DNA of 64,000 bases, taken from Burkholderiaceae bacterium (GTDB lineage: Bacteria; Pseudomonadota; Gammaproteobacteria; Burkholderiales; Burkholderiaceae_D). Position numbers and translations under genes: made by a program. Below are positions 1 to 64,000 of the stretch, piece after piece; the stretch's first letter is position 1, and each line of letters begins with the position of its first letter. Below the pieces are notes generated by a model that ran no database searches, was not told the origin of the DNA, and was given only the letters and a program-made list of their open reading frames with translations. The stretch spans positions 1,020-65,019 of the forward strand of contig DATBRC010000065.1 in the NCBI GenBank assembly GCA_036560485.1, written 5' to 3'.

Positions 1-621
1 CTCCAGGTATACCGTTTCACAAGCGCCATTGCCCGTATCAGTACGAACAATACTGGTGCCACGCTTGAAAGCAAATCCGTGGTTATGCGAGTACTCGGCA
101 AGATAGCCACGAAAATGCACCTGGTCGCCAATCCGCACATCACGCACCTTGCGCGCGAGACGTGGGTCGTCGGTGATCAAGTGATTATTGGAAATCGCCG
201 TTTGATCAAACGCCGCGAATGCTTCGTTGGATGATGTGCTGAAATTACAGGTGAACTGTCCACTGGAAAACGAGATATCCTGGTATGCACCACTGCGCAC
301 GTTATTGCCCCATACGACACAGAGATCTGCGACATTCAGATTGTCATTCCATGCTTTATGAATGTAATCCCACCATGTGGCCGGATCATGCCTGCTCACC
401 ACCATCCCGTATAAATCATATGTGTAAAGCGGTTGAATTTTGTACGTAATGCCGCCTACTGTCGTTTCAATCGCGGGCTGGTGCGTCAACACTTGTGCAG
501 GTTCGACCAGCAATTGTTCGGACAAGCGTTGATGCTCCGGCAAAATATCCTTGCGCCATACAGCGACGATCAGTAGCAACAAGCTACCGATCAGCAAAAA
601 TTTTATGAGGCGATGTGCCAT
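1..621 (-). CDS. Hypothetical membrane-anchored protein (partial; runs off the left edge)
   Basis: Not in the supplied ORF track. My reverse-strand translation from ATG 621..619 gives MAHRLIKFLLIGSLLLLIVAVWRKD... (N-terminal hydrophobic anchor) and stays open for 207 codons to position 1. Confidence 0.5.
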   Translation of the reverse strand, partial: MAHRLIKFLLIGSLLLLIVAVWRKDILPEHQRLSEQLLVEPAQVLTHQPAIETTVGGITYKIQPLYTYDLYGMVVSRHDPATWWDYIHKAWNDNLNVADLCVVWGNNVRSGAYQDISFSSGQFTCNFSTSSNEAFAAFDQTAISNNHLITDDPRLARKVRDVRIGDQVHFRGYLAEYSHNHGFAFKRGTSIVRTDTGNGACETVYLE

Positions 622-646
622 GAATTATTAAAAGCAATCATACCGA

Positions 647-1069
647 TTAGTTCTCAATAACAAATTGCGGATTCCAAGCCACTTCCCACAAATGATCATC
701 AGGATCCTGAAAATATCCTGCGTAACCGCCCCAAAACGTATCGCCGGCTTCCTTGATGATTTTTGCGCCTGCGCTTTTTGCTTGTGTCATCACAGCATTC
801 ACTTCTTCTTTACTGTTGACGTTATGGCCGATGGATAACTCAGTCGCGCTACGCGGTGTTTTTGGCAGGTTGGTGTCATGCGCAAGACTGTCGCGCGGCC
901 ATAGCGCAAGTTTTAATCCTGATTGCAAATCAAAAAATGCAACGGCGCCATGCTCGAATTCTTTTCCGATAATCCCTTCTGTCGGCAAACCTAAACCATC
1001 GCGATAGAAAGCCACTGACTTCTCAAGATCATCCACACCCAATGTGATAAGGGTAATGCGTGGTTTCAT
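647..1069 (-). CDS. VOC / glyoxalase-bleomycin resistance family protein
   Basis: MKPRITLITLGVDDLEKSVAFYRDGLGL... is typical of the VOC fold. I prefer the ATG at 1069..1067, which overlaps the upstream stop in an ATGA coupling, over the longer ORF start at 1138. Confidence 0.8.
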   Translation of the reverse strand: MKPRITLITLGVDDLEKSVAFYRDGLGLPTEGIIGKEFEHGAVAFFDLQSGLKLALWPRDSLAHDTNLPKTPRSATELSIGHNVNSKEEVNAVMTQAKSAGAKIIKEAGDTFWGGYAGYFQDPDDHLWEVAWNPQFVIEN

Positions 1070-1887
1070 GCTGTATCCTTTCGCCATGTTCCAAGAAAGC
1101 GATGCACGCGCTCGTTGACCAAATCCGGAAATTCCCAAAGCGGAAAACCTCCTGCATCAGGAATAACTGCCCGCTGCACATTTGGCAGCTTGGCCGCTAA
1201 TTGATCAGTCATGTGTACGAAATCGGGCAAATCATATTGACCGTTCATCAGCAGCACAGGTATCGGCATTACAGCAGCTTGATCCAGAATCGGCGCAACC
1301 GATTTCGCGATTGATGAATCAAGCCAGGGCGCGCCTGAAAATTGCTCAATCATCTGCCAGTGTTCCTCTGCCCTGCAATGCTTTGGATTGTCGCGCATCA
1401 CCGCAAACCATTCTGCTTTTTCAAACCATTCCTTGCGCGCCATGGCAACACCACATTCACGCGCAGTCGCCTTCGCGCGACCGAGATTATTCGCGATAGA
1501 AGGTGCGCCAACGTCCGGCACCACAGCCCCCTCAAGCACAAGCGAATGAAATCGCTTCACATACCTTGATGCCAATAATAATCCAACGCCGGCACCCGTA
1601 TGTGTACCCCAGAAATGCGTTTTCTCAACACCTGCATCATTCATCGCAGTGAGTACGCTGGCAGCATATTCCTCCAGTCCATATGGTCCGGACATGGACG
1701 CCGATCTTCCATGCCCAGGCAAATCAATTAACAGCAATCGATAATCTTGTTGGAAAGAGTTAATTTGCGCAGAGAAAATATCGCTATGCTGAGAAGCGCC
1801 ATGCACCATGGTGATCCATGGTTTTTCAACATTGTCTGTTGAAATTGTTTTATAGAATGGAACAGAACGATTTTTGTTTTCGTGCAT
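1066..1887 (-). CDS. Alpha/beta hydrolase fold protein
   Basis: 273 aa with HGASQHS...LIDLPGHGRS and a G-T-H-T-G-A-G nucleophile-elbow-like motif. Translationally coupled to the VOC gene. Confidence 0.8.
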   Translation of the reverse strand: MHENKNRSVPFYKTISTDNVEKPWITMVHGASQHSDIFSAQINSFQQDYRLLLIDLPGHGRSASMSGPYGLEEYAASVLTAMNDAGVEKTHFWGTHTGAGVGLLLASRYVKRFHSLVLEGAVVPDVGAPSIANNLGRAKATARECGVAMARKEWFEKAEWFAVMRDNPKHCRAEEHWQMIEQFSGAPWLDSSIAKSVAPILDQAAVMPIPVLLMNGQYDLPDFVHMTDQLAAKLPNVQRAVIPDAGGFPLWEFPDLVNERVHRFLGTWRKDTA

Positions 1888-2088
1888 TATATTTTTATTG
1901 CCATAGGGCTGATAAAAAATTCACTTGCGCGGGAACGACGGTGATTTTTCTTTTGATATCCATTCTGCGTAAACGCTGCGCCATTTGTTTTCAACGAATG
2001 CTTTCATGCTCATCAAATTTTGTGCTCATCCAACGTTGAATAGGAAAGTATCGGTTTGGAAGTGGAATTGGCCAGCACTGTAAACACG

Positions 2089-2874
2089 CTATTGAGATAC
2101 CGGCTTCTCGACCGGCACTTCAGTCACCGGCTCAGGTAACCGTGCCAGTATCATGACTTCGACACGCCGGTTGCGTTGTCTTCCTTCTGGGGTGTCGTTA
2201 CTCGCCACAGGAAATTTAGGCCCATGTCCCACTGCCGTCAAACGCGCTTCCGGAATACCGTCGGCGATAAACAGTCTGACCACACTGCTGGCTCGGACGC
2301 TCGACAATTCCCAATTGGATGGAAATACTGATGTGTTGATCGGGATGCTATCGGTATGTCCTTCCACCTGAATGACATGTGGATCGTCCTTTAGTATCGC
2401 TGCAACTGCGTTAAGGGCTTGTCCGGATTCACTCGTTAATTTCGCCTCGCCCGGTGCGAACAAGACACTGGCATTGATTTCAACGCTGATGCCGCGGCTC
2501 GATTGCGTTACCCTCACCTTGCCTTGATTAACCAAGGGTGCAAGCGCCTTGAGAATATCGCGCGCCACACCTGTCAACTTGTCTTTCTCACGATTCAGGA
2601 GTTCGCTATTTTCCTTTTGCTGTGCAGTTTGCTTTGGCACGATCGCTGGAACCGCAGCACGAATACTGCTTTCTATGGTGGGACGCACGATTGCTTGTGC
2701 TTTGCCGAACGCGGTGCCTAATGCATTGGAGAGCACGCGGTATTTGCCTTCATTGAGCGAAGAGATCGCATACATCACGACAAAAAAAGCAAACAGCAAG
2801 GTGATGAAGTCGGCATACGAGACCAGCCATCGCTCGTGATTCTCATGCTCCTCTTCGAATTTTTTGCGTGCCAT
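2089..2874 (-). CDS. motD: Flagellar stator protein, MotB/OmpA family (MotD-like)
   Basis: N-terminus ...HENHERWLVSYADFITLLFAFFVVMYAISS is the MotB plug/TM signature. C-terminal OmpA-like peptidoglycan-binding region (NRRVEV). Confidence 0.85.
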   Translation of the reverse strand: MARKKFEEEHENHERWLVSYADFITLLFAFFVVMYAISSLNEGKYRVLSNALGTAFGKAQAIVRPTIESSIRAAVPAIVPKQTAQQKENSELLNREKDKLTGVARDILKALAPLVNQGKVRVTQSSRGISVEINASVLFAPGEAKLTSESGQALNAVAAILKDDPHVIQVEGHTDSIPINTSVFPSNWELSSVRASSVVRLFIADGIPEARLTAVGHGPKFPVASNDTPEGRQRNRRVEVMILARLPEPVTEVPVEKPVSQ

Positions 2875-2898
2875 GATGGTCGGGCTATTAATATTTCC

Positions 2899-2962
2899 GT
2901 AATTCGTGACAGCGAATTACGACTGTTCTCACCCTCTCCCTCGGGGAGAGGGTTGGGGTGAG
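2899..2962. repeat. Two adjacent REP-like hairpins in the motC-motD intergenic gap
   Basis: Hairpin 1: gtaattcg(2899-2906)/cgaattac(2913-2920), 8-bp stem. Hairpin 2: ccctctccc(2932-2940)-tcg-gggagaggg(2944-2952), 9-bp stem, extended imperfectly by ctcaccc(2928-2934)/gggtgag(2956-2962). Confidence 0.6.
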
Positions 2963-3022
2963 GGATTGAGCGTTCTGACTGTCATTCATTATGAAACGCT
3001 CAATATGAAATGATACTGCGCT

Positions 3023-3769
3023 CTAGAATTTGCCTTTGTATGCACTGATACGTTCTTCAATGACGCGGGGATTATCGCCGGACGCAATGGCGACCAATGC
3101 CTCTGCAATCATTTCACGCTTGTTCAGCTCTTTCCCCATAATCGATTTCAATTTGTTGGCGATCGGCAGGAACACAAGATTCGCAAGCCCGACGCCATAA
3201 ATCGTTGCGACGAAAGCGACGGCTATGCCGCTTCCCAATCGACTTGGATCTACCAGATTTTCCATCACGTGGATCAACCCGAGCACCGCGCCAAGAATAC
3301 CGATCGTCGGAGAATACCCGCCTGCTGCTTCCCAAATTTTGATCGCCTGACGCTCGCTGCCTTCATGGTTGGATATTTCGCTGTCAAGGATTTCACGGAT
3401 TTTTGCAGAGTCGATTCCATCGATCAGCATCCGCAATCCTTTTGCAATGAATGGATCGGATGCCACTTCCAGATAGCGTTCCAGACTTAGCAAGCCTTCG
3501 CGCCGTCCTGTGACGCTCCATAACCCAATGTCTTGCGCCAGTGCCTGATAGCTGTCCGGTGGACGATTGAAAACCAGGCGAACCATCTTGACGCCATGCA
3601 GAAAATTCGGCATGCCGCTTTGCAGCAGCACGGCGCCAAATGTTCCGACAAAGACGATGATAAAGGCGGCTGGTTGTATCAACGAATCAAGGCGGCCACC
3701 CTCAATGAGTTGGCCGCCCAGGATGCCTGCCAGCGCAAGCGCGAGGCCTGCTAGACTAGCCCAGTCCAC
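3023..3769 (-). CDS. motC: Flagellar stator protein, MotA/PomA family (MotC-like)
   Basis: 248 aa, four hydrophobic segments, MotA/TolQ/ExbB-type sequence. Start overlaps the fliA 3' end by 19 nt. Confidence 0.85.
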   Translation of the reverse strand: MDWASLAGLALALAGILGGQLIEGGRLDSLIQPAAFIIVFVGTFGAVLLQSGMPNFLHGVKMVRLVFNRPPDSYQALAQDIGLWSVTGRREGLLSLERYLEVASDPFIAKGLRMLIDGIDSAKIREILDSEISNHEGSERQAIKIWEAAGGYSPTIGILGAVLGLIHVMENLVDPSRLGSGIAVAFVATIYGVGLANLVFLPIANKLKSIMGKELNKREMIAEALVAIASGDNPRVIEERISAYKGKF

Positions 3770-4482
3770 GCCTTCTCCCTTAAGAACGAGCGAAGCCGTG
3801 CGATCGCCTGGCTATGCAATTGACTGACACGTGATTCGGATACATTCATGATGGCGCCAATTTCCTTCAGATTCATTTCTTGCTCATAGTAGAGACCCAT
3901 CAGGATTTTCTCCCGATCCGGCAATGCGGTAATCGCCTGGATAACGGCTTCACGGAAGCCGCTGTTCATCAAGCTTTGCAACGGATCGTCGGCACGCTCG
4001 GCACAATATCGATCAAGAAAATGCTCGTTGCCATCACCTTCGTGAAAATCTTCGTAATAAATCAGTTGATGCCCGCCGCCTTCGGTCAATAATTCCTGGT
4101 AGTCGGCCAATGACAATTTAAGCTGTGCAGCGACTTCGGTTTCCATCGGAGCACGACCAAGGCGCTGCTGTAATGTATTCATCGCCACCTCGATCTTGCG
4201 CATGTTTTGACGCATGCTGCGCGGCAGCCAGTCGCTGCTGCGCAATTCATCGAGCATCGCGCCGCGTATGCGTTGCACTGCATAGGTCTCAAACTGCGCG
4301 CCATGCGTTTCTTCGTAGCGGCTGACAGCATCCAGCAAACCAATCATGCCCGCCTGGATCAAATCGTCAACTTCGACACTCGGCGGCAACTTGGCTTTCA
4401 ATTGATGCGCAAGACGCTTTACCAAAGGCGCATGCTCGGTCAATAGTGCGTTCTTGTCTGATTTTCCGTTAACCGTGTACAT
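3751..4482 (-). CDS. fliA: Flagellar sigma factor sigma-28 (FliA)
   Basis: 243 aa with regions 2-4 recognisable (DDLIQAGMIGLLDAVSRYE; YYEQEMNLKEIGAIMNVSESRVSQLH). Confidence 0.9.
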   Translation of the reverse strand: MYTVNGKSDKNALLTEHAPLVKRLAHQLKAKLPPSVEVDDLIQAGMIGLLDAVSRYEETHGAQFETYAVQRIRGAMLDELRSSDWLPRSMRQNMRKIEVAMNTLQQRLGRAPMETEVAAQLKLSLADYQELLTEGGGHQLIYYEDFHEGDGNEHFLDRYCAERADDPLQSLMNSGFREAVIQAITALPDREKILMGLYYEQEMNLKEIGAIMNVSESRVSQLHSQAIARLRSFLREKAWTGLV

Positions 4483-4610
4483 TAATTTTTATTCTTCAGA
4501 TTTCTCTGTGGGCCAGGCACTTTACGTTACAGGACAGCATGTACTGTTCCCAAGTGCAACTAACAGTTTAATCCAAGATACCGTATTTGCAGAAAATACA
4601 GACGAAAATT

Positions 4611-5489
4611 TTACCTCCCCGCACTCACTCTTGTTGATGACATACCACGCAGTCCTGCTGCCGGCATTTCAGAAGGCGAACAACGCCCGGCCAGACGTCT
4701 GAATGCAACGGAAGAGACAGCTAAAGGAAACGCGTCGACAACACTGCGGCCCAGATAGCTCGCCTTCTTCAAATGTTCATCTGCCGGTACCGAACCCATT
4801 GAATGCAGTTCGACTGCGAGATAACGGCTCGCTGCCTGCGCCATGTTTTCATAGACGACTTTTGCCTCTTTTTCAGACGCGCCCGTTACCAGTAGATTGA
4901 ATGGATGCTTGCCCAATTTGGCGTTCAGTCTCTTGACAATTGCATAAGCATTTTTGATTGACACGGCACTTGTTGACACTTGAACCACGATTTCACTTTG
5001 CATCATCACTGGAACCGGCAAGGAATCATCGGTGCCAAGTTCTGCATCGACCAGCACAATGTCGGCTTTCTTGGCAAGTGCGCCGAATGCATTCGCCAGT
5101 CGGTTTGACTGGTCGACGCTCTGTGTCATCACACGCGTCGGCCCTCTTGTCAATGTCGCAATGCCGAATCCTTGTTGTACCGTTTGTACAACTTCATGCA
5201 GTGCAGCTTCCTTGCGTGCCACATCCAGCAAGGTCGCCTTGTGCGAAATTCCCAAACGGGAAAATACGCCGCTGGATTTGGTACTGGCATCGACCATGAG
5301 TACATCGCTGCCGGTGCGCACCAACGAAGCACCCAGGTTGATCAGCATCGCACTTTTGTCGTCCGCTGACAGCGCTGATAAAAATGTAAAGATCCGTGGC
5401 TTGGGCCCGGCCAGCATGCGGCGCAAGCCTTCTGCCTGATCTGTCGTTTGGTAGTTAGCCAAGGCGCACCTCGCGCAAGCTGCTGTCAT
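4611..5489 (-). CDS. flhG: FlhG/FleN-like MinD/ParA-family protein with a degenerate P-loop
   Basis: Sits directly after flhF. Shows a MinD/ParA-like fold signature (VLMVDAS, ADIVLVDAELG), but LSALSADDKS replaces the deviant Walker A (GKGGVGKT). Start uncertain. Confidence 0.65.
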   Translation of the reverse strand: MTAACARCALANYQTTDQAEGLRRMLAGPKPRIFTFLSALSADDKSAMLINLGASLVRTGSDVLMVDASTKSSGVFSRLGISHKATLLDVARKEAALHEVVQTVQQGFGIATLTRGPTRVMTQSVDQSNRLANAFGALAKKADIVLVDAELGTDDSLPVPVMMQSEIVVQVSTSAVSIKNAYAIVKRLNAKLGKHPFNLLVTGASEKEAKVVYENMAQAASRYLAVELHSMGSVPADEHLKKASYLGRSVVDAFPLAVSSVAFRRLAGRCSPSEMPAAGLRGMSSTRVSAGR

Positions 5490-6759
5490 TCATGTTACGT
5501 GCTGCGTTGGCGATCACGAGTGGCAATTCTGCGTCTTTCAGTTGGAAAGGCGCCGTTTCCCGTTTCAGCTTGAATGCACGGTCGACCAGATAATCCTTGT
5601 TCGCCACATGCAAGTCTTCCGGCACACGCTGGCCGTTGGCGACATAGTACAGATTCAACTTCTGGCGGATCACGACATCGATCACGCTGCCGACGGTTGC
5701 TGCTTCATCCAGTTTGGTCATGATGCAGCCGGCCAGGCCTGCGCCCTGATAGGCACGCACCACTTCATTCAGTGTTTCTCCGGTCGATGTCGCGCTTAAA
5801 CACAGCAAACGTTTAACGCTGTCGCCTGCACCTGCCAGCATCGCGATCTGTTCCGACACCATTTGATCGCGCTGGCTGACGCCGACTGTGTCGATCAACA
5901 CTGTGTGCTTGTTTTTCAATTCATCCAATGCAATGCGCAGATCGGTTTCATCCTTGACCGAATGCACCATCACGCCGAGGATCTTGCCGTAGATACGCAA
6001 CTGCTCGTAGCCGCCGATACGATAACCATCGGTGGTAATCAACGCGAGCTTGCCGGTGCCGTGACGCATCACGCAACGCGCTGCCAATTTGGCGGTCGTG
6101 GTGGTTTTCCCGACACCGGTAGGACCGACCAGCGCAAACACGCCGCCCTTTTCCAGCATTTCATTTTCGTCATTCATCGCGGATAAATTACGTGCGAGGA
6201 TCGACTTGATCCAATTCATGCCGGTGACTGCAGTCAAACCCGATGGTAATTTCTCTGTCAAATAGCGCGCCAGACTGGCACTGAAACCGGCAGCCAGCAT
6301 TTCACGCAAGACGACCGATTTGATCGGCTCGCGTTGTTGCTGTCCGGTCCATGCGATCTCGGCCAGTTGCGATTCCAGCATGCCGCGCATTGCACGAATT
6401 TCATTCATGACGCTGCTTAATTCCTGCGCGCTAGGCTCGCCGGTATTGTTTGCCTGTTTGGCCATATTTGCATTGCGCGCTACGCCCAATGCTTCCGCGA
6501 GATTGGATGCCTGGTCGTCTTCGCTCTTGCGCTTCTGCATCAGACTTGGCGCAAGTGCAGACAACGTCGATTGAGACAATCCGTTATTCTCGATCGAAGG
6601 TTCCGCCAATGCGGACATATCCTCGCTGGCCAGCGCAAGAATTTCGATCTCGCCATTGACTGTCCGATTGGACAAAATGACTGCATCGGACCCGAGCGCT
6701 TCGCGTACTTTACGCAATGCTTCACGAGAAGAAGTCGCGGTGAATTTTTTGACGTTCAT
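5455..6759 (-). CDS. flhF: Flagellar biosynthesis SRP-type GTPase FlhF
   Basis: GPTGVGKTTTTAKLAA, DTVG and TKLDE G-motifs. ATGA overlap with the flhA stop. Confidence 0.9.
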   Translation of the reverse strand: MNVKKFTATSSREALRKVREALGSDAVILSNRTVNGEIEILALASEDMSALAEPSIENNGLSQSTLSALAPSLMQKRKSEDDQASNLAEALGVARNANMAKQANNTGEPSAQELSSVMNEIRAMRGMLESQLAEIAWTGQQQREPIKSVVLREMLAAGFSASLARYLTEKLPSGLTAVTGMNWIKSILARNLSAMNDENEMLEKGGVFALVGPTGVGKTTTTAKLAARCVMRHGTGKLALITTDGYRIGGYEQLRIYGKILGVMVHSVKDETDLRIALDELKNKHTVLIDTVGVSQRDQMVSEQIAMLAGAGDSVKRLLCLSATSTGETLNEVVRAYQGAGLAGCIMTKLDEAATVGSVIDVVIRQKLNLYYVANGQRVPEDLHVANKDYLVDRAFKLKRETAPFQLKDAELPLVIANAARNMNDSSLREVRLG

Positions 6760-8846
6760 GCTTGGCCTCCAACTAGGCTGGTAACTTTAATCGTTTTTGA
6801 ATCGGGTAATTCTGAATGGGAAAGTACTTTCAATTGCGGTAATGCGCGGCGTAAGAAACGTGCCAGCAATGTGCGCAATTGCGCTGGAACCAGCAACACC
6901 GGCGTCAGGCCCATTTGTTCCTGGCGACGTGCTGCTTGTGCAGTCTGATCGGCCAACGTATCGGCCAAGCCTGGCTCGATACCGGCACCGTCTGGTCCGC
7001 TGGCTTGCAGTGCCTGCGTCAACAAACGCTCCAGCCTGTTATCCAGCGTCATGACCGATAATTCGTTCGATGAACCGTAAATCTGTTGAACAATTGCGCG
7101 GCCGAGCGCGACGCGTACCAATGCTGTCAAGTCGTTTGGATCCTGAACCTGATTGGCGTGCTCGGCGATGGTCTCGATGATGGTGCGCATATCGCGGATA
7201 TGCACGCCTTCCACCAACAGGTTTTGCAGAATTTTTTGCAGTGTTGAAATCGGGATCAATTTCGGAATCAAGTCTTCGATCAGCTTAGGCGATTCCTTAC
7301 CCAAATGATCAAGCAGCTGTTGCACTTCCTGCCGTCCGAGCAATTCGGATGCATGTGTCGTGATCAGATGATTCAAATGCGTCGCGATCACCGTGCCTGC
7401 ATCGACAACGGTATATCCCATCGACTGTGCCTGATCGCGCAAGCTGGCATCGACCCACGTGGCGGGCAGCCCGAAAGCCGGATCGGTTGTCGGCACGCCA
7501 GGCAATGTACCGGTCACCATGCCCGGATTAATTGCCAGGAATTGACCTTGCATCGATTCGCCGCTACCGATCTCGACACCTTTCAAGGTGATGCGATAAG
7601 CAGTAGGCTTCAACTCAAGATTGTCGCGAATGTGAACAGGTGGTGACAGGAATCCGACTTCTTGCGCAAACTTTTTGCGGATGCCTTTAATGCGGCGCAG
7701 CAGTTCTCCGCCCTGTCCTTTATCTACTAATGGGATCAAGCGATAACCGACTTCCAAACCAAGCGTGTCGACTGGAACGATGTCTTGCCATGTTGCCTCT
7801 TCTGCTTCCGTCGTAGGAGCCACAGCTGCTACCGGTTCGGGTACAGGTTCCTCTTTCGCGACTTTCATGCGCTCTGAAATGATGTAACCACCACCAGCCA
7901 ACAACGAGGCAAGAAAAATAAATGCAACATGTGGCATGCCTGGAATGATGCCCATGCCGCCGACAATCCCTGCAGTGATGTACAGCACTTGTGGCTTGGC
8001 AAACAGTTGTGTAACCAACTGACCGCCGATGTCTTGCTCACTGGCGACGCGCGATACGATCACACCGGCAGCGGTGGAAATAATCAAAGATGGAATTTGC
8101 GCAACCAGGCCATCACCGATTGCAAGCAATGTGTAATTTTTCAGTGCGCTGGAAAAATCCAGGTCGTGCTGGATCATGCCGACGATCAGGCCGCCAATGA
8201 TATTGACGACTGTGACGACAATACCGGCAACGGCATCACCACGCACGTATTTGCTGGCACCGTCCATCGCGCCGTAGAATTCCGCTTCTTGTGCAACTTC
8301 GGTACGGCGGCGGCGTGCTTCTTGTTCTGCGATCAAACCGGCATTCAGGTCGGCGTCAATCGCCATTTGTTTTCCCGGCATCGCATCCAACGCGAAGCGT
8401 GCTCCGACTTCAGCGATACGGCCCGCACCTTTTGTCACAACGGTAAAGTTGATGATCGTCAGAATCACGAATACGACGATACCAACCGTGTAATTTCCGC
8501 CGATCAGGAAATGGCCGAAAGCTTCGATCACTTTGCCTGCTGCATCGGGACCGGTATGGCCTTCTGTGAGTACCACGCGTGTCGATGCAACGTTGAGCGA
8601 CAGGCGCAACATGGTGCTGACCAGCAGCACAGCAGGAAACGCCATGAAGTCGAGTGGCTTGATCGTGTACAAGCTGGTCAACAGCACGATGATAGACAGT
8701 GCGATATTGAAGCTGAAGAAAATATCCAGCACAAAGGCTGGTAACGGCAACACCATCATCGACAACATCAAGATGATGAGTATCGGTGCAGCCAAGCCCT
8801 TGGTGCCGAGATTTGTCAACCAGAGTGGTAATTGCAAGCTGTTCAT
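6756..8846 (-). CDS. flhA: Flagellar type III export gate protein FlhA
   Basis: 696 aa with the FHIPEP signature (GDGLVAQIPSLIISTAAG) and a typical cytoplasmic C-domain. Confidence 0.97.
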   Translation of the reverse strand: MNSLQLPLWLTNLGTKGLAAPILIILMLSMMVLPLPAFVLDIFFSFNIALSIIVLLTSLYTIKPLDFMAFPAVLLVSTMLRLSLNVASTRVVLTEGHTGPDAAGKVIEAFGHFLIGGNYTVGIVVFVILTIINFTVVTKGAGRIAEVGARFALDAMPGKQMAIDADLNAGLIAEQEARRRRTEVAQEAEFYGAMDGASKYVRGDAVAGIVVTVVNIIGGLIVGMIQHDLDFSSALKNYTLLAIGDGLVAQIPSLIISTAAGVIVSRVASEQDIGGQLVTQLFAKPQVLYITAGIVGGMGIIPGMPHVAFIFLASLLAGGGYIISERMKVAKEEPVPEPVAAVAPTTEAEEATWQDIVPVDTLGLEVGYRLIPLVDKGQGGELLRRIKGIRKKFAQEVGFLSPPVHIRDNLELKPTAYRITLKGVEIGSGESMQGQFLAINPGMVTGTLPGVPTTDPAFGLPATWVDASLRDQAQSMGYTVVDAGTVIATHLNHLITTHASELLGRQEVQQLLDHLGKESPKLIEDLIPKLIPISTLQKILQNLLVEGVHIRDMRTIIETIAEHANQVQDPNDLTALVRVALGRAIVQQIYGSSNELSVMTLDNRLERLLTQALQASGPDGAGIEPGLADTLADQTAQAARRQEQMGLTPVLLVPAQLRTLLARFLRRALPQLKVLSHSELPDSKTIKVTSLVGGQA

Positions 8847-10027
8847 TGAACTAATCCATTGTCAGGTTGTGCGAGTTGCGCAAATTTTGAAGCAGGATTT
8901 AATGGATCGAGTTGTGGCGGCACATCGATTTCGCCGGGCATTTCCGGACGCATGCCGCCGTGTTTTTTGAACGTGCGAAGCTGGAACACATAAGCCAGCA
9001 CTTCTGCCACCGCTGTGTAAAGCCCTTCCGGAATTTCATCGCCCAATTCTGTATGCCGGTACAACGCACGTGCCAGTGGTGGCGCTTCCAGCAATGGCAC
9101 GTTATTTTCTTTTGCGAGTTCACGGATTTTTGCTGCGACTTCGTCCGCGCCTTTGGCGACAACTTGCGGCGCGCGCATTTTTCCATCTGCATATTTCAAC
9201 GCAACTGCATAGTGCGTCGGGTTGGTCACCACGACGTCTGCAGTTGGCACAGCACTCATCATGCGGCGCTTGGCCATCTCGCGCTGTTGCTGGCGAATCT
9301 TGGCTTTGATTTCAGGATTGCCATCCGATTCTTTTGCTTCTTGGCGCAATTCCTGGCGCGTCATCTTGAGCTTGTTTGCGTAGTGCCACATCTGGTAAGG
9401 CGCATCGATCATCGCAATGATGACAAGACCGCCAACGATGGCGATAAAGCTGGTGAGCATCAGATGTGCGAGATGTGTGGTGCCTGTTTTGGCAGGCTCG
9501 ACGCTGAGTGCAAGTACCGAATTGAGCTGATGCGAAATAACGATCCAGGCGACGATGCCGACCAATAATGTCTTGCCGATTGCCTTGAGCAATTCAACCC
9601 CTGCATTGGCAGAGATCATGTTGCCCAAACCTCTGAATGGACTCAAGCGGGCAAAGTCAGGTTGCAACGCCTTGGCACTAAATAACCAGCCGCCGATCAA
9701 CAGTGGTGAACCGAGCGCCACGACGATTAACAACAACGCAAACGGTGCAAATGCGATCATTAAGTCAACGATGGAAGCGGCGATTTGCGCAAGTTGCGCA
9801 TTGGAGTCAAATGCAGTCTCACGATCGAATGACAAGCCGGATACCAGCGTGCTATTGAGATGATGAACCAATCCATCTCCCAACACCCAGAATCCCAATC
9901 CTGCGGCCATCAAGATCGAGCAGGTTGCCAGTTCGCGCGAGCGAGGGACGTCACCATCCTCGCGCGCCTGCTCCATTCGTCTGGGCGACGCGGCTTCTGT
10001 CTTCTCGAGATCGCTTTCTTCGGCCAT
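8843..10027 (-). CDS. flhB: Flagellar export protein FlhB
   Basis: 394 aa with the NPTH autocleavage site (VVVTNPTHYAVAL). AGGAG lies upstream of the ATG. 4-nt overlap with flhA. Confidence 0.95.
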   Translation of the reverse strand: MAEESDLEKTEAASPRRMEQAREDGDVPRSRELATCSILMAAGLGFWVLGDGLVHHLNSTLVSGLSFDRETAFDSNAQLAQIAASIVDLMIAFAPFALLLIVVALGSPLLIGGWLFSAKALQPDFARLSPFRGLGNMISANAGVELLKAIGKTLLVGIVAWIVISHQLNSVLALSVEPAKTGTTHLAHLMLTSFIAIVGGLVIIAMIDAPYQMWHYANKLKMTRQELRQEAKESDGNPEIKAKIRQQQREMAKRRMMSAVPTADVVVTNPTHYAVALKYADGKMRAPQVVAKGADEVAAKIRELAKENNVPLLEAPPLARALYRHTELGDEIPEGLYTAVAEVLAYVFQLRTFKKHGGMRPEMPGEIDVPPQLDPLNPASKFAQLAQPDNGLVQ

Positions 10028-10264
10028 TGCCGACTCCTTTTTTGATCACATCATGCATTCGACATGACGTATTGAGACCAATTAGGAACGATTATTGTCT
10101 AGAAGGAAGAAATGCTATCGGGGGAATAGGTATGGAAACAGGCCGTAATTCACTTTGCAAGAAGATCACAGCGGCTGGTCTGATGATGTGTGGCGGGATT
10201 TGAATGAATAGCAGAAAAACGCACAAGAATATTTTGTGCAGCGCAATGCAAACTAAATTTAAGA

Positions 10265-10294
10265 GTGGTAAGCCCGAATTAGCAGACTTACCAC
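10265..10294 (-). terminator. Candidate hairpin terminator after the EAL/HDOD gene
   Basis: gtggtaag(10265-10272)/cttaccac(10287-10294), 8-bp stem and 14-nt loop, 18 nt past the stop. Only a weak T-tract follows. Confidence 0.3.
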
Positions 10295-10311
10295 GCTTAT
10301 GCGAGACAAAA

Positions 10312-11526
10312 TTATAATTTCAGGGTTTGCGCCCAAGCCAGCGCCGCCATGTGCGCTTCATTCACCTGTGCCGCACTGATGAATAATGAATCGGCTAATT
10401 CACCTACCGCCCCATTGCTCTGCTCGCATGCCTCGGCCAATGACAGGAACGGACCATACATCCCCTCACGCGTCAACAATGCTTGTGTGACTGGCTCAGG
10501 GAGCTGAATATTTTCCAAGACCTCTTCCATCGGGATGCCCAGCAAACGATCCAGCAAGGAAAACATACCGGCGACGAACAAATTCTCAGCTTCAGCCTTG
10601 GGCAAGAAACCTTTACTCAGCAATTCGGCAAAACGTCCGCGAACAATCGCTGTCTGCATCAACACAGGCGATTGCGCTCCGGCGTTTGCCACTGTCAATA
10701 ACACTGATAACCAGCGGTAAAGCGGTGTGTAGCCCAACATGGTCACCGCATGTTTGAGCGACTGAATTTCTGTCCCGAGACCAAAGCCGGCTGAATTGAT
10801 ATAGCGCAGCAGCTTGTATGACAGCGCAGCATCGCGCTTCAATATTTCTTCCAGCTTACGGACATCGGTATTCTTGCGTACCAAATCCATCAATTGCAGA
10901 ATCATGCCTTGCGCCGGATTCAATCCCTTTGGCTGATTTCCCGGCCGTGGCGTCAAATACAAGTTGCCGACAAAGGCATCCACACCAAGCGAAGCGCAGG
11001 AATCGAATTCCTGCCAGTTCGAGATATTCCGCCCGACCATTTTTTTGGATGATTGTTTAAGAGCGGCATACATCTTCGCCTGCTTTGGAAAATCTTCTGC
11101 GCCAAAGCGAAGCTCTACGTGCGAGACCGCCGGCAAAAGTGCGGCGTCTTTTCCCGAAACATCCGCTTCACGTAGCGCAATGCCAAATCCCTCTGCGAGC
11201 AGCGCCTTTGCTCTATCAACCGTGGCGGAATAACCCAAGTGCATCGGCGTCACTGTCAGCACGGTATTTTTGGGAGGCAAGGCGCTCAGAATCTCATCAG
11301 ACAGTAGCGCATCATTCGCCTGAAAAAACAGGACGCTATCTGTAAGTAGCCATCCTTTTTCCGAATCGTTCAAACGATCGCCAGCAAATGCGATCAATGA
11401 ACTTGCTTCTTCCGGGCCAGGATTCACAGTAGTCGCGTCAGGTGCCTGCCAAGTTAACTCATAACCCAGAATTTTTTGTTTAGGGTCCAGGAGTGGCTCT
11501 CTAATGATGAAATTTACGTCATGCAT
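10312..11526 (-). CDS. EAL-like plus HDOD domain signalling protein (COG3434-type)
   Basis: N-terminal IIREPLLDPKQKILGYELTWQ (degenerate EAL region). C-terminal HDOD-like region (LKRDAALSYKLLRYINSAGFG). Confidence 0.8.
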   Translation of the reverse strand: MHDVNFIIREPLLDPKQKILGYELTWQAPDATTVNPGPEEASSLIAFAGDRLNDSEKGWLLTDSVLFFQANDALLSDEILSALPPKNTVLTVTPMHLGYSATVDRAKALLAEGFGIALREADVSGKDAALLPAVSHVELRFGAEDFPKQAKMYAALKQSSKKMVGRNISNWQEFDSCASLGVDAFVGNLYLTPRPGNQPKGLNPAQGMILQLMDLVRKNTDVRKLEEILKRDAALSYKLLRYINSAGFGLGTEIQSLKHAVTMLGYTPLYRWLSVLLTVANAGAQSPVLMQTAIVRGRFAELLSKGFLPKAEAENLFVAGMFSLLDRLLGIPMEEVLENIQLPEPVTQALLTREGMYGPFLSLAEACEQSNGAVGELADSLFISAAQVNEAHMAALAWAQTLKL

Positions 11527-11568
11527 ATGCGTATATTAATTTGATGAGAGTTAATCGGTGACGTGCAA

Positions 11569-11670
11569 AGAGCGCCTAACAAAATGCCACTGAGGTTGTT
11601 GCAACTCCTTGCCGTACAGACGTACCGTCTGCGTCGTCGCGCCTAGCCAGTGGCATTTTTTAGGCGCTCT
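11569..11670. repeat. 102-nt inverted-repeat element (23/24-nt arms) between cheZ and the EAL/HDOD gene
   Basis: Left arm agagcgcctaacaaaatgccactg (11569-11592) pairs with right arm cagtggcattttttaggcgctct (11648-11670) apart from one extra c. An inner hairpin is cagacg-tac-cgtctg (11617-11631). Confidence 0.6.
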
Positions 11671-11711
11671 AAAATATAAAAATTGTGTCTGAAAGTTCGT
11701 TAAAAAAATCG

Positions 11712-12356
11712 TTAAAAACCAAGACTATCCAACAAGTCGTCTACCTGCCCTTGATCAGCAACTACGTCACTATTACCAGTGGGATTAATCTGCGGGCCGT
11801 TGAGCAACCCTGCTCCGGCGTCGCGCCTGATTTCAGGCGGCGCATAGTCAATCAACACTTGCACAAGTTGCTGTTCCAGATTGTGAGCCAACTCGGTAAT
11901 TTTTTTGATCACCTGGCCGGTCAAATCCTGAAAATCCTGCGCCATCATGATATCGAGCAGATGTTGTTTGGTTGCGTTGGTCGCTTGCTGCGTATCGCTC
12001 AAATATTTGAGCGTCTGCTCCGTCAAGTCATGGTATTGATCTTCTGAAAAAGGTCCGCCTACCGCCTTTTGACAAAGCTTCGATAAATCGCCTGCACCAG
12101 CATTAATCTTGTCTTGTAACGGCCCGGCAGCGTCTGTAGCATTCAATACCCGCTGCGCTGCCTGCTCCGTCATCTTCGCAACATAATCAAGGCGATCCCT
12201 GGCGTTGGGAATATCATGTGCTGCTCTCTCGATTAATTTATCAAAACCCAATCCACGCAAACTATCATGCAAAGTGCGCGTCATTTGGCCAACTCGTACT
12301 AACACCTCCTCTTGCTGATTCGGCTCAGTGCTTTGCTTGGCAACTGACGATAACAT
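11712..12356 (-). CDS. cheZ: CheY-P phosphatase CheZ
   Basis: Contains AQDFQDLTGQVIKKI (catalytic D/Q motif) and the C-terminal DDLLDSLGF CheY-binding tail. I prefer the ATG at 12356 (214 aa, MLSSVAKQ...) over the 12404 ORF start, which overlaps cheY. Confidence 0.9.
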   Translation of the reverse strand: MLSSVAKQSTEPNQQEEVLVRVGQMTRTLHDSLRGLGFDKLIERAAHDIPNARDRLDYVAKMTEQAAQRVLNATDAAGPLQDKINAGAGDLSKLCQKAVGGPFSEDQYHDLTEQTLKYLSDTQQATNATKQHLLDIMMAQDFQDLTGQVIKKITELAHNLEQQLVQVLIDYAPPEIRRDAGAGLLNGPQINPTGNSDVVADQGQVDDLLDSLGF

Positions 12357-12363
12357 GTCCAAA

Positions 12364-12753
12364 TCAAGCCCCAAGTTTTTCAAAAATTTTCGCCAGCTTT
12401 TCATCGAGGGTTGCTGCGGTAAATGGTTTCACCACATATCCATTTGCACCAGCTTGTGCTGCGGCGATAATGTTTTCCTTTTTAGCTTCTGCTGTGACCA
12501 TCAACACAGGAAGTTTCGACAACGCCGCGTCTGCCCGGATGTTCTGCAGCATGGTCAAGCCATCCATGATCGGCATGTTCCAATCTGAAATAACGAAATC
12601 AAACTGTTCGGTGCGCAGTTTGCTCAGCGCCATTGCGCCATCTTCTGCCTCGTCCACGTTGGTGTATCCCAATTCCTTGAGAAGATTTCGGACAATACGG
12701 CGCATCGTAGAAAAATCGTCAACGACCAAAAATTTTGTATTCGGACCAGCCAT
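12364..12753 (-). CDS. cheY: Chemotaxis response regulator CheY
   Basis: [24 protein letters not shown]...DWNMP...KPFTAATL, near-collinear with E. coli CheY. GGAG lies 6 nt upstream of the ATG at 12753. Confidence 0.95.
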
Positions 12754-12790
12754 GAACGACTCCATTAAATCTTAAAAAACATTATCAATC

Positions 12791-12817
12791 TTATTGGTAG
12801 CTCAATTACAAACTTAC
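12791..12817 (-). promoter_or_regulatory. Candidate sigma-28 (FliA) promoter for cheY-cheZ
   Basis: Minus strand reads GTAAGTTT-N11-ACCAATAA against the consensus TAAAGTTT-N11-GCCGATAA (6/8 + 6/8, exact spacing), about 38 nt upstream of the cheY ATG. Confidence 0.35.
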
Positions 12818-12980
12818 AGCAGCTTACCGTCATTATGCACTCAGGAACCCGGCAAACTAAGCGGAAACGATTACCGGAATGATCAGGTGCTGCATTTCTG
12901 TCGTTTTTTATTCATTGCGCTACTCGCTACCTGAGTTTCAGTCTTCCTGTTTTTGACGTTGCTCTGCTCACACAAAGTCA

Positions 12981-14057
12981 TCAGACACGCAATGCGCGGC
13001 TACTGTTGGCCGCCAAATACGCCAAGACCTTGCTCGGCAACTCTTGTAACGGTCCCACCTCATTGGTCGCACCAACTGCAATGGCTTCTCTCGGCATACC
13101 GAACACAACACAGGTCGCCTCATCTTGCGCAAAATTGTATGCGCCGGCATTTTTCATTTCGAGCATGCCTTGCGCGCCATCTTTGCCCATACCCGTCAAA
13201 ATCACGCCGACAGCATTTTTACCGGCATTGACAGCCGCAGAGCGGAACAAGACATCAACAGCAGGCCGATGGCGGTTCACAGGCGGTCCTTGGTCAAGTT
13301 GCGTTACGTAGTTTGCACCACTGCGCGCAAGCTGCAAATGTGAATGGCCTGGTGCGATATACGCATGTCCGGGCAAAATCCGCTCTCCGCCTGCCGCTTC
13401 ATTGACGGAGATCTTGCACAGTCCATCCAGGCGGCGTGCAAATGATCGTGTAAATCCTTCCGGCATGTGTTGTGTCACCAAAATACCGGGGCAGTCCGAT
13501 GGCATCTGGATCAAGAACTCCTTGATCGCTTCAGTGCCACCAGTCGATGCGCCAATAATGATGAGTTTTTCACTACTGGTCAGTGGGTTGCGAATTGGCG
13601 GAAGTGTGCCATCTGCATTTTTGTCGCCTGTAGGAGCAGGACGCGACATGGCTTTGACACGCGCCTTGGATGCTGCACGGATTTTGTCGGTAATCAATTC
13701 GGCATATTCAAGCATGCCGCTTTGGATCGACATTTTTGGCTTGGTCACAAAATCGACCGCACCGAGTTCAAGTGCACGCAAGGTGATCTCCGAACCGCGT
13801 TCGGTCAAAGACGACACCATTACTACCGGCATTGGCCGCAAACGCATCAGCTTTTCGAGAAAATCCAGGCCGTCCATTTTCGGCATCTCGACATCCAGTG
13901 TGAGCACATCCGGATTGGTTTGCTTGATCAATTCACGCGCGACCAATGGATCCGGCGCGACACCCACGACTTGCATATCAGACTGACTGCTGATAATTTC
14001 GCTCATGACGCTGCGTATCAACGCTGAATCGTCCACGATCAATACTTTAATTTTCAT
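12981..14057 (-). CDS. cheB: Chemotaxis methylesterase/deamidase CheB
   Basis: N-terminal receiver ([12 protein letters not shown]...DVEMP) plus a CheB methylesterase domain (GASTGG, HMPEGFT, GMGKDG). Confidence 0.95.
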
Positions 14058-14104
14058 AGTACTCTCTTGCGTCGTTTCTTTGAGCGGGTGCTTATGTTTA
14101 TCGA

Positions 14105-14713
14105 TCAGAAAAGCTCGACATCGCCACCTACCGGCTTGGTCTGCAGTCTGTTTGCATAATCCTGTTCGCGGTTAACCAATGTGTTGTTATTCATTTGCTT
14201 GAGTTTCTTGACCAGGACTTTTCCGGTACGCGGAAAGAAATAAACTTTGCGCGGATGGACATCGTTCAAGTCTTCTGCAGTCACTTTGATATTCTCATTC
14301 TGCAAATAATTGCGTACAAATTTTGCATTGCGTTCGCCAACATTAATTGCAGTAAATCCTCTTAACACGGCGCCACCGCCGAAAACTTTCGCTTCAAGAT
14401 TTTCGCGCCGCGCCCCAGCCTTGAGAAGATCATTGATCAGCACCTCCATCGCATATGTCCCGTATCGCATTGATGCCGAGACTGGGCTGTCTGTATCATT
14501 GCCACCATCCGGCAACATGAAATGATTCATGCCGCCGATGCCGGAAACGCGATCTCGAATGCAGGCCGCGACACAAGATCCCAATACCGTTACGATCAAC
14601 ATATCTTTCGGCGTAAAGTAATACTCACCCGGCAAAATTTTTGCCGCGTCACAGTCAAATGTCCGATCAAAATAGACATTTGTAGCAAATTGTTCTTCAG
14701 TTCCGTTGCTCAT
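14105..14713 (-). CDS. cheD: Chemoreceptor glutamine deamidase CheD
   Basis: 202 aa with [11 protein letters not shown] (catalytic Cys region) and GGMNHFMLP. Lies between cheR and cheB. Confidence 0.9.
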
Positions 14714-14749
14714 TTATTTGTTCTCATACCCGTGGTGAAATGCGTTTCA

Positions 14750-15625
14750 CTACGCCTTTTTATTTGCCAACTCATACACCGTTTTACCGCGTAATTTGAA
14801 TAGATCTGAAACATACAGAAAATTTTCAGAATGCCCTGCGAACAATAATCCTTCAGGCTTCAGCAACGGTGCGAAGCGAGATAAAATTTTTCCTTGCGTC
14901 GGCTTATCAAAATAAATCATCACATTGCGGCAAAAAATGACATCAAATGGTCCGGAAACAGGCCATTCTTGCGCCAACAGATTCAACTGCCTGAATGTCA
15001 CCATCTGCCGCAGTTCGGGCCTTACTCTGATCATTCCGGATTGCTCGCCCTTACCTCTCAGAAAAAAGCGTTTGGCGCGCTCCGGAGATAATTTCTCCAG
15101 TTTGTCGCTTGTGTACACACCATGCTGCGCAGTGGAGAGTACATTTGTATCGATATCAGTTGCGATGATTTGTGCCGGTGGAGTGAGTGTCCCGAACACT
15201 TCACACAAAGTCATTGCAATTGAATAGGGTTCTTCACCGGTGGAGCTGGCTGAACACCAAATCACAATCGGGTCCTTTAATTTCTTTACGTACTCGGCGA
15301 GAATGGGAAAATGATGCGCTTCTCGAAAAAACGATGTCAGATTCGTTGTCAGTGCATTGGTGAAGGCTTCCCATTCATCTGCATCGCCACCACCTTCAAG
15401 TTCATCCAGATAGACAGCAAATGATGTCATGCCTGTTGCGCGTAACCGGCGCGCTATCCGGCTATATACCAACTCCTGCTTGCTATCGGCCAAGGCAATA
15501 CCGGCACGGTTGTAAATCATTGCGCGCACTCTTTCAAAGTCACGCACTGTGAAATCAAATTCTTTCACCGATCCCACTTTGTTTTGTAAGCTTGCTTTCA
15601 CGCTGATACTATCTTTCAATTGCAT
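14750..15625 (-). CDS. cheR: Chemotaxis methyltransferase CheR
   Basis: TNLTSFFRE, IWCSASSTGEEPYS and VIFCRNVMIYFD motifs. Confidence 0.95.
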   Translation of the reverse strand: MQLKDSISVKASLQNKVGSVKEFDFTVRDFERVRAMIYNRAGIALADSKQELVYSRIARRLRATGMTSFAVYLDELEGGGDADEWEAFTNALTTNLTSFFREAHHFPILAEYVKKLKDPIVIWCSASSTGEEPYSIAMTLCEVFGTLTPPAQIIATDIDTNVLSTAQHGVYTSDKLEKLSPERAKRFFLRGKGEQSGMIRVRPELRQMVTFRQLNLLAQEWPVSGPFDVIFCRNVMIYFDKPTQGKILSRFAPLLKPEGLLFAGHSENFLYVSDLFKLRGKTVYELANKKA

Positions 15626-15705
15626 TTATTGATTCAATTTTGTTCTGTCAATCCTTTGCCGGTCTACTCTACTACCAATAGACTTTAAGATCGGTTAAGA
15701 CTTTG

Positions 15706-16209
15706 TTACGCGGCGATTTTGTCTATCAATCCCATTTCGGCACTCGACATGAGCTTGTCGATATCGATCAAAATCAGCATCCGCTCATCCAGTGTGCCTA
15801 GTCCGATCAGATAGTCTGTATTAAATGCGGTACCCATCTCCGGTGCCGGTTTGATCTGCTCGGCAGTCAGGGTGATTACATCGGACACGCTATCGACAAC
15901 CATACCCATGACGCGACCGCCAATATTGAGGATGATGACAACAGTGAATTGATCGTAAGTCGGTTCGCCCAGATTGAACTTGATACGCATATCCACGATC
16001 GGCACGATAATCCCGCGCAGGTTCACGACACCTTTGATAAATTCAGGCGCGTTTGCGATGCGGGTTACCGCCTCATAGCCACGAATTTCCTGCACTTTCA
16101 ATATGTCGATACCATATTCTTCTTTGCCCAACGTGAAAGCAAGAAATTCATTTCCAGTTGTGTCTGCTCCGGATTTATCCCCAGTGCCTTGAGTATTATT
16201 TGCTTGCAT
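15706..16209 (-). CDS. cheW: Chemotaxis coupling protein CheW
   Basis: 167 aa with [25 protein letters not shown]...VVNLRG, a CheW-like domain. Confidence 0.95.
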
Positions 16210-16220
16210 GGCTGTCGTCC

Positions 16221-18458
16221 TTATTGAGAATAGAGAGATTCATCATTGAGCTGGCGGCTGGAACGCAATAATGCCGCGACGTCGATAATCAGCGACACAC
16301 CACCATCGCCTAAAATCGTGGCACCGGAAATGCCCGCCACTTTACGGTAATTCGATTCAAGATTTTTCACTACAACTTGCTGTTGACCGACCAGATCATC
16401 AACGAACAATGCAGCTTTTTTTCCATCAGATTCGAGAATGACTAAAATGCCTTGTGAAGGATCGGTAAAGCTCGATCCAATACCAAACGTCTGATAAAGC
16501 GGGATCAAAGGCAAGTACTCTCCTCGCACTTTGACCACTCGGCCTTGACCGCTGATCTCTTTGATATCAACTGCTCTCGGCTGCAGCGATTCAATCACAT
16601 AGCCAAGCGGCAGGATGTAAACTTCTTCGCCTACTTTGATGGACATTCCATCCAGGATTGCAAGTGTCAGAGGTAACGAGATCGACATCGTGGTACCAAA
16701 ACCCTTTGCAGAACGAATATCGACCGTTCCACCCATCGCTTCAATATTTCGTTTGACGACGTCCATGCCTACGCCGCGACCGGAAATATCCGTCACCTTT
16801 TCAGCTGTCGAAAAACCCGGCGCAAAAATGAGCTGCCACACATCACTATCGCTCATCGCATCCGATACCGGAAGTCCTTGCTGCTGGGCTTTGGCGAGGA
16901 TTTTGTCGCGATGCAATCCACCGCCATCATCGCTGACTTCAATGATGATGTTGCCGCCCTGATGACTTGCGGAGAGTGACAACTTTCCTGTTTCGCTTTT
17001 GCCTGCCGCAACTCTGACAGCAGGCGTTTCTATGCCATGATCGACACTGTTGCGCACCAGATGCGTCATTGGATCGATGATGCGTTCTATCAATCCCTTG
17101 TCGAGTTCGGTTGCAGCACCGTGCGTAATGAATTCCACTTTTTTGCCAAGCTTTGCGGCCAAATCCCGCACCATGCGCGGGAAACGGGAAAACACATAAT
17201 CCATCGGCATCATGCGAATCGACATGACTGCCTCTTGTAGATCACGCGTATTACGCGTTAACTGACCGACGCTATTCAACAAACGTTCATGCAACATCGG
17301 ATCGAGTGAATCGGTACGCTGCTCTATCATCGCTTGCGTAATCACCAGTTCACCCACCAGATTAATCAGCTGGTCCACCTTTTCGATACTGACACGAATT
17401 GAGCTCGATGCATCACTGTTGGTGCCTTTGTCGGACTCACGTCTTGCGAATCCTTTTCTCTCATCTCCGCCGGTGCCGGCGCCTTCTTTTGCCAAAGGGT
17501 GTGCTCCTGAATTTGGCGGCACTTCACTGATTGGTATGGGAGGATGGTCATGTTCATGAATGATGGGTGCTGCTTGTTCTGTAATTTCTTTGGGGACAAA
17601 CGGCGCAAAGAAACCATAGCCTTGTTCTGCTTCTTTGTCTTTTGCGTCGCCATCTGACGATTGACCGCCCCCTATCGTCTCAATCGGATCGAAGAAACCA
17701 TAACCCAGCTCATCGTCTGTAGTTTGCTGCGTTGATTTTGCCGAATGGGAAACGGCCGTTTTCACGGCGCCTGCTTCCTGCGTAATCTTCAAATCATTTG
17801 GATTCAAAATGAAGGAGCAGATGGCCACAATGTCATCAGATCCTTCTTCCGTATCCAGTGTAAAAGCGAAACGTTTAGCATCAAGTGCTGTCTTGCTGAT
17901 TGCTCCCAGCAAGCCCAATTCTGTCGTCAACGCACCAATATCGCGTGCTGAAAGTTCTGGCAATTCAATACGAAAACGACGAAGTTGGTGTGAGGCTGGA
18001 GCTGAAGAGGATATTTTTTCATCTGCATTGGTATTCGAAGCAGCTGCTTTAGGCGCAATGATCGGCATAATCTCCTGCGACAGGGACTGCAGCATCATGC
18101 GTACATCTGCAACAGCTTCCTGATCAACCTCTGCACCATGCCGGTGTCCATCCAGTTGCATCTTGAGGATATCCTTGGCAGCGAGAAACGCATCGACATG
18201 CTCTGCTGTTAACGCCATCTCACCCTTGCGAATTTTATCGAGCAAGGTTTCAAGTACGTGGGTGACTTCTGTTAAATCTGTGATGCCGAACGTTGCTGCA
18301 CCGCCCTTGATCGAGTGAGCAGCACGGAAAATTGCATTGAGGTCTTCTGGATCCGGTGTCGAAATGTCAATAGCCAAGAGTAGTTTTTCCATTTCAGCTA
18401 GGAGCTCTTCGGTCTCTTCGAAGAACACCTGGAAAAACTGACTCATATCAATGGTCAT
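16221..18458 (-). CDS. cheA: Chemotaxis histidine kinase CheA
   Basis: P1 Hpt ([15 protein letters not shown]), a long linker/P2, the dimerisation and HATPase_c regions ([15 protein letters not shown]) and a C-terminal CheW-like P5. Confidence 0.97.
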
Positions 18459-18536
18459 CGCTTTGCTCCGTCGTATACGCTTTGCTTCATTTGATCAGCT
18501 CACTTGGCTCTTTTTATACCGCTTCGGCAAGTAGCG

Positions 18537-18902
18537 TTAACCAATTACTTTCTTCACCACTTCTGTCAGGCGCTGTGGATCAAAAGGTTTGACAAGCCAT
18601 CCATTGGCGCCGGCCGCTTTGCCTTTTGCCTTCATTTCATCACTCGCCTCAGTGGTCAGCATGAGAATGGGTGTACGCTGATAAGTGCTAAGCGCGCGCA
18701 ACGATCTGATTAAAGTAAGGCCATCCATGCGCGGCATGTTTTGATCCGTTAGAACAAGATCAAATGATTGTTCCTTCGCTTTATCCAGACCATCTTGCCC
18801 GTCTACTGCCTCAGTCACCTGGTACCCCGCCGCTTTAAGGCTGAATACCACCATCTGGCGTAAAGAGCCCGAGTCGTCCACTGCAAGTATCGTTTTTGCC
18901 AT
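18537..18902 (-). CDS. Single-domain CheY-like response regulator (second CheY)
   Basis: 121 aa with ILAVDDS...DQNMPRMDG...T...KP receiver residues. Lies immediately upstream of cheA. Confidence 0.9.
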   Translation of the reverse strand: MAKTILAVDDSGSLRQMVVFSLKAAGYQVTEAVDGQDGLDKAKEQSFDLVLTDQNMPRMDGLTLIRSLRALSTYQRTPILMLTTEASDEMKAKGKAAGANGWLVKPFDPQRLTEVVKKVIG

Positions 18903-18971
18903 CTTTGCTCCCGCTATTCTCGTTTCCAGGCTATATGCCGTATTTTATTGCTACCAACTACTGATTCAAGG

Positions 18972-19529
18972 TCAAAAAAGTTCGATGTCGCCGCTTTCCA
19001 TATGCGTCTGACGCACAGCCTTCCACAATACGCTCTCCAGCTTGGTGCTGTGTTCTTCCATCACCTTATTGATATCGTTTAAAAACGCGACGATTTCTTC
19101 CGTATCGCTTTCAGGCATGACGCCCGAGCTGCTCTGTCCGACCAAAGTAAGAACTTCGCGCAGTCCGGTTACACGCCTGACCGTCCTGCCAATTAATTGA
19201 CTCGTCATATCCTGGAATTGCAAGCCGGTGACAGCCGCATTGACATGCTTTCCTATTTCGTTATGGATCTCTTTGAGTCGCTCCACACTCTCAGGTTTCG
19301 GCACGCCACCGGCGAGCAGCAAATCCACTGTCTCCTGCTGAGAACAAACGGCCTCATGGATCGCCATGAAACTGGCGCCCAATTTTTGAATTGCCTCTCC
19401 AAGCAAAAATGTAGTTTGGACCAGGTCGGTTTCGACTTCTGTCAAATGCTGACTGCCTTGATCCGACACGCTTGATATGAAGCGCTTCACCTGTGAGCCC
19501 AACATTTTTTTTCTAGTCATGAAAAACAC
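18972..19529 (-). CDS. Hypothetical 185-aa protein with a CheZ-like FQDxTxQ motif (candidate mini-CheZ)
   Basis: GTG start in the ORF track. Lies between motB and the CheY-like gene. Contains LQFQDMTSQLI (19197-19220 encodes QFQDMTSQ), resembling the CheZ DFQDLTGQVI. Acidic C-terminal tail GDIELF. Confidence 0.6.
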   Translation of the reverse strand: MFFMTRKKMLGSQVKRFISSVSDQGSQHLTEVETDLVQTTFLLGEAIQKLGASFMAIHEAVCSQQETVDLLLAGGVPKPESVERLKEIHNEIGKHVNAAVTGLQFQDMTSQLIGRTVRRVTGLREVLTLVGQSSSGVMPESDTEEIVAFLNDINKVMEEHSTKLESVLWKAVRQTHMESGDIELF

Positions 19530-19571
19530 CTTATCATCGACTCAATCAAAAGTACAGATAGAGGCGTCCGC

Positions 19572-20498
19572 TTATTTGGCAGACTCACTCATCTGTTCCT
19601 TTTTTGCCTCTCCGTCATTCTGAACCTCAACCGTACCACCCACTTGAGATGCTGATTCCTCTGTTTTTTTATTCATCACGATAATGCTGATGCGTCGATT
19701 GCTCGCACTAAACGGATCCTGTTTATCGAAAGGCACGACAGAAGACAAGCCCACGACGCGCATGATTTTATTCTCATCCATGCCGCCCGCAATTAATTCA
19801 CGTCTTGATGCATTGGCGCGATCTGATGAAAGTTCCCAATTGCTGTAGCCTATTTCCCCACTTGAGTACGGCGTGGCATCGGTATGTCCGGAGAGGCTGA
19901 TTTTATTGGGAACTTCATTCAATGAGCGTCCGATTGCTTGCAAAATTTCCTTGGTATACGGCTGCAATTCTGCTTTTGCCGAGGCAAACATGGGTCGATT
20001 CTGCTCATCTACAATTTGTATGCGCAATCCTTCGGTTGTAATATCCAGCAGAAGCTGCTTGCTATATGGTTTCAAGCTCGAGCTGCCCTCAATCACCCCC
20101 TCAATTTGGGCTTTTAATGCCTTCAATCGCGCAGCTTCAGCACGTTCAAGCGCCTCTTGCCCCGCCTTGATGCTATAAGTTTTCTTTTCTGCTACCGTCT
20201 CGCCATTTTTAACCTGTCCGAATTTACGGGTAAGATCCTTGCCCCCACCCGTCACGACACTTGAACTGTCTCCACTACCAGAACCACCACCCATTGCTAC
20301 TTTAAGCGGCGTCTTGAAATAATCGGCAATACCTTGCAAATCGCCTTTCGTTGTCGAACCCATCAGCCACATCAGCAAAAAAAACGCCATCATTGCCGTG
20401 ACAAAATCGGCATAAGCAATCTTCCATGCGCCGCCATGTGCAGCACCGCCGACTTTCTTGATTCGTTTGACGACTATCGGTCGTCCCTCATCTGCCAT
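19572..20498 (-). CDS. motB: Flagellar stator protein MotB
   Basis: HGGAWKIAYADFVTAMMAFFLLMWL signature and a C-terminal OmpA-like domain (NRRISI). Confidence 0.93.
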   Translation of the reverse strand: MADEGRPIVVKRIKKVGGAAHGGAWKIAYADFVTAMMAFFLLMWLMGSTTKGDLQGIADYFKTPLKVAMGGGSGSGDSSSVVTGGGKDLTRKFGQVKNGETVAEKKTYSIKAGQEALERAEAARLKALKAQIEGVIEGSSSLKPYSKQLLLDITTEGLRIQIVDEQNRPMFASAKAELQPYTKEILQAIGRSLNEVPNKISLSGHTDATPYSSGEIGYSNWELSSDRANASRRELIAGGMDENKIMRVVGLSSVVPFDKQDPFSASNRRISIIVMNKKTEESASQVGGTVEVQNDGEAKKEQMSESAK

Positions 20499-20537
20499 GT
20501 CAATTCTCGCCGTTGTTTTTTTAATTAATCGATAGGA

Positions 20538-21398
20538 TTATTTTGATTTGGCCAATTTGATATGTTCTTCCAATTCGCTGAACGATGGACGTTCAGTCGA
20601 AAATAATACTTTCCGTCCAAACTCAACAGCAAGCGCCGGCGCATAGCCATTAAGACTTGCCAGCAATGTCACTTTCACGCACTGATACATCTTTGAAGAT
20701 TCGTGTAATTTCTGCTCCAACAAACTGGAAAGCGGCCCAACAAAGCCATACGCCAACAAGATCCCCAAGAAGGTACCAACTAACGCATGCGCGATCAAGA
20801 TGCCGAGTTCCTGTGGCGGCAATCCGACAGACTCCATTGTATGAACAACGCCCATGACGGCAGCCACAATACCGAACGCCGGCATACCGTCACCGAGCTT
20901 CGCGATGCAATGTGCCGGAACCTCACCTTCGGCATGATGCGTTTCAATTTCATTGTCCATCAGATTTTCAATCTGAAATGCATCCATGTTTCCTGACACC
21001 ATAAGCCGCAGGTAATCAGTGATAAATTCGATAATGTGATGATCTGACAGAATTGCCGGATATTTGCTGAAAATCGGACTTTCATCCGGCCTATCGATAT
21101 CACCTTCAATCGACATCAACCCTTCTTTTCGTACCTTGCTCAATATTTCGAACAGCATCGACATGAGTTCCATGTACAACGATTTCGTATATTTGGAGCC
21201 TTTCAACAAGCTCGGCAATGTCTTTAAAGTGGCTTTGATTGCCTTCCCGGTATTCCCAACGAAAAAAGCGCCAGTCGCAGCCCCGCCGATCATGAGCAGT
21301 TCGATAGGCTGCAGCAACGCGGCCAAATGCCCACCAGCAAGTGCGAAGCCACCAAAGACAGACAACACTACGGCAATATATCCAATGATGACTAACAA
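20538..21398 (-). CDS. motA: Flagellar stator protein MotA
   Basis: 286 aa MotA family. TTG start (21398..21396) with GGGAG 8 nt upstream. Confidence 0.92.
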   Translation of the reverse strand: MLVIIGYIAVVLSVFGGFALAGGHLAALLQPIELLMIGGAATGAFFVGNTGKAIKATLKTLPSLLKGSKYTKSLYMELMSMLFEILSKVRKEGLMSIEGDIDRPDESPIFSKYPAILSDHHIIEFITDYLRLMVSGNMDAFQIENLMDNEIETHHAEGEVPAHCIAKLGDGMPAFGIVAAVMGVVHTMESVGLPPQELGILIAHALVGTFLGILLAYGFVGPLSSLLEQKLHESSKMYQCVKVTLLASLNGYAPALAVEFGRKVLFSTERPSFSELEEHIKLAKSK

Positions 21399-21609
21399 GC
21401 GCTTAACTCCCGTTGTAAAAAAACGCCATTTTCACAGGCGGTCTATCGCAAATCCAACTACCAGGGGCAAAAAACTGCGCTCTTAAAATGCATCTACGCA
21501 TACGTTGTAAGAGGCGAACTGCTATATGGCAAAGCCATTGTGATTATTTATTGTATTTAAGAATGAATGTAACACAGGTAACTCTCCGTTTGCGCAGGTT
21601 TTATTGGAT

Positions 21610-22404
21610 CTATTTCATTGTCCAACAATACAACTCCGCCTCTTGAATGGAAGGTCGAATGATGTTATCCGGATTTCTGGCATCAATGAGAAATTCATAA
21701 CTGATCAACAAAGTGCCAGGCCGCATTTCAGCCTGCGCTTTTTCCCAAACTGAAGTCATGACTGCTGGGGATAAATAGGCAAAAACCACATCGTAATGCG
21801 AAAAATTCAACTGGTTATAATCGCCTCGCAAAAAGCGACACCGTCTACGTCCGATAAATGCACGCACCCAGCTTATTAACCAAGGTAATGGAGCCAATTC
21901 AATGCCAATGAAATCACTATCGGTACGGCGTTTATCAAGACTTAAAATCAATCCTCCCAATCCACTTCCAATATCAATGAATTTGACAGGCTGCTTCTCA
22001 GGCAGCAAATTTGCTACCGCGTCCCATATTTCAGGACTGGATGGATAAAACGGAACCTGTGTTTGAAATGTCGTCCAGTAAAGCGCCAATAGAAAAACGA
22101 ATGCGCCAAGAAAAATAACAGGAGGAAGATGCAGGGATAGTGCCGACAATATCGCAATCGGGAAGAAGAATTGAATAATCAACCACCATGATGCCATGCC
22201 GCGCCATTGCGAGATGCACAATGCAAGCACGCCTTGTATGGAAGTAACCCAAAACAGATTGACATCATGCTGTGTTAATACGGCCACGCCGCCCATTAAC
22301 AGAAGTGCCAATATCAACGATACGCATTGAATGATCAGAGCTTTAACGGCAGGCGCAGACAATATCGATTTTGAATAGATCACGGTCATATTGGAAGACA
22401 CCAT
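21610..22404 (-). CDS. Membrane-anchored class I SAM-dependent methyltransferase
   Basis: About 110 aa of hydrophobic segments followed by the SAM-binding motif FIDIGSGLGGLIL. Confidence 0.75.
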   Translation of the reverse strand: MVSSNMTVIYSKSILSAPAVKALIIQCVSLILALLLMGGVAVLTQHDVNLFWVTSIQGVLALCISQWRGMASWWLIIQFFFPIAILSALSLHLPPVIFLGAFVFLLALYWTTFQTQVPFYPSSPEIWDAVANLLPEKQPVKFIDIGSGLGGLILSLDKRRTDSDFIGIELAPLPWLISWVRAFIGRRRCRFLRGDYNQLNFSHYDVVFAYLSPAVMTSVWEKAQAEMRPGTLLISYEFLIDARNPDNIIRPSIQEAELYCWTMK

Positions 22405-22448
22405 ACTCCATTATCGACAGTGATTTTGATGCCGAAATTATTATCTTA

Positions 22449-23006
22449 TCAAGCTACTGCTGCTGTCGACTCAAGCTCATGCTCTTTTGATTTTTTAGTT
22501 TTTCCTGCACGAGAAGGCATATGGCAAAGGCCACACGTATAACCATTATGCAGATCGAGCCTGTGAACTACAAATTGCCCACCGCACTCACAGCAGCAAG
22601 TTGTCGTGAGCATTTTGCTATCGAAGAATCGAACCAATGTCCAAGCACGTGTAAGTGACAATACTGGCTCTGCATTATCACCCGGCTCAGCCTGTTCAAG
22701 ATAAAGTTTATAAGCTTTCATCACGGCTTCAATACCGGAGATCTGTGCATGCTCCACCAGATATTTATAAATATTGATGAAAAGCGAAGAATGAATATTA
22801 GGCTGCCAAGTGATGAACCAATCAGTCGAAAATGGCAACATTCCTTTGGGTGGTGACACACCTTTAAGCTCTTTGTATATTTTCAATAAGCGCTCACGTG
22901 ATAACGACGTCTCTGACTCCAGCAATTGAAGTCGCGCACCAAGCTTGACAAGTTCAATTGCGAGCTGGATTTCTTGCGCTTCTGTCACCACACTTTTCTT
23001 AGACAT
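22449..23006 (-). CDS. flhC: Flagellar master regulator subunit FlhC
   Basis: AIELVKLGARLQLLESETSLSRERLLKIYKELKG and a C-terminal Cys cluster (CCCECGG...CGLCHMP). Confidence 0.95.
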   Translation of the reverse strand: MSKKSVVTEAQEIQLAIELVKLGARLQLLESETSLSRERLLKIYKELKGVSPPKGMLPFSTDWFITWQPNIHSSLFINIYKYLVEHAQISGIEAVMKAYKLYLEQAEPGDNAEPVLSLTRAWTLVRFFDSKMLTTTCCCECGGQFVVHRLDLHNGYTCGLCHMPSRAGKTKKSKEHELESTAAVA

Positions 23007-23061
23007 TTTATGACCTCTTTTTTTATATTTCGCCTACGAGCACTTAATCAAAAAAATCAAG

Positions 23062-23379
23062 TTATACAATCTCTTCCACCGGCTGGCTGGCCATCAAGAT
23101 AGCAGCATGTGAATGAGACAAAGAGCGATTTTTATTGTAATTGGTCAGCATGCCAAGAATGGCACCATCATCAAAACGGAAACGAGCCAACATCATATTG
23201 GTGCCAGCGAGTTTCAATATTTGAGCATTATTGAGACCTTCGAGTAAATCTGCGATCTCGGCACTAATCCCTAAGCGGAATATTGCAGTGGCTTTATCAG
23301 AACGAATCATTTGTTGTGCCAACATCAAATAGCCCAAATTGGCGTCACGGATTTCAGCCATCATGTCATTTGTGTCCAT
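23062..23379 (-). CDS. flhD: Flagellar master regulator subunit FlhD
   Basis: 105 aa with IRDANLGYLMLAQQMIRSDKATAIFRLGIS. Strong SD (GAAGGAGGAG) upstream. Confidence 0.95.
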   Translation of the reverse strand: MDTNDMMAEIRDANLGYLMLAQQMIRSDKATAIFRLGISAEIADLLEGLNNAQILKLAGTNMMLARFRFDDGAILGMLTNYNKNRSLSHSHAAILMASQPVEEIV

Positions 23380-24208
23380 TTTTATCTCCTCCTTCGTTGA
23401 TTACTTGGAAGCAATTTGCGCTGCCAGTGAATGCATTCTGTTCCGGCGAATTGGAGGAGAAAATAGGCTCTAATCGGTATTTGTTGTCAGACACGACATG
23501 ACGCCACTTGTCGGTGTTTGTCTTACAAACACCAAGCGGCATAGAATTCACGCCAATTGAAATAGCGTGAAGAGTGGCTCTGGGCTTAGCTCTTAGCTTG
23601 ATTTAATAAACTGAGAATTCAGATTTATTAATGCCCAAAAATAAAAGATATATGCAAATCGTTATTATGTTCTTCGCAAAATTTCCAAAATTAAATGTTT
23701 CTTATAGGCCACAAAAGCGGCTTAATCCGCATCTCATGACTCATTAACGACACAATTTTTTGAAACTTTAGGGTTAAAACTAAAATATTTTCAAATTCTT
23801 TTGAATCTCTTGCGAATTATTAACGGTTGAAATGTTGAGAACTTTAATATTGCGGTTAAATAAATCTAAAATTAAATGTTTGCAAACATAAATCCTGAAA
23901 ATCGAGATTGATAAAGCTCACAGATAATCTCTGGAAAACGGGCCTGCCTTTACGTACCCCACTACTCTCCATAGATATCTTGTACGACGTGTTAATTATT
24001 TGATATAGTTCGCCGATCTAATTTGCTTACATATTGCTTACATGCAGTGACTTTAATTATTCGTTCGGATATTATCGTCGGGCAGAAAAGAATTTTCCTT
24101 GCAGAGCAAACAAGTGCAGTTAGAATGCATAACTTGCTTTTCAGGCAAATAGGGTTTTACCAGTATTGTCTTAGTATGGTTTCCAAAAATTCAACAGGAG
24201 AAAACAGC
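23380..24208. promoter_or_regulatory. 829-bp AT-rich divergent control region (flhDC leader/promoter and ABC operon promoter)
   Basis: No credible ORF. Contains a leader hairpin (23513-23533), a 14-nt exact direct repeat (23687-23700 and 23868-23881) and a 14-nt perfect palindrome (23876-23889). Confidence 0.5.
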
Positions 24209-25405
24209 ATGATGCTTAAACGCTTTGCCCTTACCACTCTAGCCATCGGAATGTTGGCCAGTGCAGCAGCCCGGGCTGAAGATCTGAAAATCGCTTTGAT
24301 TACCAGTAAAACTGGTCCTCTAGAAGCCTACGCTAAGCAAACCGAAACCGGTTTCATGATGGGCTTGAACTATTTGACCAATGGCACAATGACTTTGAAT
24401 GGTCGCAAAATTGTTGTCATCATGAAGGATGACCAGTTCAAACCAGATTTGGGCAAAGCACTTCTGGCAGCAGCCTACAATGATGACAAGGTAGATATCG
24501 CCGTCGGTACAACCGGCTCCGGTATTGCTGGTGCAATGCTGCCTGTCGCTGAAGAAAACAAGAAGATTCTGATTGTTGAACCAGCCGTTGCCGCCGATAT
24601 CACCGGTTCGAAATGGAACCGTTATATTTTCCGTACATCTCGCAACTCTTACCACGATTCCTGCTCTGCAGCGGCGATTACTCCTGCTTCGACCAATATC
24701 GCATTTCTGATTCAAGACAATGCATTCGGCAAGGAAGCCGTGAAATCGTTTGAAGAGTGCCTCGCTGCGATCAAGAGCAAAGCGAAGATTGTTCATATTG
24801 AAGCTGTCGATCCAAAAACAACGGATTTCACCGCAGCGGCACAACGCATGTTTGACGCATTGAAAGATAAAAAAGGCGAAAAACTGATTTCTATCGTTTG
24901 GGCTGGCGCAAACCCAATCGACAAAATCTATTCTCTCAATCCAGCACGTTACGGAATTGGCTTGACAGCAGGCGGCAACATTCTTCCAGTCATGAAGAGC
25001 TGGAAAAAATATGCTGGTTCTGAAGGCAGCCTGTACTACTACTATGCATTCCCGCACAACAAGATGAATGACTGGTTGGTTGCTGAGCACGAGAAGGAAT
25101 TCAAGAGCCCTCCTGATTTCTTCGTAGCCGGTGGTTTTGCTGCAGCCAGTGCCGTGGTTACAGCCCTGAAAAAAACCAACGGTTCTTCTGATGCCGAAAA
25201 GTTGATTAAAGCAATGGAAGGTATGGACTTTGATACGCCAAAAGGCAAAATGACTTTCCGTAAAGAAGATCACCAAGCCATGCAGCCTATGTATCACTTC
25301 CGAATCAAAGAAGAATCGAAACAAAAGAACGAATGGGACATTCTCGACCTAGTCCGTGAAATTCCAGCTTCGGAATTCGTTATCCCTATCCAGAATAAGC
25401 GTTAA
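24209..25405 (+). CDS. Periplasmic substrate-binding protein, Liv-type (branched-chain amino acid family) ABC transporter
   Basis: AGGAG at 24196-24200, then ATG at 24209. Signal peptide MMLKRFALTTLAIGMLASAAARA. Periplasmic-binding type I fold sequence. The 24023 ORF start is an upstream extension without an RBS. Confidence 0.85.
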   Translation: MMLKRFALTTLAIGMLASAAARAEDLKIALITSKTGPLEAYAKQTETGFMMGLNYLTNGTMTLNGRKIVVIMKDDQFKPDLGKALLAAAYNDDKVDIAVGTTGSGIAGAMLPVAEENKKILIVEPAVAADITGSKWNRYIFRTSRNSYHDSCSAAAITPASTNIAFLIQDNAFGKEAVKSFEECLAAIKSKAKIVHIEAVDPKTTDFTAAAQRMFDALKDKKGEKLISIVWAGANPIDKIYSLNPARYGIGLTAGGNILPVMKSWKKYAGSEGSLYYYYAFPHNKMNDWLVAEHEKEFKSPPDFFVAGGFAAASAVVTALKKTNGSSDAEKLIKAMEGMDFDTPKGKMTFRKEDHQAMQPMYHFRIKEESKQKNEWDILDLVREIPASEFVIPIQNKR

Positions 25406-25429
25406 TAGTTTATTCTGTGGTTTGTAAAA

Positions 25430-25465
25430 ATAACGCCGCTGACAGACTATTGTCGGCGGCGTTAT
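25430..25465 (+). terminator. Hairpin (partial terminator/attenuator) after the binding-protein gene
   Basis: ataacgccgctgac(25430-25443)/gtcggcggcgttat(25452-25465), 14-bp stem with one mismatch. No strong T-tract. Confidence 0.4.
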
Positions 25466-25520
25466 TGTGTGAAGAGAGACTTTATTTGTCTCACCTATTT
25501 CTCCATTATCAAATAACAGC

Positions 25521-26336
25521 GTGGGTAACAGTGTGAATAACAGTGTGAAAAGCAGCGCTGCTTCGGCTCAACAGAAGCCAACTCTATCAACACAAGGGTT
25601 GACCATTCGCTTCGGCGGACATGTGGCAGTCAATAATGTCACAGCAGAATTCAAAACAGGCGAGTTGACTGCCATTGTTGGTCCAAACGGTGCCGGCAAG
25701 ACGACTTATTTCAACTTGATTTCCGGACAGCTGCCAGCGACATCCGGGAAGGTGAATCTGTATGGGGAAGATATTACGCATCTCGGTGCGCCGCAACGAA
25801 CCAAAAGGGGCGTCGGACGTGCTTTTCAATTAACCAATTTGTTCCCGCATTTAACCGTATTGGAAAACGTACGTTTAGCGGTTCAGAGCAAAGCGGGATT
25901 GGGACTCAACTTGTTTTCCATATGGTCTGACCATAAAGAACTAATCGGAAAAGCAGAACATATCCTCGAGCAGGTTGCGATGACTGATCGTCGCTACGAG
26001 ATTGTCTCATTCCTCTCTCATGGCAACCAGCGCAAGCTGGAAGTCGCCATTCTTCTGGCACTTGAACCTGAGATTTTCATGTTTGACGAACCGACAGCCG
26101 GCATGAGCGTCGATGAAGTTCCCGTTCTGCTGGATCTGATTCATAAAATTAAAGCACAAGGCGACAAAACTATTTTGCTGGTCGAGCACAAGATGGACGT
26201 TGTCAGCTCTCTTGCGGATCGCATCATTGTGTTGCACAACGGCTGCCTGGTTGCAGATGGCGAGCCGAAGCAAGTCATGGCCTCACCCATCGTGCAACAG
26301 GCTTATCTAGGCATGGAGGTAGCAACAAATGTCTGA
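25521..26336 (+). CDS. ABC transporter ATP-binding protein (LivG-like)
   Basis: Walker A GPNGAGKTT, signature LSHGNQRKLE, Walker B IFMFDEP. GTG start; in-frame alternatives at 25533 and 25545. Confidence 0.9.
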   Translation: MGNSVNNSVKSSAASAQQKPTLSTQGLTIRFGGHVAVNNVTAEFKTGELTAIVGPNGAGKTTYFNLISGQLPATSGKVNLYGEDITHLGAPQRTKRGVGRAFQLTNLFPHLTVLENVRLAVQSKAGLGLNLFSIWSDHKELIGKAEHILEQVAMTDRRYEIVSFLSHGNQRKLEVAILLALEPEIFMFDEPTAGMSVDEVPVLLDLIHKIKAQGDKTILLVEHKMDVVSSLADRIIVLHNGCLVADGEPKQVMASPIVQQAYLGMEVATNV

Positions 26337-27054
26337 TGCACTATTAAAATTATCCGGTGTTCACACCCATATCGGTCAGTATCATATTTTGCACGGCGTT
26401 GATCTCGTTGTACCGAAAGGCGAATTGACTGTTCTGCTTGGCCGTAACGGCGCGGGCAAAACAACTACCCTGCGAACCATCATGGGACTCTGGCAGGCTT
26501 CTGCCGGCAATATCATGTTCAATGGCAGTGATATCACCAAGACGCCAACTCCAGACATATCCCAAAGTGGTATCGCATATATACCGGAGAATATGGGAAT
26601 TTTTGCCGGTTTGACGGTGCGTGAGAATCTGTTACTGGCTTCACGCTCGGGCGATCTCGATGAAAAACGTCTCGACTGGATCTTCAATTTTTTCCCTGCA
26701 TTGAAAAAATTCTGGAATCAACCTGCAGGCAAGCTCTCGGGTGGACAAAAGCAAATGGTGGCTATTGCGCGCGCCGTTGTTGAACCACGTAAATTGATAT
26801 TAGTTGATGAGCCTACCAAAGGACTCGCACCCGCCATCATTCAACATCTTATTGAAGCATTCAGGAATCTGAAAGAGACCGATACAACCATTCTGCTGGT
26901 TGAGCAAAATTTCGCTTTTGTGTCTGCTCTCGGCGATTCGGTTGCCGTCATGGATGGCGGTGTCATTGTTCATAGCGGCCGCATGGCCGAACTGGTTGAA
27001 GACAAGGCTTTGCAACACAAGCTGCTTGGTCTTTCACTCGACGCTCATCAATAG
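26329..27054 (+). CDS. ABC transporter ATP-binding protein (LivF-like)
   Basis: GRNGAGKTT, LSGGQKQMVAIARA, LILVDEP. 8-nt overlap with the preceding gene. Confidence 0.9.
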   Translation: MSDALLKLSGVHTHIGQYHILHGVDLVVPKGELTVLLGRNGAGKTTTLRTIMGLWQASAGNIMFNGSDITKTPTPDISQSGIAYIPENMGIFAGLTVRENLLLASRSGDLDEKRLDWIFNFFPALKKFWNQPAGKLSGGQKQMVAIARAVVEPRKLILVDEPTKGLAPAIIQHLIEAFRNLKETDTTILLVEQNFAFVSALGDSVAVMDGGVIVHSGRMAELVEDKALQHKLLGLSLDAHQ

Positions 27055-27064
27055 GAAGGAAGCC

Positions 27065-28087
27065 ATGACTGCGCCCACCACAACGGTAGCTGCTGACGAA
27101 GCGCTGCCAAAAATTCGTACTGACTTTGTTCCAATTTATCTCTTGTTGGCCATCGCCATCGCTGCCTTGCCATTTATCGGCAGTACGTCGACCTGGGTCA
27201 CACTGACCGTTGCCGGTTTGGCGATGGGAATGATGCTGTTTATCATGTCCAGCGGGCTGACTTTGGTGTTTGGTTTGATGGATGTGATGAACTTCGGTCA
27301 CGGCGCCTTCATTGCTGTCGGCGCATATACCGGATCATTGGTCTTCGGACGCATGCAAAGCTGGATGGAAGCTGATTCCTTCTGGATGAATATCTCGGTA
27401 ATCGGCATTGCGATTCTCGTCGCGATGGTCATTACAGCGATGCTCGGCTGGCTGTATGAGCGTCTATTCATCAAGCCGGTGTATGGCAATCCATTGATGC
27501 AGATTCTGATGACAACAGGTGCAATGATCGTTATAGAACAACTGATCATCGTTATCTGGGGACCGGATATGATTCCTCTGCAGATCCCGACAACATTGCA
27601 AGGCTCGTTTCTTTTTGGCGATGTAGTCATTGAAAAATACCGTCTTGCAGCAGTCATTATCGGCTTAGTGATTTTTATCGGCATGTACATGGTTCTCAAC
27701 CGCACCAGGATCGGCCTGCTGATTCGTGCCGGCGTTGAGAATGGTGAAATGGTACAAGCGTTGGGCTATCGCATCCGTCGTCTGTTTATTGGCGTCTTTG
27801 TATCCGGCGCTGCATTGGCTGCTCTTGGTGGCGTCATGTGGGGGTTATATAAACAAGAACTGACATCCGGAATCGGTGGTCAGGTTTTTGTTTCCGTGCT
27901 GATCGTCATCATTATCGGTGGCATGGGTTCAGTCGGCGGTTGCTTCATTGCTGCGTTGATGGTATCCCTGCTATCCAACTATGTGGGCTTCCTGGCACCT
28001 AAAATATCGCTGGTCACAGAAATTTTGCTCATGGTCGCGGTGCTGTCCTGGCGTCCGCGCGGGCTTTATCCAGTCTCGAGCAACTAG
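27065..28087 (+). CDS. ABC transporter permease (LivH-like)
   Basis: GGAAGGAAG precedes the ATG at 27065 (MTAPTTT...). Polytopic membrane protein. The 26900 ORF start overlaps the ATPase gene and was rejected. Confidence 0.9.
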   Translation: MTAPTTTVAADEALPKIRTDFVPIYLLLAIAIAALPFIGSTSTWVTLTVAGLAMGMMLFIMSSGLTLVFGLMDVMNFGHGAFIAVGAYTGSLVFGRMQSWMEADSFWMNISVIGIAILVAMVITAMLGWLYERLFIKPVYGNPLMQILMTTGAMIVIEQLIIVIWGPDMIPLQIPTTLQGSFLFGDVVIEKYRLAAVIIGLVIFIGMYMVLNRTRIGLLIRAGVENGEMVQALGYRIRRLFIGVFVSGAALAALGGVMWGLYKQELTSGIGGQVFVSVLIVIIIGGMGSVGGCFIAALMVSLLSNYVGFLAPKISLVTEILLMVAVLSWRPRGLYPVSSN

Positions 28088-28096
28088 GAGAATCAG

Positions 28097-29200
28097 ATGC
28101 TAAAAAGAATTCTTTCCGAAGATATGCCTCGCAGCCGCATCTTGAGTGTGCTGCTCCCTGTCATATTGCTTCTTCTTGCATTTGCACCTTTTATTTTTCC
28201 AGGTGCTCGCGCAATCAACGTCGCTGCCACGATCTGTGTATTTATTGTCCTGGTAGCTTCATACGATCTGTTGCTCGGTTATACCGGCATCATTTCTTTT
28301 GCCCATACGATGTTTTATGGCATTGGTGCTTATGGCGTAGGGCTGTCATTGAATAAATTCGGCGCTACTTGGAGTTCGGTTTTTATAGGCTTTGCCATCG
28401 CGATGGTTATTTCCTTTATCCTTGCGTTGATCATTGGCCTTTTCTCCCTGCGTGTGAAAGCACTGTTTTATGCAATGATCACATTGGCGATTGCTTTTGC
28501 CTTTGCGGTGTTGGCAGTGCAATTATCCGATCTTACAGGCGGCGATGACGGCTTAACCATCCAAGTTCCTGAACAACTGAAACCAAGCTACAAGTTGATT
28601 GAATCGCAGATATTTGGCGTAGACATCAACGGCAAGATATTGACTTATTACCTGGTATTTTTTGTGGCATTGGCAGCGTTCTTGGTCATGCTGCGCATTG
28701 TAAACTCACCGTTCGGTAAAGTACTACAGTCGATTCGTGAAAACGAATTCAGGGCGGAAGCGATTGGATACAAGACAGTTGTCTATCGCACCATCAGTAA
28801 TTGTCTCGGTGCTTTGGGTGCAACCCTGGCTGGTGGCTTGTTGGTCTTATGGTTACGCTATGTCGGTCCTGACACATCACTTTCATTCGGCATCATGCTC
28901 AATATTTTGTTGATCGTATTTATCGGCGGCATGGCGACGATGTACGGCTCTGTTGTTGGCACAGTGCTCTTCATCATTGCGCAAAACTATCTGCAGGATT
29001 TAATGAAAGTTGGCAGTGGCGCTTTGACTCAATTCGCATCGTCTTACACTGACTCGGTAATGGGTTCGACTATCGCGTTCTTCTCGCGATTGATCAGTCC
29101 GGACAGATGGTTCATGTGGTTGGGTATTTTGTTTGTGCTTTCCGTTTATTACTTCCCCTTGGGTATCGTAGGAAAACTACGCACTCTTAAAAAGCGCTAA
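28097..29200 (+). CDS. ABC transporter permease (LivM-like)
   Basis: 367 aa polytopic membrane protein. AGGAG upstream. Confidence 0.9.
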   Translation: MLKRILSEDMPRSRILSVLLPVILLLLAFAPFIFPGARAINVAATICVFIVLVASYDLLLGYTGIISFAHTMFYGIGAYGVGLSLNKFGATWSSVFIGFAIAMVISFILALIIGLFSLRVKALFYAMITLAIAFAFAVLAVQLSDLTGGDDGLTIQVPEQLKPSYKLIESQIFGVDINGKILTYYLVFFVALAAFLVMLRIVNSPFGKVLQSIRENEFRAEAIGYKTVVYRTISNCLGALGATLAGGLLVLWLRYVGPDTSLSFGIMLNILLIVFIGGMATMYGSVVGTVLFIIAQNYLQDLMKVGSGALTQFASSYTDSVMGSTIAFFSRLISPDRWFMWLGILFVLSVYYFPLGIVGKLRTLKKR

Positions 29201-29210
29201 GTCTGGCATT

Positions 29211-29251
29211 CCTCGATTGAACAGCTCACACCGAGTCATGTTCAATCGAGG
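29211..29251 (+). terminator. Hairpin after the ABC operon
   Basis: cctcgattgaac(29211-29222)/gttcaatcgagg(29240-29251), perfect 12-bp stem with a 17-nt loop. No T-tract. Confidence 0.4.
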
Positions 29252-29393
29252 AAAATAAGCTCATCAACAAAGCTGCTTTCCATGCAATCCCTCTGCAATA
29301 AAACAAACTGCTTTCCCTCCCCTACTTCCAGATAGTACTACTCAACATCCGGATAGTATTAAAATGGGATGTATCTAATGTAATGGAACTCCC

Positions 29394-30245
29394 ATGCCCG
29401 CCAGAAAAATAAAATATTTAAGTCAATGTCCTCCGCATCCGCATCACATTTTTTATAAAGAGTGGGGTGACATTCACAACCAGAACGCACTATTCTGCGC
29501 CCATGGATTGACACGCAATAGCGGTGATTTCGATTACTTCTGCAGCAAGATGGAAGAGCACTATCATATTATTTGTCCGGATATGCCAGGTAGAGGACAA
29601 AGTGATTGGCTCGCCAAAGACGAATATCACTACTCGGTGTATATGGCGGATGCAGGTACCCTTATAGCGCAATTGGGTGCAAAAAGACTGGATTGGGTAG
29701 GCACCTCAATGGGTGGGCTGATGGGGATGATACTCGCATCGCAACCCAATACACCTATCCGCAAATTGGTTATCAATGATGTCGGCCCTTTTGCTTCTCG
29801 CGCTTCTCAACTCACCATCGGCAAGTATGCAGGCAATGATGAACGCTTCAACACTTTTGAAGAAGTCACTACGTATTTCAAGAATCTCTATGCGGCCTGG
29901 GGCAACGTCTCAGAAGACCAATGGCTGAGTGTGGCCAAACAAAGTTCCAGAGTATTGGAAGATGGAACTTACGCACTTGCGTATGATCCTGCCATCGTTG
30001 CGCCCTTAAAAGGAAATGTGGACGCGCTTGAAGACATCAGCATTTGGCCTGTATATGAAGCGATTCAAATTCCGATGCTTTTGTTGCATGGCGCTGAATC
30101 AACCATTGTGCCTGCCGCACTAGTAGAGGAAATGAAGCAGCGCAACAAGAATCTGGAAGTAGTAGATTTTCCGGGCATAGGACACGCGCCTTCCTTAATG
30201 GAAGACTACCAAGTTAATTTAGTGCGCGAATGGCTGCGCAAATAA
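29394..30245 (+). CDS. Alpha/beta hydrolase fold protein
   Basis: 283 aa with HGLTRNSGDF and a G-T-S-M-G-G nucleophile elbow. Convergent with the CCR gene. Confidence 0.8.
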   Translation: MPARKIKYLSQCPPHPHHIFYKEWGDIHNQNALFCAHGLTRNSGDFDYFCSKMEEHYHIICPDMPGRGQSDWLAKDEYHYSVYMADAGTLIAQLGAKRLDWVGTSMGGLMGMILASQPNTPIRKLVINDVGPFASRASQLTIGKYAGNDERFNTFEEVTTYFKNLYAAWGNVSEDQWLSVAKQSSRVLEDGTYALAYDPAIVAPLKGNVDALEDISIWPVYEAIQIPMLLLHGAESTIVPAALVEEMKQRNKNLEVVDFPGIGHAPSLMEDYQVNLVREWLRK

Positions 30246-30267
30246 ACAAAAACAGCCCGCATGAATT

Positions 30268-31596
30268 TTAAATAACGGTAGCTGTTCTGGCCTCATTGCG
30301 CAGGAATCGTTCTTCAATTTCTGCCCGCGTTTTCAACCCGCGTACATCATTCGGCATCACCAGCACGCTGGCATTACCGATAATCTTGTTATGAAAAAGA
30401 TCGTCATGCGCTTGCGCCAATTGATCGTATGAATAAGTATGCGTGTTGATCACATCGATCTTCTTTTTTGAAATCAAGGTATTCGCCTGTCGGCAATCCA
30501 TGAAGTTTGCATAGTGCGAACCGATAATGCGCTTTTGCTGCATCCATAAATGACGCACATCGAAATTCAAATCGTAGCCGGTCGTCGCACCGCAAATAAC
30601 GATGCGACCAAAGCGAGCGGCCAAAAATACTGACGTTGCGAAAGTCTCGCGACCAGAGTGCTCGAATACGATATCAGGCGAACGCTTTTCACCACAGATG
30701 TCCCATATTTTTTTGCCGATCGCTTTCATCATCTGCGCTCTGCGGGTATTGTTTGCGGCAGTTTCGTATTGGTTGAATTCCACATCCTGGATTTCATAAC
30801 CCTTGAATTCAGTACGATTGATGTATCCAAGCGCACCCAATTTCTTGCAGAACTCGCCCTTCTCTTCGCTTGATACCACGGCGATTGCATCCGCACCTAC
30901 TTCACGGCATAACTGGATCGCATACGTGCCCAAGCCCCCTGCACCACCCCAGATCAATGCCAATTCGCCTGCCTTGAGTCCGCCATTAGTAATCAGCATG
31001 CGGTATGCAGTGAAATAGGTCAGCACATAGGACGCGGCATCTTCCCAGGATAGGTGGGCAGGCTTTGGAAGGATTTGCTGAGCTTGCGCAGACACAAATT
31101 GCGCAAAACTGCCGTCCGGCGTTTCATAACCCATGATCGCGACGTTGTGCCCGCTCATCGGATCGAACGATATGAAATTGGGATTGTTCAAGCCGCCATT
31201 GCCATGTTCCAGACATTGCTTGAAACAAGTGACGATGACTTCATCGCCGATCTTGCAGTTCTTCACATTCTTGCCGATCTTCCAGACAATGCCGGATGCA
31301 TCCGATCCGGGAATATGGTATTCCTTCTCGTGCAGATTAAATATGCTGATCGGTTGTCCCAGACCTGCCCATACCGTGTTGTAGTTGACGCCAACCGCCA
31401 TGACACGCACCAGCACATCATTGTCACCAACATCAGGAACAGGAAGGATCTTTTGCACCAATGCGTGCAATGGCTCACCAAAACGATTTTTCTGAATCAC
31501 CCATGCATGCATTTGATTTGGCACGACACCAAGCGCGCCATACTCCTGCAAAGCATAGATGTGAGGGTTCGTATTGCTTGAAGTAAGATTATTCAT
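30268..31596 (-). CDS. ccr: Crotonyl-CoA carboxylase/reductase family enzyme (CCR/ECR)
   Basis: 442 aa that I can align along its length with Streptomyces CCR from memory (MHAWVIQK..., VMAVGVNYNTVWAGLG, GSDASGIVW, GYETPDGSFAQF, VFEHSGRETF, FDVRHLWMQQKRIIGSHYAN). Confidence 0.85.
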   Translation of the reverse strand: MNNLTSSNTNPHIYALQEYGALGVVPNQMHAWVIQKNRFGEPLHALVQKILPVPDVGDNDVLVRVMAVGVNYNTVWAGLGQPISIFNLHEKEYHIPGSDASGIVWKIGKNVKNCKIGDEVIVTCFKQCLEHGNGGLNNPNFISFDPMSGHNVAIMGYETPDGSFAQFVSAQAQQILPKPAHLSWEDAASYVLTYFTAYRMLITNGGLKAGELALIWGGAGGLGTYAIQLCREVGADAIAVVSSEEKGEFCKKLGALGYINRTEFKGYEIQDVEFNQYETAANNTRRAQMMKAIGKKIWDICGEKRSPDIVFEHSGRETFATSVFLAARFGRIVICGATTGYDLNFDVRHLWMQQKRIIGSHYANFMDCRQANTLISKKKIDVINTHTYSYDQLAQAHDDLFHNKIIGNASVLVMPNDVRGLKTRAEIEERFLRNEARTATVI

Positions 31597-31618
31597 GTTA
31601 TCTATACTGCTTCATATT

Positions 31619-34600
31619 TCAAACTGTTATTTGTAAAACCGGCGCATGAATTGACTTGGTTAATTCAATCAAGTTCTTCTGATAGCGTTGCGCAAGCTTT
31701 TCAATATCGGTTATTGCAAACCGGCTCTTGTCGAATGCAAATCTTACCCAGGTTTTTTCTTCCGGAACGATAAAAACACGCAAAGGAAATTGCCAGCCGT
31801 CCGTCCACAATGCCGCAATGGTTTTAATCGGCAGCTCAACTCCGCCAGAATCTGCTCTCGGAATATTCTCGAAAATAAAATTGCTTGAATAAAGGTTGTC
31901 ATTCCCGGTATGTCCAATTGCATTGGCAATCTGCTTCAACGACGGCAGGTTATGCGTTTGTGCTTGGGCATTTGCTCTATGTACAACTTGCAAAAGCTGT
32001 GCCACCGTCATATCCGAAGCTAATGACACACGAACAGGAAGTGAATTGGTGCACTGTCCGATAATTTCTGTAATGCCGTCGAAATCCGCCGAGCGTCCGG
32101 ATACCGTTGCGCCATATACGACATCGTTGGCGCCACTCAACTGCGCCAATGAGAGTGCCCATGCGGCCTGAAATACCGCGTTGCTGGTTGTTTGACTCGC
32201 CCTGGCAGTTTCCTGAACCGAGTTGAGCAAATTATCATCAATGACGAGTTGAGATTCTGCATAAGAATCTTCTGCCTTCGTTATTGAAGAAGAGGCAGAC
32301 ATCAAGCTTTGCAATGGTTCAACGTGGCGATAACCATCGAACGCCTTGCGCCAATGGAGCAGTGCGTCATCGAGTGACTGTCGCTCCAACCAATCGATAT
32401 AGCGTCCAAAATCAGCTTGATTCTGCATTGCCGGCAGATCTTTACCCGATACCATGCTCATCAAACACATGATTAAATCCTTGCTCAACAAACTGGATGT
32501 CCAGCCATCGAGAATGATTTGATGATTCGACATGACGATTGCGAAGCGTCCTGCTTGTGGCGACAGCATGACCCAGTACAGCCGCAATGCTGGCGCCTTC
32601 GACAAATCGTAACGAGTCAATCGATCCTTGACCTGCAATTGCATCAGCGCTTGCTGTTGGCCGGCTTCATCGAGATGTGAATAATCGAGTTCAATCAATG
32701 CAAAATCAGCATGCTTGCAAACGACCTGCGCAGGTTCGCCATTGACATCATGCATGAAGCGTGTACGCAGCACTTTATGACGCGCTACCAGTGCTTGCCA
32801 AACGGCTTGCAGCAGCCTCTTGTCTATCGGCCCTTCCATCACCGTCACTGCCTGCGTAACGTTAGCCAAGGGTTTGCTTTCATCGCTGTAACGCCGATAA
32901 ATCTCAGATTGAAAAGCAGTGAGACCGTAGCAATCTTCAATCTGATCGGCACTGATACCGCATGCCTGCAAAGTCGCATCCGATATCTTATGGCGGGAAC
33001 CTGATGATTGAATTGCATTCCAATCGGCATTGGACAGCGCCTGCAAATTTTCAATCAAAGTGTTCAGCAAACCTTGAATCGTCGCCTCATGATATTGCTT
33101 CTTGCTGAAGTTCCAGTTCAGCGCGATTTGTCCATTCTGGCTATAGGCAATGACATCATGCTGATAAAGCCGTTGGTTGGAAGGATCGCGCAGTGTGCGG
33201 ATCGCATCTTGCGCGTCAGTGGTCATGCCGCCGGCAATCAATTGATTGATCTGGCCGATGTAATTTAAAGAGATTGCCGCTGCCGGTATTTGCGACAACA
33301 TCTTCCTGACAGTCAGGTCGTCATGCAAAGTCTTCAGCCATGCGAGACTTAACCCTTGTTGTGGAACGGATTGAATCTGTGACTTGAGTGAAGCAAGTTG
33401 CGACGTTAATGGCGATGCAGATAATTTCAACGGGATCGGGCTGCCTGTGCCGAACCAGCCGACTGTTCTGGAAAAATCCATAGTATCGAAATCCGGCCGG
33501 CCGTGGTGCACCATATCAATAATAACGTTCGGCTGTTGCTGCCAGTCGCTTATGGTTTTGGCCAGCACCGCAAGCAACAGTTCATTGATCTTCAAGCCAG
33601 TATGCTTGGCTGCCTGCTGTGATAATCGTTGCGTGGAATCAGCATCCAGCGAAGCGGACAATGACGCAATATCGCCCTCCAGATTCGAGCCTCGCGCAAT
33701 ATCGATAGACATTTCACACGGTATCTTCGCTACCTCACCGGCAACATTTTGCCAATACAGAAGATCGGCTTGCAAAGATGCGACCCTGGTCGGCAAACCG
33801 GTAGAAAAATCCTTATACGATGTTGTCTTGGCCGGCAACAGCTTGGCCATATCGGTTTTTCTATCGGTTGCTGACGCAGCCAAAAGCGTCTGCAAGTCTT
33901 CGATCACAATTCCCAGTGAGATTGCATCCATCACCAGATGATGGAAGAGTAGTGCCAGCTTGTTATGTGCAGAATCCGCCGCTTTGAAATAGGCCAGCTT
34001 GAACAGCGGCCCGTTTTCGATATGCATCTCCGATTGCAGCCGCTGGCAATGCTGTTGTACCTGCTCCGAAAAAGCGCCACCTGTTGTCGAAGTCAGATCA
34101 ACCCATGCAACATGCTGATCGCTATTCGCTGACGTGTAGGTCTGTTGCCATGCGCCCTGCTCGTTACGAACAAAATGCGAACGCAGCACGTCATGTTGTT
34201 CCAGCAAGCACAGCACCACCATCTTCAATGCTGGCTCAGAAATAGTCTGCGTGACATTCAGTAATGCTCCGACATTCCAGTGATCCTTGTTGGACCATGA
34301 CGTGTTCAGGAACTGTTGCTGTATCGGCGAACAAGGCGATGTCCCCATGACCAGCGATTGATCGACGATGACAGCATTTGATTTTTTCAGGTTTTTGACG
34401 ATCTCACCAATAGTCGGTGTCGCGAACATTTGCTTGGTCTCCAGGAACAAGCCCATCTTCTTCGCCTTCACGACGATCTTGACGCCCAACAGCGACTCAC
34501 CGCCCAGCTCGAAGAAATTATCATTCACACCGATCTTGCTGATGCCCAGCGTTTCCTGCCAGATGGATGCCAGCAGCTTTTCTTCGTCGGTGGAAGGCGC

Positions 34601-37600
34601 GACATATTCTGTCGATAAACTGGGCCGCTCGTAGAGCGACAGATTATCCTGGCCTGCCGTTGTGTCTGATTCATTGGTATCGAAATCGGCCAACAGCACG
34701 TCCGACATTTTGCGATTCTTGCGCAGCAGCTTCTGAAAGTCAGTGGTCGAGATAACAGCTTGCGGCTTGCCGGACGATAGCGCACGATAAATGACATCGA
34801 TGCCTTCCATCGGCAGGATGGCAGTCTTGTTATCCTGCTGCTTCTGGCGCAGCACACTGTCATTTTGCGCCTTGACGGCTTGCTGCGGCGTATTCCAGAC
34901 ATCCCAATTGATGCTCACATATCGTGTCGCCGGATCATCCCGATGCGCATGTGCGATCGCATCAAGATAGGCACATGCGCTGACATAGCCCACCAGCCCA
35001 TAACCGGTGGTGGCAACCGACATCGATGAGCAAAGCAGAACGAAATCCAGTTTTTCATTCTTCAATACTTGAAGCAAATTGTCAGTACCAGCGACTTTCG
35101 GCGCCAGCACGGCATCGATGATGTCTTTCGATGTTTCCTTCACCGTCACGAACTCGCCATAACCGGCGCAATGAATCAAGCCATTGATAGCGCCGACATT
35201 CTTACGTATCTGCTCGACTGCATCAGCCAATTGCGCTGCATCGGTTACGTCAGCCTGCACAACCGTGACGGTCGCGCCTTGAGCCTGCAAGGCCTTGATT
35301 CCTTTGATCTGCTCTTTCAGCAGTGCATTCTCGTTTGCATCGGCAAGCAATGCATTCCACTTTTCTTCAGCCGGGAAAGCGCTACGCTGCAGCAATACCA
35401 AACGCGTCTTGTATGCAGCCAATGCTTGTGCATGCACCATGCCGACACCACCCAGACCGCCAGTGATGACGTAGATGCCATTTTGTTTGATATCGACATG
35501 CTGACCTGCATTGTCTTCGGTCACTAAAGGAATGTAATCTTTAACAAAGCGTAAGTTGTTTCTGAGCGCAATGGATGTATGGACTACTGAAGCGCCATTT
35601 TGCGCTGTCAGTATTTGCAACTCATTGAGAACAAACCGTATGAAATCCTCTGGCTTTGTTGTCGCCGCATTCACATCCAGCGTGACAAAACGGATATTCG
35701 GATGTTCATACGGAATGACGTTCGCCGGGCCGGTAATCAACGCCTGTGAGCAATCAACCTGGTCGGCATCCAATATGGCTTCGCGCTGATTGGTAATGCC
35801 GACGATGTTGACCATGTCGCTGTTGTTCGCCTCTAGTGCCTTCGCAAGATAGACGAAACTCAAATGAAGATTGGTGCGCAGTTGATCCTGATCTGTGGCA
35901 GATGACAAACTCCAGCCATGAAAAATTGTTTTGGGTGTCGCGTTTAAATCGATGAGGCGTTTAAGCAATAGTTGATAGTCGTTGCTGTTACCGGCAGCAA
36001 TTTCAAAATTATCTTGATCAATTTCGCTAAACTTTGCTCCCTGCGTCACGCAAACGACACGCGTGCCCTTCGTGCGCAATTGCACAATCACACCCTCACC
36101 ATAACGACGATCGTCAAGCAATGCCAATACTGTGCCTTGATCATCAGCTGCTGCTTGCGCCGGCTTGCGCTCTTCGAGGCGCCAACCTGGTTGCCATAAC
36201 CAATCCGCTATCGGCAGCTTTGCACCAGCGTGCGCAACGTCTTTCCTGTTCTCTACCCAATAACGCTTGCGATCAAACGGATAACCTGGCAAGCCGATGC
36301 GCTTGCGCTTTTCATCGGCATAAAAAGCTTTCCAATCAATGTCGATACCGGCGATCCACAGCTTGCCCATTGTTTCCAGCAAATGCGATTGATCGTCCTT
36401 CTCTTCCTTGATGTGTCTGAGCGTATTCAACAGCACTGCTTCCGATTTTTCCGGCAGTTGAGCGCGGACGAAACTACTAAGCGCATTGCCTGGTCCCATT
36501 TCAAGGAATATCGTATTGTCGTCTTTAAGCAGCATCGCTACGCCGTCAGAGAAAAGAACGGTCCGGCGCAAATGATTTTTCCAGTAATCTGCCGTGCTGA
36601 TTTCGCTTTGTTCGGCCCAGCCACCTGACATGTTCGAGATAAACGGGATCGACGATTTACCGAACTTGACCTTCGATAAGAATTGCCCGAATTCCTGCAT
36701 GATCGGATCGATCATCGGCGAATGACCCGCCGTATCGATCAACAATTTTTGATACTCGATCTGCTTCGCATCCAGCAGTTTGCCAAATTCCAGCATTGGT
36801 GTATGCCGTCCGGCCACAACGCAACGGCCCGGATCATTGATGGTCGCAATCGACACACCATCAATCAACATCGTTTTGACTTGCTCGGCAGGCAATGTCA
36901 CGCTGAACATGCTGCCCTTCTCGATTTTTTCGAATAGAGCGCCTCTGAAGCAAATCAGATCCACTGCCTGTTCCAAAGTGAATATGCCTGCTATGCAGGC
37001 TGCGGTGTATTCGCCCAAACTGTGGCCGATCATTGCATCGGGCTTTACTCCCCATGACATCCACAGTTTGGCCAAGCTGTATTCGACCGCAAACAAAGCA
37101 GCAAAGAAATTTTTCGGCTTTTGCAGAATGACGCTATGCGGTTCGGTGTGTGCGTCATCCGGATAAATCAAATCGATCACATCCAGATCCATCTTGCGCT
37201 TGAACAAGGCAGCACATGTATCCAATGTCTGCTTGAAATATGGCTCCTGCTCATACAGGTCGCGCGCCATATTCACATATTGCGTACCGCCGCCTGGAAA
37301 CATGAATACGATTTTCTTTTGTTTCTCCGGTCTCTTGCCTGCAAATCCTTTGGTCGGCGCAATGTTCGGCGCAATGCGACTTAGTTTTTCTGCGGGCACC
37401 ACGAAAGCGCGGCGAAAGCCAAAACCTTTACGGCCAACTTGCAATGTATAGGCAACATCGGCAATGCTTTCGTCGGAAGTCTTGGCCATGTAAGCAGAAA
37501 GATTTTCCGCCATCCTGTCGAGCGCGCTCGGCGTCTTGGCTGACAAAAGCAATAATTGCCACGATCGGCTTTCCGACGATTCCGCTTCCGGCGCTTCTTC

Positions 37601-38932
37601 CAGCACGATATGCGCGTTGGTGCCGCCGATGCCCAGGGAACTGACACCTGCTCGGGCCGGATATTCACCCGGCTCTATCCGTTCCAATTTATCGATCACA
37701 TAGAACGGACTGTTTGCAATATCCAGCTTCGGATTCGGACTTTCGAAATGCAGACTTTCGGGAATGACCTTGTGCTTGAGCGACAACGCAGCCTTGACGA
37801 TGCTCGCTGCACCGGCAGCTACACCAAGATGGCCGATGTTGGTCTTGACCGAACCGATGCCGCAGAAATTTTTCTTGTCGGTTTCCAGACGGAATGCACG
37901 TGTCAGTGCAGTGAACTCGATCGGGTCACCCAATTCAGTTGCCGTACCATGTGCTTCGATGAAACGGATGCTGTCCGGCTCAACGCCAGCGACAGCCTGC
38001 GCCTCGGCAATGATGTTGGTCTGACCGACTATGCTTGGTGCGGTGTAACCGATTTTTTCCGAACCATCGTTATTGACGGCCGAACCTTTGATCACTGCGT
38101 AGATCGTATCGTTGTCAGCCAGCGCATCATCCAGACGTTTGAGCAAGACAAAGCAGGTGCCTGCACCGCCTACTGTGCCTTTTCCTTTTGCGTCGAACGC
38201 GCGGCAGTATCCATCGGGCGAGCTGTAGCCGCCTTGATGGTAGACATGGCCGGTGCAATTCGGCGTGGCGAGATGCGATCCGCCCGCAAGCGCCATTTTC
38301 GATTCGCCGTTCAACAGGCTTTGGCATGCAAGATGTATGCAAACCAGTGAAGTCGAACAGGCAGTGCCCAGTGCAACGCTAGGACCGTTCAGATTCAGCT
38401 TGTATGAGATGCGCGATGCAAACATGTCCTTGTCGACGCTGATTTGCGTATCCAGCGCATCGCCTCCCGCAGTCGCCTCATCACCCTTGAGCAAATTGAA
38501 AATGAAATACGTGCTCATGTTCACACCGGCAAATACACCGACGCTGCCATTGACTGACTCCGGTGTATAACCGGCATGTTCCAGCGTTTGCCATGCGACT
38601 TCCAATGCAAAGCGATGTTGCGGATCGAGATTGGCCGCTTCGCGCGGGTTCATCTCGAAGAAGTGCGCATCGAACTTGTCCTGATCCGGAATGAATCCAC
38701 CTGCCGGAACAAAATGAGGATCGGCAAGTGCAGCCGGTGCTACGCCCATCTTTGCCAATTCATCCAATGAGAAGCGGGTGATGCAATCTCGCGAGCTGAC
38801 AAGATTGGTCCAGAACTCGTCGACACTATCCGCCATCGGAAAGCGTCCCGCCATGCCGATGATGGCGATATCATTATTCACGTCGTCGTAGTCGTCGTGT
38901 TCTTCGCTTGCGTAATCTTCTTTGGTTGACAT
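31619..38932 (-). CDS. Hybrid PKS/NRPS: KS-AT-KR-PCP-E(like)-C, 2437 aa
   Basis: KS Cys in GTACSTSLV (Cys192, 38357-38359). AT GHSLGE (Ser638, 37019-37021). KR Rossmann ITGGLGGVG. Carrier FFELGGESLL (Ser1480, 34493-34495). HHLVMDAIS (33938-33943). Terminal SNHQIILDGW (32522-32527). Confidence 0.95.
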   Translation of the reverse strand: MSTKEDYASEEHDDYDDVNNDIAIIGMAGRFPMADSVDEFWTNLVSSRDCITRFSLDELAKMGVAPAALADPHFVPAGGFIPDQDKFDAHFFEMNPREAANLDPQHRFALEVAWQTLEHAGYTPESVNGSVGVFAGVNMSTYFIFNLLKGDEATAGGDALDTQISVDKDMFASRISYKLNLNGPSVALGTACSTSLVCIHLACQSLLNGESKMALAGGSHLATPNCTGHVYHQGGYSSPDGYCRAFDAKGKGTVGGAGTCFVLLKRLDDALADNDTIYAVIKGSAVNNDGSEKIGYTAPSIVGQTNIIAEAQAVAGVEPDSIRFIEAHGTATELGDPIEFTALTRAFRLETDKKNFCGIGSVKTNIGHLGVAAGAASIVKAALSLKHKVIPESLHFESPNPKLDIANSPFYVIDKLERIEPGEYPARAGVSSLGIGGTNAHIVLEEAPEAESSESRSWQLLLLSAKTPSALDRMAENLSAYMAKTSDESIADVAYTLQVGRKGFGFRRAFVVPAEKLSRIAPNIAPTKGFAGKRPEKQKKIVFMFPGGGTQYVNMARDLYEQEPYFKQTLDTCAALFKRKMDLDVIDLIYPDDAHTEPHSVILQKPKNFFAALFAVEYSLAKLWMSWGVKPDAMIGHSLGEYTAACIAGIFTLEQAVDLICFRGALFEKIEKGSMFSVTLPAEQVKTMLIDGVSIATINDPGRCVVAGRHTPMLEFGKLLDAKQIEYQKLLIDTAGHSPMIDPIMQEFGQFLSKVKFGKSSIPFISNMSGGWAEQSEISTADYWKNHLRRTVLFSDGVAMLLKDDNTIFLEMGPGNALSSFVRAQLPEKSEAVLLNTLRHIKEEKDDQSHLLETMGKLWIAGIDIDWKAFYADEKRKRIGLPGYPFDRKRYWVENRKDVAHAGAKLPIADWLWQPGWRLEERKPAQAAADDQGTVLALLDDRRYGEGVIVQLRTKGTRVVCVTQGAKFSEIDQDNFEIAAGNSNDYQLLLKRLIDLNATPKTIFHGWSLSSATDQDQLRTNLHLSFVYLAKALEANNSDMVNIVGITNQREAILDADQVDCSQALITGPANVIPYEHPNIRFVTLDVNAATTKPEDFIRFVLNELQILTAQNGASVVHTSIALRNNLRFVKDYIPLVTEDNAGQHVDIKQNGIYVITGGLGGVGMVHAQALAAYKTRLVLLQRSAFPAEEKWNALLADANENALLKEQIKGIKALQAQGATVTVVQADVTDAAQLADAVEQIRKNVGAINGLIHCAGYGEFVTVKETSKDIIDAVLAPKVAGTDNLLQVLKNEKLDFVLLCSSMSVATTGYGLVGYVSACAYLDAIAHAHRDDPATRYVSINWDVWNTPQQAVKAQNDSVLRQKQQDNKTAILPMEGIDVIYRALSSGKPQAVISTTDFQKLLRKNRKMSDVLLADFDTNESDTTAGQDNLSLYERPSLSTEYVAPSTDEEKLLASIWQETLGISKIGVNDNFFELGGESLLGVKIVVKAKKMGLFLETKQMFATPTIGEIVKNLKKSNAVIVDQSLVMGTSPCSPIQQQFLNTSWSNKDHWNVGALLNVTQTISEPALKMVVLCLLEQHDVLRSHFVRNEQGAWQQTYTSANSDQHVAWVDLTSTTGGAFSEQVQQHCQRLQSEMHIENGPLFKLAYFKAADSAHNKLALLFHHLVMDAISLGIVIEDLQTLLAASATDRKTDMAKLLPAKTTSYKDFSTGLPTRVASLQADLLYWQNVAGEVAKIPCEMSIDIARGSNLEGDIASLSASLDADSTQRLSQQAAKHTGLKINELLLAVLAKTISDWQQQPNVIIDMVHHGRPDFDTMDFSRTVGWFGTGSPIPLKLSASPLTSQLASLKSQIQSVPQQGLSLAWLKTLHDDLTVRKMLSQIPAAAISLNYIGQINQLIAGGMTTDAQDAIRTLRDPSNQRLYQHDVIAYSQNGQIALNWNFSKKQYHEATIQGLLNTLIENLQALSNADWNAIQSSGSRHKISDATLQACGISADQIEDCYGLTAFQSEIYRRYSDESKPLANVTQAVTVMEGPIDKRLLQAVWQALVARHKVLRTRFMHDVNGEPAQVVCKHADFALIELDYSHLDEAGQQQALMQLQVKDRLTRYDLSKAPALRLYWVMLSPQAGRFAIVMSNHQIILDGWTSSLLSKDLIMCLMSMVSGKDLPAMQNQADFGRYIDWLERQSLDDALLHWRKAFDGYRHVEPLQSLMSASSSITKAEDSYAESQLVIDDNLLNSVQETARASQTTSNAVFQAAWALSLAQLSGANDVVYGATVSGRSADFDGITEIIGQCTNSLPVRVSLASDMTVAQLLQVVHRANAQAQTHNLPSLKQIANAIGHTGNDNLYSSNFIFENIPRADSGGVELPIKTIAALWTDGWQFPLRVFIVPEEKTWVRFAFDKSRFAITDIEKLAQRYQKNLIELTKSIHAPVLQITV
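31622..32965 (-). other. Terminal condensation domain (DCL-like); last domain of the line
   Basis: IEDCYGLTAFQSEIY and SNHQIILDGWT. The protein ends right after this domain, with no A, T or TE. Confidence 0.7.
32978..34360 (-). other. Epimerisation-like domain lacking the EGHGRE glutamates
   Basis: SPIQQQFL, FHHLVMDAISLG, MVHHGRP (33494-33511) in place of EGHGRE, and SRTVGWFG. Confidence 0.65.
34388..34615 (-). other. NRPS-type carrier (PCP) domain serving the PKS module
   Basis: YVAPSTDEEKLLASIWQETLG...FFELGGESLLGVKIV. This is the PCP-style GGxS motif rather than the ACP-style LGxDS. Confidence 0.75.
34733..36235 (-). other. KR domain incl. structural subdomain (approx. aa 900-1400)
   Basis: GIYVITGGLGGVGMVHAQAL (35401-35480 region). 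Catalytic region SSMSVATTGYGLVGYVSACAYLDA. Confidence 0.65.
36383..37300 (-). other. AT domain (approx. aa 545-850) with a TAGH specificity motif
   Basis: FMFPGGGTQY, GHSLGEYTAA, and IDTAGHSPMI with TAGH at 36722-36733 (aa 734-737). Confidence 0.75.
37598..38875 (-). other. KS domain (approx. aa 20-445)
   Basis: DIAIIGMAGRFP..., GTACSTSLV, EAHGTATELGDP, GSVKTNIGHLGVAAG. Confidence 0.8.
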
Positions 38933-38964
38933 GCTGTCGTTTCGTTTATGAAGGTGATTTGATA

Positions 38965-41900
38965 TTACCGCGACGTCTTGCGCTCACGCGAACGATTTCG
39001 ACGCTGCATTGCAGCGCGTCTTTCTTGTCCGGCATTACGCGCTGCATCTGCGGCTGGAGCGGGTGTTTGACCACCATGCTGCCCGAGGAATATTGCCAAC
39101 TTCTCAATAGTGGTGGAATTGAACAACTCGACCATGGGAAACTCGATATTCATTTGCTGCTGAATCTCGTGATGCAGTTTGACGATCAAGAGCGAATTGG
39201 CACCGACATCGAAGAAATTATCCTTGATGCCGATCGGCTCTGCCGCGCCGAATACGCTGGTGGCAATCGCCGTCAGCGTTTCTTCCAGCTCATCGCGTGG
39301 TGCAATTTTCTCTACTTTGGCTGAGCCGGACTGTGCAAAAGTTTTGCGTAAAGCTGCCAGATCAATTTCACCGCTTGCTGTTTTTGGCAAAGACTCAACC
39401 TGAATATATTGCACATGCAATGACAAACCAAATTCGTCGGTTAGCACTGCTTCAGCGGCAACCTCATTCGTGATGCCTGGTTCATTGGCCGCGAAATAAC
39501 ACACCAGCTGTCGATCCGACGGTTGAACGTCCGTCACCAGCTGTCGAATATTGGGTCTGGTATCGTCCAGGCCGATCAGTACATTGCGGCGGCCGTGATA
39601 CAACACCACCAGCATCGAGAACAATCCCTTGCTCGCCACAATCGGTGTAAAGCCGAGTGCTTTCGACAAACTCTCCGCTTGCTTGTACTGGCTGCCCATG
39701 CCGGTGTCATGCCAGAGACTCCAGCTGATGCACACGCTACGGACATTTTTGTTGTCGCGCACCGATTCGACAAAGGCTTCCTGATAACGATTGCCGATGT
39801 TGTACGCCGCCATGCCGCTGCCGCCGAAGAATCCATTGACCGACGAAAAATTTACAAACAAGGTATCGGTCCTGTGGTTGCAAATGTTATAGAGCACGCG
39901 CGTTCCGGATGTCTTGGCGCGCAGCACATCATGCAAGCTGTGTATCGTTTGTCCGGCCATCGCTTCTTCATGCGCCAGACCGGCAAGATGAAATACACCC
40001 GCCAATTTTTGTTTCCACTCTGCTTCCGCTTTGTCCACAGCAGATTCGACCGCCGCATGGTTGCAGATATCCGCATCGGCATATTGCACATTGCCCATGC
40101 CGGCGAGCTGATCCAGCATGTCCTTCTTGTCGGCCGGCAGTTTTTCCAACGGTGTCCTGCCGATCAACAATAATTTTGCGTTAAATTGTTTCAACAACAT
40201 CCTGGCGAGCTCGTAACCAATTCCGCCCAGCCCGCCCGAAATCAGATAACCGCCGCCGGAGACGAGCGGCATCTCGCGTTTTTCGCGAATGACCCGGCGC
40301 TCCTTGCGCAAGCGTACGACAAGCCGCTTGCCATCGCGGTAAGCGACTTCATCGATTGCATGATAAGTCACGATTTCGCGCTTCAACCATGCTGCATGGT
40401 CGGCGATATCATTGCCTTCAAAATCTACATGGTGACATTTGAGCCATGCAAATTCTTTTGGCAAAGTCTTCATCAGCGCCAGCGTAGCCGCCTTGTCGGG
40501 GCTGATGACATCGCTGCCATTCACGCATTGTGCTTTGCGTGCAGCCCAAATCCAGCGCATGGTCGGCGGCGTCTCCAATGCAGCAAATGCCTGCGCCAGA
40601 TACCATGCCGAATACAATCCGATCGCATCGGACAACGTGGCTTTAGTCAACAGCGCATCGGCAGTGCGTGCATTCGATTCATAATCCCACAGGTTCACGA
40701 CACGGCTGATCGTGATTGAACGTTGGGTCAGCGATGCTACCAACTGCACGTAATGTTCCTGTACGCCCGGATTGATTTGATAAGAATCGCCACGGTCTTG
40801 ATATGCCTGCCCCTGTGTAACTGTGATCACATGGCCCGACAAACCAAGTGCAGCCGCGCAACCTGCAAAGTCGGCAAACACAAGCGTCGCACCGACAGGA
40901 GATAACTCGACCACATTATTCAAACGCTTTTGCACCCATGTCTTGCTGAACGACCAATCAGGCAATGTGTTCTCATTGCGCTCCGCCAGATCGAGTGCGC
41001 GCAATGCATAATCGAATTCACCACGATTGAATGATTGCGCTAGTTTGATTAATTGAATCTTGCCGATTTCCGTCTTCGGCACCTGATCTTTTTCCACCGG
41101 AACAATAAAGGATGGATTGATGCCGATTTTTTCCACGACGGCTTGACGAATCAGTTTGATCAGCCCCAACAGAGGTTCGCCTTTTTGCGCGGTGTTGAAG
41201 AAAATCGCCAGCTGATCGCTGTTGCTGCCATTGCGGCGCACTGCGCATGCGCCGGTATAGGACACCACGACGCCTGGCACGGTTTCCACCACTTCGGCAA
41301 TCTCATGACCGTAGAAATTCACGCCATTGATAATGATGACGTCTTTCTCGCGCCCGGTGATTGTCAATTCGCCATTCTGGATGAATGCCAGATCACCTGT
41401 CTTGAACCAGCCATCCTGTGTGAAAACATCCTTGTTGACGTTCTCACCGCCCAGATAGCCCTTGGTCACTGTCACACCGGATACTTGCAAACGGCCGGAC
41501 TGCCCTTCCATCATCACCTGATCATGTTCATCGACGATACGCATGTTGACACCCGGGATCGGGCGTCCTACCGAAACGAATACCGTGTCATCGCTGCCGT
41601 AAGTCAACTGCAGACGTTTTGCATAGGTCACACCGGATGAAATTTCAGACATGCCGTAAACAGGTTTCACCGAATCTTCAGCAAGCTTGAATTGTTGCAG
41701 CAGCTCGATGAACGCCTGCGTAGTTTTCGGCACCACGGCTTCTGCACCGTTCAGCATGAAGTGCAGGCAACTTAAATCAAGCGTCAACTTCTTCAGTTCC
41801 TCCTGACGCTCGACAATCAAAGCGAAAGCAAAATTGGGCGCCCAAGTGATATTGACCCTATGCTGATCGATCAATCGCAACCAGCGCAACGGATCGGCCA

Positions 41901-44900
41901 GGATGTAATCCGTATCGGCTTGCACTTGTGTCGCGCCAAGATACGCATCGCGGATATGGAAGTAGATGATGCCACCGACGTGATCCAGCGCCATCCAGTT
42001 CAACGACACCATGTCGGAATGGAAGCCGTTCATTTGTGCCGAACCGAGTGTGCGGCCAATCAGGTTGGCATGGGTCAGCTGCACACCCTTCGGCAAACCG
42101 GTGCTACCCGATGTCAGCATGATCAGCGCCACATCATCGGATGCGCCTTGATGGAAATCATGCGCTGGTTCAGCTTCATACAACGATGTAATCTCATGCA
42201 CATCGAAAGCGTCGATCTTCTCCAGCGTACCGATATGGCGCACGCCTTCAACAATATTTTCACCGGCGAGGACGATCGCCTTGTCCATCATGTTCCATGC
42301 ATGCGCAACTTTGACAGTTTGCGCATTGCTGGTTCGGTAGTTCTTTGCTGCTGCGATTGGAACCGGAATGAAACCGCCTAACTCACAAGCCCAGAACGAG
42401 ACGATGAAATCCTCGTTCCGATCGAATTGAAAAATAACCTTGCTGCCAACCGTCAATCCCGTTGCGCGCAAACCGCCCAACACACATTGCGCTTTATGCA
42501 GCAGCTTTACATACGACATGCTGGTTGTCGAGTTATCTGCATGGTAAAACTCGATGACCTTGTCGCCATGTACTTGTGCCGTATTGATGATCATGTCGGC
42601 CAAACTATTTGGACGTCTGATCACCTCAATGATCGGCTCGCTGATGATGAGCGCAGGAGACTTCGATATCGATTCGTTGTTGATTTTTCTGGTCTTGCTA
42701 ACAATCGATGCAGCATTGCCGCTTGTACCGCGCGCCTCTATCGGCAACAAGTCGAGCAAATGCGATACCGGCTGCTGTTCGCTGATCATTTGCGATATGA
42801 CCACTGCCTCATTGATCTTGCCAATTTGACTTACCTTGCCTGTCCACAATTGTCTTGTCACCGGATTGTGCACTGCATACTTGTACAACTGCCTTGCATT
42901 GACTTCGCCATGTCTGGTCAACGGAATCGCGCCAACCTTGACACAAGCAAACACGTTGATATCTGTGAATCCAGATGACTGCAGATACTGTGTGAAATCC
43001 TCTGCATCCGGCTCTTCATCTTTGCAAACCAGATAGACAACGATTTGATTACCTAACTCGGCATGTTCCCGAATCGCGACATGGCAATCCTGCACATCAG
43101 GTCTCGTCAGCAACTGCTGTTCGACGACACGTGGATATACGAGTTGATTATTGATCAATGCAACATCGTCGACAGACGACAACAAGACCAGTCCATTGGC
43201 AGTCTGGCGTGCGGTGAAACCGCTGGCCAACAGCTTATACAAACGGCCGTTAATGTTTACTTCAGCGATGCGGCCATTCAAAAGGGTGGACGTATCCGTC
43301 TGGCCTTTTATCTCGAAATACAATTTGCCAACAACACCATGCGGCACGGCATTACCTGTGGCATCAAGAAGATAATAATTCGCGATATCGCTTTCCGACA
43401 CAATTGCTTTGCCATATAGCGCACGCAAAATCGGATAGGCATCCAGCGTAATTGAAGCAGGCGTAATCGCGTTATCGGGTGCAAGCGATAGTCCGGACAC
43501 CTTATGCTGCGGACTGGCAATAATGGCATTCAGCAAATGAATGAATGCCGATACGAAGCCCTGAATCGTTTCGCGTTTAAATAGATCGGTGTTGTATTCA
43601 AAACTGCCGGACAAGCCATCGGGCGTAGTCATGAACTCCAACAGCAAATCGAACTTGGCAGTCTTGTTTTCCAGTGCGATGTTGTCGATCGTTATACCGG
43701 GCAACGTGAAGCTGTTGGCCGCTGCATTCTGCTGGAATGAAAATGACACCTGGAACAACGGCGACCGCGATGGATCGCGCTCCGGCAGCACCAAGTCCAC
43801 CACCTTTTCAAACGGTATGTCCTGGTTCGAATAAGCTTCCAGCGTAGTTTTCTTGACCTGCTGCAGCAATGCCGCAAAAGTCGGATCGCCATCCAGATCG
43901 GAGCGTAATGTCAGCGTGTTGGCGAAGAAACCGATCAACGGTTCAATTTCGGCACGCACTCGATTGGCGATCGGTGTGCCGATACTGATATCGGTGTCAC
44001 CCGAATATTTGCCAAGCATCACATTGAATGCGCTCAACAAGGTCATGAACAAGGTAGCGCCTTGATGATGGCTCAACTCGTCCAGTGCAGCGACCATCGC
44101 TTTGTCGATGACAAATGAGGCACGGTCACCGTTGTAAGTCTGATTGCGTGGCCGCTCAAAATCCAGCGGCAATGAAAGCGTCGTCAGATCTTTAAGCTTC
44201 TTGCTCCAATAAACACTTTGCTGTGTCAGCACCGGCCCTTGCAGGTATTCGATTTGCGATACCGCATAATCGGCATACTGCACCGGCAAGTCCTTCAGCT
44301 TCGCTGGAGTCTTGCTCACATTAGCTGAATACAATGCCGTGATTTCGTTGATCAATATGTTAATTGACCAGCCGTCGGCAATAATGTGATGCATGTTGAT
44401 GAATAATCGATATTCATCATCGGCAAACTTGCACAGCGAGACGCGTAACAAGGCATCAGACTCAAGATTGAAAGCCGTCTTTAGCTGTGCATCGATATAA
44501 GCAGAAAATTCTGCTTCCTTCTCTTCAACAGTTCCACCCTCAAGCTCGATTACATCCATAGCCCAATCGATCGATGAGTGAATCTTCTGGAAGCCCTGCC
44601 CTTGATCCGAGATGAAATTGGTGCGCAGTACTTCATGCCGTCCAATCAACGTGACGAAAGCATGGTTAAGCGCATCGACATCCAGGTCGCCGACGATCTT
44701 CATCACGCTCGGCATGTGATAGAAATTGCTGTTCTCTTCGTAACGGTCAAGGAACCACAAGCGCTGCTGTGCGAAGGACAGCGGCACCTTGTCGCGCTGA
44801 TCGAGAATACGAATCGGATTTTCAACGTAGCTCGCGTTGGCGTGTTCGATCACAACCGCAAGGCGCTCAATGGTTGAATTTTCGAAGAATTGCTGCAACG

Positions 44901-47900
44901 ATAATTCGACACTGAATTCCGACCGAACGCGCGCAACGATCTTCGTGGCCAGCAATGAGTGGCCGCCCAGTTCAAAGAAATCGTGGTGCGTGCCGATATC
45001 CTGGATATTGAGGATGCCGGACCAGATATCAGCCAGTCGCTTCTCAACCGGCGATTTCGGCGCGACATACAAATCGTCTTCACCTTCGTTGAGCGGATAA
45101 TTCTGCAGCGCGAGACGATCGATCTTGCGATTCGGCGTCAGCGGCATTGCATCCAATTCCACAAACAATGACGGCACCATATAGTTCGGCAACTTCTCGC
45201 TGACCACTTTGCGCAATTCTGCCGAAGTAAGATGATGCGCATGATCTAATCGCGCATAGAAACACACCAGCCGTGCCAAGCCCTGCTCGTCATCGCGACT
45301 GTTGACCACGACTTCCACAATGCCCGGCACAGTGCGCAATACATCTTCGATTTCAGTCAACTCGACACGGAATCCGCGGATGCTGACCTGGAAATCTTCG
45401 CGGCCGATGAATTCAATTTCGCCATTCGGCAAATAACGCCCAAGGTCGCCGGTCTTGTACATGCGTGACGTTCTGTCATCGCTGAACGGATTCGGAATAA
45501 AGCTCTTTGCCGTTGCTACCGGATCATCGACATAGCAAGTCGCCAGACCAACGCCGGCTGTATGAATTTCGGCAATCACACCGATCGGCACCTGCTTCAG
45601 GTTTTCATCCAGCAAGTACATTTGCGTATTGGGGAATGCCTTGCCGATGGTGAGTTTTTCGCCGACTTGCCTGTACTCATACAAAGTCGAACCGATCGAC
45701 ACTTCCGAATTGCCGTACAGGTTAAGGAAGCGCACACCAAGCGCCGTCCACTTCGCCACTACCGCATCGTTGCAGGGCTCGGCGGAGGAAACCACCACAC
45801 GCAGACTCTTGGGCATGCGATCCACCGGGACGGTGGACAGCAGCGACACCGGCCAGGTCACGTGGGTAATCTGGTTTTCTTCCATGAATTCGTACAAGGG
45901 TTCGTCCGGCAGGTTTTCCTTGGACGTAACGCTATAGATGGTGCCGCCAGGCACCCACGCCATGTACGTGCCCCAGAACGCGATGGAGAAACTCAGCGAA
46001 GCGAACTGCAGCACGCGGCTGTCGGGTGTATGCAATCCGGCCCACTGCTGCGAATTCGCCATGTTGCGGAAGGCGCGATGGCCAACCAGGATACCCTTTG
46101 GCTTGCCGGTGGTGCCGGAGGTGAACAGGATATAAGCCGAATGGCCGGCGCCAATGCGCGGCGGATTGGAGATGGGCTGCGACTGGATCGCGTCCCATTC
46201 TGTATCGAGGGCGACGATCTCGGCGCCAGTATCGGCGAACAGCGGCTTCAAGTGTTCCAGCGTCAAAATGATTTTCGGCTTGGCGACGTCGAGCATGCGC
46301 TCGATGCGGTCCTTGGGATAATTCAGGTCGATGGGCACATAAGTACCGCCGGATTTGGCGACCGCCAGCCCGCTGATGCCGGCCCAAGTCGAACGCTCGA
46401 CCGAAACGCCTACCCTTGCCTCGGGGCCGACGCCGCGGCTTTGCAGGAAATGTGCGAGCCGGTTGGCGCGCGCGTTCAATTCGGCAAAGGTAAATCGGTC
46501 ATCGCCGCAGACATATGCCAGTTTGTTCGGCATGCGTTGCACGGTGCGCTCGAACAAGTGGTGCATACATTCGTCTTGCGGATAATCGATATCCGTTGCA
46601 TTCCAGCGTCGTACCTGCTCCATTTCCTCTTGCGTTACCACCGACAGTTTTTCGATGGCGATCGTGGAATCCGACATCGCGGCTTCCAGAATGGTCTGGT
46701 AATGCTTGGCAATGCGCGCGACCGTTTGCTCACTGAAAATGTCGGTAGCAAACTCGATCACGCCTTTCAGGCCATCGCCTGTTTCTGCCAATGAGAAATT
46801 CAAATCAAGCTTGGCGCTTTGTGTCGGCAGGTTGATCAGTTCGCTGCGCAATCCGGCAAACGAACTCGTCTGTGCCATTTGCTGATTATGCAAACGGAAC
46901 ATCACCTGGAAAATCGGCGGCACACCAAGGCTGCGTTCAGGCTGTACGGCTTCCACCACGCCGTCGAACGGCACGCTGCTATTGCTGAATGCTTCCAACG
47001 CTTCATTACCTACTGCGGCAACCAGCTGCTGGAAATTATCTTTCGCATTGACGCGGCAACGAATCACCAATGTATTGGCGAAGCAACCGATCAATGGCTC
47101 CAATTCCTTTTGCGGACGATTGGCAACGGCTGTACCAACCGGAATATCGTTGGTGCGTCCATAACGCGACAATAAAATCGCGAGGCCTGACAACAGCAAG
47201 TTATACAAGGTCGTATTGTGTTGCCGCGCATACTGGTTCAGGCGCGCTGTCAAACTGAACGGCAAACTGATCGGCAATTCCTTGCCGCGATAACTCTGAA
47301 TCGGCGGACGCGGATAGTCGAGCGGCAGATTCAGCAACGGCGCCAAGCCATCCAGTTTCTTCTTCCAGAAATCGGTCTGCTTGTTGAAGGTATCGCCGAC
47401 GATATTTTTCTGCTGCCATTGCGAATAATCGCCGTATTGCAATTCGAGTTGCGGCAATGGGCTCGGTTTACCGGCACTAAAGCTGCTGTAGAGCGCAATC
47501 AACTCGTTCATCAGAATATTGAGCGACCATCCATCTGCTACAACGTGGTGCACCACCAACGTCACGACATGATTGTCGTCGGCGATACTCAATAGACGAA
47601 TGCGTATCGGCAATTCGTTTTCAAGGTCGAATATATAAGTGAAATCGGCGCGCACCTGTTCTTCGACATCTTCCTCGGCGACCTGCACGATCTGCAGCTT
47701 GAACTCGCTTGCAGGAACGATTGCCTGTAACGGCTCGCCATCCCTGGACGGGAATAAGGTACGCAACGATTCATGGCGCTCAATCAACGCATGGAAAGTT
47801 TTCTGCAATGCCGTAACATTCAACTCGCCATGCATACGCATTGCAAATGGAATGTTGTAGGTATAGCTGCCGCCCTCAAGCTGATGCAGGAACCAGTATG

Positions 47901-50900
47901 GCTTTTGATCGAGCGATAAAGGAATCGAACCAGTTTCTTCCCGCTTGCTGATCGCAGGTAAAGCCGTTCCAGGTGTGTCTTCCTGTCCAGCTAAAAAGAT
48001 CGCCAGCGACTCGACAGTCGTATGGGTAAACAAATCCTTGATCGTCAGCGGCAAGCCCAGTCCATCCTTGACGCGCGATACCACTTGCACCGCAAGCAGC
48101 GAATGCCCGCCGATCTCGAAGAAGTTGCGATTGACGCTGATATTTTTCTGGCCGAGCACTTCAGTCCAGATTGCTGCGATCTTTTCTTCCAGCGGATTTC
48201 TCGGTGCAACGTATGCGATGCTTTGATCGTCGTCCAGCGTAGGCTTGGGCAAACCGAGACGATCAACCTTGCGGTTAGGCGTCAACGGCATTGCATCCAG
48301 TTTCACAAACAGCGATGGCACCATGTAACTCGGCAGCTTGCGGCTGACCAATGCGCGCAACTGTCCGGCATCGAGACCCTGTGCGTCCGGTTTTTCGACA
48401 TAGAAGCACACCAGACGTCCAACCTTGTTTGCATCGAGCTGGCTGACTACAACGACTTCGGCGATGCCGGGCGCGGCACGCAAAACGTTTTCAATCTCGA
48501 CCAGCTCTACACGGAAACCGCGGATGCTGACCTGGAAATCTTCTCGACCTATGAATTCAATTTCACCATTCGGCAAATAACGTCCCAAATCGCCGGTCTT
48601 GTACAAGCGCTCCGGCTTCCCCTTTGCGAATGGATTGGGGATAAAGCTATTGGCTGTCGCTTCCGGATTATCCCAATAACAGGTTGCCAAACCGGCCCCT
48701 GCCGTATGAATTTCTGCGATGACACCAATCGGCACTTGCCGCAAATGTCTATCGAGCAGATACATGCGTGTATTCGGGAAAGCGACGCCTATCGTCAGCT
48801 TCTGGCCGACTTTGTGATACTCATACAAAGTGGAGCCGAGCGACACTTCTGAATTGCCATACATGTTCAGGAAGCGCACGCCGCGCGCAGTCCAGCGTGC
48901 GACGACGGCATCGTTACACGGCTCAGCCGAAGAAATGATCGTTTGCAAACTGTTCGGCATGCGCTCAACCGGCAAGGTTGATAACAGCGAGACCGGCCAT
49001 GTCGCGTGCGTGACTTTTTCACGCTCCAGCAATCCATAAAGTGATTCGCCGGGCAACGCTTCGTCTTGTGTCACAGCGATCAACGTCCCGCCAGGCACCC
49101 ACGCCATGAAGCTGTCCCACATCGAGATCGAAAAGCTCAGCGATGCAAACTGCAACACACGATTATTCGGCGAGTGCAGTTTTGCCCAGCGATGCGATTC
49201 CGGCATGTTGCGGAAACTGCGATGGCTGATCAGGATTGCTTTCGGACGTCCGGTCGTGCCGGAAGTGAACAGGATATAAGCCGAATGATCCGCGCCGATA
49301 TGCGGCAGGTTCTCCGTCGGTTTGGAGGCAACCGTTTCCTGGATCTGCTCGACGTGAATGACTTGCGCAATCCTGTCGTCGAACAGTTCGGAAATTTCAT
49401 CAGTCGTCAAAATGATCTTCGGCTTGACCACATCGAGCATGATGTCGATCCGCTCTCTCGGATATTTTGGATCGAGAGGAACATAGGTGCCGCCAGCCTT
49501 GAATACTGCCAGCATGCTGACGCCAGCCCATGACGTACGGCCGACGCTGACGCCGACCCGTACTTCCGGTCCGACACCAATCGATTGCAGATAATGCGCG
49601 AGCTGGTTTGCCTTGGCGTTCAATTCTGCATAGGTAAAACGATCATTGCCGCACACATAGGCCAGTTTGGCCGGCATCTTTGCACAGGTTTGTTCGAACA
49701 GATGGTAGACACATTCATCCGTTGGATACGGAACGACTGTGTTATTCCAGTTTTCAACCAGATCGAATTCTTCTTTGGATAAAAGATTCAGGCTTTCAAC
49801 TTCTGCATCGGGATGTACCATCGCCGATTCAAGCAGCAACTGGAAATGGCGCGTGATGCGGCGTACGGTTTTTTCCGAGAACAGGTCGGTCGCATATTCG
49901 AGAATGCCTTCGATGCCGGCATCGGTCTCAGCCAGTGAGAAATTCAAGTCGAGCTTGGCGCTTTCGCTCTCGATATTAATCAGTTCAGCTTCAAGATCGG
50001 CGAATTGAATACCTTGGCCAGTCTTGTGATTATGCAGGCGGAACATCACCTGGAATAACGGTGGGACGCCCAGGCTGCGTTCAGGCTGCACTGCGTCCAC
50101 CACGACATCCAGCGGCACTTCCGCATGTTCATAAGCATCAAACACAACGCCATTGACGCGCTTGACCAGATCGATAAAGCTGCGGGTTTGATCAACCTTG
50201 TTACGCAATACCAGTGTATTGGCGAAGCAGCCGATCAATGGTTCCAGATTGGTCTGCGAGCGATTGGCAATTGCCGTGCCGACGACGATGTCTTCACTAC
50301 GGCTGTAACGTGACAGCAGCACATTCAAACCAGCAAGCAACGTATTGAAAAGTGTTGTATTGTTCTTGCGCGAAAATGCATTCAGCGCTTGCGTCAATTC
50401 AAACGGCAGCACAAAACCAACTTCCCTGCCGCGATAACTTTGCACCGGCGGTCGAGGATAATCGGTTGGCAGATCGATCATCGGCGGCACGCCCTTGAGC
50501 TTGTCGCGCCAGTAGCCGACCTGCTTCTCGTAATAAGCACCCACCAGATTCTGCTTTTGCCAAACAGCATAGTCGCCGTATTGCACCTGCAGTGGCGCCA
50601 ACGGATTTTCCTTTTGCGCGACGTGGGCGTTATACAGCTGCGCCAATTCTCCCATCAGGATTCCCAACGACCAGCCGTCGGCCATCGTGTGATGCAACAA
50701 TACCGTCAATACATAATCGTCATCGTATAGCTTGTGCAGCACTGCACGGATCGGAATCTCTTTTTTCAGATCGAACACATGGCGCGCATCCAGTTCAATC
50801 TGTTTGTCGAGGATTTCCTTGTAACGATTATCTTTTTTACTGTCGATAATCAGCTTGAATTCAGGCGAAGGTAAAACCTGCTGCAACGGCGCGCCGTTTT

Positions 50901-53900
50901 CCACAACAAAGATCGTACGCAGACTTTCATGACGCTGTATCAGCGCGGCAAAACTCTGCTCCAATGCAGGTATATCGACCTTGCCGGTCAATCGCATTGC
51001 TGTCGGAATATTGTAGGTGGCGGTGCCGCCTTCCATCTCATACAGGAACCAATACGATTGCTGCTCCAGCGACAACGGCACGATATTGCTGTCTGCACGC
51101 GGTTCGACCTGCGGCAATAGCGCATCCTTGCTGGAAGCTTCGGCAATCCGTTTGGCCAATGCCGCAATGTTGGTATAGACAAAAAGGTCGGCCACTTTCA
51201 ACTGCACGCCAAAGCCTTCCTTGATGCGCGAAATCACCTGGATCGCCAGTAGTGAATGTCCGCCCAGGTCAAAAAAGTTATTGTTGATCCCAACTTTTTC
51301 CAGCTTAAGCAATTCACCCCAGATAGCCGCAAGCCCGACTTCAATCTGATTGCCCGGTGCGACATATTCTGTCTTGACCAGGCTGGCAATATCCGGTTCC
51401 GGCAAACGCTTTCGATCGACCTTGCCATTCGGCGTCATCGGGAATTGTTGGACCGGGACAAATATCGATGGGATCATGTAGTTCGGCATCGACTGTGCTA
51501 AATGACGACGCAGCGCCTCGGCATTGAATGCATCATGTTCAATGACCAGATAGGCAACCAGGCGTTGGTTGTTGTCGCGATCCTTATGCAACACGACGAT
51601 GCTGTCGATGACACCCGGCTGTTTCGATAATGCCGTTTCAATCTCGCCAAGTTCGATACGGAAACCACGCAGCTTGACTTGGTTATCGATACGGCCGATG
51701 AACTCAAGGTTGCCATCGTTCAGCCAGCGCGTCAGGTCGCCGGTTGCATACAGCTTGCCGGAACCGAACGGATTGTCGACAAATTTTTCCTTGTTCAATT
51801 CATCGCGGCCGAGATAGCCCCGCCCTACGCCACAGCCGCCCACATACAGTTGTCCTGCCACACCGACAGGCGTCGGCTGCATCAATTCATCCAGCACATA
51901 CAACTGCACACCGCGCATCGGCTTGCCGATATGAACCACATCGGATGCCGGCGTCAGTCGTCCAATACTCGAACAGACAGTCGCTTCGGACGGACCGTAT
52001 GCATTGTAGAAATTTCTGTCGTGCGACCATTCCTTCATCAAGCCAAGCGGGCATTGCTCGCCGGCGACGACCAGGTGCGCTACAGATTGCCACATGCTTC
52101 TATCCAGGACAGATAGCAACGCCGGCGGCAGAGTTGCATGCGTAATCCCTTTACGAGCAACGTAATCAGAAAGATCGGTACCGGACTGTGCAATCTCTTT
52201 TGACATGATGTGCAAACACGCACCTGCACACAAGGCCATGAAGATTTCCGATGTCGCTGCGTCGAATGCAAACGATGCGAACTGGATGACATGGCTATTG
52301 CCATCAACATGGAAAAATTCTTTTTGCGCTTGCGCCAGATTCGATAAACCTTTGTGCATCAGCAGCGATGCCTTCGGGTTGCCGGTTGAACCGGATGTGT
52401 AGATCACATAAGCGAGCGAATCTGGTGTCAGACCCAGCTTGGCGACCGGAATATCTTCTGATGAAAGTGCATCGAACAACACATTGTTATCAATGAAGAC
52501 GAGTCGTTGCCCATTGATTGGCAGCACGTGTGACAAGGATGTCTGCGTCATCACCAGCTTGACGCCGGAATCCTCCAGCAAATAACGTAAGCGATCGGAT
52601 GGATAAGTCGGATCAAAAGCAACATAGGCGCCACCCGCTTTCAGGATACCCAACATCGCAACGACCAGTTCCAGCGAACGTTCTGCACACAGGCCGATCA
52701 ACGTGTCCGGCTTGACGCCATTCGCAATCAAATAATGCGCAACCAGATTGGCGCGGCGATTGAGCTCCTCATACGTCATTGTCTGTTCATTGAACTGCAG
52801 CGCAATGGCGTTCGGCGTCTTCGCAACCTGCTCTTCAAAAAGCAGATGGCTGCAAACCGGTTCGAACGCATCGTTTGCATAGGCGTTGCAATTGCTCAGC
52901 AGCGTGTGCCTGTCGCTCTCGGTGACTAGCGGCAAACGTTTGACAGCGATCTGCGGTGATTGTGTGACTGCATCCAACAGTATTGCGAAGCTGTTCGCCA
53001 AGCGATGGATCGTTGCTTCGTCAAACAGATCCTTTGCGTATTCCCAATTCAGTTTCAAACCTTGGTCAGATTCGACGATATTCAAGGTCAGATCAAATTT
53101 GGTAGCAAGTGCTGTTTCCCTGATTTCAGCAGCTTCCAGTCCAGCCAATTTCAGGCGGTTCTCGCCGCCGCTTTGGAATACCAGCATGACCTGGAACAGC
53201 GGATTAACACTTTGACTGCGTTCGACTTGCATTTCATTGACCAGCATTTCGAACGGCAGATCCTGCTGCTCATATGCATCCAGCAAAGTCGATTTGCTTT
53301 GAGAAAGCAAGGCAGTAAAGTCCAAATCTTCCGAAAAATCGCTACGTACCACAAGCGTATTGACGAACAGGCCGACCAACGGCTCCAGCTCCACCAGATC
53401 GCGATTGGCAACCGGCGTGCCGAGCACGATATCGGTCTCGCCGCTGTAGCGATGCAGCAAACCGGCGAACGCCGCATGCAATACCATGAATAACGTGGCA
53501 TCGTTTTCTTTGGCCACGTGATGGAGACTGGCAGACGTATTGGCTGAAATGATTTGTGCAACCACACCGCCTTCATGACTCGATTGCGCCTGACGTGCAT
53601 GATCGAGCGGCAGGTTATGCACGCTTGGCAGATTTGCCAATTGGCTGCGCCAATAGGACACCAGTGAATTCAGTTTGTGGCCTGCAAGCGTCTTGCGTTG
53701 CCAAGCCGAATAGTCGGCATACTGATATCGCAGGTCCGGCAACGATGCGCTGCGGTTTTCGACAAAGGCACTGTACAACTCTGCCAATTCTTTCACCATG
53801 ACACCGGTAGACCAGCCATCGCTCGCGATGTGATGCATGGTCACCAGCAACGTGTGTCGCTTGTCAGACAGCTTGATCAAGGTGGCGCGCAACATCAGAT

Positions 53901-56900
53901 CACGCGCCAGGTCGAATGGCTGCCACGCTTCTTCTTCAGTCAATGCGTGAAGCGCATTGAATTGCGCAAGCTGCTCGCGATCCGACAGATCGATTTTCTT
54001 CAGCTCAAATTCGACCGGATCGCGAATGATTTGGTGTGGCAACCCATCCTTTACATCATAGACGGTGCGCAGAATCTCATGACGGCCGATGAACGCATCA
54101 AATGCCTTCTCCAGTGCGGCCGCATTCAACTCGCCGGACAATTCGATCGCCGCCGGCATGTTGTACTGTGCCGCAATGGTATCGATCTCATTGACGAGCC
54201 AAAGACGCTGCTGCGCATACGACAGTGGCAATGTCTCTTCACGCGAAACACGTTTGATCGGATGACTCTCAAGTCCGGAGGCCTGTTCAATCAATGCGGC
54301 AAGTGCATGCAACTCTTGCGCTTCGAACGCTCGCTTGATCGGAAATTCGATTTTCCAGCGGTCACGTACTTTTGCGACCATGCGCATCGCCAACAGAGAA
54401 TGGCCGCCAAGATCGAAGAAATTATGGTTGATGCCGATTCGGTCAACATTCAGCAATTCACACCAGATAGCGGCAAGGCCTTCCTCGACACCGTTGCGCG
54501 GAGCGACATACTCGGTACTTATCAGACTGCTGATATAAGGTTTCGGCAGACGCTTCTTGTCCACCTTGCCGTTGACACTGAGCGGTAATGTATCGATTGA
54601 GATGAAGGCTGATGGAATCATGTAGCTTGGCATCGATTCCGCCAAATGACTGCGCAATACATCAGCATCGATCGTACCTTCTTCCGGAACGATATACGCA
54701 ACCAGCCGCTTATCACCGGGTACATCTTCACGCGCCATCACAACGGCATCGCGCACTGCCGGCAATGCGGCCAGTGCAGATTCAATCTCGCCAAGCTCGA
54801 TACGGAAGCCGCGAATTTTCACCTGATCGTCAATGCGGCCCAGGTATTCGATATTGCCATCCGGCAGATAGCGCGCCAGGTCGCCGGATCGATACATCCT
54901 TGCACCGGACTCTGCACTAAAAGGATTCGGAATAAATTTTTCTGCAGTCAGGTCGGGACGGTTCAGGTAGCCACGCGCCAGGCCGACACCGGCGATATGC
55001 AATTCACCGGCAACACCAACCGGAGTCGGGTTACCGTATGCATCGAGAATATGGATCTGGATATTGGCAATCGGTTTGCCGATCGGGACGCAATGCAGAT
55101 CGGTATTTTCTCGGCATTGCCAGAACGTGACATCGACCGATGCTTCGGTCGGGCCATACAGATTATGCAGTTCAACGTGACGAAGCTGTGCAAAGAAGCG
55201 CCGTTGCAATTCAATCGGCAATGCTTGTCCGCTGCAAATAACCTGTCTCAAGCTGCCGCATAATTTCGTCTCTGCCGTGCTCAAGAACACTTCCAACATC
55301 GGCGGCACAAAGTGCAGCGTCGTGATCGCTTGCGATTGAATCAGTTCCGCCAAATACTGTGCATCCTGATGGCCGCCCGGTTTGGCGACAACCAGAGTAG
55401 AACCATATAAAAGCGGCCAGAAAAATTCCCACACCGAGACATCGAAACTGAACGGGGTTTTTTGCAAGACACGATCGGCGGCAGTCAGCCGATACGCTTG
55501 TTGCATCCATTGCAGACGATTGACAATCCCGGCATGCTCAACGCCAACGCCCTTAGGACGTCCAGTCGATCCGGAAGTAAAAATGACATAAGCGAGATTG
55601 CGCGCGACAGTATGGTTTTCAGGATTGCTGGTGGCGTACGCTTCGACTTCATGCCACTGCGTATCAAGACAGAAGGTTTTGGTATCGCTTGCCGGCAAAT
55701 TTTCCAATAAATGCTGCTGCGTCAACAGTACCGGCGGCTTGCAATCCGACAGCATGAATGCCAGACGATCTTTCGGATAATCGGGATCAAAAGGCACATA
55801 GGCGCCGCCCGCTTTTAAAATGCCATACAGACCGATCACCATTTCAATCGATCGCTCAACGCAAATCCCTACTTGTACATCAGGACCGACTCCGATGCTG
55901 CGCAAATAATGCGCCAGCTGATTTGCCTTGGTGTTCAATTCGGCATAGGTTAGCGCGGTATCTTCAAATACCAATGCCGTGTGATTTGGCGTACTTGCAA
56001 CCTGTGCTTCAAACAATTGATGCAGCGTCAGATTCTTGGGATAGTCGACTGCCGTATCGTTGAATACATCAAGGAGCTGATGTCTTTCATTTGCATCAAG
56101 CAAAGACAAATTGCTCAAGCACTCACTTGGCGCACTCACAATTTCCGCCAGCAAGTGTTTGAAATGCGATGACAGCCGGTGTATTGTTGCCTCGTTAAAC
56201 AAATCGGTCTTGTACTCCAGATGACCTGTGAGCCCCGCTTCACCTTCGGCCAATTCCAATGTGATATCGAACTTTGACGTCTTGGATGCAATCGTATTTT
56301 TCCGTACTGTGACACCGGGTAATGACAAGCTGTTTTGGTCTATGTCCTGCAGCACAAACATCACCTGGAACAGCGGCGATGTCGTCAAATCGCGCTCTTT
56401 CTGCACCAGGTCAACCACCTTTTCAAACGGCAGATCCTGATGTGCATAGGCATCGACCGTTAACGCTCTGATGTCCTGCAATAAATCGCTGAACATCGGA
56501 TCGCCGCCATAGTTGGCACGCATAGCCAGCGTGTTAACGAAAAAGCCCATCAGGTTTTTCGTTTCCATCATCGTGCGGTTTGCGATCGGAGTCCCTACAC
56601 AAATATCGTCCTGACCGCTGTACTTGTGCAGCAACACGCCAAAAGCAGTCAACAGGGTCATATACAGTGTGACGCCGTGTTCCTTGCTCAAGGCTTTCAA
56701 TTGATCCGTCAGCTCTGCATCCAGTTGCAGCGGAATTGAATTGCCTGAATATGTCAGCGTTGCCGGCCTGATTTTGTCGACCGGAAGCTCCAGCGGTGTC
56801 ACACCATCCAACTGCGATTTCCAATATTCTTCCTGCCGTTGCAGCACGTCTCCGGTCAAATAATCACGTTGCCAGGCCGCATAATCAGGATATTGAATCG

Positions 56901-59487
56901 GCAATGGAGATAAAGGCGATGTCTGTCCGTTTGAATAAGCCGCATACAACGTAGCAAGCTCATTCATCAATACCGAAATCGACCAGCCATCCGAGATGAT
57001 GTGGTGCATGCATACAACGAGGGAATACGCGCCGTCCGGCTGCTTGTACACCGCCGTGCGGAATAAAATATCCTGTGACAGATCAAAAACGAAATGCAAT
57101 TCCTTGTCGATTGCCTCATCGACCTCGGCTTGATTCCGATCGCTCATGTCAATCACGCTGAGATTCCAGTCATGCGCATCGCCGATGACCTGCATCGGTT
57201 CGAAATTCTCGACAACGAAACGCGTTCTCAATGCATCGTGACGACGCATGATTTCCTGAAAACTCCGATCCAGCGCCTGAACATCAAGATCGCCCTCGAT
57301 ACGCAATACGCCATGAATGTTATACAAAGCGCTTGCTTCATATTGCATCAGGAACCACATGCGTTGCTGCGCAAAAGACAATGGATAACGATTACCGTGT
57401 GTCGCAATCGGTGTAATGCGCTGGCGCTTGTTGGCAGGATCAAGCAATTTTGCGTTCAACGCTGCAGAAAGTTTCTGAACTGTTTCATATTCGAACAAGT
57501 TCTGCACCTGCAAATTGATATCGAGTTCGTCCGATATCCTTGCCGCGATTTGCGTCAGCGTCAGCGAATCCAATCCATAACCAATAAATGCCACATCGCG
57601 CTGCATCGTGCCGGCAGATAATTTTGCGTAAGCTTCGAACAACGCTGCAATGTAATCTTCGACAGCAGCCGTTCTCTTCGGCTCCGGCAATGCAAGCCAG
57701 GCTTCCTTGTCAAAACGCTTGATGTCTTCAACGGACATATCGGCAGATTTGTCGATGCGGCCGATCGCTTCAATTTGATGATCAAGAAATTGTTGTTTGC
57801 AGCGTTGACGTTGTACCTTGCCGCTTGATGTCTTCGGTAATTGCCCAGGCTTGATGAAGACAATACTGCGTACCTGCAGCTCATGCTGCAAGACGACTGC
57901 TTGCTGAATGGCGCGTGCCAATGCTTCCGGATCGAATGTTCGCAAATACGTGCGACGTATTTCCAGCACGATGACAAGTTGTTCCTGGCCTTTTTCTTCG
58001 ACTGTAAAAACCGCCGCGCCATTCGGCATGAAAGCTTCATGACTTTCAAACGCAGTCAATTCTATATCCTGCGGATAATGGTTCATGCCGCGGATGATCA
58101 CTACATCCTTCAAGCGGCCGGCAATATACAGTTCGCCCTGATGCACAAAGCCAAGGTCGCCCGTGCGCAGGTACGGGCCTTCCTTTGTATCCGATGTATA
58201 GGCTGCGAAAGTCGTTGCCGTTGCATCCGGCCTTTGCCAGTATCCCTTGGCATTGCTATCGCCATACGCCCAGATTTCGCCAACTTCGCCATCGGCACAT
58301 CGCGTCATGGTATCCGGATCGACGATCACCACACCTTGCTCGCAACGCGCAGAACCACAGCTTACAAGCTCATGTCCCGTCGCATGTGCATCCACCATCA
58401 CAGCACGTTTCTGCTGCAACCGGCTTTCATCAAAATACGAGGTGCGTGTACCCTTGCCAGGCTCAGCGCCGGTTATCAGAAGCGTCGTTTCGGCCATGCC
58501 ATAACAGGCATAGTGCGATGACGGATTAAAGCCGCAGCGGCTGAATTTATCGCTGAATGCACGTAGCGTTTCCGGACGTATCGGTTCTGCGCCATTGAAT
58601 GCAATGCGCCATGAATGTAAATCCAGTTGAGCGAGCTCTTCATCGTTGATGCTGTCAACGCAAAGATCGTAAGAGAAGTTAGGACCGCCGCTAGTGGTTG
58701 CCCTGTATTTGGAAATCGCTTCCAGCCAACGCATCGGACGTTGCAGGAAAGAAGCCGGCGCCATCAAGGTCGATGGGATACCAGCATATATCGGTTGCAA
58801 TACATTGCCGATCAAGCCCATGTCATGGAACAAAGGCAGCCACCCAACGACAACGGTGTCTGGTCCATGCCCCATCGCATCATAAATACTGCGCGAGTTG
58901 GCCATCAAGTTAGCGTGCGTAACCATCACGCCTTTTGGATCGCCGGTCGAGCCCGACGTGTATTGCAAGAAGGCGATATCGTCGGCCTGCACCTGCGGCA
59001 GCGCCACATCTTCCACGTGATCATTACCGGCAATATCGGTAATCACCCATGCCAGGGATTTGAGTTCATCCACTTCGACAAATTGCGGTTCGGCTATCAA
59101 TTGCGTCTGCAAATCAGTCATGGCCACTTTGGCCTGACAGTTTTGCACCAACGATTTCAAACGGCCTAGTTTCTGATTGCGCTTCGGTGGGTACCCAGGG
59201 ACGGCAATCACACCGGCGTATAGGCAGCCGAAGTAGGCAGCGATGAAATCTATGCCGGATGGATAAAGCATCAACGCCCGATCACCAGGCCGGCACTTCA
59301 TTAATAATTGTTTTGCGATTTGACGGGCGCGGGAATCCAGCGCCTTGAAAGTAATCGTATCTTCTTCAACGCTGGTTGCGGAATAGGACAAGAACCGAAA
59401 TGCAAGCACATCAGGCTGAATACTGGCTCTGTATGACAACAAGTCTACAAAAGTCTTGATTGATTCAGGTACTACCGTGCCCACCAT
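38965..59487 (-). CDS. Giant NRPS, 6840 aa: FAAL-ACP-(C-A-T)x4-C-[A remnant]-AL-KR-T
   Basis: GAGGG SD lies 8-9 nt before the ATG at 59487. Five HHxxxDG C domains, four TSG(S/T)TG A domains with GGHS carriers, and two FAAL-like ANL domains. See the domain features below. Confidence 0.95.
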   Translation of the reverse strand: MVGTVVPESIKTFVDLLSYRASIQPDVLAFRFLSYSATSVEEDTITFKALDSRARQIAKQLLMKCRPGDRALMLYPSGIDFIAAYFGCLYAGVIAVPGYPPKRNQKLGRLKSLVQNCQAKVAMTDLQTQLIAEPQFVEVDELKSLAWVITDIAGNDHVEDVALPQVQADDIAFLQYTSGSTGDPKGVMVTHANLMANSRSIYDAMGHGPDTVVVGWLPLFHDMGLIGNVLQPIYAGIPSTLMAPASFLQRPMRWLEAISKYRATTSGGPNFSYDLCVDSINDEELAQLDLHSWRIAFNGAEPIRPETLRAFSDKFSRCGFNPSSHYACYGMAETTLLITGAEPGKGTRTSYFDESRLQQKRAVMVDAHATGHELVSCGSARCEQGVVIVDPDTMTRCADGEVGEIWAYGDSNAKGYWQRPDATATTFAAYTSDTKEGPYLRTGDLGFVHQGELYIAGRLKDVVIIRGMNHYPQDIELTAFESHEAFMPNGAAVFTVEEKGQEQLVIVLEIRRTYLRTFDPEALARAIQQAVVLQHELQVRSIVFIKPGQLPKTSSGKVQRQRCKQQFLDHQIEAIGRIDKSADMSVEDIKRFDKEAWLALPEPKRTAAVEDYIAALFEAYAKLSAGTMQRDVAFIGYGLDSLTLTQIAARISDELDINLQVQNLFEYETVQKLSAALNAKLLDPANKRQRITPIATHGNRYPLSFAQQRMWFLMQYEASALYNIHGVLRIEGDLDVQALDRSFQEIMRRHDALRTRFVVENFEPMQVIGDAHDWNLSVIDMSDRNQAEVDEAIDKELHFVFDLSQDILFRTAVYKQPDGAYSLVVCMHHIISDGWSISVLMNELATLYAAYSNGQTSPLSPLPIQYPDYAAWQRDYLTGDVLQRQEEYWKSQLDGVTPLELPVDKIRPATLTYSGNSIPLQLDAELTDQLKALSKEHGVTLYMTLLTAFGVLLHKYSGQDDICVGTPIANRTMMETKNLMGFFVNTLAMRANYGGDPMFSDLLQDIRALTVDAYAHQDLPFEKVVDLVQKERDLTTSPLFQVMFVLQDIDQNSLSLPGVTVRKNTIASKTSKFDITLELAEGEAGLTGHLEYKTDLFNEATIHRLSSHFKHLLAEIVSAPSECLSNLSLLDANERHQLLDVFNDTAVDYPKNLTLHQLFEAQVASTPNHTALVFEDTALTYAELNTKANQLAHYLRSIGVGPDVQVGICVERSIEMVIGLYGILKAGGAYVPFDPDYPKDRLAFMLSDCKPPVLLTQQHLLENLPASDTKTFCLDTQWHEVEAYATSNPENHTVARNLAYVIFTSGSTGRPKGVGVEHAGIVNRLQWMQQAYRLTAADRVLQKTPFSFDVSVWEFFWPLLYGSTLVVAKPGGHQDAQYLAELIQSQAITTLHFVPPMLEVFLSTAETKLCGSLRQVICSGQALPIELQRRFFAQLRHVELHNLYGPTEASVDVTFWQCRENTDLHCVPIGKPIANIQIHILDAYGNPTPVGVAGELHIAGVGLARGYLNRPDLTAEKFIPNPFSAESGARMYRSGDLARYLPDGNIEYLGRIDDQVKIRGFRIELGEIESALAALPAVRDAVVMAREDVPGDKRLVAYIVPEEGTIDADVLRSHLAESMPSYMIPSAFISIDTLPLSVNGKVDKKRLPKPYISSLISTEYVAPRNGVEEGLAAIWCELLNVDRIGINHNFFDLGGHSLLAMRMVAKVRDRWKIEFPIKRAFEAQELHALAALIEQASGLESHPIKRVSREETLPLSYAQQRLWLVNEIDTIAAQYNMPAAIELSGELNAAALEKAFDAFIGRHEILRTVYDVKDGLPHQIIRDPVEFELKKIDLSDREQLAQFNALHALTEEEAWQPFDLARDLMLRATLIKLSDKRHTLLVTMHHIASDGWSTGVMVKELAELYSAFVENRSASLPDLRYQYADYSAWQRKTLAGHKLNSLVSYWRSQLANLPSVHNLPLDHARQAQSSHEGGVVAQIISANTSASLHHVAKENDATLFMVLHAAFAGLLHRYSGETDIVLGTPVANRDLVELEPLVGLFVNTLVVRSDFSEDLDFTALLSQSKSTLLDAYEQQDLPFEMLVNEMQVERSQSVNPLFQVMLVFQSGGENRLKLAGLEAAEIRETALATKFDLTLNIVESDQGLKLNWEYAKDLFDEATIHRLANSFAILLDAVTQSPQIAVKRLPLVTESDRHTLLSNCNAYANDAFEPVCSHLLFEEQVAKTPNAIALQFNEQTMTYEELNRRANLVAHYLIANGVKPDTLIGLCAERSLELVVAMLGILKAGGAYVAFDPTYPSDRLRYLLEDSGVKLVMTQTSLSHVLPINGQRLVFIDNNVLFDALSSEDIPVAKLGLTPDSLAYVIYTSGSTGNPKASLLMHKGLSNLAQAQKEFFHVDGNSHVIQFASFAFDAATSEIFMALCAGACLHIMSKEIAQSGTDLSDYVARKGITHATLPPALLSVLDRSMWQSVAHLVVAGEQCPLGLMKEWSHDRNFYNAYGPSEATVCSSIGRLTPASDVVHIGKPMRGVQLYVLDELMQPTPVGVAGQLYVGGCGVGRGYLGRDELNKEKFVDNPFGSGKLYATGDLTRWLNDGNLEFIGRIDNQVKLRGFRIELGEIETALSKQPGVIDSIVVLHKDRDNNQRLVAYLVIEHDAFNAEALRRHLAQSMPNYMIPSIFVPVQQFPMTPNGKVDRKRLPEPDIASLVKTEYVAPGNQIEVGLAAIWGELLKLEKVGINNNFFDLGGHSLLAIQVISRIKEGFGVQLKVADLFVYTNIAALAKRIAEASSKDALLPQVEPRADSNIVPLSLEQQSYWFLYEMEGGTATYNIPTAMRLTGKVDIPALEQSFAALIQRHESLRTIFVVENGAPLQQVLPSPEFKLIIDSKKDNRYKEILDKQIELDARHVFDLKKEIPIRAVLHKLYDDDYVLTVLLHHTMADGWSLGILMGELAQLYNAHVAQKENPLAPLQVQYGDYAVWQKQNLVGAYYEKQVGYWRDKLKGVPPMIDLPTDYPRPPVQSYRGREVGFVLPFELTQALNAFSRKNNTTLFNTLLAGLNVLLSRYSRSEDIVVGTAIANRSQTNLEPLIGCFANTLVLRNKVDQTRSFIDLVKRVNGVVFDAYEHAEVPLDVVVDAVQPERSLGVPPLFQVMFRLHNHKTGQGIQFADLEAELINIESESAKLDLNFSLAETDAGIEGILEYATDLFSEKTVRRITRHFQLLLESAMVHPDAEVESLNLLSKEEFDLVENWNNTVVPYPTDECVYHLFEQTCAKMPAKLAYVCGNDRFTYAELNAKANQLAHYLQSIGVGPEVRVGVSVGRTSWAGVSMLAVFKAGGTYVPLDPKYPRERIDIMLDVVKPKIILTTDEISELFDDRIAQVIHVEQIQETVASKPTENLPHIGADHSAYILFTSGTTGRPKAILISHRSFRNMPESHRWAKLHSPNNRVLQFASLSFSISMWDSFMAWVPGGTLIAVTQDEALPGESLYGLLEREKVTHATWPVSLLSTLPVERMPNSLQTIISSAEPCNDAVVARWTARGVRFLNMYGNSEVSLGSTLYEYHKVGQKLTIGVAFPNTRMYLLDRHLRQVPIGVIAEIHTAGAGLATCYWDNPEATANSFIPNPFAKGKPERLYKTGDLGRYLPNGEIEFIGREDFQVSIRGFRVELVEIENVLRAAPGIAEVVVVSQLDANKVGRLVCFYVEKPDAQGLDAGQLRALVSRKLPSYMVPSLFVKLDAMPLTPNRKVDRLGLPKPTLDDDQSIAYVAPRNPLEEKIAAIWTEVLGQKNISVNRNFFEIGGHSLLAVQVVSRVKDGLGLPLTIKDLFTHTTVESLAIFLAGQEDTPGTALPAISKREETGSIPLSLDQKPYWFLHQLEGGSYTYNIPFAMRMHGELNVTALQKTFHALIERHESLRTLFPSRDGEPLQAIVPASEFKLQIVQVAEEDVEEQVRADFTYIFDLENELPIRIRLLSIADDNHVVTLVVHHVVADGWSLNILMNELIALYSSFSAGKPSPLPQLELQYGDYSQWQQKNIVGDTFNKQTDFWKKKLDGLAPLLNLPLDYPRPPIQSYRGKELPISLPFSLTARLNQYARQHNTTLYNLLLSGLAILLSRYGRTNDIPVGTAVANRPQKELEPLIGCFANTLVIRCRVNAKDNFQQLVAAVGNEALEAFSNSSVPFDGVVEAVQPERSLGVPPIFQVMFRLHNQQMAQTSSFAGLRSELINLPTQSAKLDLNFSLAETGDGLKGVIEFATDIFSEQTVARIAKHYQTILEAAMSDSTIAIEKLSVVTQEEMEQVRRWNATDIDYPQDECMHHLFERTVQRMPNKLAYVCGDDRFTFAELNARANRLAHFLQSRGVGPEARVGVSVERSTWAGISGLAVAKSGGTYVPIDLNYPKDRIERMLDVAKPKIILTLEHLKPLFADTGAEIVALDTEWDAIQSQPISNPPRIGAGHSAYILFTSGTTGKPKGILVGHRAFRNMANSQQWAGLHTPDSRVLQFASLSFSIAFWGTYMAWVPGGTIYSVTSKENLPDEPLYEFMEENQITHVTWPVSLLSTVPVDRMPKSLRVVVSSAEPCNDAVVAKWTALGVRFLNLYGNSEVSIGSTLYEYRQVGEKLTIGKAFPNTQMYLLDENLKQVPIGVIAEIHTAGVGLATCYVDDPVATAKSFIPNPFSDDRTSRMYKTGDLGRYLPNGEIEFIGREDFQVSIRGFRVELTEIEDVLRTVPGIVEVVVNSRDDEQGLARLVCFYARLDHAHHLTSAELRKVVSEKLPNYMVPSLFVELDAMPLTPNRKIDRLALQNYPLNEGEDDLYVAPKSPVEKRLADIWSGILNIQDIGTHHDFFELGGHSLLATKIVARVRSEFSVELSLQQFFENSTIERLAVVIEHANASYVENPIRILDQRDKVPLSFAQQRLWFLDRYEENSNFYHMPSVMKIVGDLDVDALNHAFVTLIGRHEVLRTNFISDQGQGFQKIHSSIDWAMDVIELEGGTVEEKEAEFSAYIDAQLKTAFNLESDALLRVSLCKFADDEYRLFINMHHIIADGWSINILINEITALYSANVSKTPAKLKDLPVQYADYAVSQIEYLQGPVLTQQSVYWSKKLKDLTTLSLPLDFERPRNQTYNGDRASFVIDKAMVAALDELSHHQGATLFMTLLSAFNVMLGKYSGDTDISIGTPIANRVRAEIEPLIGFFANTLTLRSDLDGDPTFAALLQQVKKTTLEAYSNQDIPFEKVVDLVLPERDPSRSPLFQVSFSFQQNAAANSFTLPGITIDNIALENKTAKFDLLLEFMTTPDGLSGSFEYNTDLFKRETIQGFVSAFIHLLNAIIASPQHKVSGLSLAPDNAITPASITLDAYPILRALYGKAIVSESDIANYYLLDATGNAVPHGVVGKLYFEIKGQTDTSTLLNGRIAEVNINGRLYKLLASGFTARQTANGLVLLSSVDDVALINNQLVYPRVVEQQLLTRPDVQDCHVAIREHAELGNQIVVYLVCKDEEPDAEDFTQYLQSSGFTDINVFACVKVGAIPLTRHGEVNARQLYKYAVHNPVTRQLWTGKVSQIGKINEAVVISQMISEQQPVSHLLDLLPIEARGTSGNAASIVSKTRKINNESISKSPALIISEPIIEVIRRPNSLADMIINTAQVHGDKVIEFYHADNSTTSMSYVKLLHKAQCVLGGLRATGLTVGSKVIFQFDRNEDFIVSFWACELGGFIPVPIAAAKNYRTSNAQTVKVAHAWNMMDKAIVLAGENIVEGVRHIGTLEKIDAFDVHEITSLYEAEPAHDFHQGASDDVALIMLTSGSTGLPKGVQLTHANLIGRTLGSAQMNGFHSDMVSLNWMALDHVGGIIYFHIRDAYLGATQVQADTDYILADPLRWLRLIDQHRVNITWAPNFAFALIVERQEELKKLTLDLSCLHFMLNGAEAVVPKTTQAFIELLQQFKLAEDSVKPVYGMSEISSGVTYAKRLQLTYGSDDTVFVSVGRPIPGVNMRIVDEHDQVMMEGQSGRLQVSGVTVTKGYLGGENVNKDVFTQDGWFKTGDLAFIQNGELTITGREKDVIIINGVNFYGHEIAEVVETVPGVVVSYTGACAVRRNGSNSDQLAIFFNTAQKGEPLLGLIKLIRQAVVEKIGINPSFIVPVEKDQVPKTEIGKIQLIKLAQSFNRGEFDYALRALDLAERNENTLPDWSFSKTWVQKRLNNVVELSPVGATLVFADFAGCAAALGLSGHVITVTQGQAYQDRGDSYQINPGVQEHYVQLVASLTQRSITISRVVNLWDYESNARTADALLTKATLSDAIGLYSAWYLAQAFAALETPPTMRWIWAARKAQCVNGSDVISPDKAATLALMKTLPKEFAWLKCHHVDFEGNDIADHAAWLKREIVTYHAIDEVAYRDGKRLVVRLRKERRVIREKREMPLVSGGGYLISGGLGGIGYELARMLLKQFNAKLLLIGRTPLEKLPADKKDMLDQLAGMGNVQYADADICNHAAVESAVDKAEAEWKQKLAGVFHLAGLAHEEAMAGQTIHSLHDVLRAKTSGTRVLYNICNHRTDTLFVNFSSVNGFFGGSGMAAYNIGNRYQEAFVESVRDNKNVRSVCISWSLWHDTGMGSQYKQAESLSKALGFTPIVASKGLFSMLVVLYHGRRNVLIGLDDTRPNIRQLVTDVQPSDRQLVCYFAANEPGITNEVAAEAVLTDEFGLSLHVQYIQVESLPKTASGEIDLAALRKTFAQSGSAKVEKIAPRDELEETLTAIATSVFGAAEPIGIKDNFFDVGANSLLIVKLHHEIQQQMNIEFPMVELFNSTTIEKLAIFLGQHGGQTPAPAADAARNAGQERRAAMQRRNRSRERKTSR
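39058..42660 (-). other. Second FAAL-like acyl ligase (AL)-KR-T tridomain at the NRPS C-terminus
   Basis: LIMLTSGSTGLPKGV (Thr5792, 42112-42114), YGMSEISS, FKTGDLA. KR SGGGYLISGGLGGIGYEL (40201-40260) and GMAAYNIGN. Carrier FFDVGANSLL (Ser6765, 39193-39195). Confidence 0.7.
42853..43497 (-). other. Adenylation-domain remnant (only A6-A10-like C-terminal part; no A1-A5, no carrier)
   Basis: YYLLDATGNAVPHGVVGKLYFEIKG (43321-43380) ... IPLTRHGEVNARQL (about 42880-42930). I found no TSGxTG, FDxS or YGPTE motif and no GGxS after it. Confidence 0.6.
43498..44808 (-). other. C5 condensation domain
   Basis: VPLSFAQQRLWFL (Pro4902 at 44782-44784) and MHHIIADGWS (44341-44400 region). Confidence 0.75.
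44809..47946 (-). other. Module 4, C-A*-T; near-duplicate of module 3 (code SIWTVSLIGK)
   Basis: VHHVVADGWS. LSFSIAFWG with Ser4501 (45985-45987). NLYGNSEVS. PNRKIDR. Confidence 0.7.
47947..51102 (-). other. Module 3, C-A*-T; non-canonical A domain (code SIWTISMLGK)
   Basis: LHHTMADGWS. LSFSISMWD with Ser3453 (49129-49131) where Asp235 is expected. NMYGNSEVS instead of NxYGPTE. PNRKVDR. Confidence 0.7.
51103..54252 (-). other. Module 2, C-A-T; A-domain code DASTVAAVCK (aromatic/Tyr-like)
   Basis: MHHIASDGWS. FAFDAATSE (Asp2409, 52261-52263). ATLPPA, VVAGE, NAYGPSEATVC. Confidence 0.6.
54253..57402 (-). other. Module 1, C-A-T; hand-extracted A-domain code DVWHISLVDK (Ser-like)
   Basis: MHHIISDGWS. 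FSFDVSVWE (Asp1349, 55441-55443). HFVPP, ICSG, NLYGPTEASVD. T Ser1697 (54397-54399). Confidence 0.7.
57403..59487 (-). other. Loading region: fatty acyl-AMP ligase (FAAL)-like domain plus ACP
   Basis: FLQYTSGSTGDPKGV, YGMAETT, LRTGDLG, PKTSSGKVQRQ. ACP motif GYGLDSLT (Ser641, 57565-57567). Confidence 0.8.
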
Positions 59488-59973
59488 ATTGAAGCCCTCA
59501 CCTATTCATCCAAATAGCATGCAACCAAGCGAGTCTCCTGTAATACGCATTAATGCCGACTACGGATCAGGCATGCTGTTAAGCTGATCCAGGCAATAAA
59601 TTGTATTTTTATAATTTTATGCTGCAGTGCAGTATAAAGAGTTTTATTACAACAAACTATATGGTGAGACTACTATGGCAATCGAATTAACAAATAATTA
59701 ACTAAAATTCACAATTGACAGTTACTTTGAATAAAAATACCATCTTGCCGCAAAGAAAAAATCAAAACCAGCCCAAAATGCATGGCGTTGTAAAAAGTGA
59801 ATAAGCACCTTCCTTTTTTGATATGCAGCAAAGTTTCATCGTCAGACTTACACAATAATGTAGAGGCATTTGTTATCATCCTTTATCAGTATTACAAGAA
59901 GATAACAACAACATAACCATAAGAAAATTTGCCGCTTTGCGTGAGCAAATGGTTAAAACAGGAGACAAGGACA
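59488..59973. promoter_or_regulatory. AT-rich divergent promoter region of the NRPS operon and the mbtH-TEII-PPTase operon
   Basis: 486 bp with no ORF. Leader hairpin ggatcag(59564-59570)/ctgatcc(59584-59590). I recognise no convincing operator. Confidence 0.4.
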
Positions 59974-60183
59974 ATGAGTCACCGAGAAGACAGTGATGAA
60001 ACCATCTATAAGGTTGTCATCAGTCACGATGAACAATACTCAATATGGCCCGCACACAAAACCCCTGCACGTGGCTGGAGTGAGACTCAAACGCAAGGCA
60101 CCAAGGGAGAATGTCTGGCATTCATCAAGAGTACCTGGACCGACATGCGTCCAAAAAGCTTGCGGGACAAGATGGTTAATTGA
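59974..60183 (+). CDS. MbtH-like protein
   Basis: GGAGACAAGG precedes the ATG at 59974. Sequence ...YKVVISHDEQYSIWPAHKTPARGW...LAFIKSTWTDMRP carries the MbtH Trp signature. Confidence 0.9.
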   Translation: MSHREDSDETIYKVVISHDEQYSIWPAHKTPARGWSETQTQGTKGECLAFIKSTWTDMRPKSLRDKMVN

Positions 60184-60255
60184 AGACTCATTGAAGTACA
60201 TCGTCACTGCAGAATAGAATAGCGGGCTATAGAATCAGAATAAATACTGCCCCTA

Positions 60256-61005
60256 ATGCAAAACGTACCCAACTCCTGCTTTATACGCCCCAAACCGGTT
60301 GCCCATCCGCGTGTGCGCCTGTTCTGTTTTCCGTATGCAGGAGGATCGGCTGCGATTTATCACCAGTGGCCCGTACACGTCTCCACAGACATAGAACTAC
60401 TGGCAGTGCAATATCCGGGCCGCGCTACTCGCCTGCGAGAATCGCCGCGTAAAGATCTGAATCTTCTGCTTGATGATATTGAAGAAGCCATCACACCGCT
60501 TCTGAACAGACCGTTTGCCTTCTTCGGACACAGCATGGGTGCAACGGTCTGCTATGAGCTCACACGACGCCTGCATGCCAAACAAAAGCCGTTGCCCATG
60601 TATTTGTTTCTTTCAGGCCGTAGCGCACCGCATCTGCCTGCAGTAAAACCCCCGGTTCATAACCTGCCCGATAAAGAATTTCTTGAGTCGATGCGCAATC
60701 TGAACGGCACGCCGACAGAGCTTCTCGAACATAGCGAGCTGATGGAAATGATGCTGCCGATCATTCGCGCAGATTTTCAATTATTGGAAACATGGGAGTA
60801 TCAAGCTTCGCCTCCACTAGACATCCCGGTGTCGGTTTTTGGCGGACTTGCCGACGATGGTGTGCCACTGGCAAATCTGGATGCATGGGCTGCCTGCACG
60901 ACCGGTAAAATGAAACGCCACATGTTTCCCGGCGATCACTTTTTCCTGCATCAGCAATATCCGGCCATGTTAAACATCATCAATCGTGCGCTCAGCAGTG
61001 AATGA
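60256..61005 (+). CDS. Type II (editing) thioesterase
   Basis: 249 aa with LFCFPYAGGSAAIY and GHSMGA, typical of GrsT/TEII. Confidence 0.9.
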   Translation: MQNVPNSCFIRPKPVAHPRVRLFCFPYAGGSAAIYHQWPVHVSTDIELLAVQYPGRATRLRESPRKDLNLLLDDIEEAITPLLNRPFAFFGHSMGATVCYELTRRLHAKQKPLPMYLFLSGRSAPHLPAVKPPVHNLPDKEFLESMRNLNGTPTELLEHSELMEMMLPIIRADFQLLETWEYQASPPLDIPVSVFGGLADDGVPLANLDAWAACTTGKMKRHMFPGDHFFLHQQYPAMLNIINRALSSE

Positions 61006-61771
61006 CCCTGCCGCACTGAAAGCATTGGAGAGCGAACTGCATGTGTGGATCGCCTATCCGGACAATGCCCCTGCTCAGCATTTAATCGAACAATTTTTGC
61101 CGCTGTTGAATCAGGAAGAGCAAGACCGGTATCGGCGCTTTCATTTCGATCATGATCGCCATACTTATCTTGCGGCTCATGCGCTGCTGCGTATCACCCT
61201 GTCGCGCTACGCGCCATGCGAACCTGCTCAGTGGCGATTTACACGCGGTGCGCAAGGCAAACCCGAGATAGAAGCTAAGATAGAAGCTAAAGCTGATCTG
61301 CCAGCACTCCGTTTTAATTTGAGCCATACGAAAGACATGGTCGCATGTGTTGTTTCGCTGAATAGCGTATGCGGCGTTGATGTTGAGCGTATTAGACCGA
61401 TGAAAGACATGGCAGGCATCGCGGAAACCGTATTCTCAAATGCAGAAGTCTCGTCTTTGCATGCATTGGATGAGGCAGACAGGCCAGATACTTTTTTCAA
61501 AATTTGGACCTTGAAAGAAGCGTATATCAAGGCAATCGGCCAAGGACTTGCCGCACCGCTTAAAGACATTTCATTTGATATTGAAGCGCCATTCATTCGC
61601 GCCAGTTTCAATGGAGAGGAGCTCAACAACACAGGATGGCAATTTCATCATAGGAAACCTATATCTACACATCATCTGGCAGTCACTACGCAATCAATAG
61701 GTTCACCAATTAAAATTGTCTATTCCGACCTTAATCTAGCTGATAATTTAGAAAACACTTTGCAACGCTGA
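60986..61771 (+). CDS. Sfp-type 4'-phosphopantetheinyl transferase
   Basis: GAQGKPEI...FNLSH...GVDVE...FKIWTLKEAYIKAIG. GTG start at 60986 or 60998, overlapping the TEII stop. Confidence 0.9.
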   Translation: MRSAVNDPAALKALESELHVWIAYPDNAPAQHLIEQFLPLLNQEEQDRYRRFHFDHDRHTYLAAHALLRITLSRYAPCEPAQWRFTRGAQGKPEIEAKIEAKADLPALRFNLSHTKDMVACVVSLNSVCGVDVERIRPMKDMAGIAETVFSNAEVSSLHALDEADRPDTFFKIWTLKEAYIKAIGQGLAAPLKDISFDIEAPFIRASFNGEELNNTGWQFHHRKPISTHHLAVTTQSIGSPIKIVYSDLNLADNLENTLQR

Positions 61772-61970
61772 TATATGGATTTATCCCATCACTAGACCCG
61801 AACTTCTTAAAGAACAAAAAAATCTCGTAGACGCGTTTTAGTTTGCGTACATCAATTGGATTCGTCAGAAGGTGCCTCAATTTTTCGACCTGTTCACGCT
61901 CAGTTTTTAATGTGATGTTGCCCCTGAGGTCTGTGCCACAGAAGCCAAGCGGATCAGATCATACAACCAC

Positions 61971-62327
61971 TTATTGAAGTATGAGTCCGTCCAATAGCGC
62001 ATAGCCGCTGTAGCAAGTGCCTGTTACAAAAATCCTGACATTGCGGGATGAGAGTTGGGCAGCAAGTAACGTCGCAAACAATCGTTTTTTTCGATCATCA
62101 TCCACGACAAAATAAAAGCCATTGCGTACAGTACACGCACCAGAATCTGTCGGATTGGATGTCACGCTCACATCAACATAAACATAATTAGCTGCACCAG
62201 CACTTTGTTGGTTTAAGTTCGATATCGTGCCAAAGTCAGTCCAACCAGATGCAGCAATTGCTTCTCCAGTTGCGAGTATGAATAGCAGTCCGAAGATAAA
62301 TATTGCACATAACTGTTTTCCCATCAT
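61971..62327 (-). CDS. Small secreted protein of unknown function (2 Cys)
   Basis: GAGAGG SD precedes ATG 62327. Signal peptide MMGKQLCAIFIFGLLFILATGEAIA. About 95-aa mature part. AT-rich surroundings. Confidence 0.55.
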   Translation of the reverse strand: MMGKQLCAIFIFGLLFILATGEAIAASGWTDFGTISNLNQQSAGAANYVYVDVSVTSNPTDSGACTVRNGFYFVVDDDRKKRLFATLLAAQLSSRNVRIFVTGTCYSGYALLDGLILQ

Positions 62328-62609
62328 AAGAACCTCTCTAAAAAACATTTTAATAAAACACATTCAAGTTACGACATTAAAAAGCTGAATTTGACTTGAC
62401 ATTCATATGCATCATGACCTTGCCACTGTTTTCCGTATCCCATAACCAAAACATGAGGTCATCCGTTAGCACGTAGATACTGTTATTCAAATCCAGTCCC
62501 GCACAGCCTTCAAGCACCACCATTTCTTGCAGATCAGCCTAATCAACAACTAAAGGCGTCAACATCGCCTTGTTTTTCATCACATCGCCATTTTTCATTT
62601 CATCTTCCA

Positions 62610-63338
62610 TCAAAATCCAAAATCCGTTTGGTTGACTACCGTAGTTGTGTCGGGCAGTCTTGCCGGCCTGCCACCCCGTACCTGTGTTCGTCGCACTCCG
62701 GTCGCTGCGCTCATTTCTTTTTTGAACCGTTCATTTCCCATCGGCTGCCCTTGCATCAATGCGGCACGCAAATCCGTTATTACCGCCTCGTCCAATTCGT
62801 ATCGAAACAAATCGCGGTACGCCGATTTTCTTGAATCCTCTTCTTGTCCCAACGCCAGGTACAGTGGATTAGGATGCAACCGCTCATCCGTTTGTCCCAA
62901 TGCGTAATGCCGATAGCTCGACCAGCGGTACAGCGCCGGATCATTCACCATACCTGCCCGTACCGGATTGAGCTCGATATAACGCTGGCATAGCAACAAA
63001 TACCCTTCCGCCTGCACCAGGCTTGACTTGAAGCGCCCTTCCCACAAGGTGCCACTGCGCTTGTAAAACCGGTTCACATACTGCACATAGCGCCGTCCAA
63101 CCGACTGCATCAACTTGGCCAGTCCGCCCGGCGTCTCCGGCGTGACCAACAAATGCACATGGTTGGTCATCAGCACATACGCATGAACGTGACACCGCCA
63201 ATCGGCAGCCGCTTCAAAGAGCCAGTGGAGGTAGCAGTAATAATCCTCTTCACTAAAAAAACATGGTTCTCGATTGACACCCCGTTGCACAAGATGCTGC
63301 GGTACACCAGCTAATTTAATACGTGGCCGACGCGGCAT
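62610..63338 (-). CDS. REP-associated tyrosine transposase (IS200/IS605 Y1 family, RAYT-like)
   Basis: 242 aa starting MPRRPRI...; HUH motif in LMTNHVHLLV; Tyr region YRWSSYRHY. Confidence 0.8.
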   Translation of the reverse strand: MPRRPRIKLAGVPQHLVQRGVNREPCFFSEEDYYCYLHWLFEAAADWRCHVHAYVLMTNHVHLLVTPETPGGLAKLMQSVGRRYVQYVNRFYKRSGTLWEGRFKSSLVQAEGYLLLCQRYIELNPVRAGMVNDPALYRWSSYRHYALGQTDERLHPNPLYLALGQEEDSRKSAYRDLFRYELDEAVITDLRAALMQGQPMGNERFKKEMSAATGVRRTQVRGGRPARLPDTTTVVNQTDFGF

Positions 63339-63365
63339 GAGTTATCTTTGAAAACATTGCGATGC

Positions 63366-63395
63366 TGACCCCTTTAATTCTGACCCCTTTAATTC
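63366..63395. repeat. Perfect 15-nt tandem direct repeat (tgacccctttaattc x2) upstream of the RAYT gene
   Basis: 63366-63380 and 63381-63395 are identical, 28 nt upstream of the transposase ATG. Confidence 0.8.
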
Positions 63396-63483
63396 TCGCG
63401 AGGTTGACCGTGAAAAAATAAGTAGCTCCTGGCAGGTTCGCTCTGCAGTATTTCATCGGGTATTCCAGTTCATCTCCATTAAT

Positions 63484-63510
63484 GTTGGGCTGATGAAGCG
63501 TTAGCCCAAC
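63484..63510. repeat. REP-type hairpin next to the RAYT gene
   Basis: gttgggct(63484-63491)/agcccaac(63503-63510), 8-bp stem, followed by ctac. Resembles the GTTGGG...CCCAAC REP stems found with this transposase family. Confidence 0.55.
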
Positions 63511-63561
63511 CTACCTTGCTGACCCTTGGGAATTTCCATGGATTTATCGATTACGAAACAA

Positions 63562-64000
63562 CTATTTAACTTGGTATGATTGCACCGGCCCTTGGGATAT
63601 GACGTGAGACCCAGCGCCATCGATATATTTCGCGTAAGGTGTATAACAAAATCCTGGTGTACCAAGCTCTGTATTAATAAATGTCGCTCCAAACTTATGA
63701 GCACCTGCAGATAAACCTATGGTTGCGTTGTAACTATGATTTGTTCCATCAACGTTAAATATCATATATCCAGAACATGTTAGTCCTACAGAAAGCGGCA
63801 CTTGATCTAAATAAAAATACACGCTAACCAATGTAGGTGGAGTTGGCGGAACGACGGGTACACAGCCTCGGCCAAAATCAAAGCCCTGTATTCCCTCGCC
63901 GATCATTGTATTGACGACGCGTATTTGGGTTGAACCTAGAGCAGCTGGATCAAAGTAAAACGACCAGCTTATAGGACCTACGTATGAGCCAGTAGTCGAA
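63562..64000 (-). CDS. Hypothetical protein (partial; N-terminus beyond the right edge)
   Basis: The frame of the 63562..63906 ORF stays open upstream to position 64000 by my translation (...STTGSYVGPISWSFYFDPAALGSTQIRVVNTMIGEG...). Contains a PPTPPT linker. I recognise no family. Confidence 0.45.
   Translation of the reverse strand, partial: STTGSYVGPISWSFYFDPAALGSTQIRVVNTMIGEGIQGFDFGRGCVPVVPPTPPTLVSVYFYLDQVPLSVGLTCSGYMIFNVDGTNHSYNATIGLSAGAHKFGATFINTELGTPGFCYTPYAKYIDGAGSHVISQGPVQSYQVK

Follow-up and report, generated by a model that had tools for sequence, protein, structure and literature searches.

The amino group of the substrate is normally held by Asp235 and Pro325 in the adenylation (A) domains of an NRPS, and bacteria normally bring hydroxy acids into a chain with a KAL-type keto-acid ligase and a KR. 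We know of no bacterial NRPS elongation module that activates a free hydroxy acid directly, nor of an earlier natural counterpart for the engineered enzyme TycApPLA. Fungal D-hydroxy-acid A domains such as EnSyn A1, of enniatin synthetase, do activate free alpha-hydroxy acids directly, in initiation-type modules that are KR-free and with Gly at position 235. TycApPLA (7ywk) is an alpha-hydroxy-acid-activating product of the Hilvert laboratory (summarised in PMC11253843), and its sequence reads SFAASVSE and YGLTETSCS, that is, D235A and P325L (plus I330C and C331S). StsA carries Ile and Met at 235 and 325, respectively, and loses its activity with M415P, and LgrA gains keto-acid activity with P483M/A (PMC11253843). 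Judging by these analogues, positions 235 and 325 are an experimentally supported switch for alpha-substituent selectivity. The KAL (or Ak) domains, among them StsA, CesA/B, CrpD-M2 and Dol15D-M2, serve depsipeptide assembly and form a separate ANL clade with an acyl-CoA-ligase-like A8 and always a KR behind them, while the aryl-acid A domains (DhbE/EntE) have Asn235, an FGMAEG-type A5 core and a stand-alone or initiation position (PMC11253843).

The locus described here lies in a 64,000-nucleotide stretch of Burkholderiaceae DNA (the window), where one uninterrupted ORF of 6840 aa (38965..59487, minus strand) encodes part of a lipopeptide-polyketide synthetase with the domain order FAAL-ACP-(C-A-T)x4-C-Ax-KAL-KR-T. 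Its upstream part (51094..59487, minus) consists of FAAL-ACP-C1-A1-T1-C2-A2-T2, with a Ser-type code in A1 (DVWHISLVDK) and a Tyr-type code in A2 (DASTVAAVCK). Module 3 is made up of condensation domain C3 (49738..51087, minus; Pfam Condensation, local HMM envelope aa 2801-3250), A3 (48163..49725, minus) and carrier domain T3 (47938..48162 with approximate boundaries, minus; motif IGGHSL with its Ser at aa 3796, from a motif scan and Pfam PP-binding). Module 4 repeats this order with C4 (46594..47931, minus; 53% identical to C3), A4 (45019..46581, minus; 67% identical to A3) and T4 (44809..45018 with approximate boundaries, minus; LGGHSL by motif scan), and a KR is absent from both modules by Pfam and motif scan. 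Module 5 (39058..44793, minus) has the architecture described in PMC13643306, namely a C5 with HHIIADGWS and GFFANT, an A-domain remnant reduced to A6-A10 (aa 5370-5542), a KAL with code VGFWLGVSGK and A5 core YGMSE, a KR and T5.

From T5 the chain would pass to a PKS-NRPS protein, KS-AT(GHSLG...TAGH)-KR-ACP-C-C (31619..38932, minus). Beside it lies a crotonyl-CoA carboxylase/reductase (CCR; 30268..31596, minus; TIGR01751, 457 bits against a cut-off of 378.55), which adjoins the synthetase genes in all lineages checked and has orthologous contexts in L017 and L018. An MbtH-like protein (59929..60183, plus; PF03621, E = 9e-17), a type II thioesterase (60256-61005, plus) and an Sfp-type PPTase (60986-61771, plus) complete the conserved set. 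No precursor-supply enzyme was found in this set of NRPS, PKS, CCR, MbtH, thioesterase and PPTase, so the substrate of modules 3 and 4 should be a common metabolite. The cluster also has no hydroxy-acid dehydrogenase and no stand-alone A domain, and its conserved part no stand-alone KR or aminotransferase.

The first-pass annotation had proposed that A3 and A4 lack the Asp235 anchor, reading their A4 cores as LSFSISMWD and LSFSIAFWG, and both readings held, with the Ser at aa 3453 (codon 49129-49131) and aa 4501 (codon 45985-45987), respectively. The YGNSEVS core at A5 and PNRK(V/I)DR at A10 were likewise found in both domains, and the codes it had extracted by hand, SIWTISMLGK for A3 and SIWTVSLIGK for A4, were reproduced by HMM column mapping, which as a control gave the canonical codes DVWHISLVDK, DASTVAAVCK, DAWQFGLINK and DVQFIAHVVK for sibling A domains. 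It had erred on module 2, described as FDxS, where the A4 core is FAFDAATSE (FDAA). Ser falls at 235 by profile, pairwise and structure-anchored alignment, including that to GrsA PheA. The PheA reference fragment is 100% identical to residues 184-452 of 1amu_A, which confirms its D as residue 235, and BLASTP of this fragment against A3 and A4 runs gap-free from core motif A3 to residue 239, with S facing D235 and N facing P325 in both. When A3 was compared with solved structures by phmmer, its ...lsfSismw paired with ...fsfDgsal of LgrA. The codons of Asn325 lie at 48853-48855 in A3 and 45709-45711 in A4, and Arg516 and Lys517 of A3 are encoded at 48268-48273.

This combination is rare and not a matter of chance. 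Of about 355 canonical domains examined, 340 had Asp235 and the exceptions had Glu; none of these 340 had Asn325, and 84% had Pro325. Among 501 domains Asn325 was restricted to those with Ser235, and every apparently functional domain without Asp or Glu at 235 also lacked Pro325. The domains with Ser235 number 15 and come from nine loci (the window, L001 and L003-L009), carried by Paucimonas lemoignei DSM 7445, by MAGs of related Burkholderiales and by two Agarilytica MAGs; the best 120 database matches to A3 include Ser235 only in four A3 orthologues. The carriers other than P. lemoignei and Agarilytica are groundwater and soil MAGs. Module 5 always stands immediately downstream of the Ser235 module or modules.

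At 65-96% identity, all 15 domains retain SIWT[IV]S[ML][LI]GK, YGNSE, GREDFQVS[IV]RG and PNRK[VI]DR, and the Ser235 codon varies synonymously (TCG, TCC or TCA). With dN/dS of 0.06-0.2 at dS > 1, A3 and A4 are under strong purifying selection and are not decaying. It is extremely unlikely, in our view, that they are catalytically dead scaffolds whose carrier domains T3 and T4 are loaded in trans or skipped. Such a loss could be read from altered near-invariant core residues (Y to F in A3, G to A in A6, K to S in A8 and G to R in A10), but the ATP-binding and catalytic residues (TSGxTGxPK, E327, YxTGD, GRxD and K517) are all present in A3 and A4 and invariant in the 15 domains, the A3, A7 and A8 cores with Glu327 and Lys517 are kept, selection maintains the specificity code itself, and no stand-alone A domain is there to load in trans.

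Both domains match Pfam AMP-binding and AMP-binding_C, a neighbour-joining tree puts them among canonical A domains, and the AF2 model of A3 (pLDDT 91.3) has 1amu as its top Foldseek match; by sequence, too, the closest solved structures are of this type. They share with the GrsA PheA/TycA type the fold, all ten core motifs and Lys517, and with the Phe code W239, T278 and I299, and differ from GrsA PheA in Asp235 to Ser, Ala236 to Ile, Pro325 to Asn, Lys434 to Ser and Gly516 to Arg. Across the Ser235 domains A236I, L279W, G302A, K434S and G516R fall at near-invariant positions, with about 25 further clade-specific substitutions at otherwise conserved ones. A new subclass of canonical A domains is the best reading of A3 and A4. 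Several known types do not fit them: Ser235 for Asp/Glu and YGNSE for NxYGPTE with Pro325 separate them from Stachelhaus alpha-amino-acid domains, and Ser235, YGNSE and a place within C-A-T elongation modules from aryl-acid domains. Like KAL domains they lack Asp235 and Pro325, but code and motifs differ from those of 108 KAL domains, they cluster with canonical A domains, they are without the acyl-CoA-ligase-like A8, and neither of their modules has a KR. Beta-Ala-type domains (VDWVISLADK) resemble them in W239, I299, S301 and L322 and in an A5 core, YG(A/S)SE, that also lacks Pro325, yet use Asp236 (and Asp331) for the beta-amino group where A3 and A4 have Ile236 and Gly331; Ile236, found in 15 of 15 Ser235 domains, excludes the V235-D236 solution, and the tree places the beta-Ala-type domains P0183 and P0185 apart from them. 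TycApPLA is like A3 and A4 in being a canonical A domain altered at 235 and 325, there with a change to hydroxy-acid use, although it has Ala and Leu in place of Ser and Asn and a large, aromatic pocket. By its published description, EnSyn A1 shares a small neutral residue at 235 and a KR-free module.

A sister clade (P0005, P0121 and P0122), monophyletic with the Ser235 clade, has Ala235 and Ser325 with code AVGSITMMGK, and shares W66, F153, W279, V281, A302, D307, R516 and PNRKxDR. Unlike A3 and A4, its members are single (C)-A-T proteins with a larger pocket (G239, S278), and their cassette, unrelated to the NRPS cluster, encodes a radical SAM protein, a 339-aa protein, an AurF-like oxygenase, an aminotransferase and a B12-radical SAM protein.

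We tentatively favour the reading that A3 and A4 belong to a small, catalytically active clade that directly loads an acid with a neutral nucleophile, most likely a short-chain hydroxy acid. The two holders of the substrate amino group appear rebuilt, the Asp235 side chain to Ser and the Gly324-Pro325 backbone of the A5 core to Asn at 325, so the domains may select a carboxylic acid with a neutral nucleophile in place of the ammonium. The earlier annotation had called the substrate probably not a standard amino acid, and this is supported as an inference from P325N, the absence of Asp and Glu from the ten-residue code, purifying selection and a partial ester-type C signature; no close homologue with a demonstrated ordinary amino-acid substrate turned up among the relatives. 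It is unlikely that an ordinary small hydrophobic alpha-amino acid is loaded, its amino group held by backbone carbonyls and Ser235/Asn325 with no carboxylate. McyG, with Val at 235, is reported to activate L-Phe (PMC11253843), so an amino acid is not strictly incompatible with the absence of Asp235. Overall, C3 and C4 resemble amide-forming domains of the ordinary LCL type, special precursor genes are missing from the cluster, and an MbtH partner is encoded. This has to be set against the near-universal Asp235 of canonical domains with only Glu as exception, the correlated loss of Pro325, which fits the hydroxy- and keto-acid precedents, and the five clade-wide changes at near-invariant positions.

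The pocket may fit a small or medium aliphatic substrate. Summed side-chain volumes of the pocket residues are 1156 and 1133 cubic angstroms, between those of Leu/Ala and Ser/Thr codes, and the canonical codes closest to theirs are those for Ser, Thr, Phe and beta-Ala. Codes DAWTIAAVCK or DASTIAAVCK are found in the nearest database relatives, and the nearest Asp235 relatives overall are Phe/Tyr-type domains, which makes the size argument soft. Aromatic amino acids with an uncharged aniline nitrogen are loaded in albicidin, cystobactamid and fungal anthranilate modules. We think it very unlikely that anthranilate, p-aminobenzoate or the like is loaded here, even though the tandem modules lack both Asp235 and supply genes, anthranilate and pABA belong to primary metabolism, and the sister clade adjoins an AurF-like oxygenase and GATase; the pocket is small and aliphatic, its base has no polar residue for a ring amine, the codes are unlike pABA codes (AVKYVANDAK), and aliphatic amino acids bound to a carrier are also among the substrates of AurF-like enzymes.

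Likeness to the codes for Thr (W239, I299, M322) and beta-Ala (W239, I299, S301, L322), together with the YGxSE core common to beta-Ala-type domains, would suit a beta-hydroxy acid such as (R)-3-hydroxybutyrate, a 'de-amino threonine' or 'hydroxy beta-alanine' that would tie the product to PHB/C4 metabolism. Among the carriers are P. lemoignei, a PHB specialist, and two Agarilytica MAGs whose names refer to PHB enrichments, and the conserved CCR consumes crotonyl-CoA. We nevertheless consider this distinctly unlikely, as similarity over eight residues is weak evidence, beta-Ala-type domains are phylogenetically distant, and the ecological link spans two lineages, with the groundwater and soil MAGs outside it. 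Loading of alpha-keto acids, with the thioester reduced or transaminated in trans before condensation (for example by the module 5 KR or an enzyme encoded elsewhere), is quite unlikely. It would draw on the joint loss of Asp235 and Pro325, which is the signature of StsA and other KAL domains, on the KR in the next module and on the aminotransferase that always adjoins the sister clade; however, known keto-acid domains form the separate KAL clade (PMC13643306) with a hydrophobic 235, Met325 and VGxW..SGK, A3 and A4 fall in the canonical clade and have polar residues, Ser and Asn, at these positions, the NRPS reserves a KAL-KR unit for its keto acid, and the conserved cluster is without a stand-alone KR or aminotransferase.

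Ester formation would fall to C3 (HHTMADGWS, GCFANT, N-terminal LSLEQQSYWFL), whose acceptor is the A3 substrate, and to C4 (HHVVADGWS, GCFANT, LSLDQKPYWFL), for which donor and acceptor are both substrates of Ser235 modules. We know of no accepted sequence signature for ester-forming C domains. C domains upstream of Ser235 domains have HHxxADG and, in the beta-proteobacterial loci, FANT, which reads FVNT in the corresponding domain of the Agarilytica loci. Twenty-five independent C domains before KAL, ester-forming by architecture, were compared with 169 controls at the HHxxADG and FxNT positions, which were picked after C5 of this NRPS had been seen. Ala at FxNT occurred in 8/25 against 14/169 (p = 0.002), a small residue at that position in 14/25 against 30/169 (p = 1e-4), and both small-residue features, which C3 and C4 have, in 2/25 against 0/169 (p = 0.016). 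A whole-domain ester/amide classifier was weak (AUC 0.72), and by overall similarity C3 and C4 are ordinary LCL-type, with C3 matching PDB entries such as TycC6 2jgp. The ester-type signature of C3 and C4 is only suggestive.

Under the hydroxy-acid reading, a small or medium aliphatic hydroxy acid would most likely come straight from the metabolite pool, because neither module 3 nor module 4 has a KR; it would be adenylated and loaded onto T3 or T4, and C3 or C4 would acylate its hydroxyl to give an ester bond. The module 5 KAL-KR would turn a keto acid into an alpha-hydroxy acid, for a chain of acyl-Ser-Tyr-(hydroxy acid)-(hydroxy acid)-(alpha-hydroxy acid), which the PKS module, probably ethylmalonyl-specific, may extend before the terminal C domains release the product. 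This class of substrate, the ester linkages and the final product are our inference. That the NRPS itself uses KAL and KR in module 5 counts against direct hydroxy-acid loading. It is possible, though doubtful, that A3 and A4 are the first natural bacterial canonical-clade A domains to load free short-chain hydroxy acids in elongation modules, forming with the KAL-KR unit three consecutive esters in a lipopeptide-polyketide.

Forecasts of what an NRPS incorporates rest on the Asp235-anchored code, and domains outside it are blind spots in genome mining. The small clade defined here by Ser or Ala at 235, Asn or Ser at 325, Arg at 516 and strong selection alters the very pair of positions that directed evolution had to change for hydroxy-acid acceptance. 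If the direct-loading reading is true, it would give specificity predictors an extra rule and engineers a natural KR-free part with which to set ester bonds in peptides. Since the orphan cluster occurs in a cultured type strain, P. lemoignei DSM 7445, the loading question is directly testable. In the boldest version the monomer would be (R)-3-hydroxybutyrate from PHB turnover, which would explain why the cluster is found in P. lemoignei and PHB-enrichment Agarilytica, and beside a CCR.

Both of the unusual adenylation (A) domains, A3 and A4, lie within a single uninterrupted NRPS ORF of 6840 codons (38965–59487, minus strand), for which Pfam and motif scans gave the domain order FAAL-ACP, C1-A1-T1, C2-A2-T2, C3-A3-T3, C4-A4-T4 and C5-remnant-KAL-KR-T5 (KAL, keto-acid ligase; KR, ketoreductase). 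A first-pass annotation had placed two tandem modules lacking the substrate-anchoring Asp235 (GrsA PheA numbering) at 44809–51102, which matches modules 3 and 4, and every motif string it quoted was found at its codons. The only slip was the statement that modules 1 and 2 both read FDxS, which stands for module 1 and fails for module 2 (FDAA). Using phmmer against PDB sequences, the Ser of A3 pairs with the Asp of the LgrA FD motif. As a structural anchor we used a PheA fragment 100% identical to 1amu_A residues 184–452, with its Asp confirmed as residue 235; BLASTP aligned A3 and A4 to it without gaps (the A3 core to residue 239), with Ser opposite Asp235 and, in both domains, Asn opposite Pro325. 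HMM column mapping reproduced the codes SIWTISMLGK (A3) and SIWTVSLIGK (A4), and gave textbook Ser-, Tyr-, Gln- and Pro-type codes for the remaining A domains in the same proteins. The earlier reading, that these domains probably do not load a standard amino acid, is supported to the limit of sequence analysis, and is strengthened by P325N as a second hallmark, by conservation data, by a sister clade and by experimental precedents.

Two elements hold the alpha-amino group: the carboxylate of Asp235 and a set of backbone carbonyls near Gly324 and residue 330 (PMC11253843). The keto-acid domain of StsA has Ile at 235 and Met at 325, with its M415P mutant dead, and LgrA P483M/A gained keto-acid activity (PMC11253843). 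The PDB sequence of the evolved TycApPLA reads SFAASVSE and YGLTETSCS, corresponding to D235A, W239S, P325L, I330C and C331S (PDB 7ywj is its L313P revertant). To our knowledge, TycApPLA is the only hydroxy-acid-specific A domain having a structure. In these two experimental systems residue 325 proved to be as important as residue 235. In a comparison set of 501 adenylating domains, Pro325 was found in 286 of 340 Asp235 domains and Asn325 in none of the 340, and no apparently functional domain lacking an acidic 235 had kept Pro325, the residue there being Met (108 KAL domains), Ala or Ser (beta-Ala-type), Asn (Ser235 clade) or Ser (sister clade). A3 and A4 thus show, at both positions, the full signature of a domain that has lost alpha-ammonium binding. 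Asp and Glu are absent from the rest of their code; Ile236 rules out an Asp shifted to 236, as beta-alanine domains have it, and membership of the KAL, beta-Ala and aryl-acid families was rejected on the code, tree and 235/325 comparison. A3 and A4 fall outside every characterised non-amino-acid family and are most aptly viewed as a novel variety of canonical A domain.

A homologue survey using one genome per species turned up seven more loci with the Ser235 domain: Paucimonas lemoignei DSM 7445, a Paucimonas MAG, two Burkholderiales/beta-proteobacterial MAGs, Oxalobacteraceae UBA8502 and two Agarilytica (gamma-proteobacterial) MAGs. One extra locus, L001, came from a metagenomic contig, and a 624-kb JGI metagenome contig matches the window. 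All 15 Ser235 domains (15/15) have SIWT[IV]S[ML][LI]GK, YGNSE, GREDFQVS[IV]RG and PNRK[VI]DR. Pairwise dN/dS among them is 0.06–0.2, with dS saturated, the Ser235 codon varies synonymously (TCG, TCC, TCA), and ATP-binding and catalytic residues are kept; an AlphaFold2 model has a pLDDT of 91.3 with PheA as its top structural match. From the invariant code, low dN/dS, synonymous Ser codon, intact catalytic residues and confident model, we infer that these domains are functional. Decaying or inactive domains are ruled out by the conserved code and motifs, the dN/dS and the Ser codon variation, and dead scaffolds are less consistent with these data. The Ser235 modules form a tandem pair in the beta-proteobacterial loci and a single module in the Agarilytica loci, and invariably sit just upstream of a C-remnant-KAL-KR-T module. 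Neighbour-joining placed the Agarilytica domain with the A4 orthologues and the A3 orthologues on a branch of their own. The Agarilytica cluster version, with its one Ser235 module, has a Pro-type module preceding it and an extra P450.

When A3 was searched against 5.8 billion proteins, only four of the best 120 matches had Ser235, all of them A3 orthologues, and identity then fell from 66% to 46% at P0005, an Ala235 protein. Among the remaining 115 of these matches Asp235 was present in 113 and Glu in two (P0045, P0047), most with Phe- or Tyr-type codes. P0005 and two further proteins, P0121 and P0122, are mutually only 45–47% identical, yet have in common the code AVGSITMMGK, YGSSE and PNRKLDR; this Ala235/Ser325 group is sister to the Ser235 clade in the tree. 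Both clades have L279W, P281V, G302A and G516R, among many changes at otherwise near-invariant positions, with Trp replacing Glu close to core A2, and the Ser235 clade adds A236I, P325N and K434S. Sister-clade loci (L002, 8171–10723; L010, 7770–10790; L011; L012, 4734–7775; L013) conserve a cassette of a radical SAM enzyme, a 339-aa protein, an AurF-like oxygenase, an aminotransferase, (C)-A-T and a B12-radical SAM enzyme; the oxygenase is fused to the aminotransferase in L012 and L013, and the L010 cassette adjoins AfsA, HAD and aldo-keto-reductase genes. The AurF-like oxygenase, aminotransferase and radical SAM context points to no substrate class. Unassigned codes starting with Ser also occur in four other proteins (P0146, P0216, P0370, P0416), reading SDLVAGLSDK (beta-Ala-like, with Asp236), SSGSLGGVCK, SSRDLAMGIK and SVLWCAASGK (KAL-type), so Ser235 arises sporadically in other adenylating lineages. 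A literature search on the six observed codes, Ser235/D235S and Paucimonas NRPS products gave nothing relevant, the sole item near Ser235 being a speculative remark on a Pseudanabaena module.

The condensation domains in the Ser235 loci also differ with the A domain that follows. Those before Asp235 domains have HHxxSDG and FVNT, whereas those before Ser235 domains have HHxxADG and GCF[A/V]NT, along with LSL[E/D]Q[Q/K]xYWFL, an unusual sequence, at the N-terminus; C5, before the KAL, has FANT. From 150 KAL-containing proteins in a representative library of 1.84 billion proteins, we compared 25 independent C domains before KAL with 169 before Asp235 domains. Ala at FxNT was found in 8/25 vs 14/169 (p = 0.002), Ala, Ser or Thr there in 14/25 vs 30/169 (p = 1e-4), Ala at HHxxADG in 8/25 vs 25/169 (p = 0.045) and both Ala features, as present in C3 and C4, in 2/25 vs 0/169 (p = 0.016). 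That these residues go with ester formation is suggestive only, since the positions were picked post hoc from this protein, a whole-domain naive-Bayes ester/amide classifier reached an AUC of 0.72, too weak for a decision, and the Agarilytica C domain before Ser235 has FVNT, not FANT. Typing C3 and C2 against solved structures gave no difference, and C3, compared as a whole, belongs with the ordinary LCL-type domains. In C3 and C4 (49738–51087 and 46594–47931, minus strand) the usual C1 motif S(F/Y)AQQR(L/M)W has become SL(E/D)Q(Q/K)xYW, with the Arg gone and Tyr for Leu/Met; this pairing occurred in 0 of 89 other C domains in a first control set, and in a second set Ala-Tyr stood at these two columns five times, counted by column only.

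The A3/A4 pocket is aliphatic (I236, W239, T278, I/V299, S301, M/L322, L/I330, G331). Set against the canonical codes, it comes nearest to those for Ser, Thr, Phe and beta-Ala. Four of its positions are bigger than their Phe-code counterparts, and its side chains add up to a volume intermediate between the Leu/Ala and the Ser/Thr codes, which points to a small or medium substrate side chain. Modules 3 and 4 are elongation modules, so their monomer needs a nucleophile for C3 and C4, and in a pocket without a counter-charge this should be neutral, either a hydroxyl or an aniline nitrogen; aminobenzoates fit the data less well. The same holds for keto acids with processing in trans: KR is absent from both modules, and known keto-acid domains all fall in the separate KAL clade (PMC13643306), one of which this NRPS uses in module 5. 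The simplest reading on these grounds is that A3 and A4 would load a free hydroxy acid directly. It may be an alpha- or a beta-hydroxy acid. The 235/325 precedents speak for an alpha-substituent. The beta-hydroxy acid 3-hydroxybutyrate is a speculative candidate, in line with the resemblance of A3/A4 to the Thr and beta-Ala codes, with the YGxSE core common to A3/A4 and beta-Ala-type domains, and with a conserved crotonyl-CoA carboxylase/reductase (CCR) and hosts that degrade PHB. An ordinary amino acid may also be bound without Asp235, as McyG with Val at this position is credited with L-Phe activation (PMC11253843). Overall, an acid other than an alpha-amino acid is the probable substrate, and a short-chain hydroxy acid in particular is the best, though tentative, estimate.

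Downstream of the NRPS gene lie a KS-AT-KR-ACP-C-C gene (31619–38932) and the CCR (30268–31596, minus; TIGR01751, 457 bits vs a cut-off of 378.55), which adjoins the PKS in every lineage checked, the orthologous contexts L017 and L018 among them. The AT domain (~36341–37309, minus) has GHSLG...TAGH, presumably an ethylmalonyl-type motif, and together with the conserved CCR this indicates that the extender unit is probably ethylmalonyl-CoA. In the two terminal condensation-like domains of the PKS protein (31628–34345, minus), the active-site motifs have changed to HHLVMDA (Gly to Ala) and NHQIILDG (first His to Asn); the protein's L018 orthologue is only 1996 aa long vs 2437 aa in the window. 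Upstream of the NRPS, the opposite strand carries genes for an MbtH-like protein, a type II thioesterase and a PPTase. Precursor-supply genes were sought in the window and orthologous clusters and none turned up in either, and the cluster has no enzyme for making an unusual monomer; a neighbouring alpha/beta hydrolase reached only 58 bits with a PHA-depolymerase model (cut-off 300) and was set aside as evidence. Module 5 (39058–44793, minus) comprises C, an A-domain remnant with A6–A10-like motifs only (aa 5370–5542), a KAL-type ligase (code VGFWLGVSGK, A5 core YGMSE), KR and T. A 'five-domain' keto-acid module has recently been reported for dolastatin 15 and CrpD-M2 (PMC13643306), and module 5 is its reduced form, here in a beta-proteobacterium. 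Module 1 shows an A-domain swap among close relatives of one cluster, being Ser-type in the window (DVWHISLVDK, 54463–56037, minus) and L001 (DVWHISLVDK or DVWHMSLVDK between the two) vs Gln-type (DAWQFGLINK) in P. lemoignei and other beta-proteobacterial loci (L003–L007).

The cluster extends from ~29.4 to 61.8 kb, as judged from flagellar and chemotaxis genes at 1–23 kb of the window (flhDC-motAB-che) on one side and an IS200/Y1-transposase-like gene (62610–63338, minus) directly beyond its edge on the other, and it may be an insertion between the two. P. lemoignei (DSM 7445, locus L006) is a classical poly(3-hydroxybutyrate) degrader, and the Agarilytica MAGs (L008, L009) are named 'PHB_gam1', a name pointing to PHB enrichments. 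Horizontal transfer may account for the presence of the cluster in these hosts, and there may be an ecological tie to PHB use; since the cluster is carried by a cultured type strain, the decisive experiments are straightforward.
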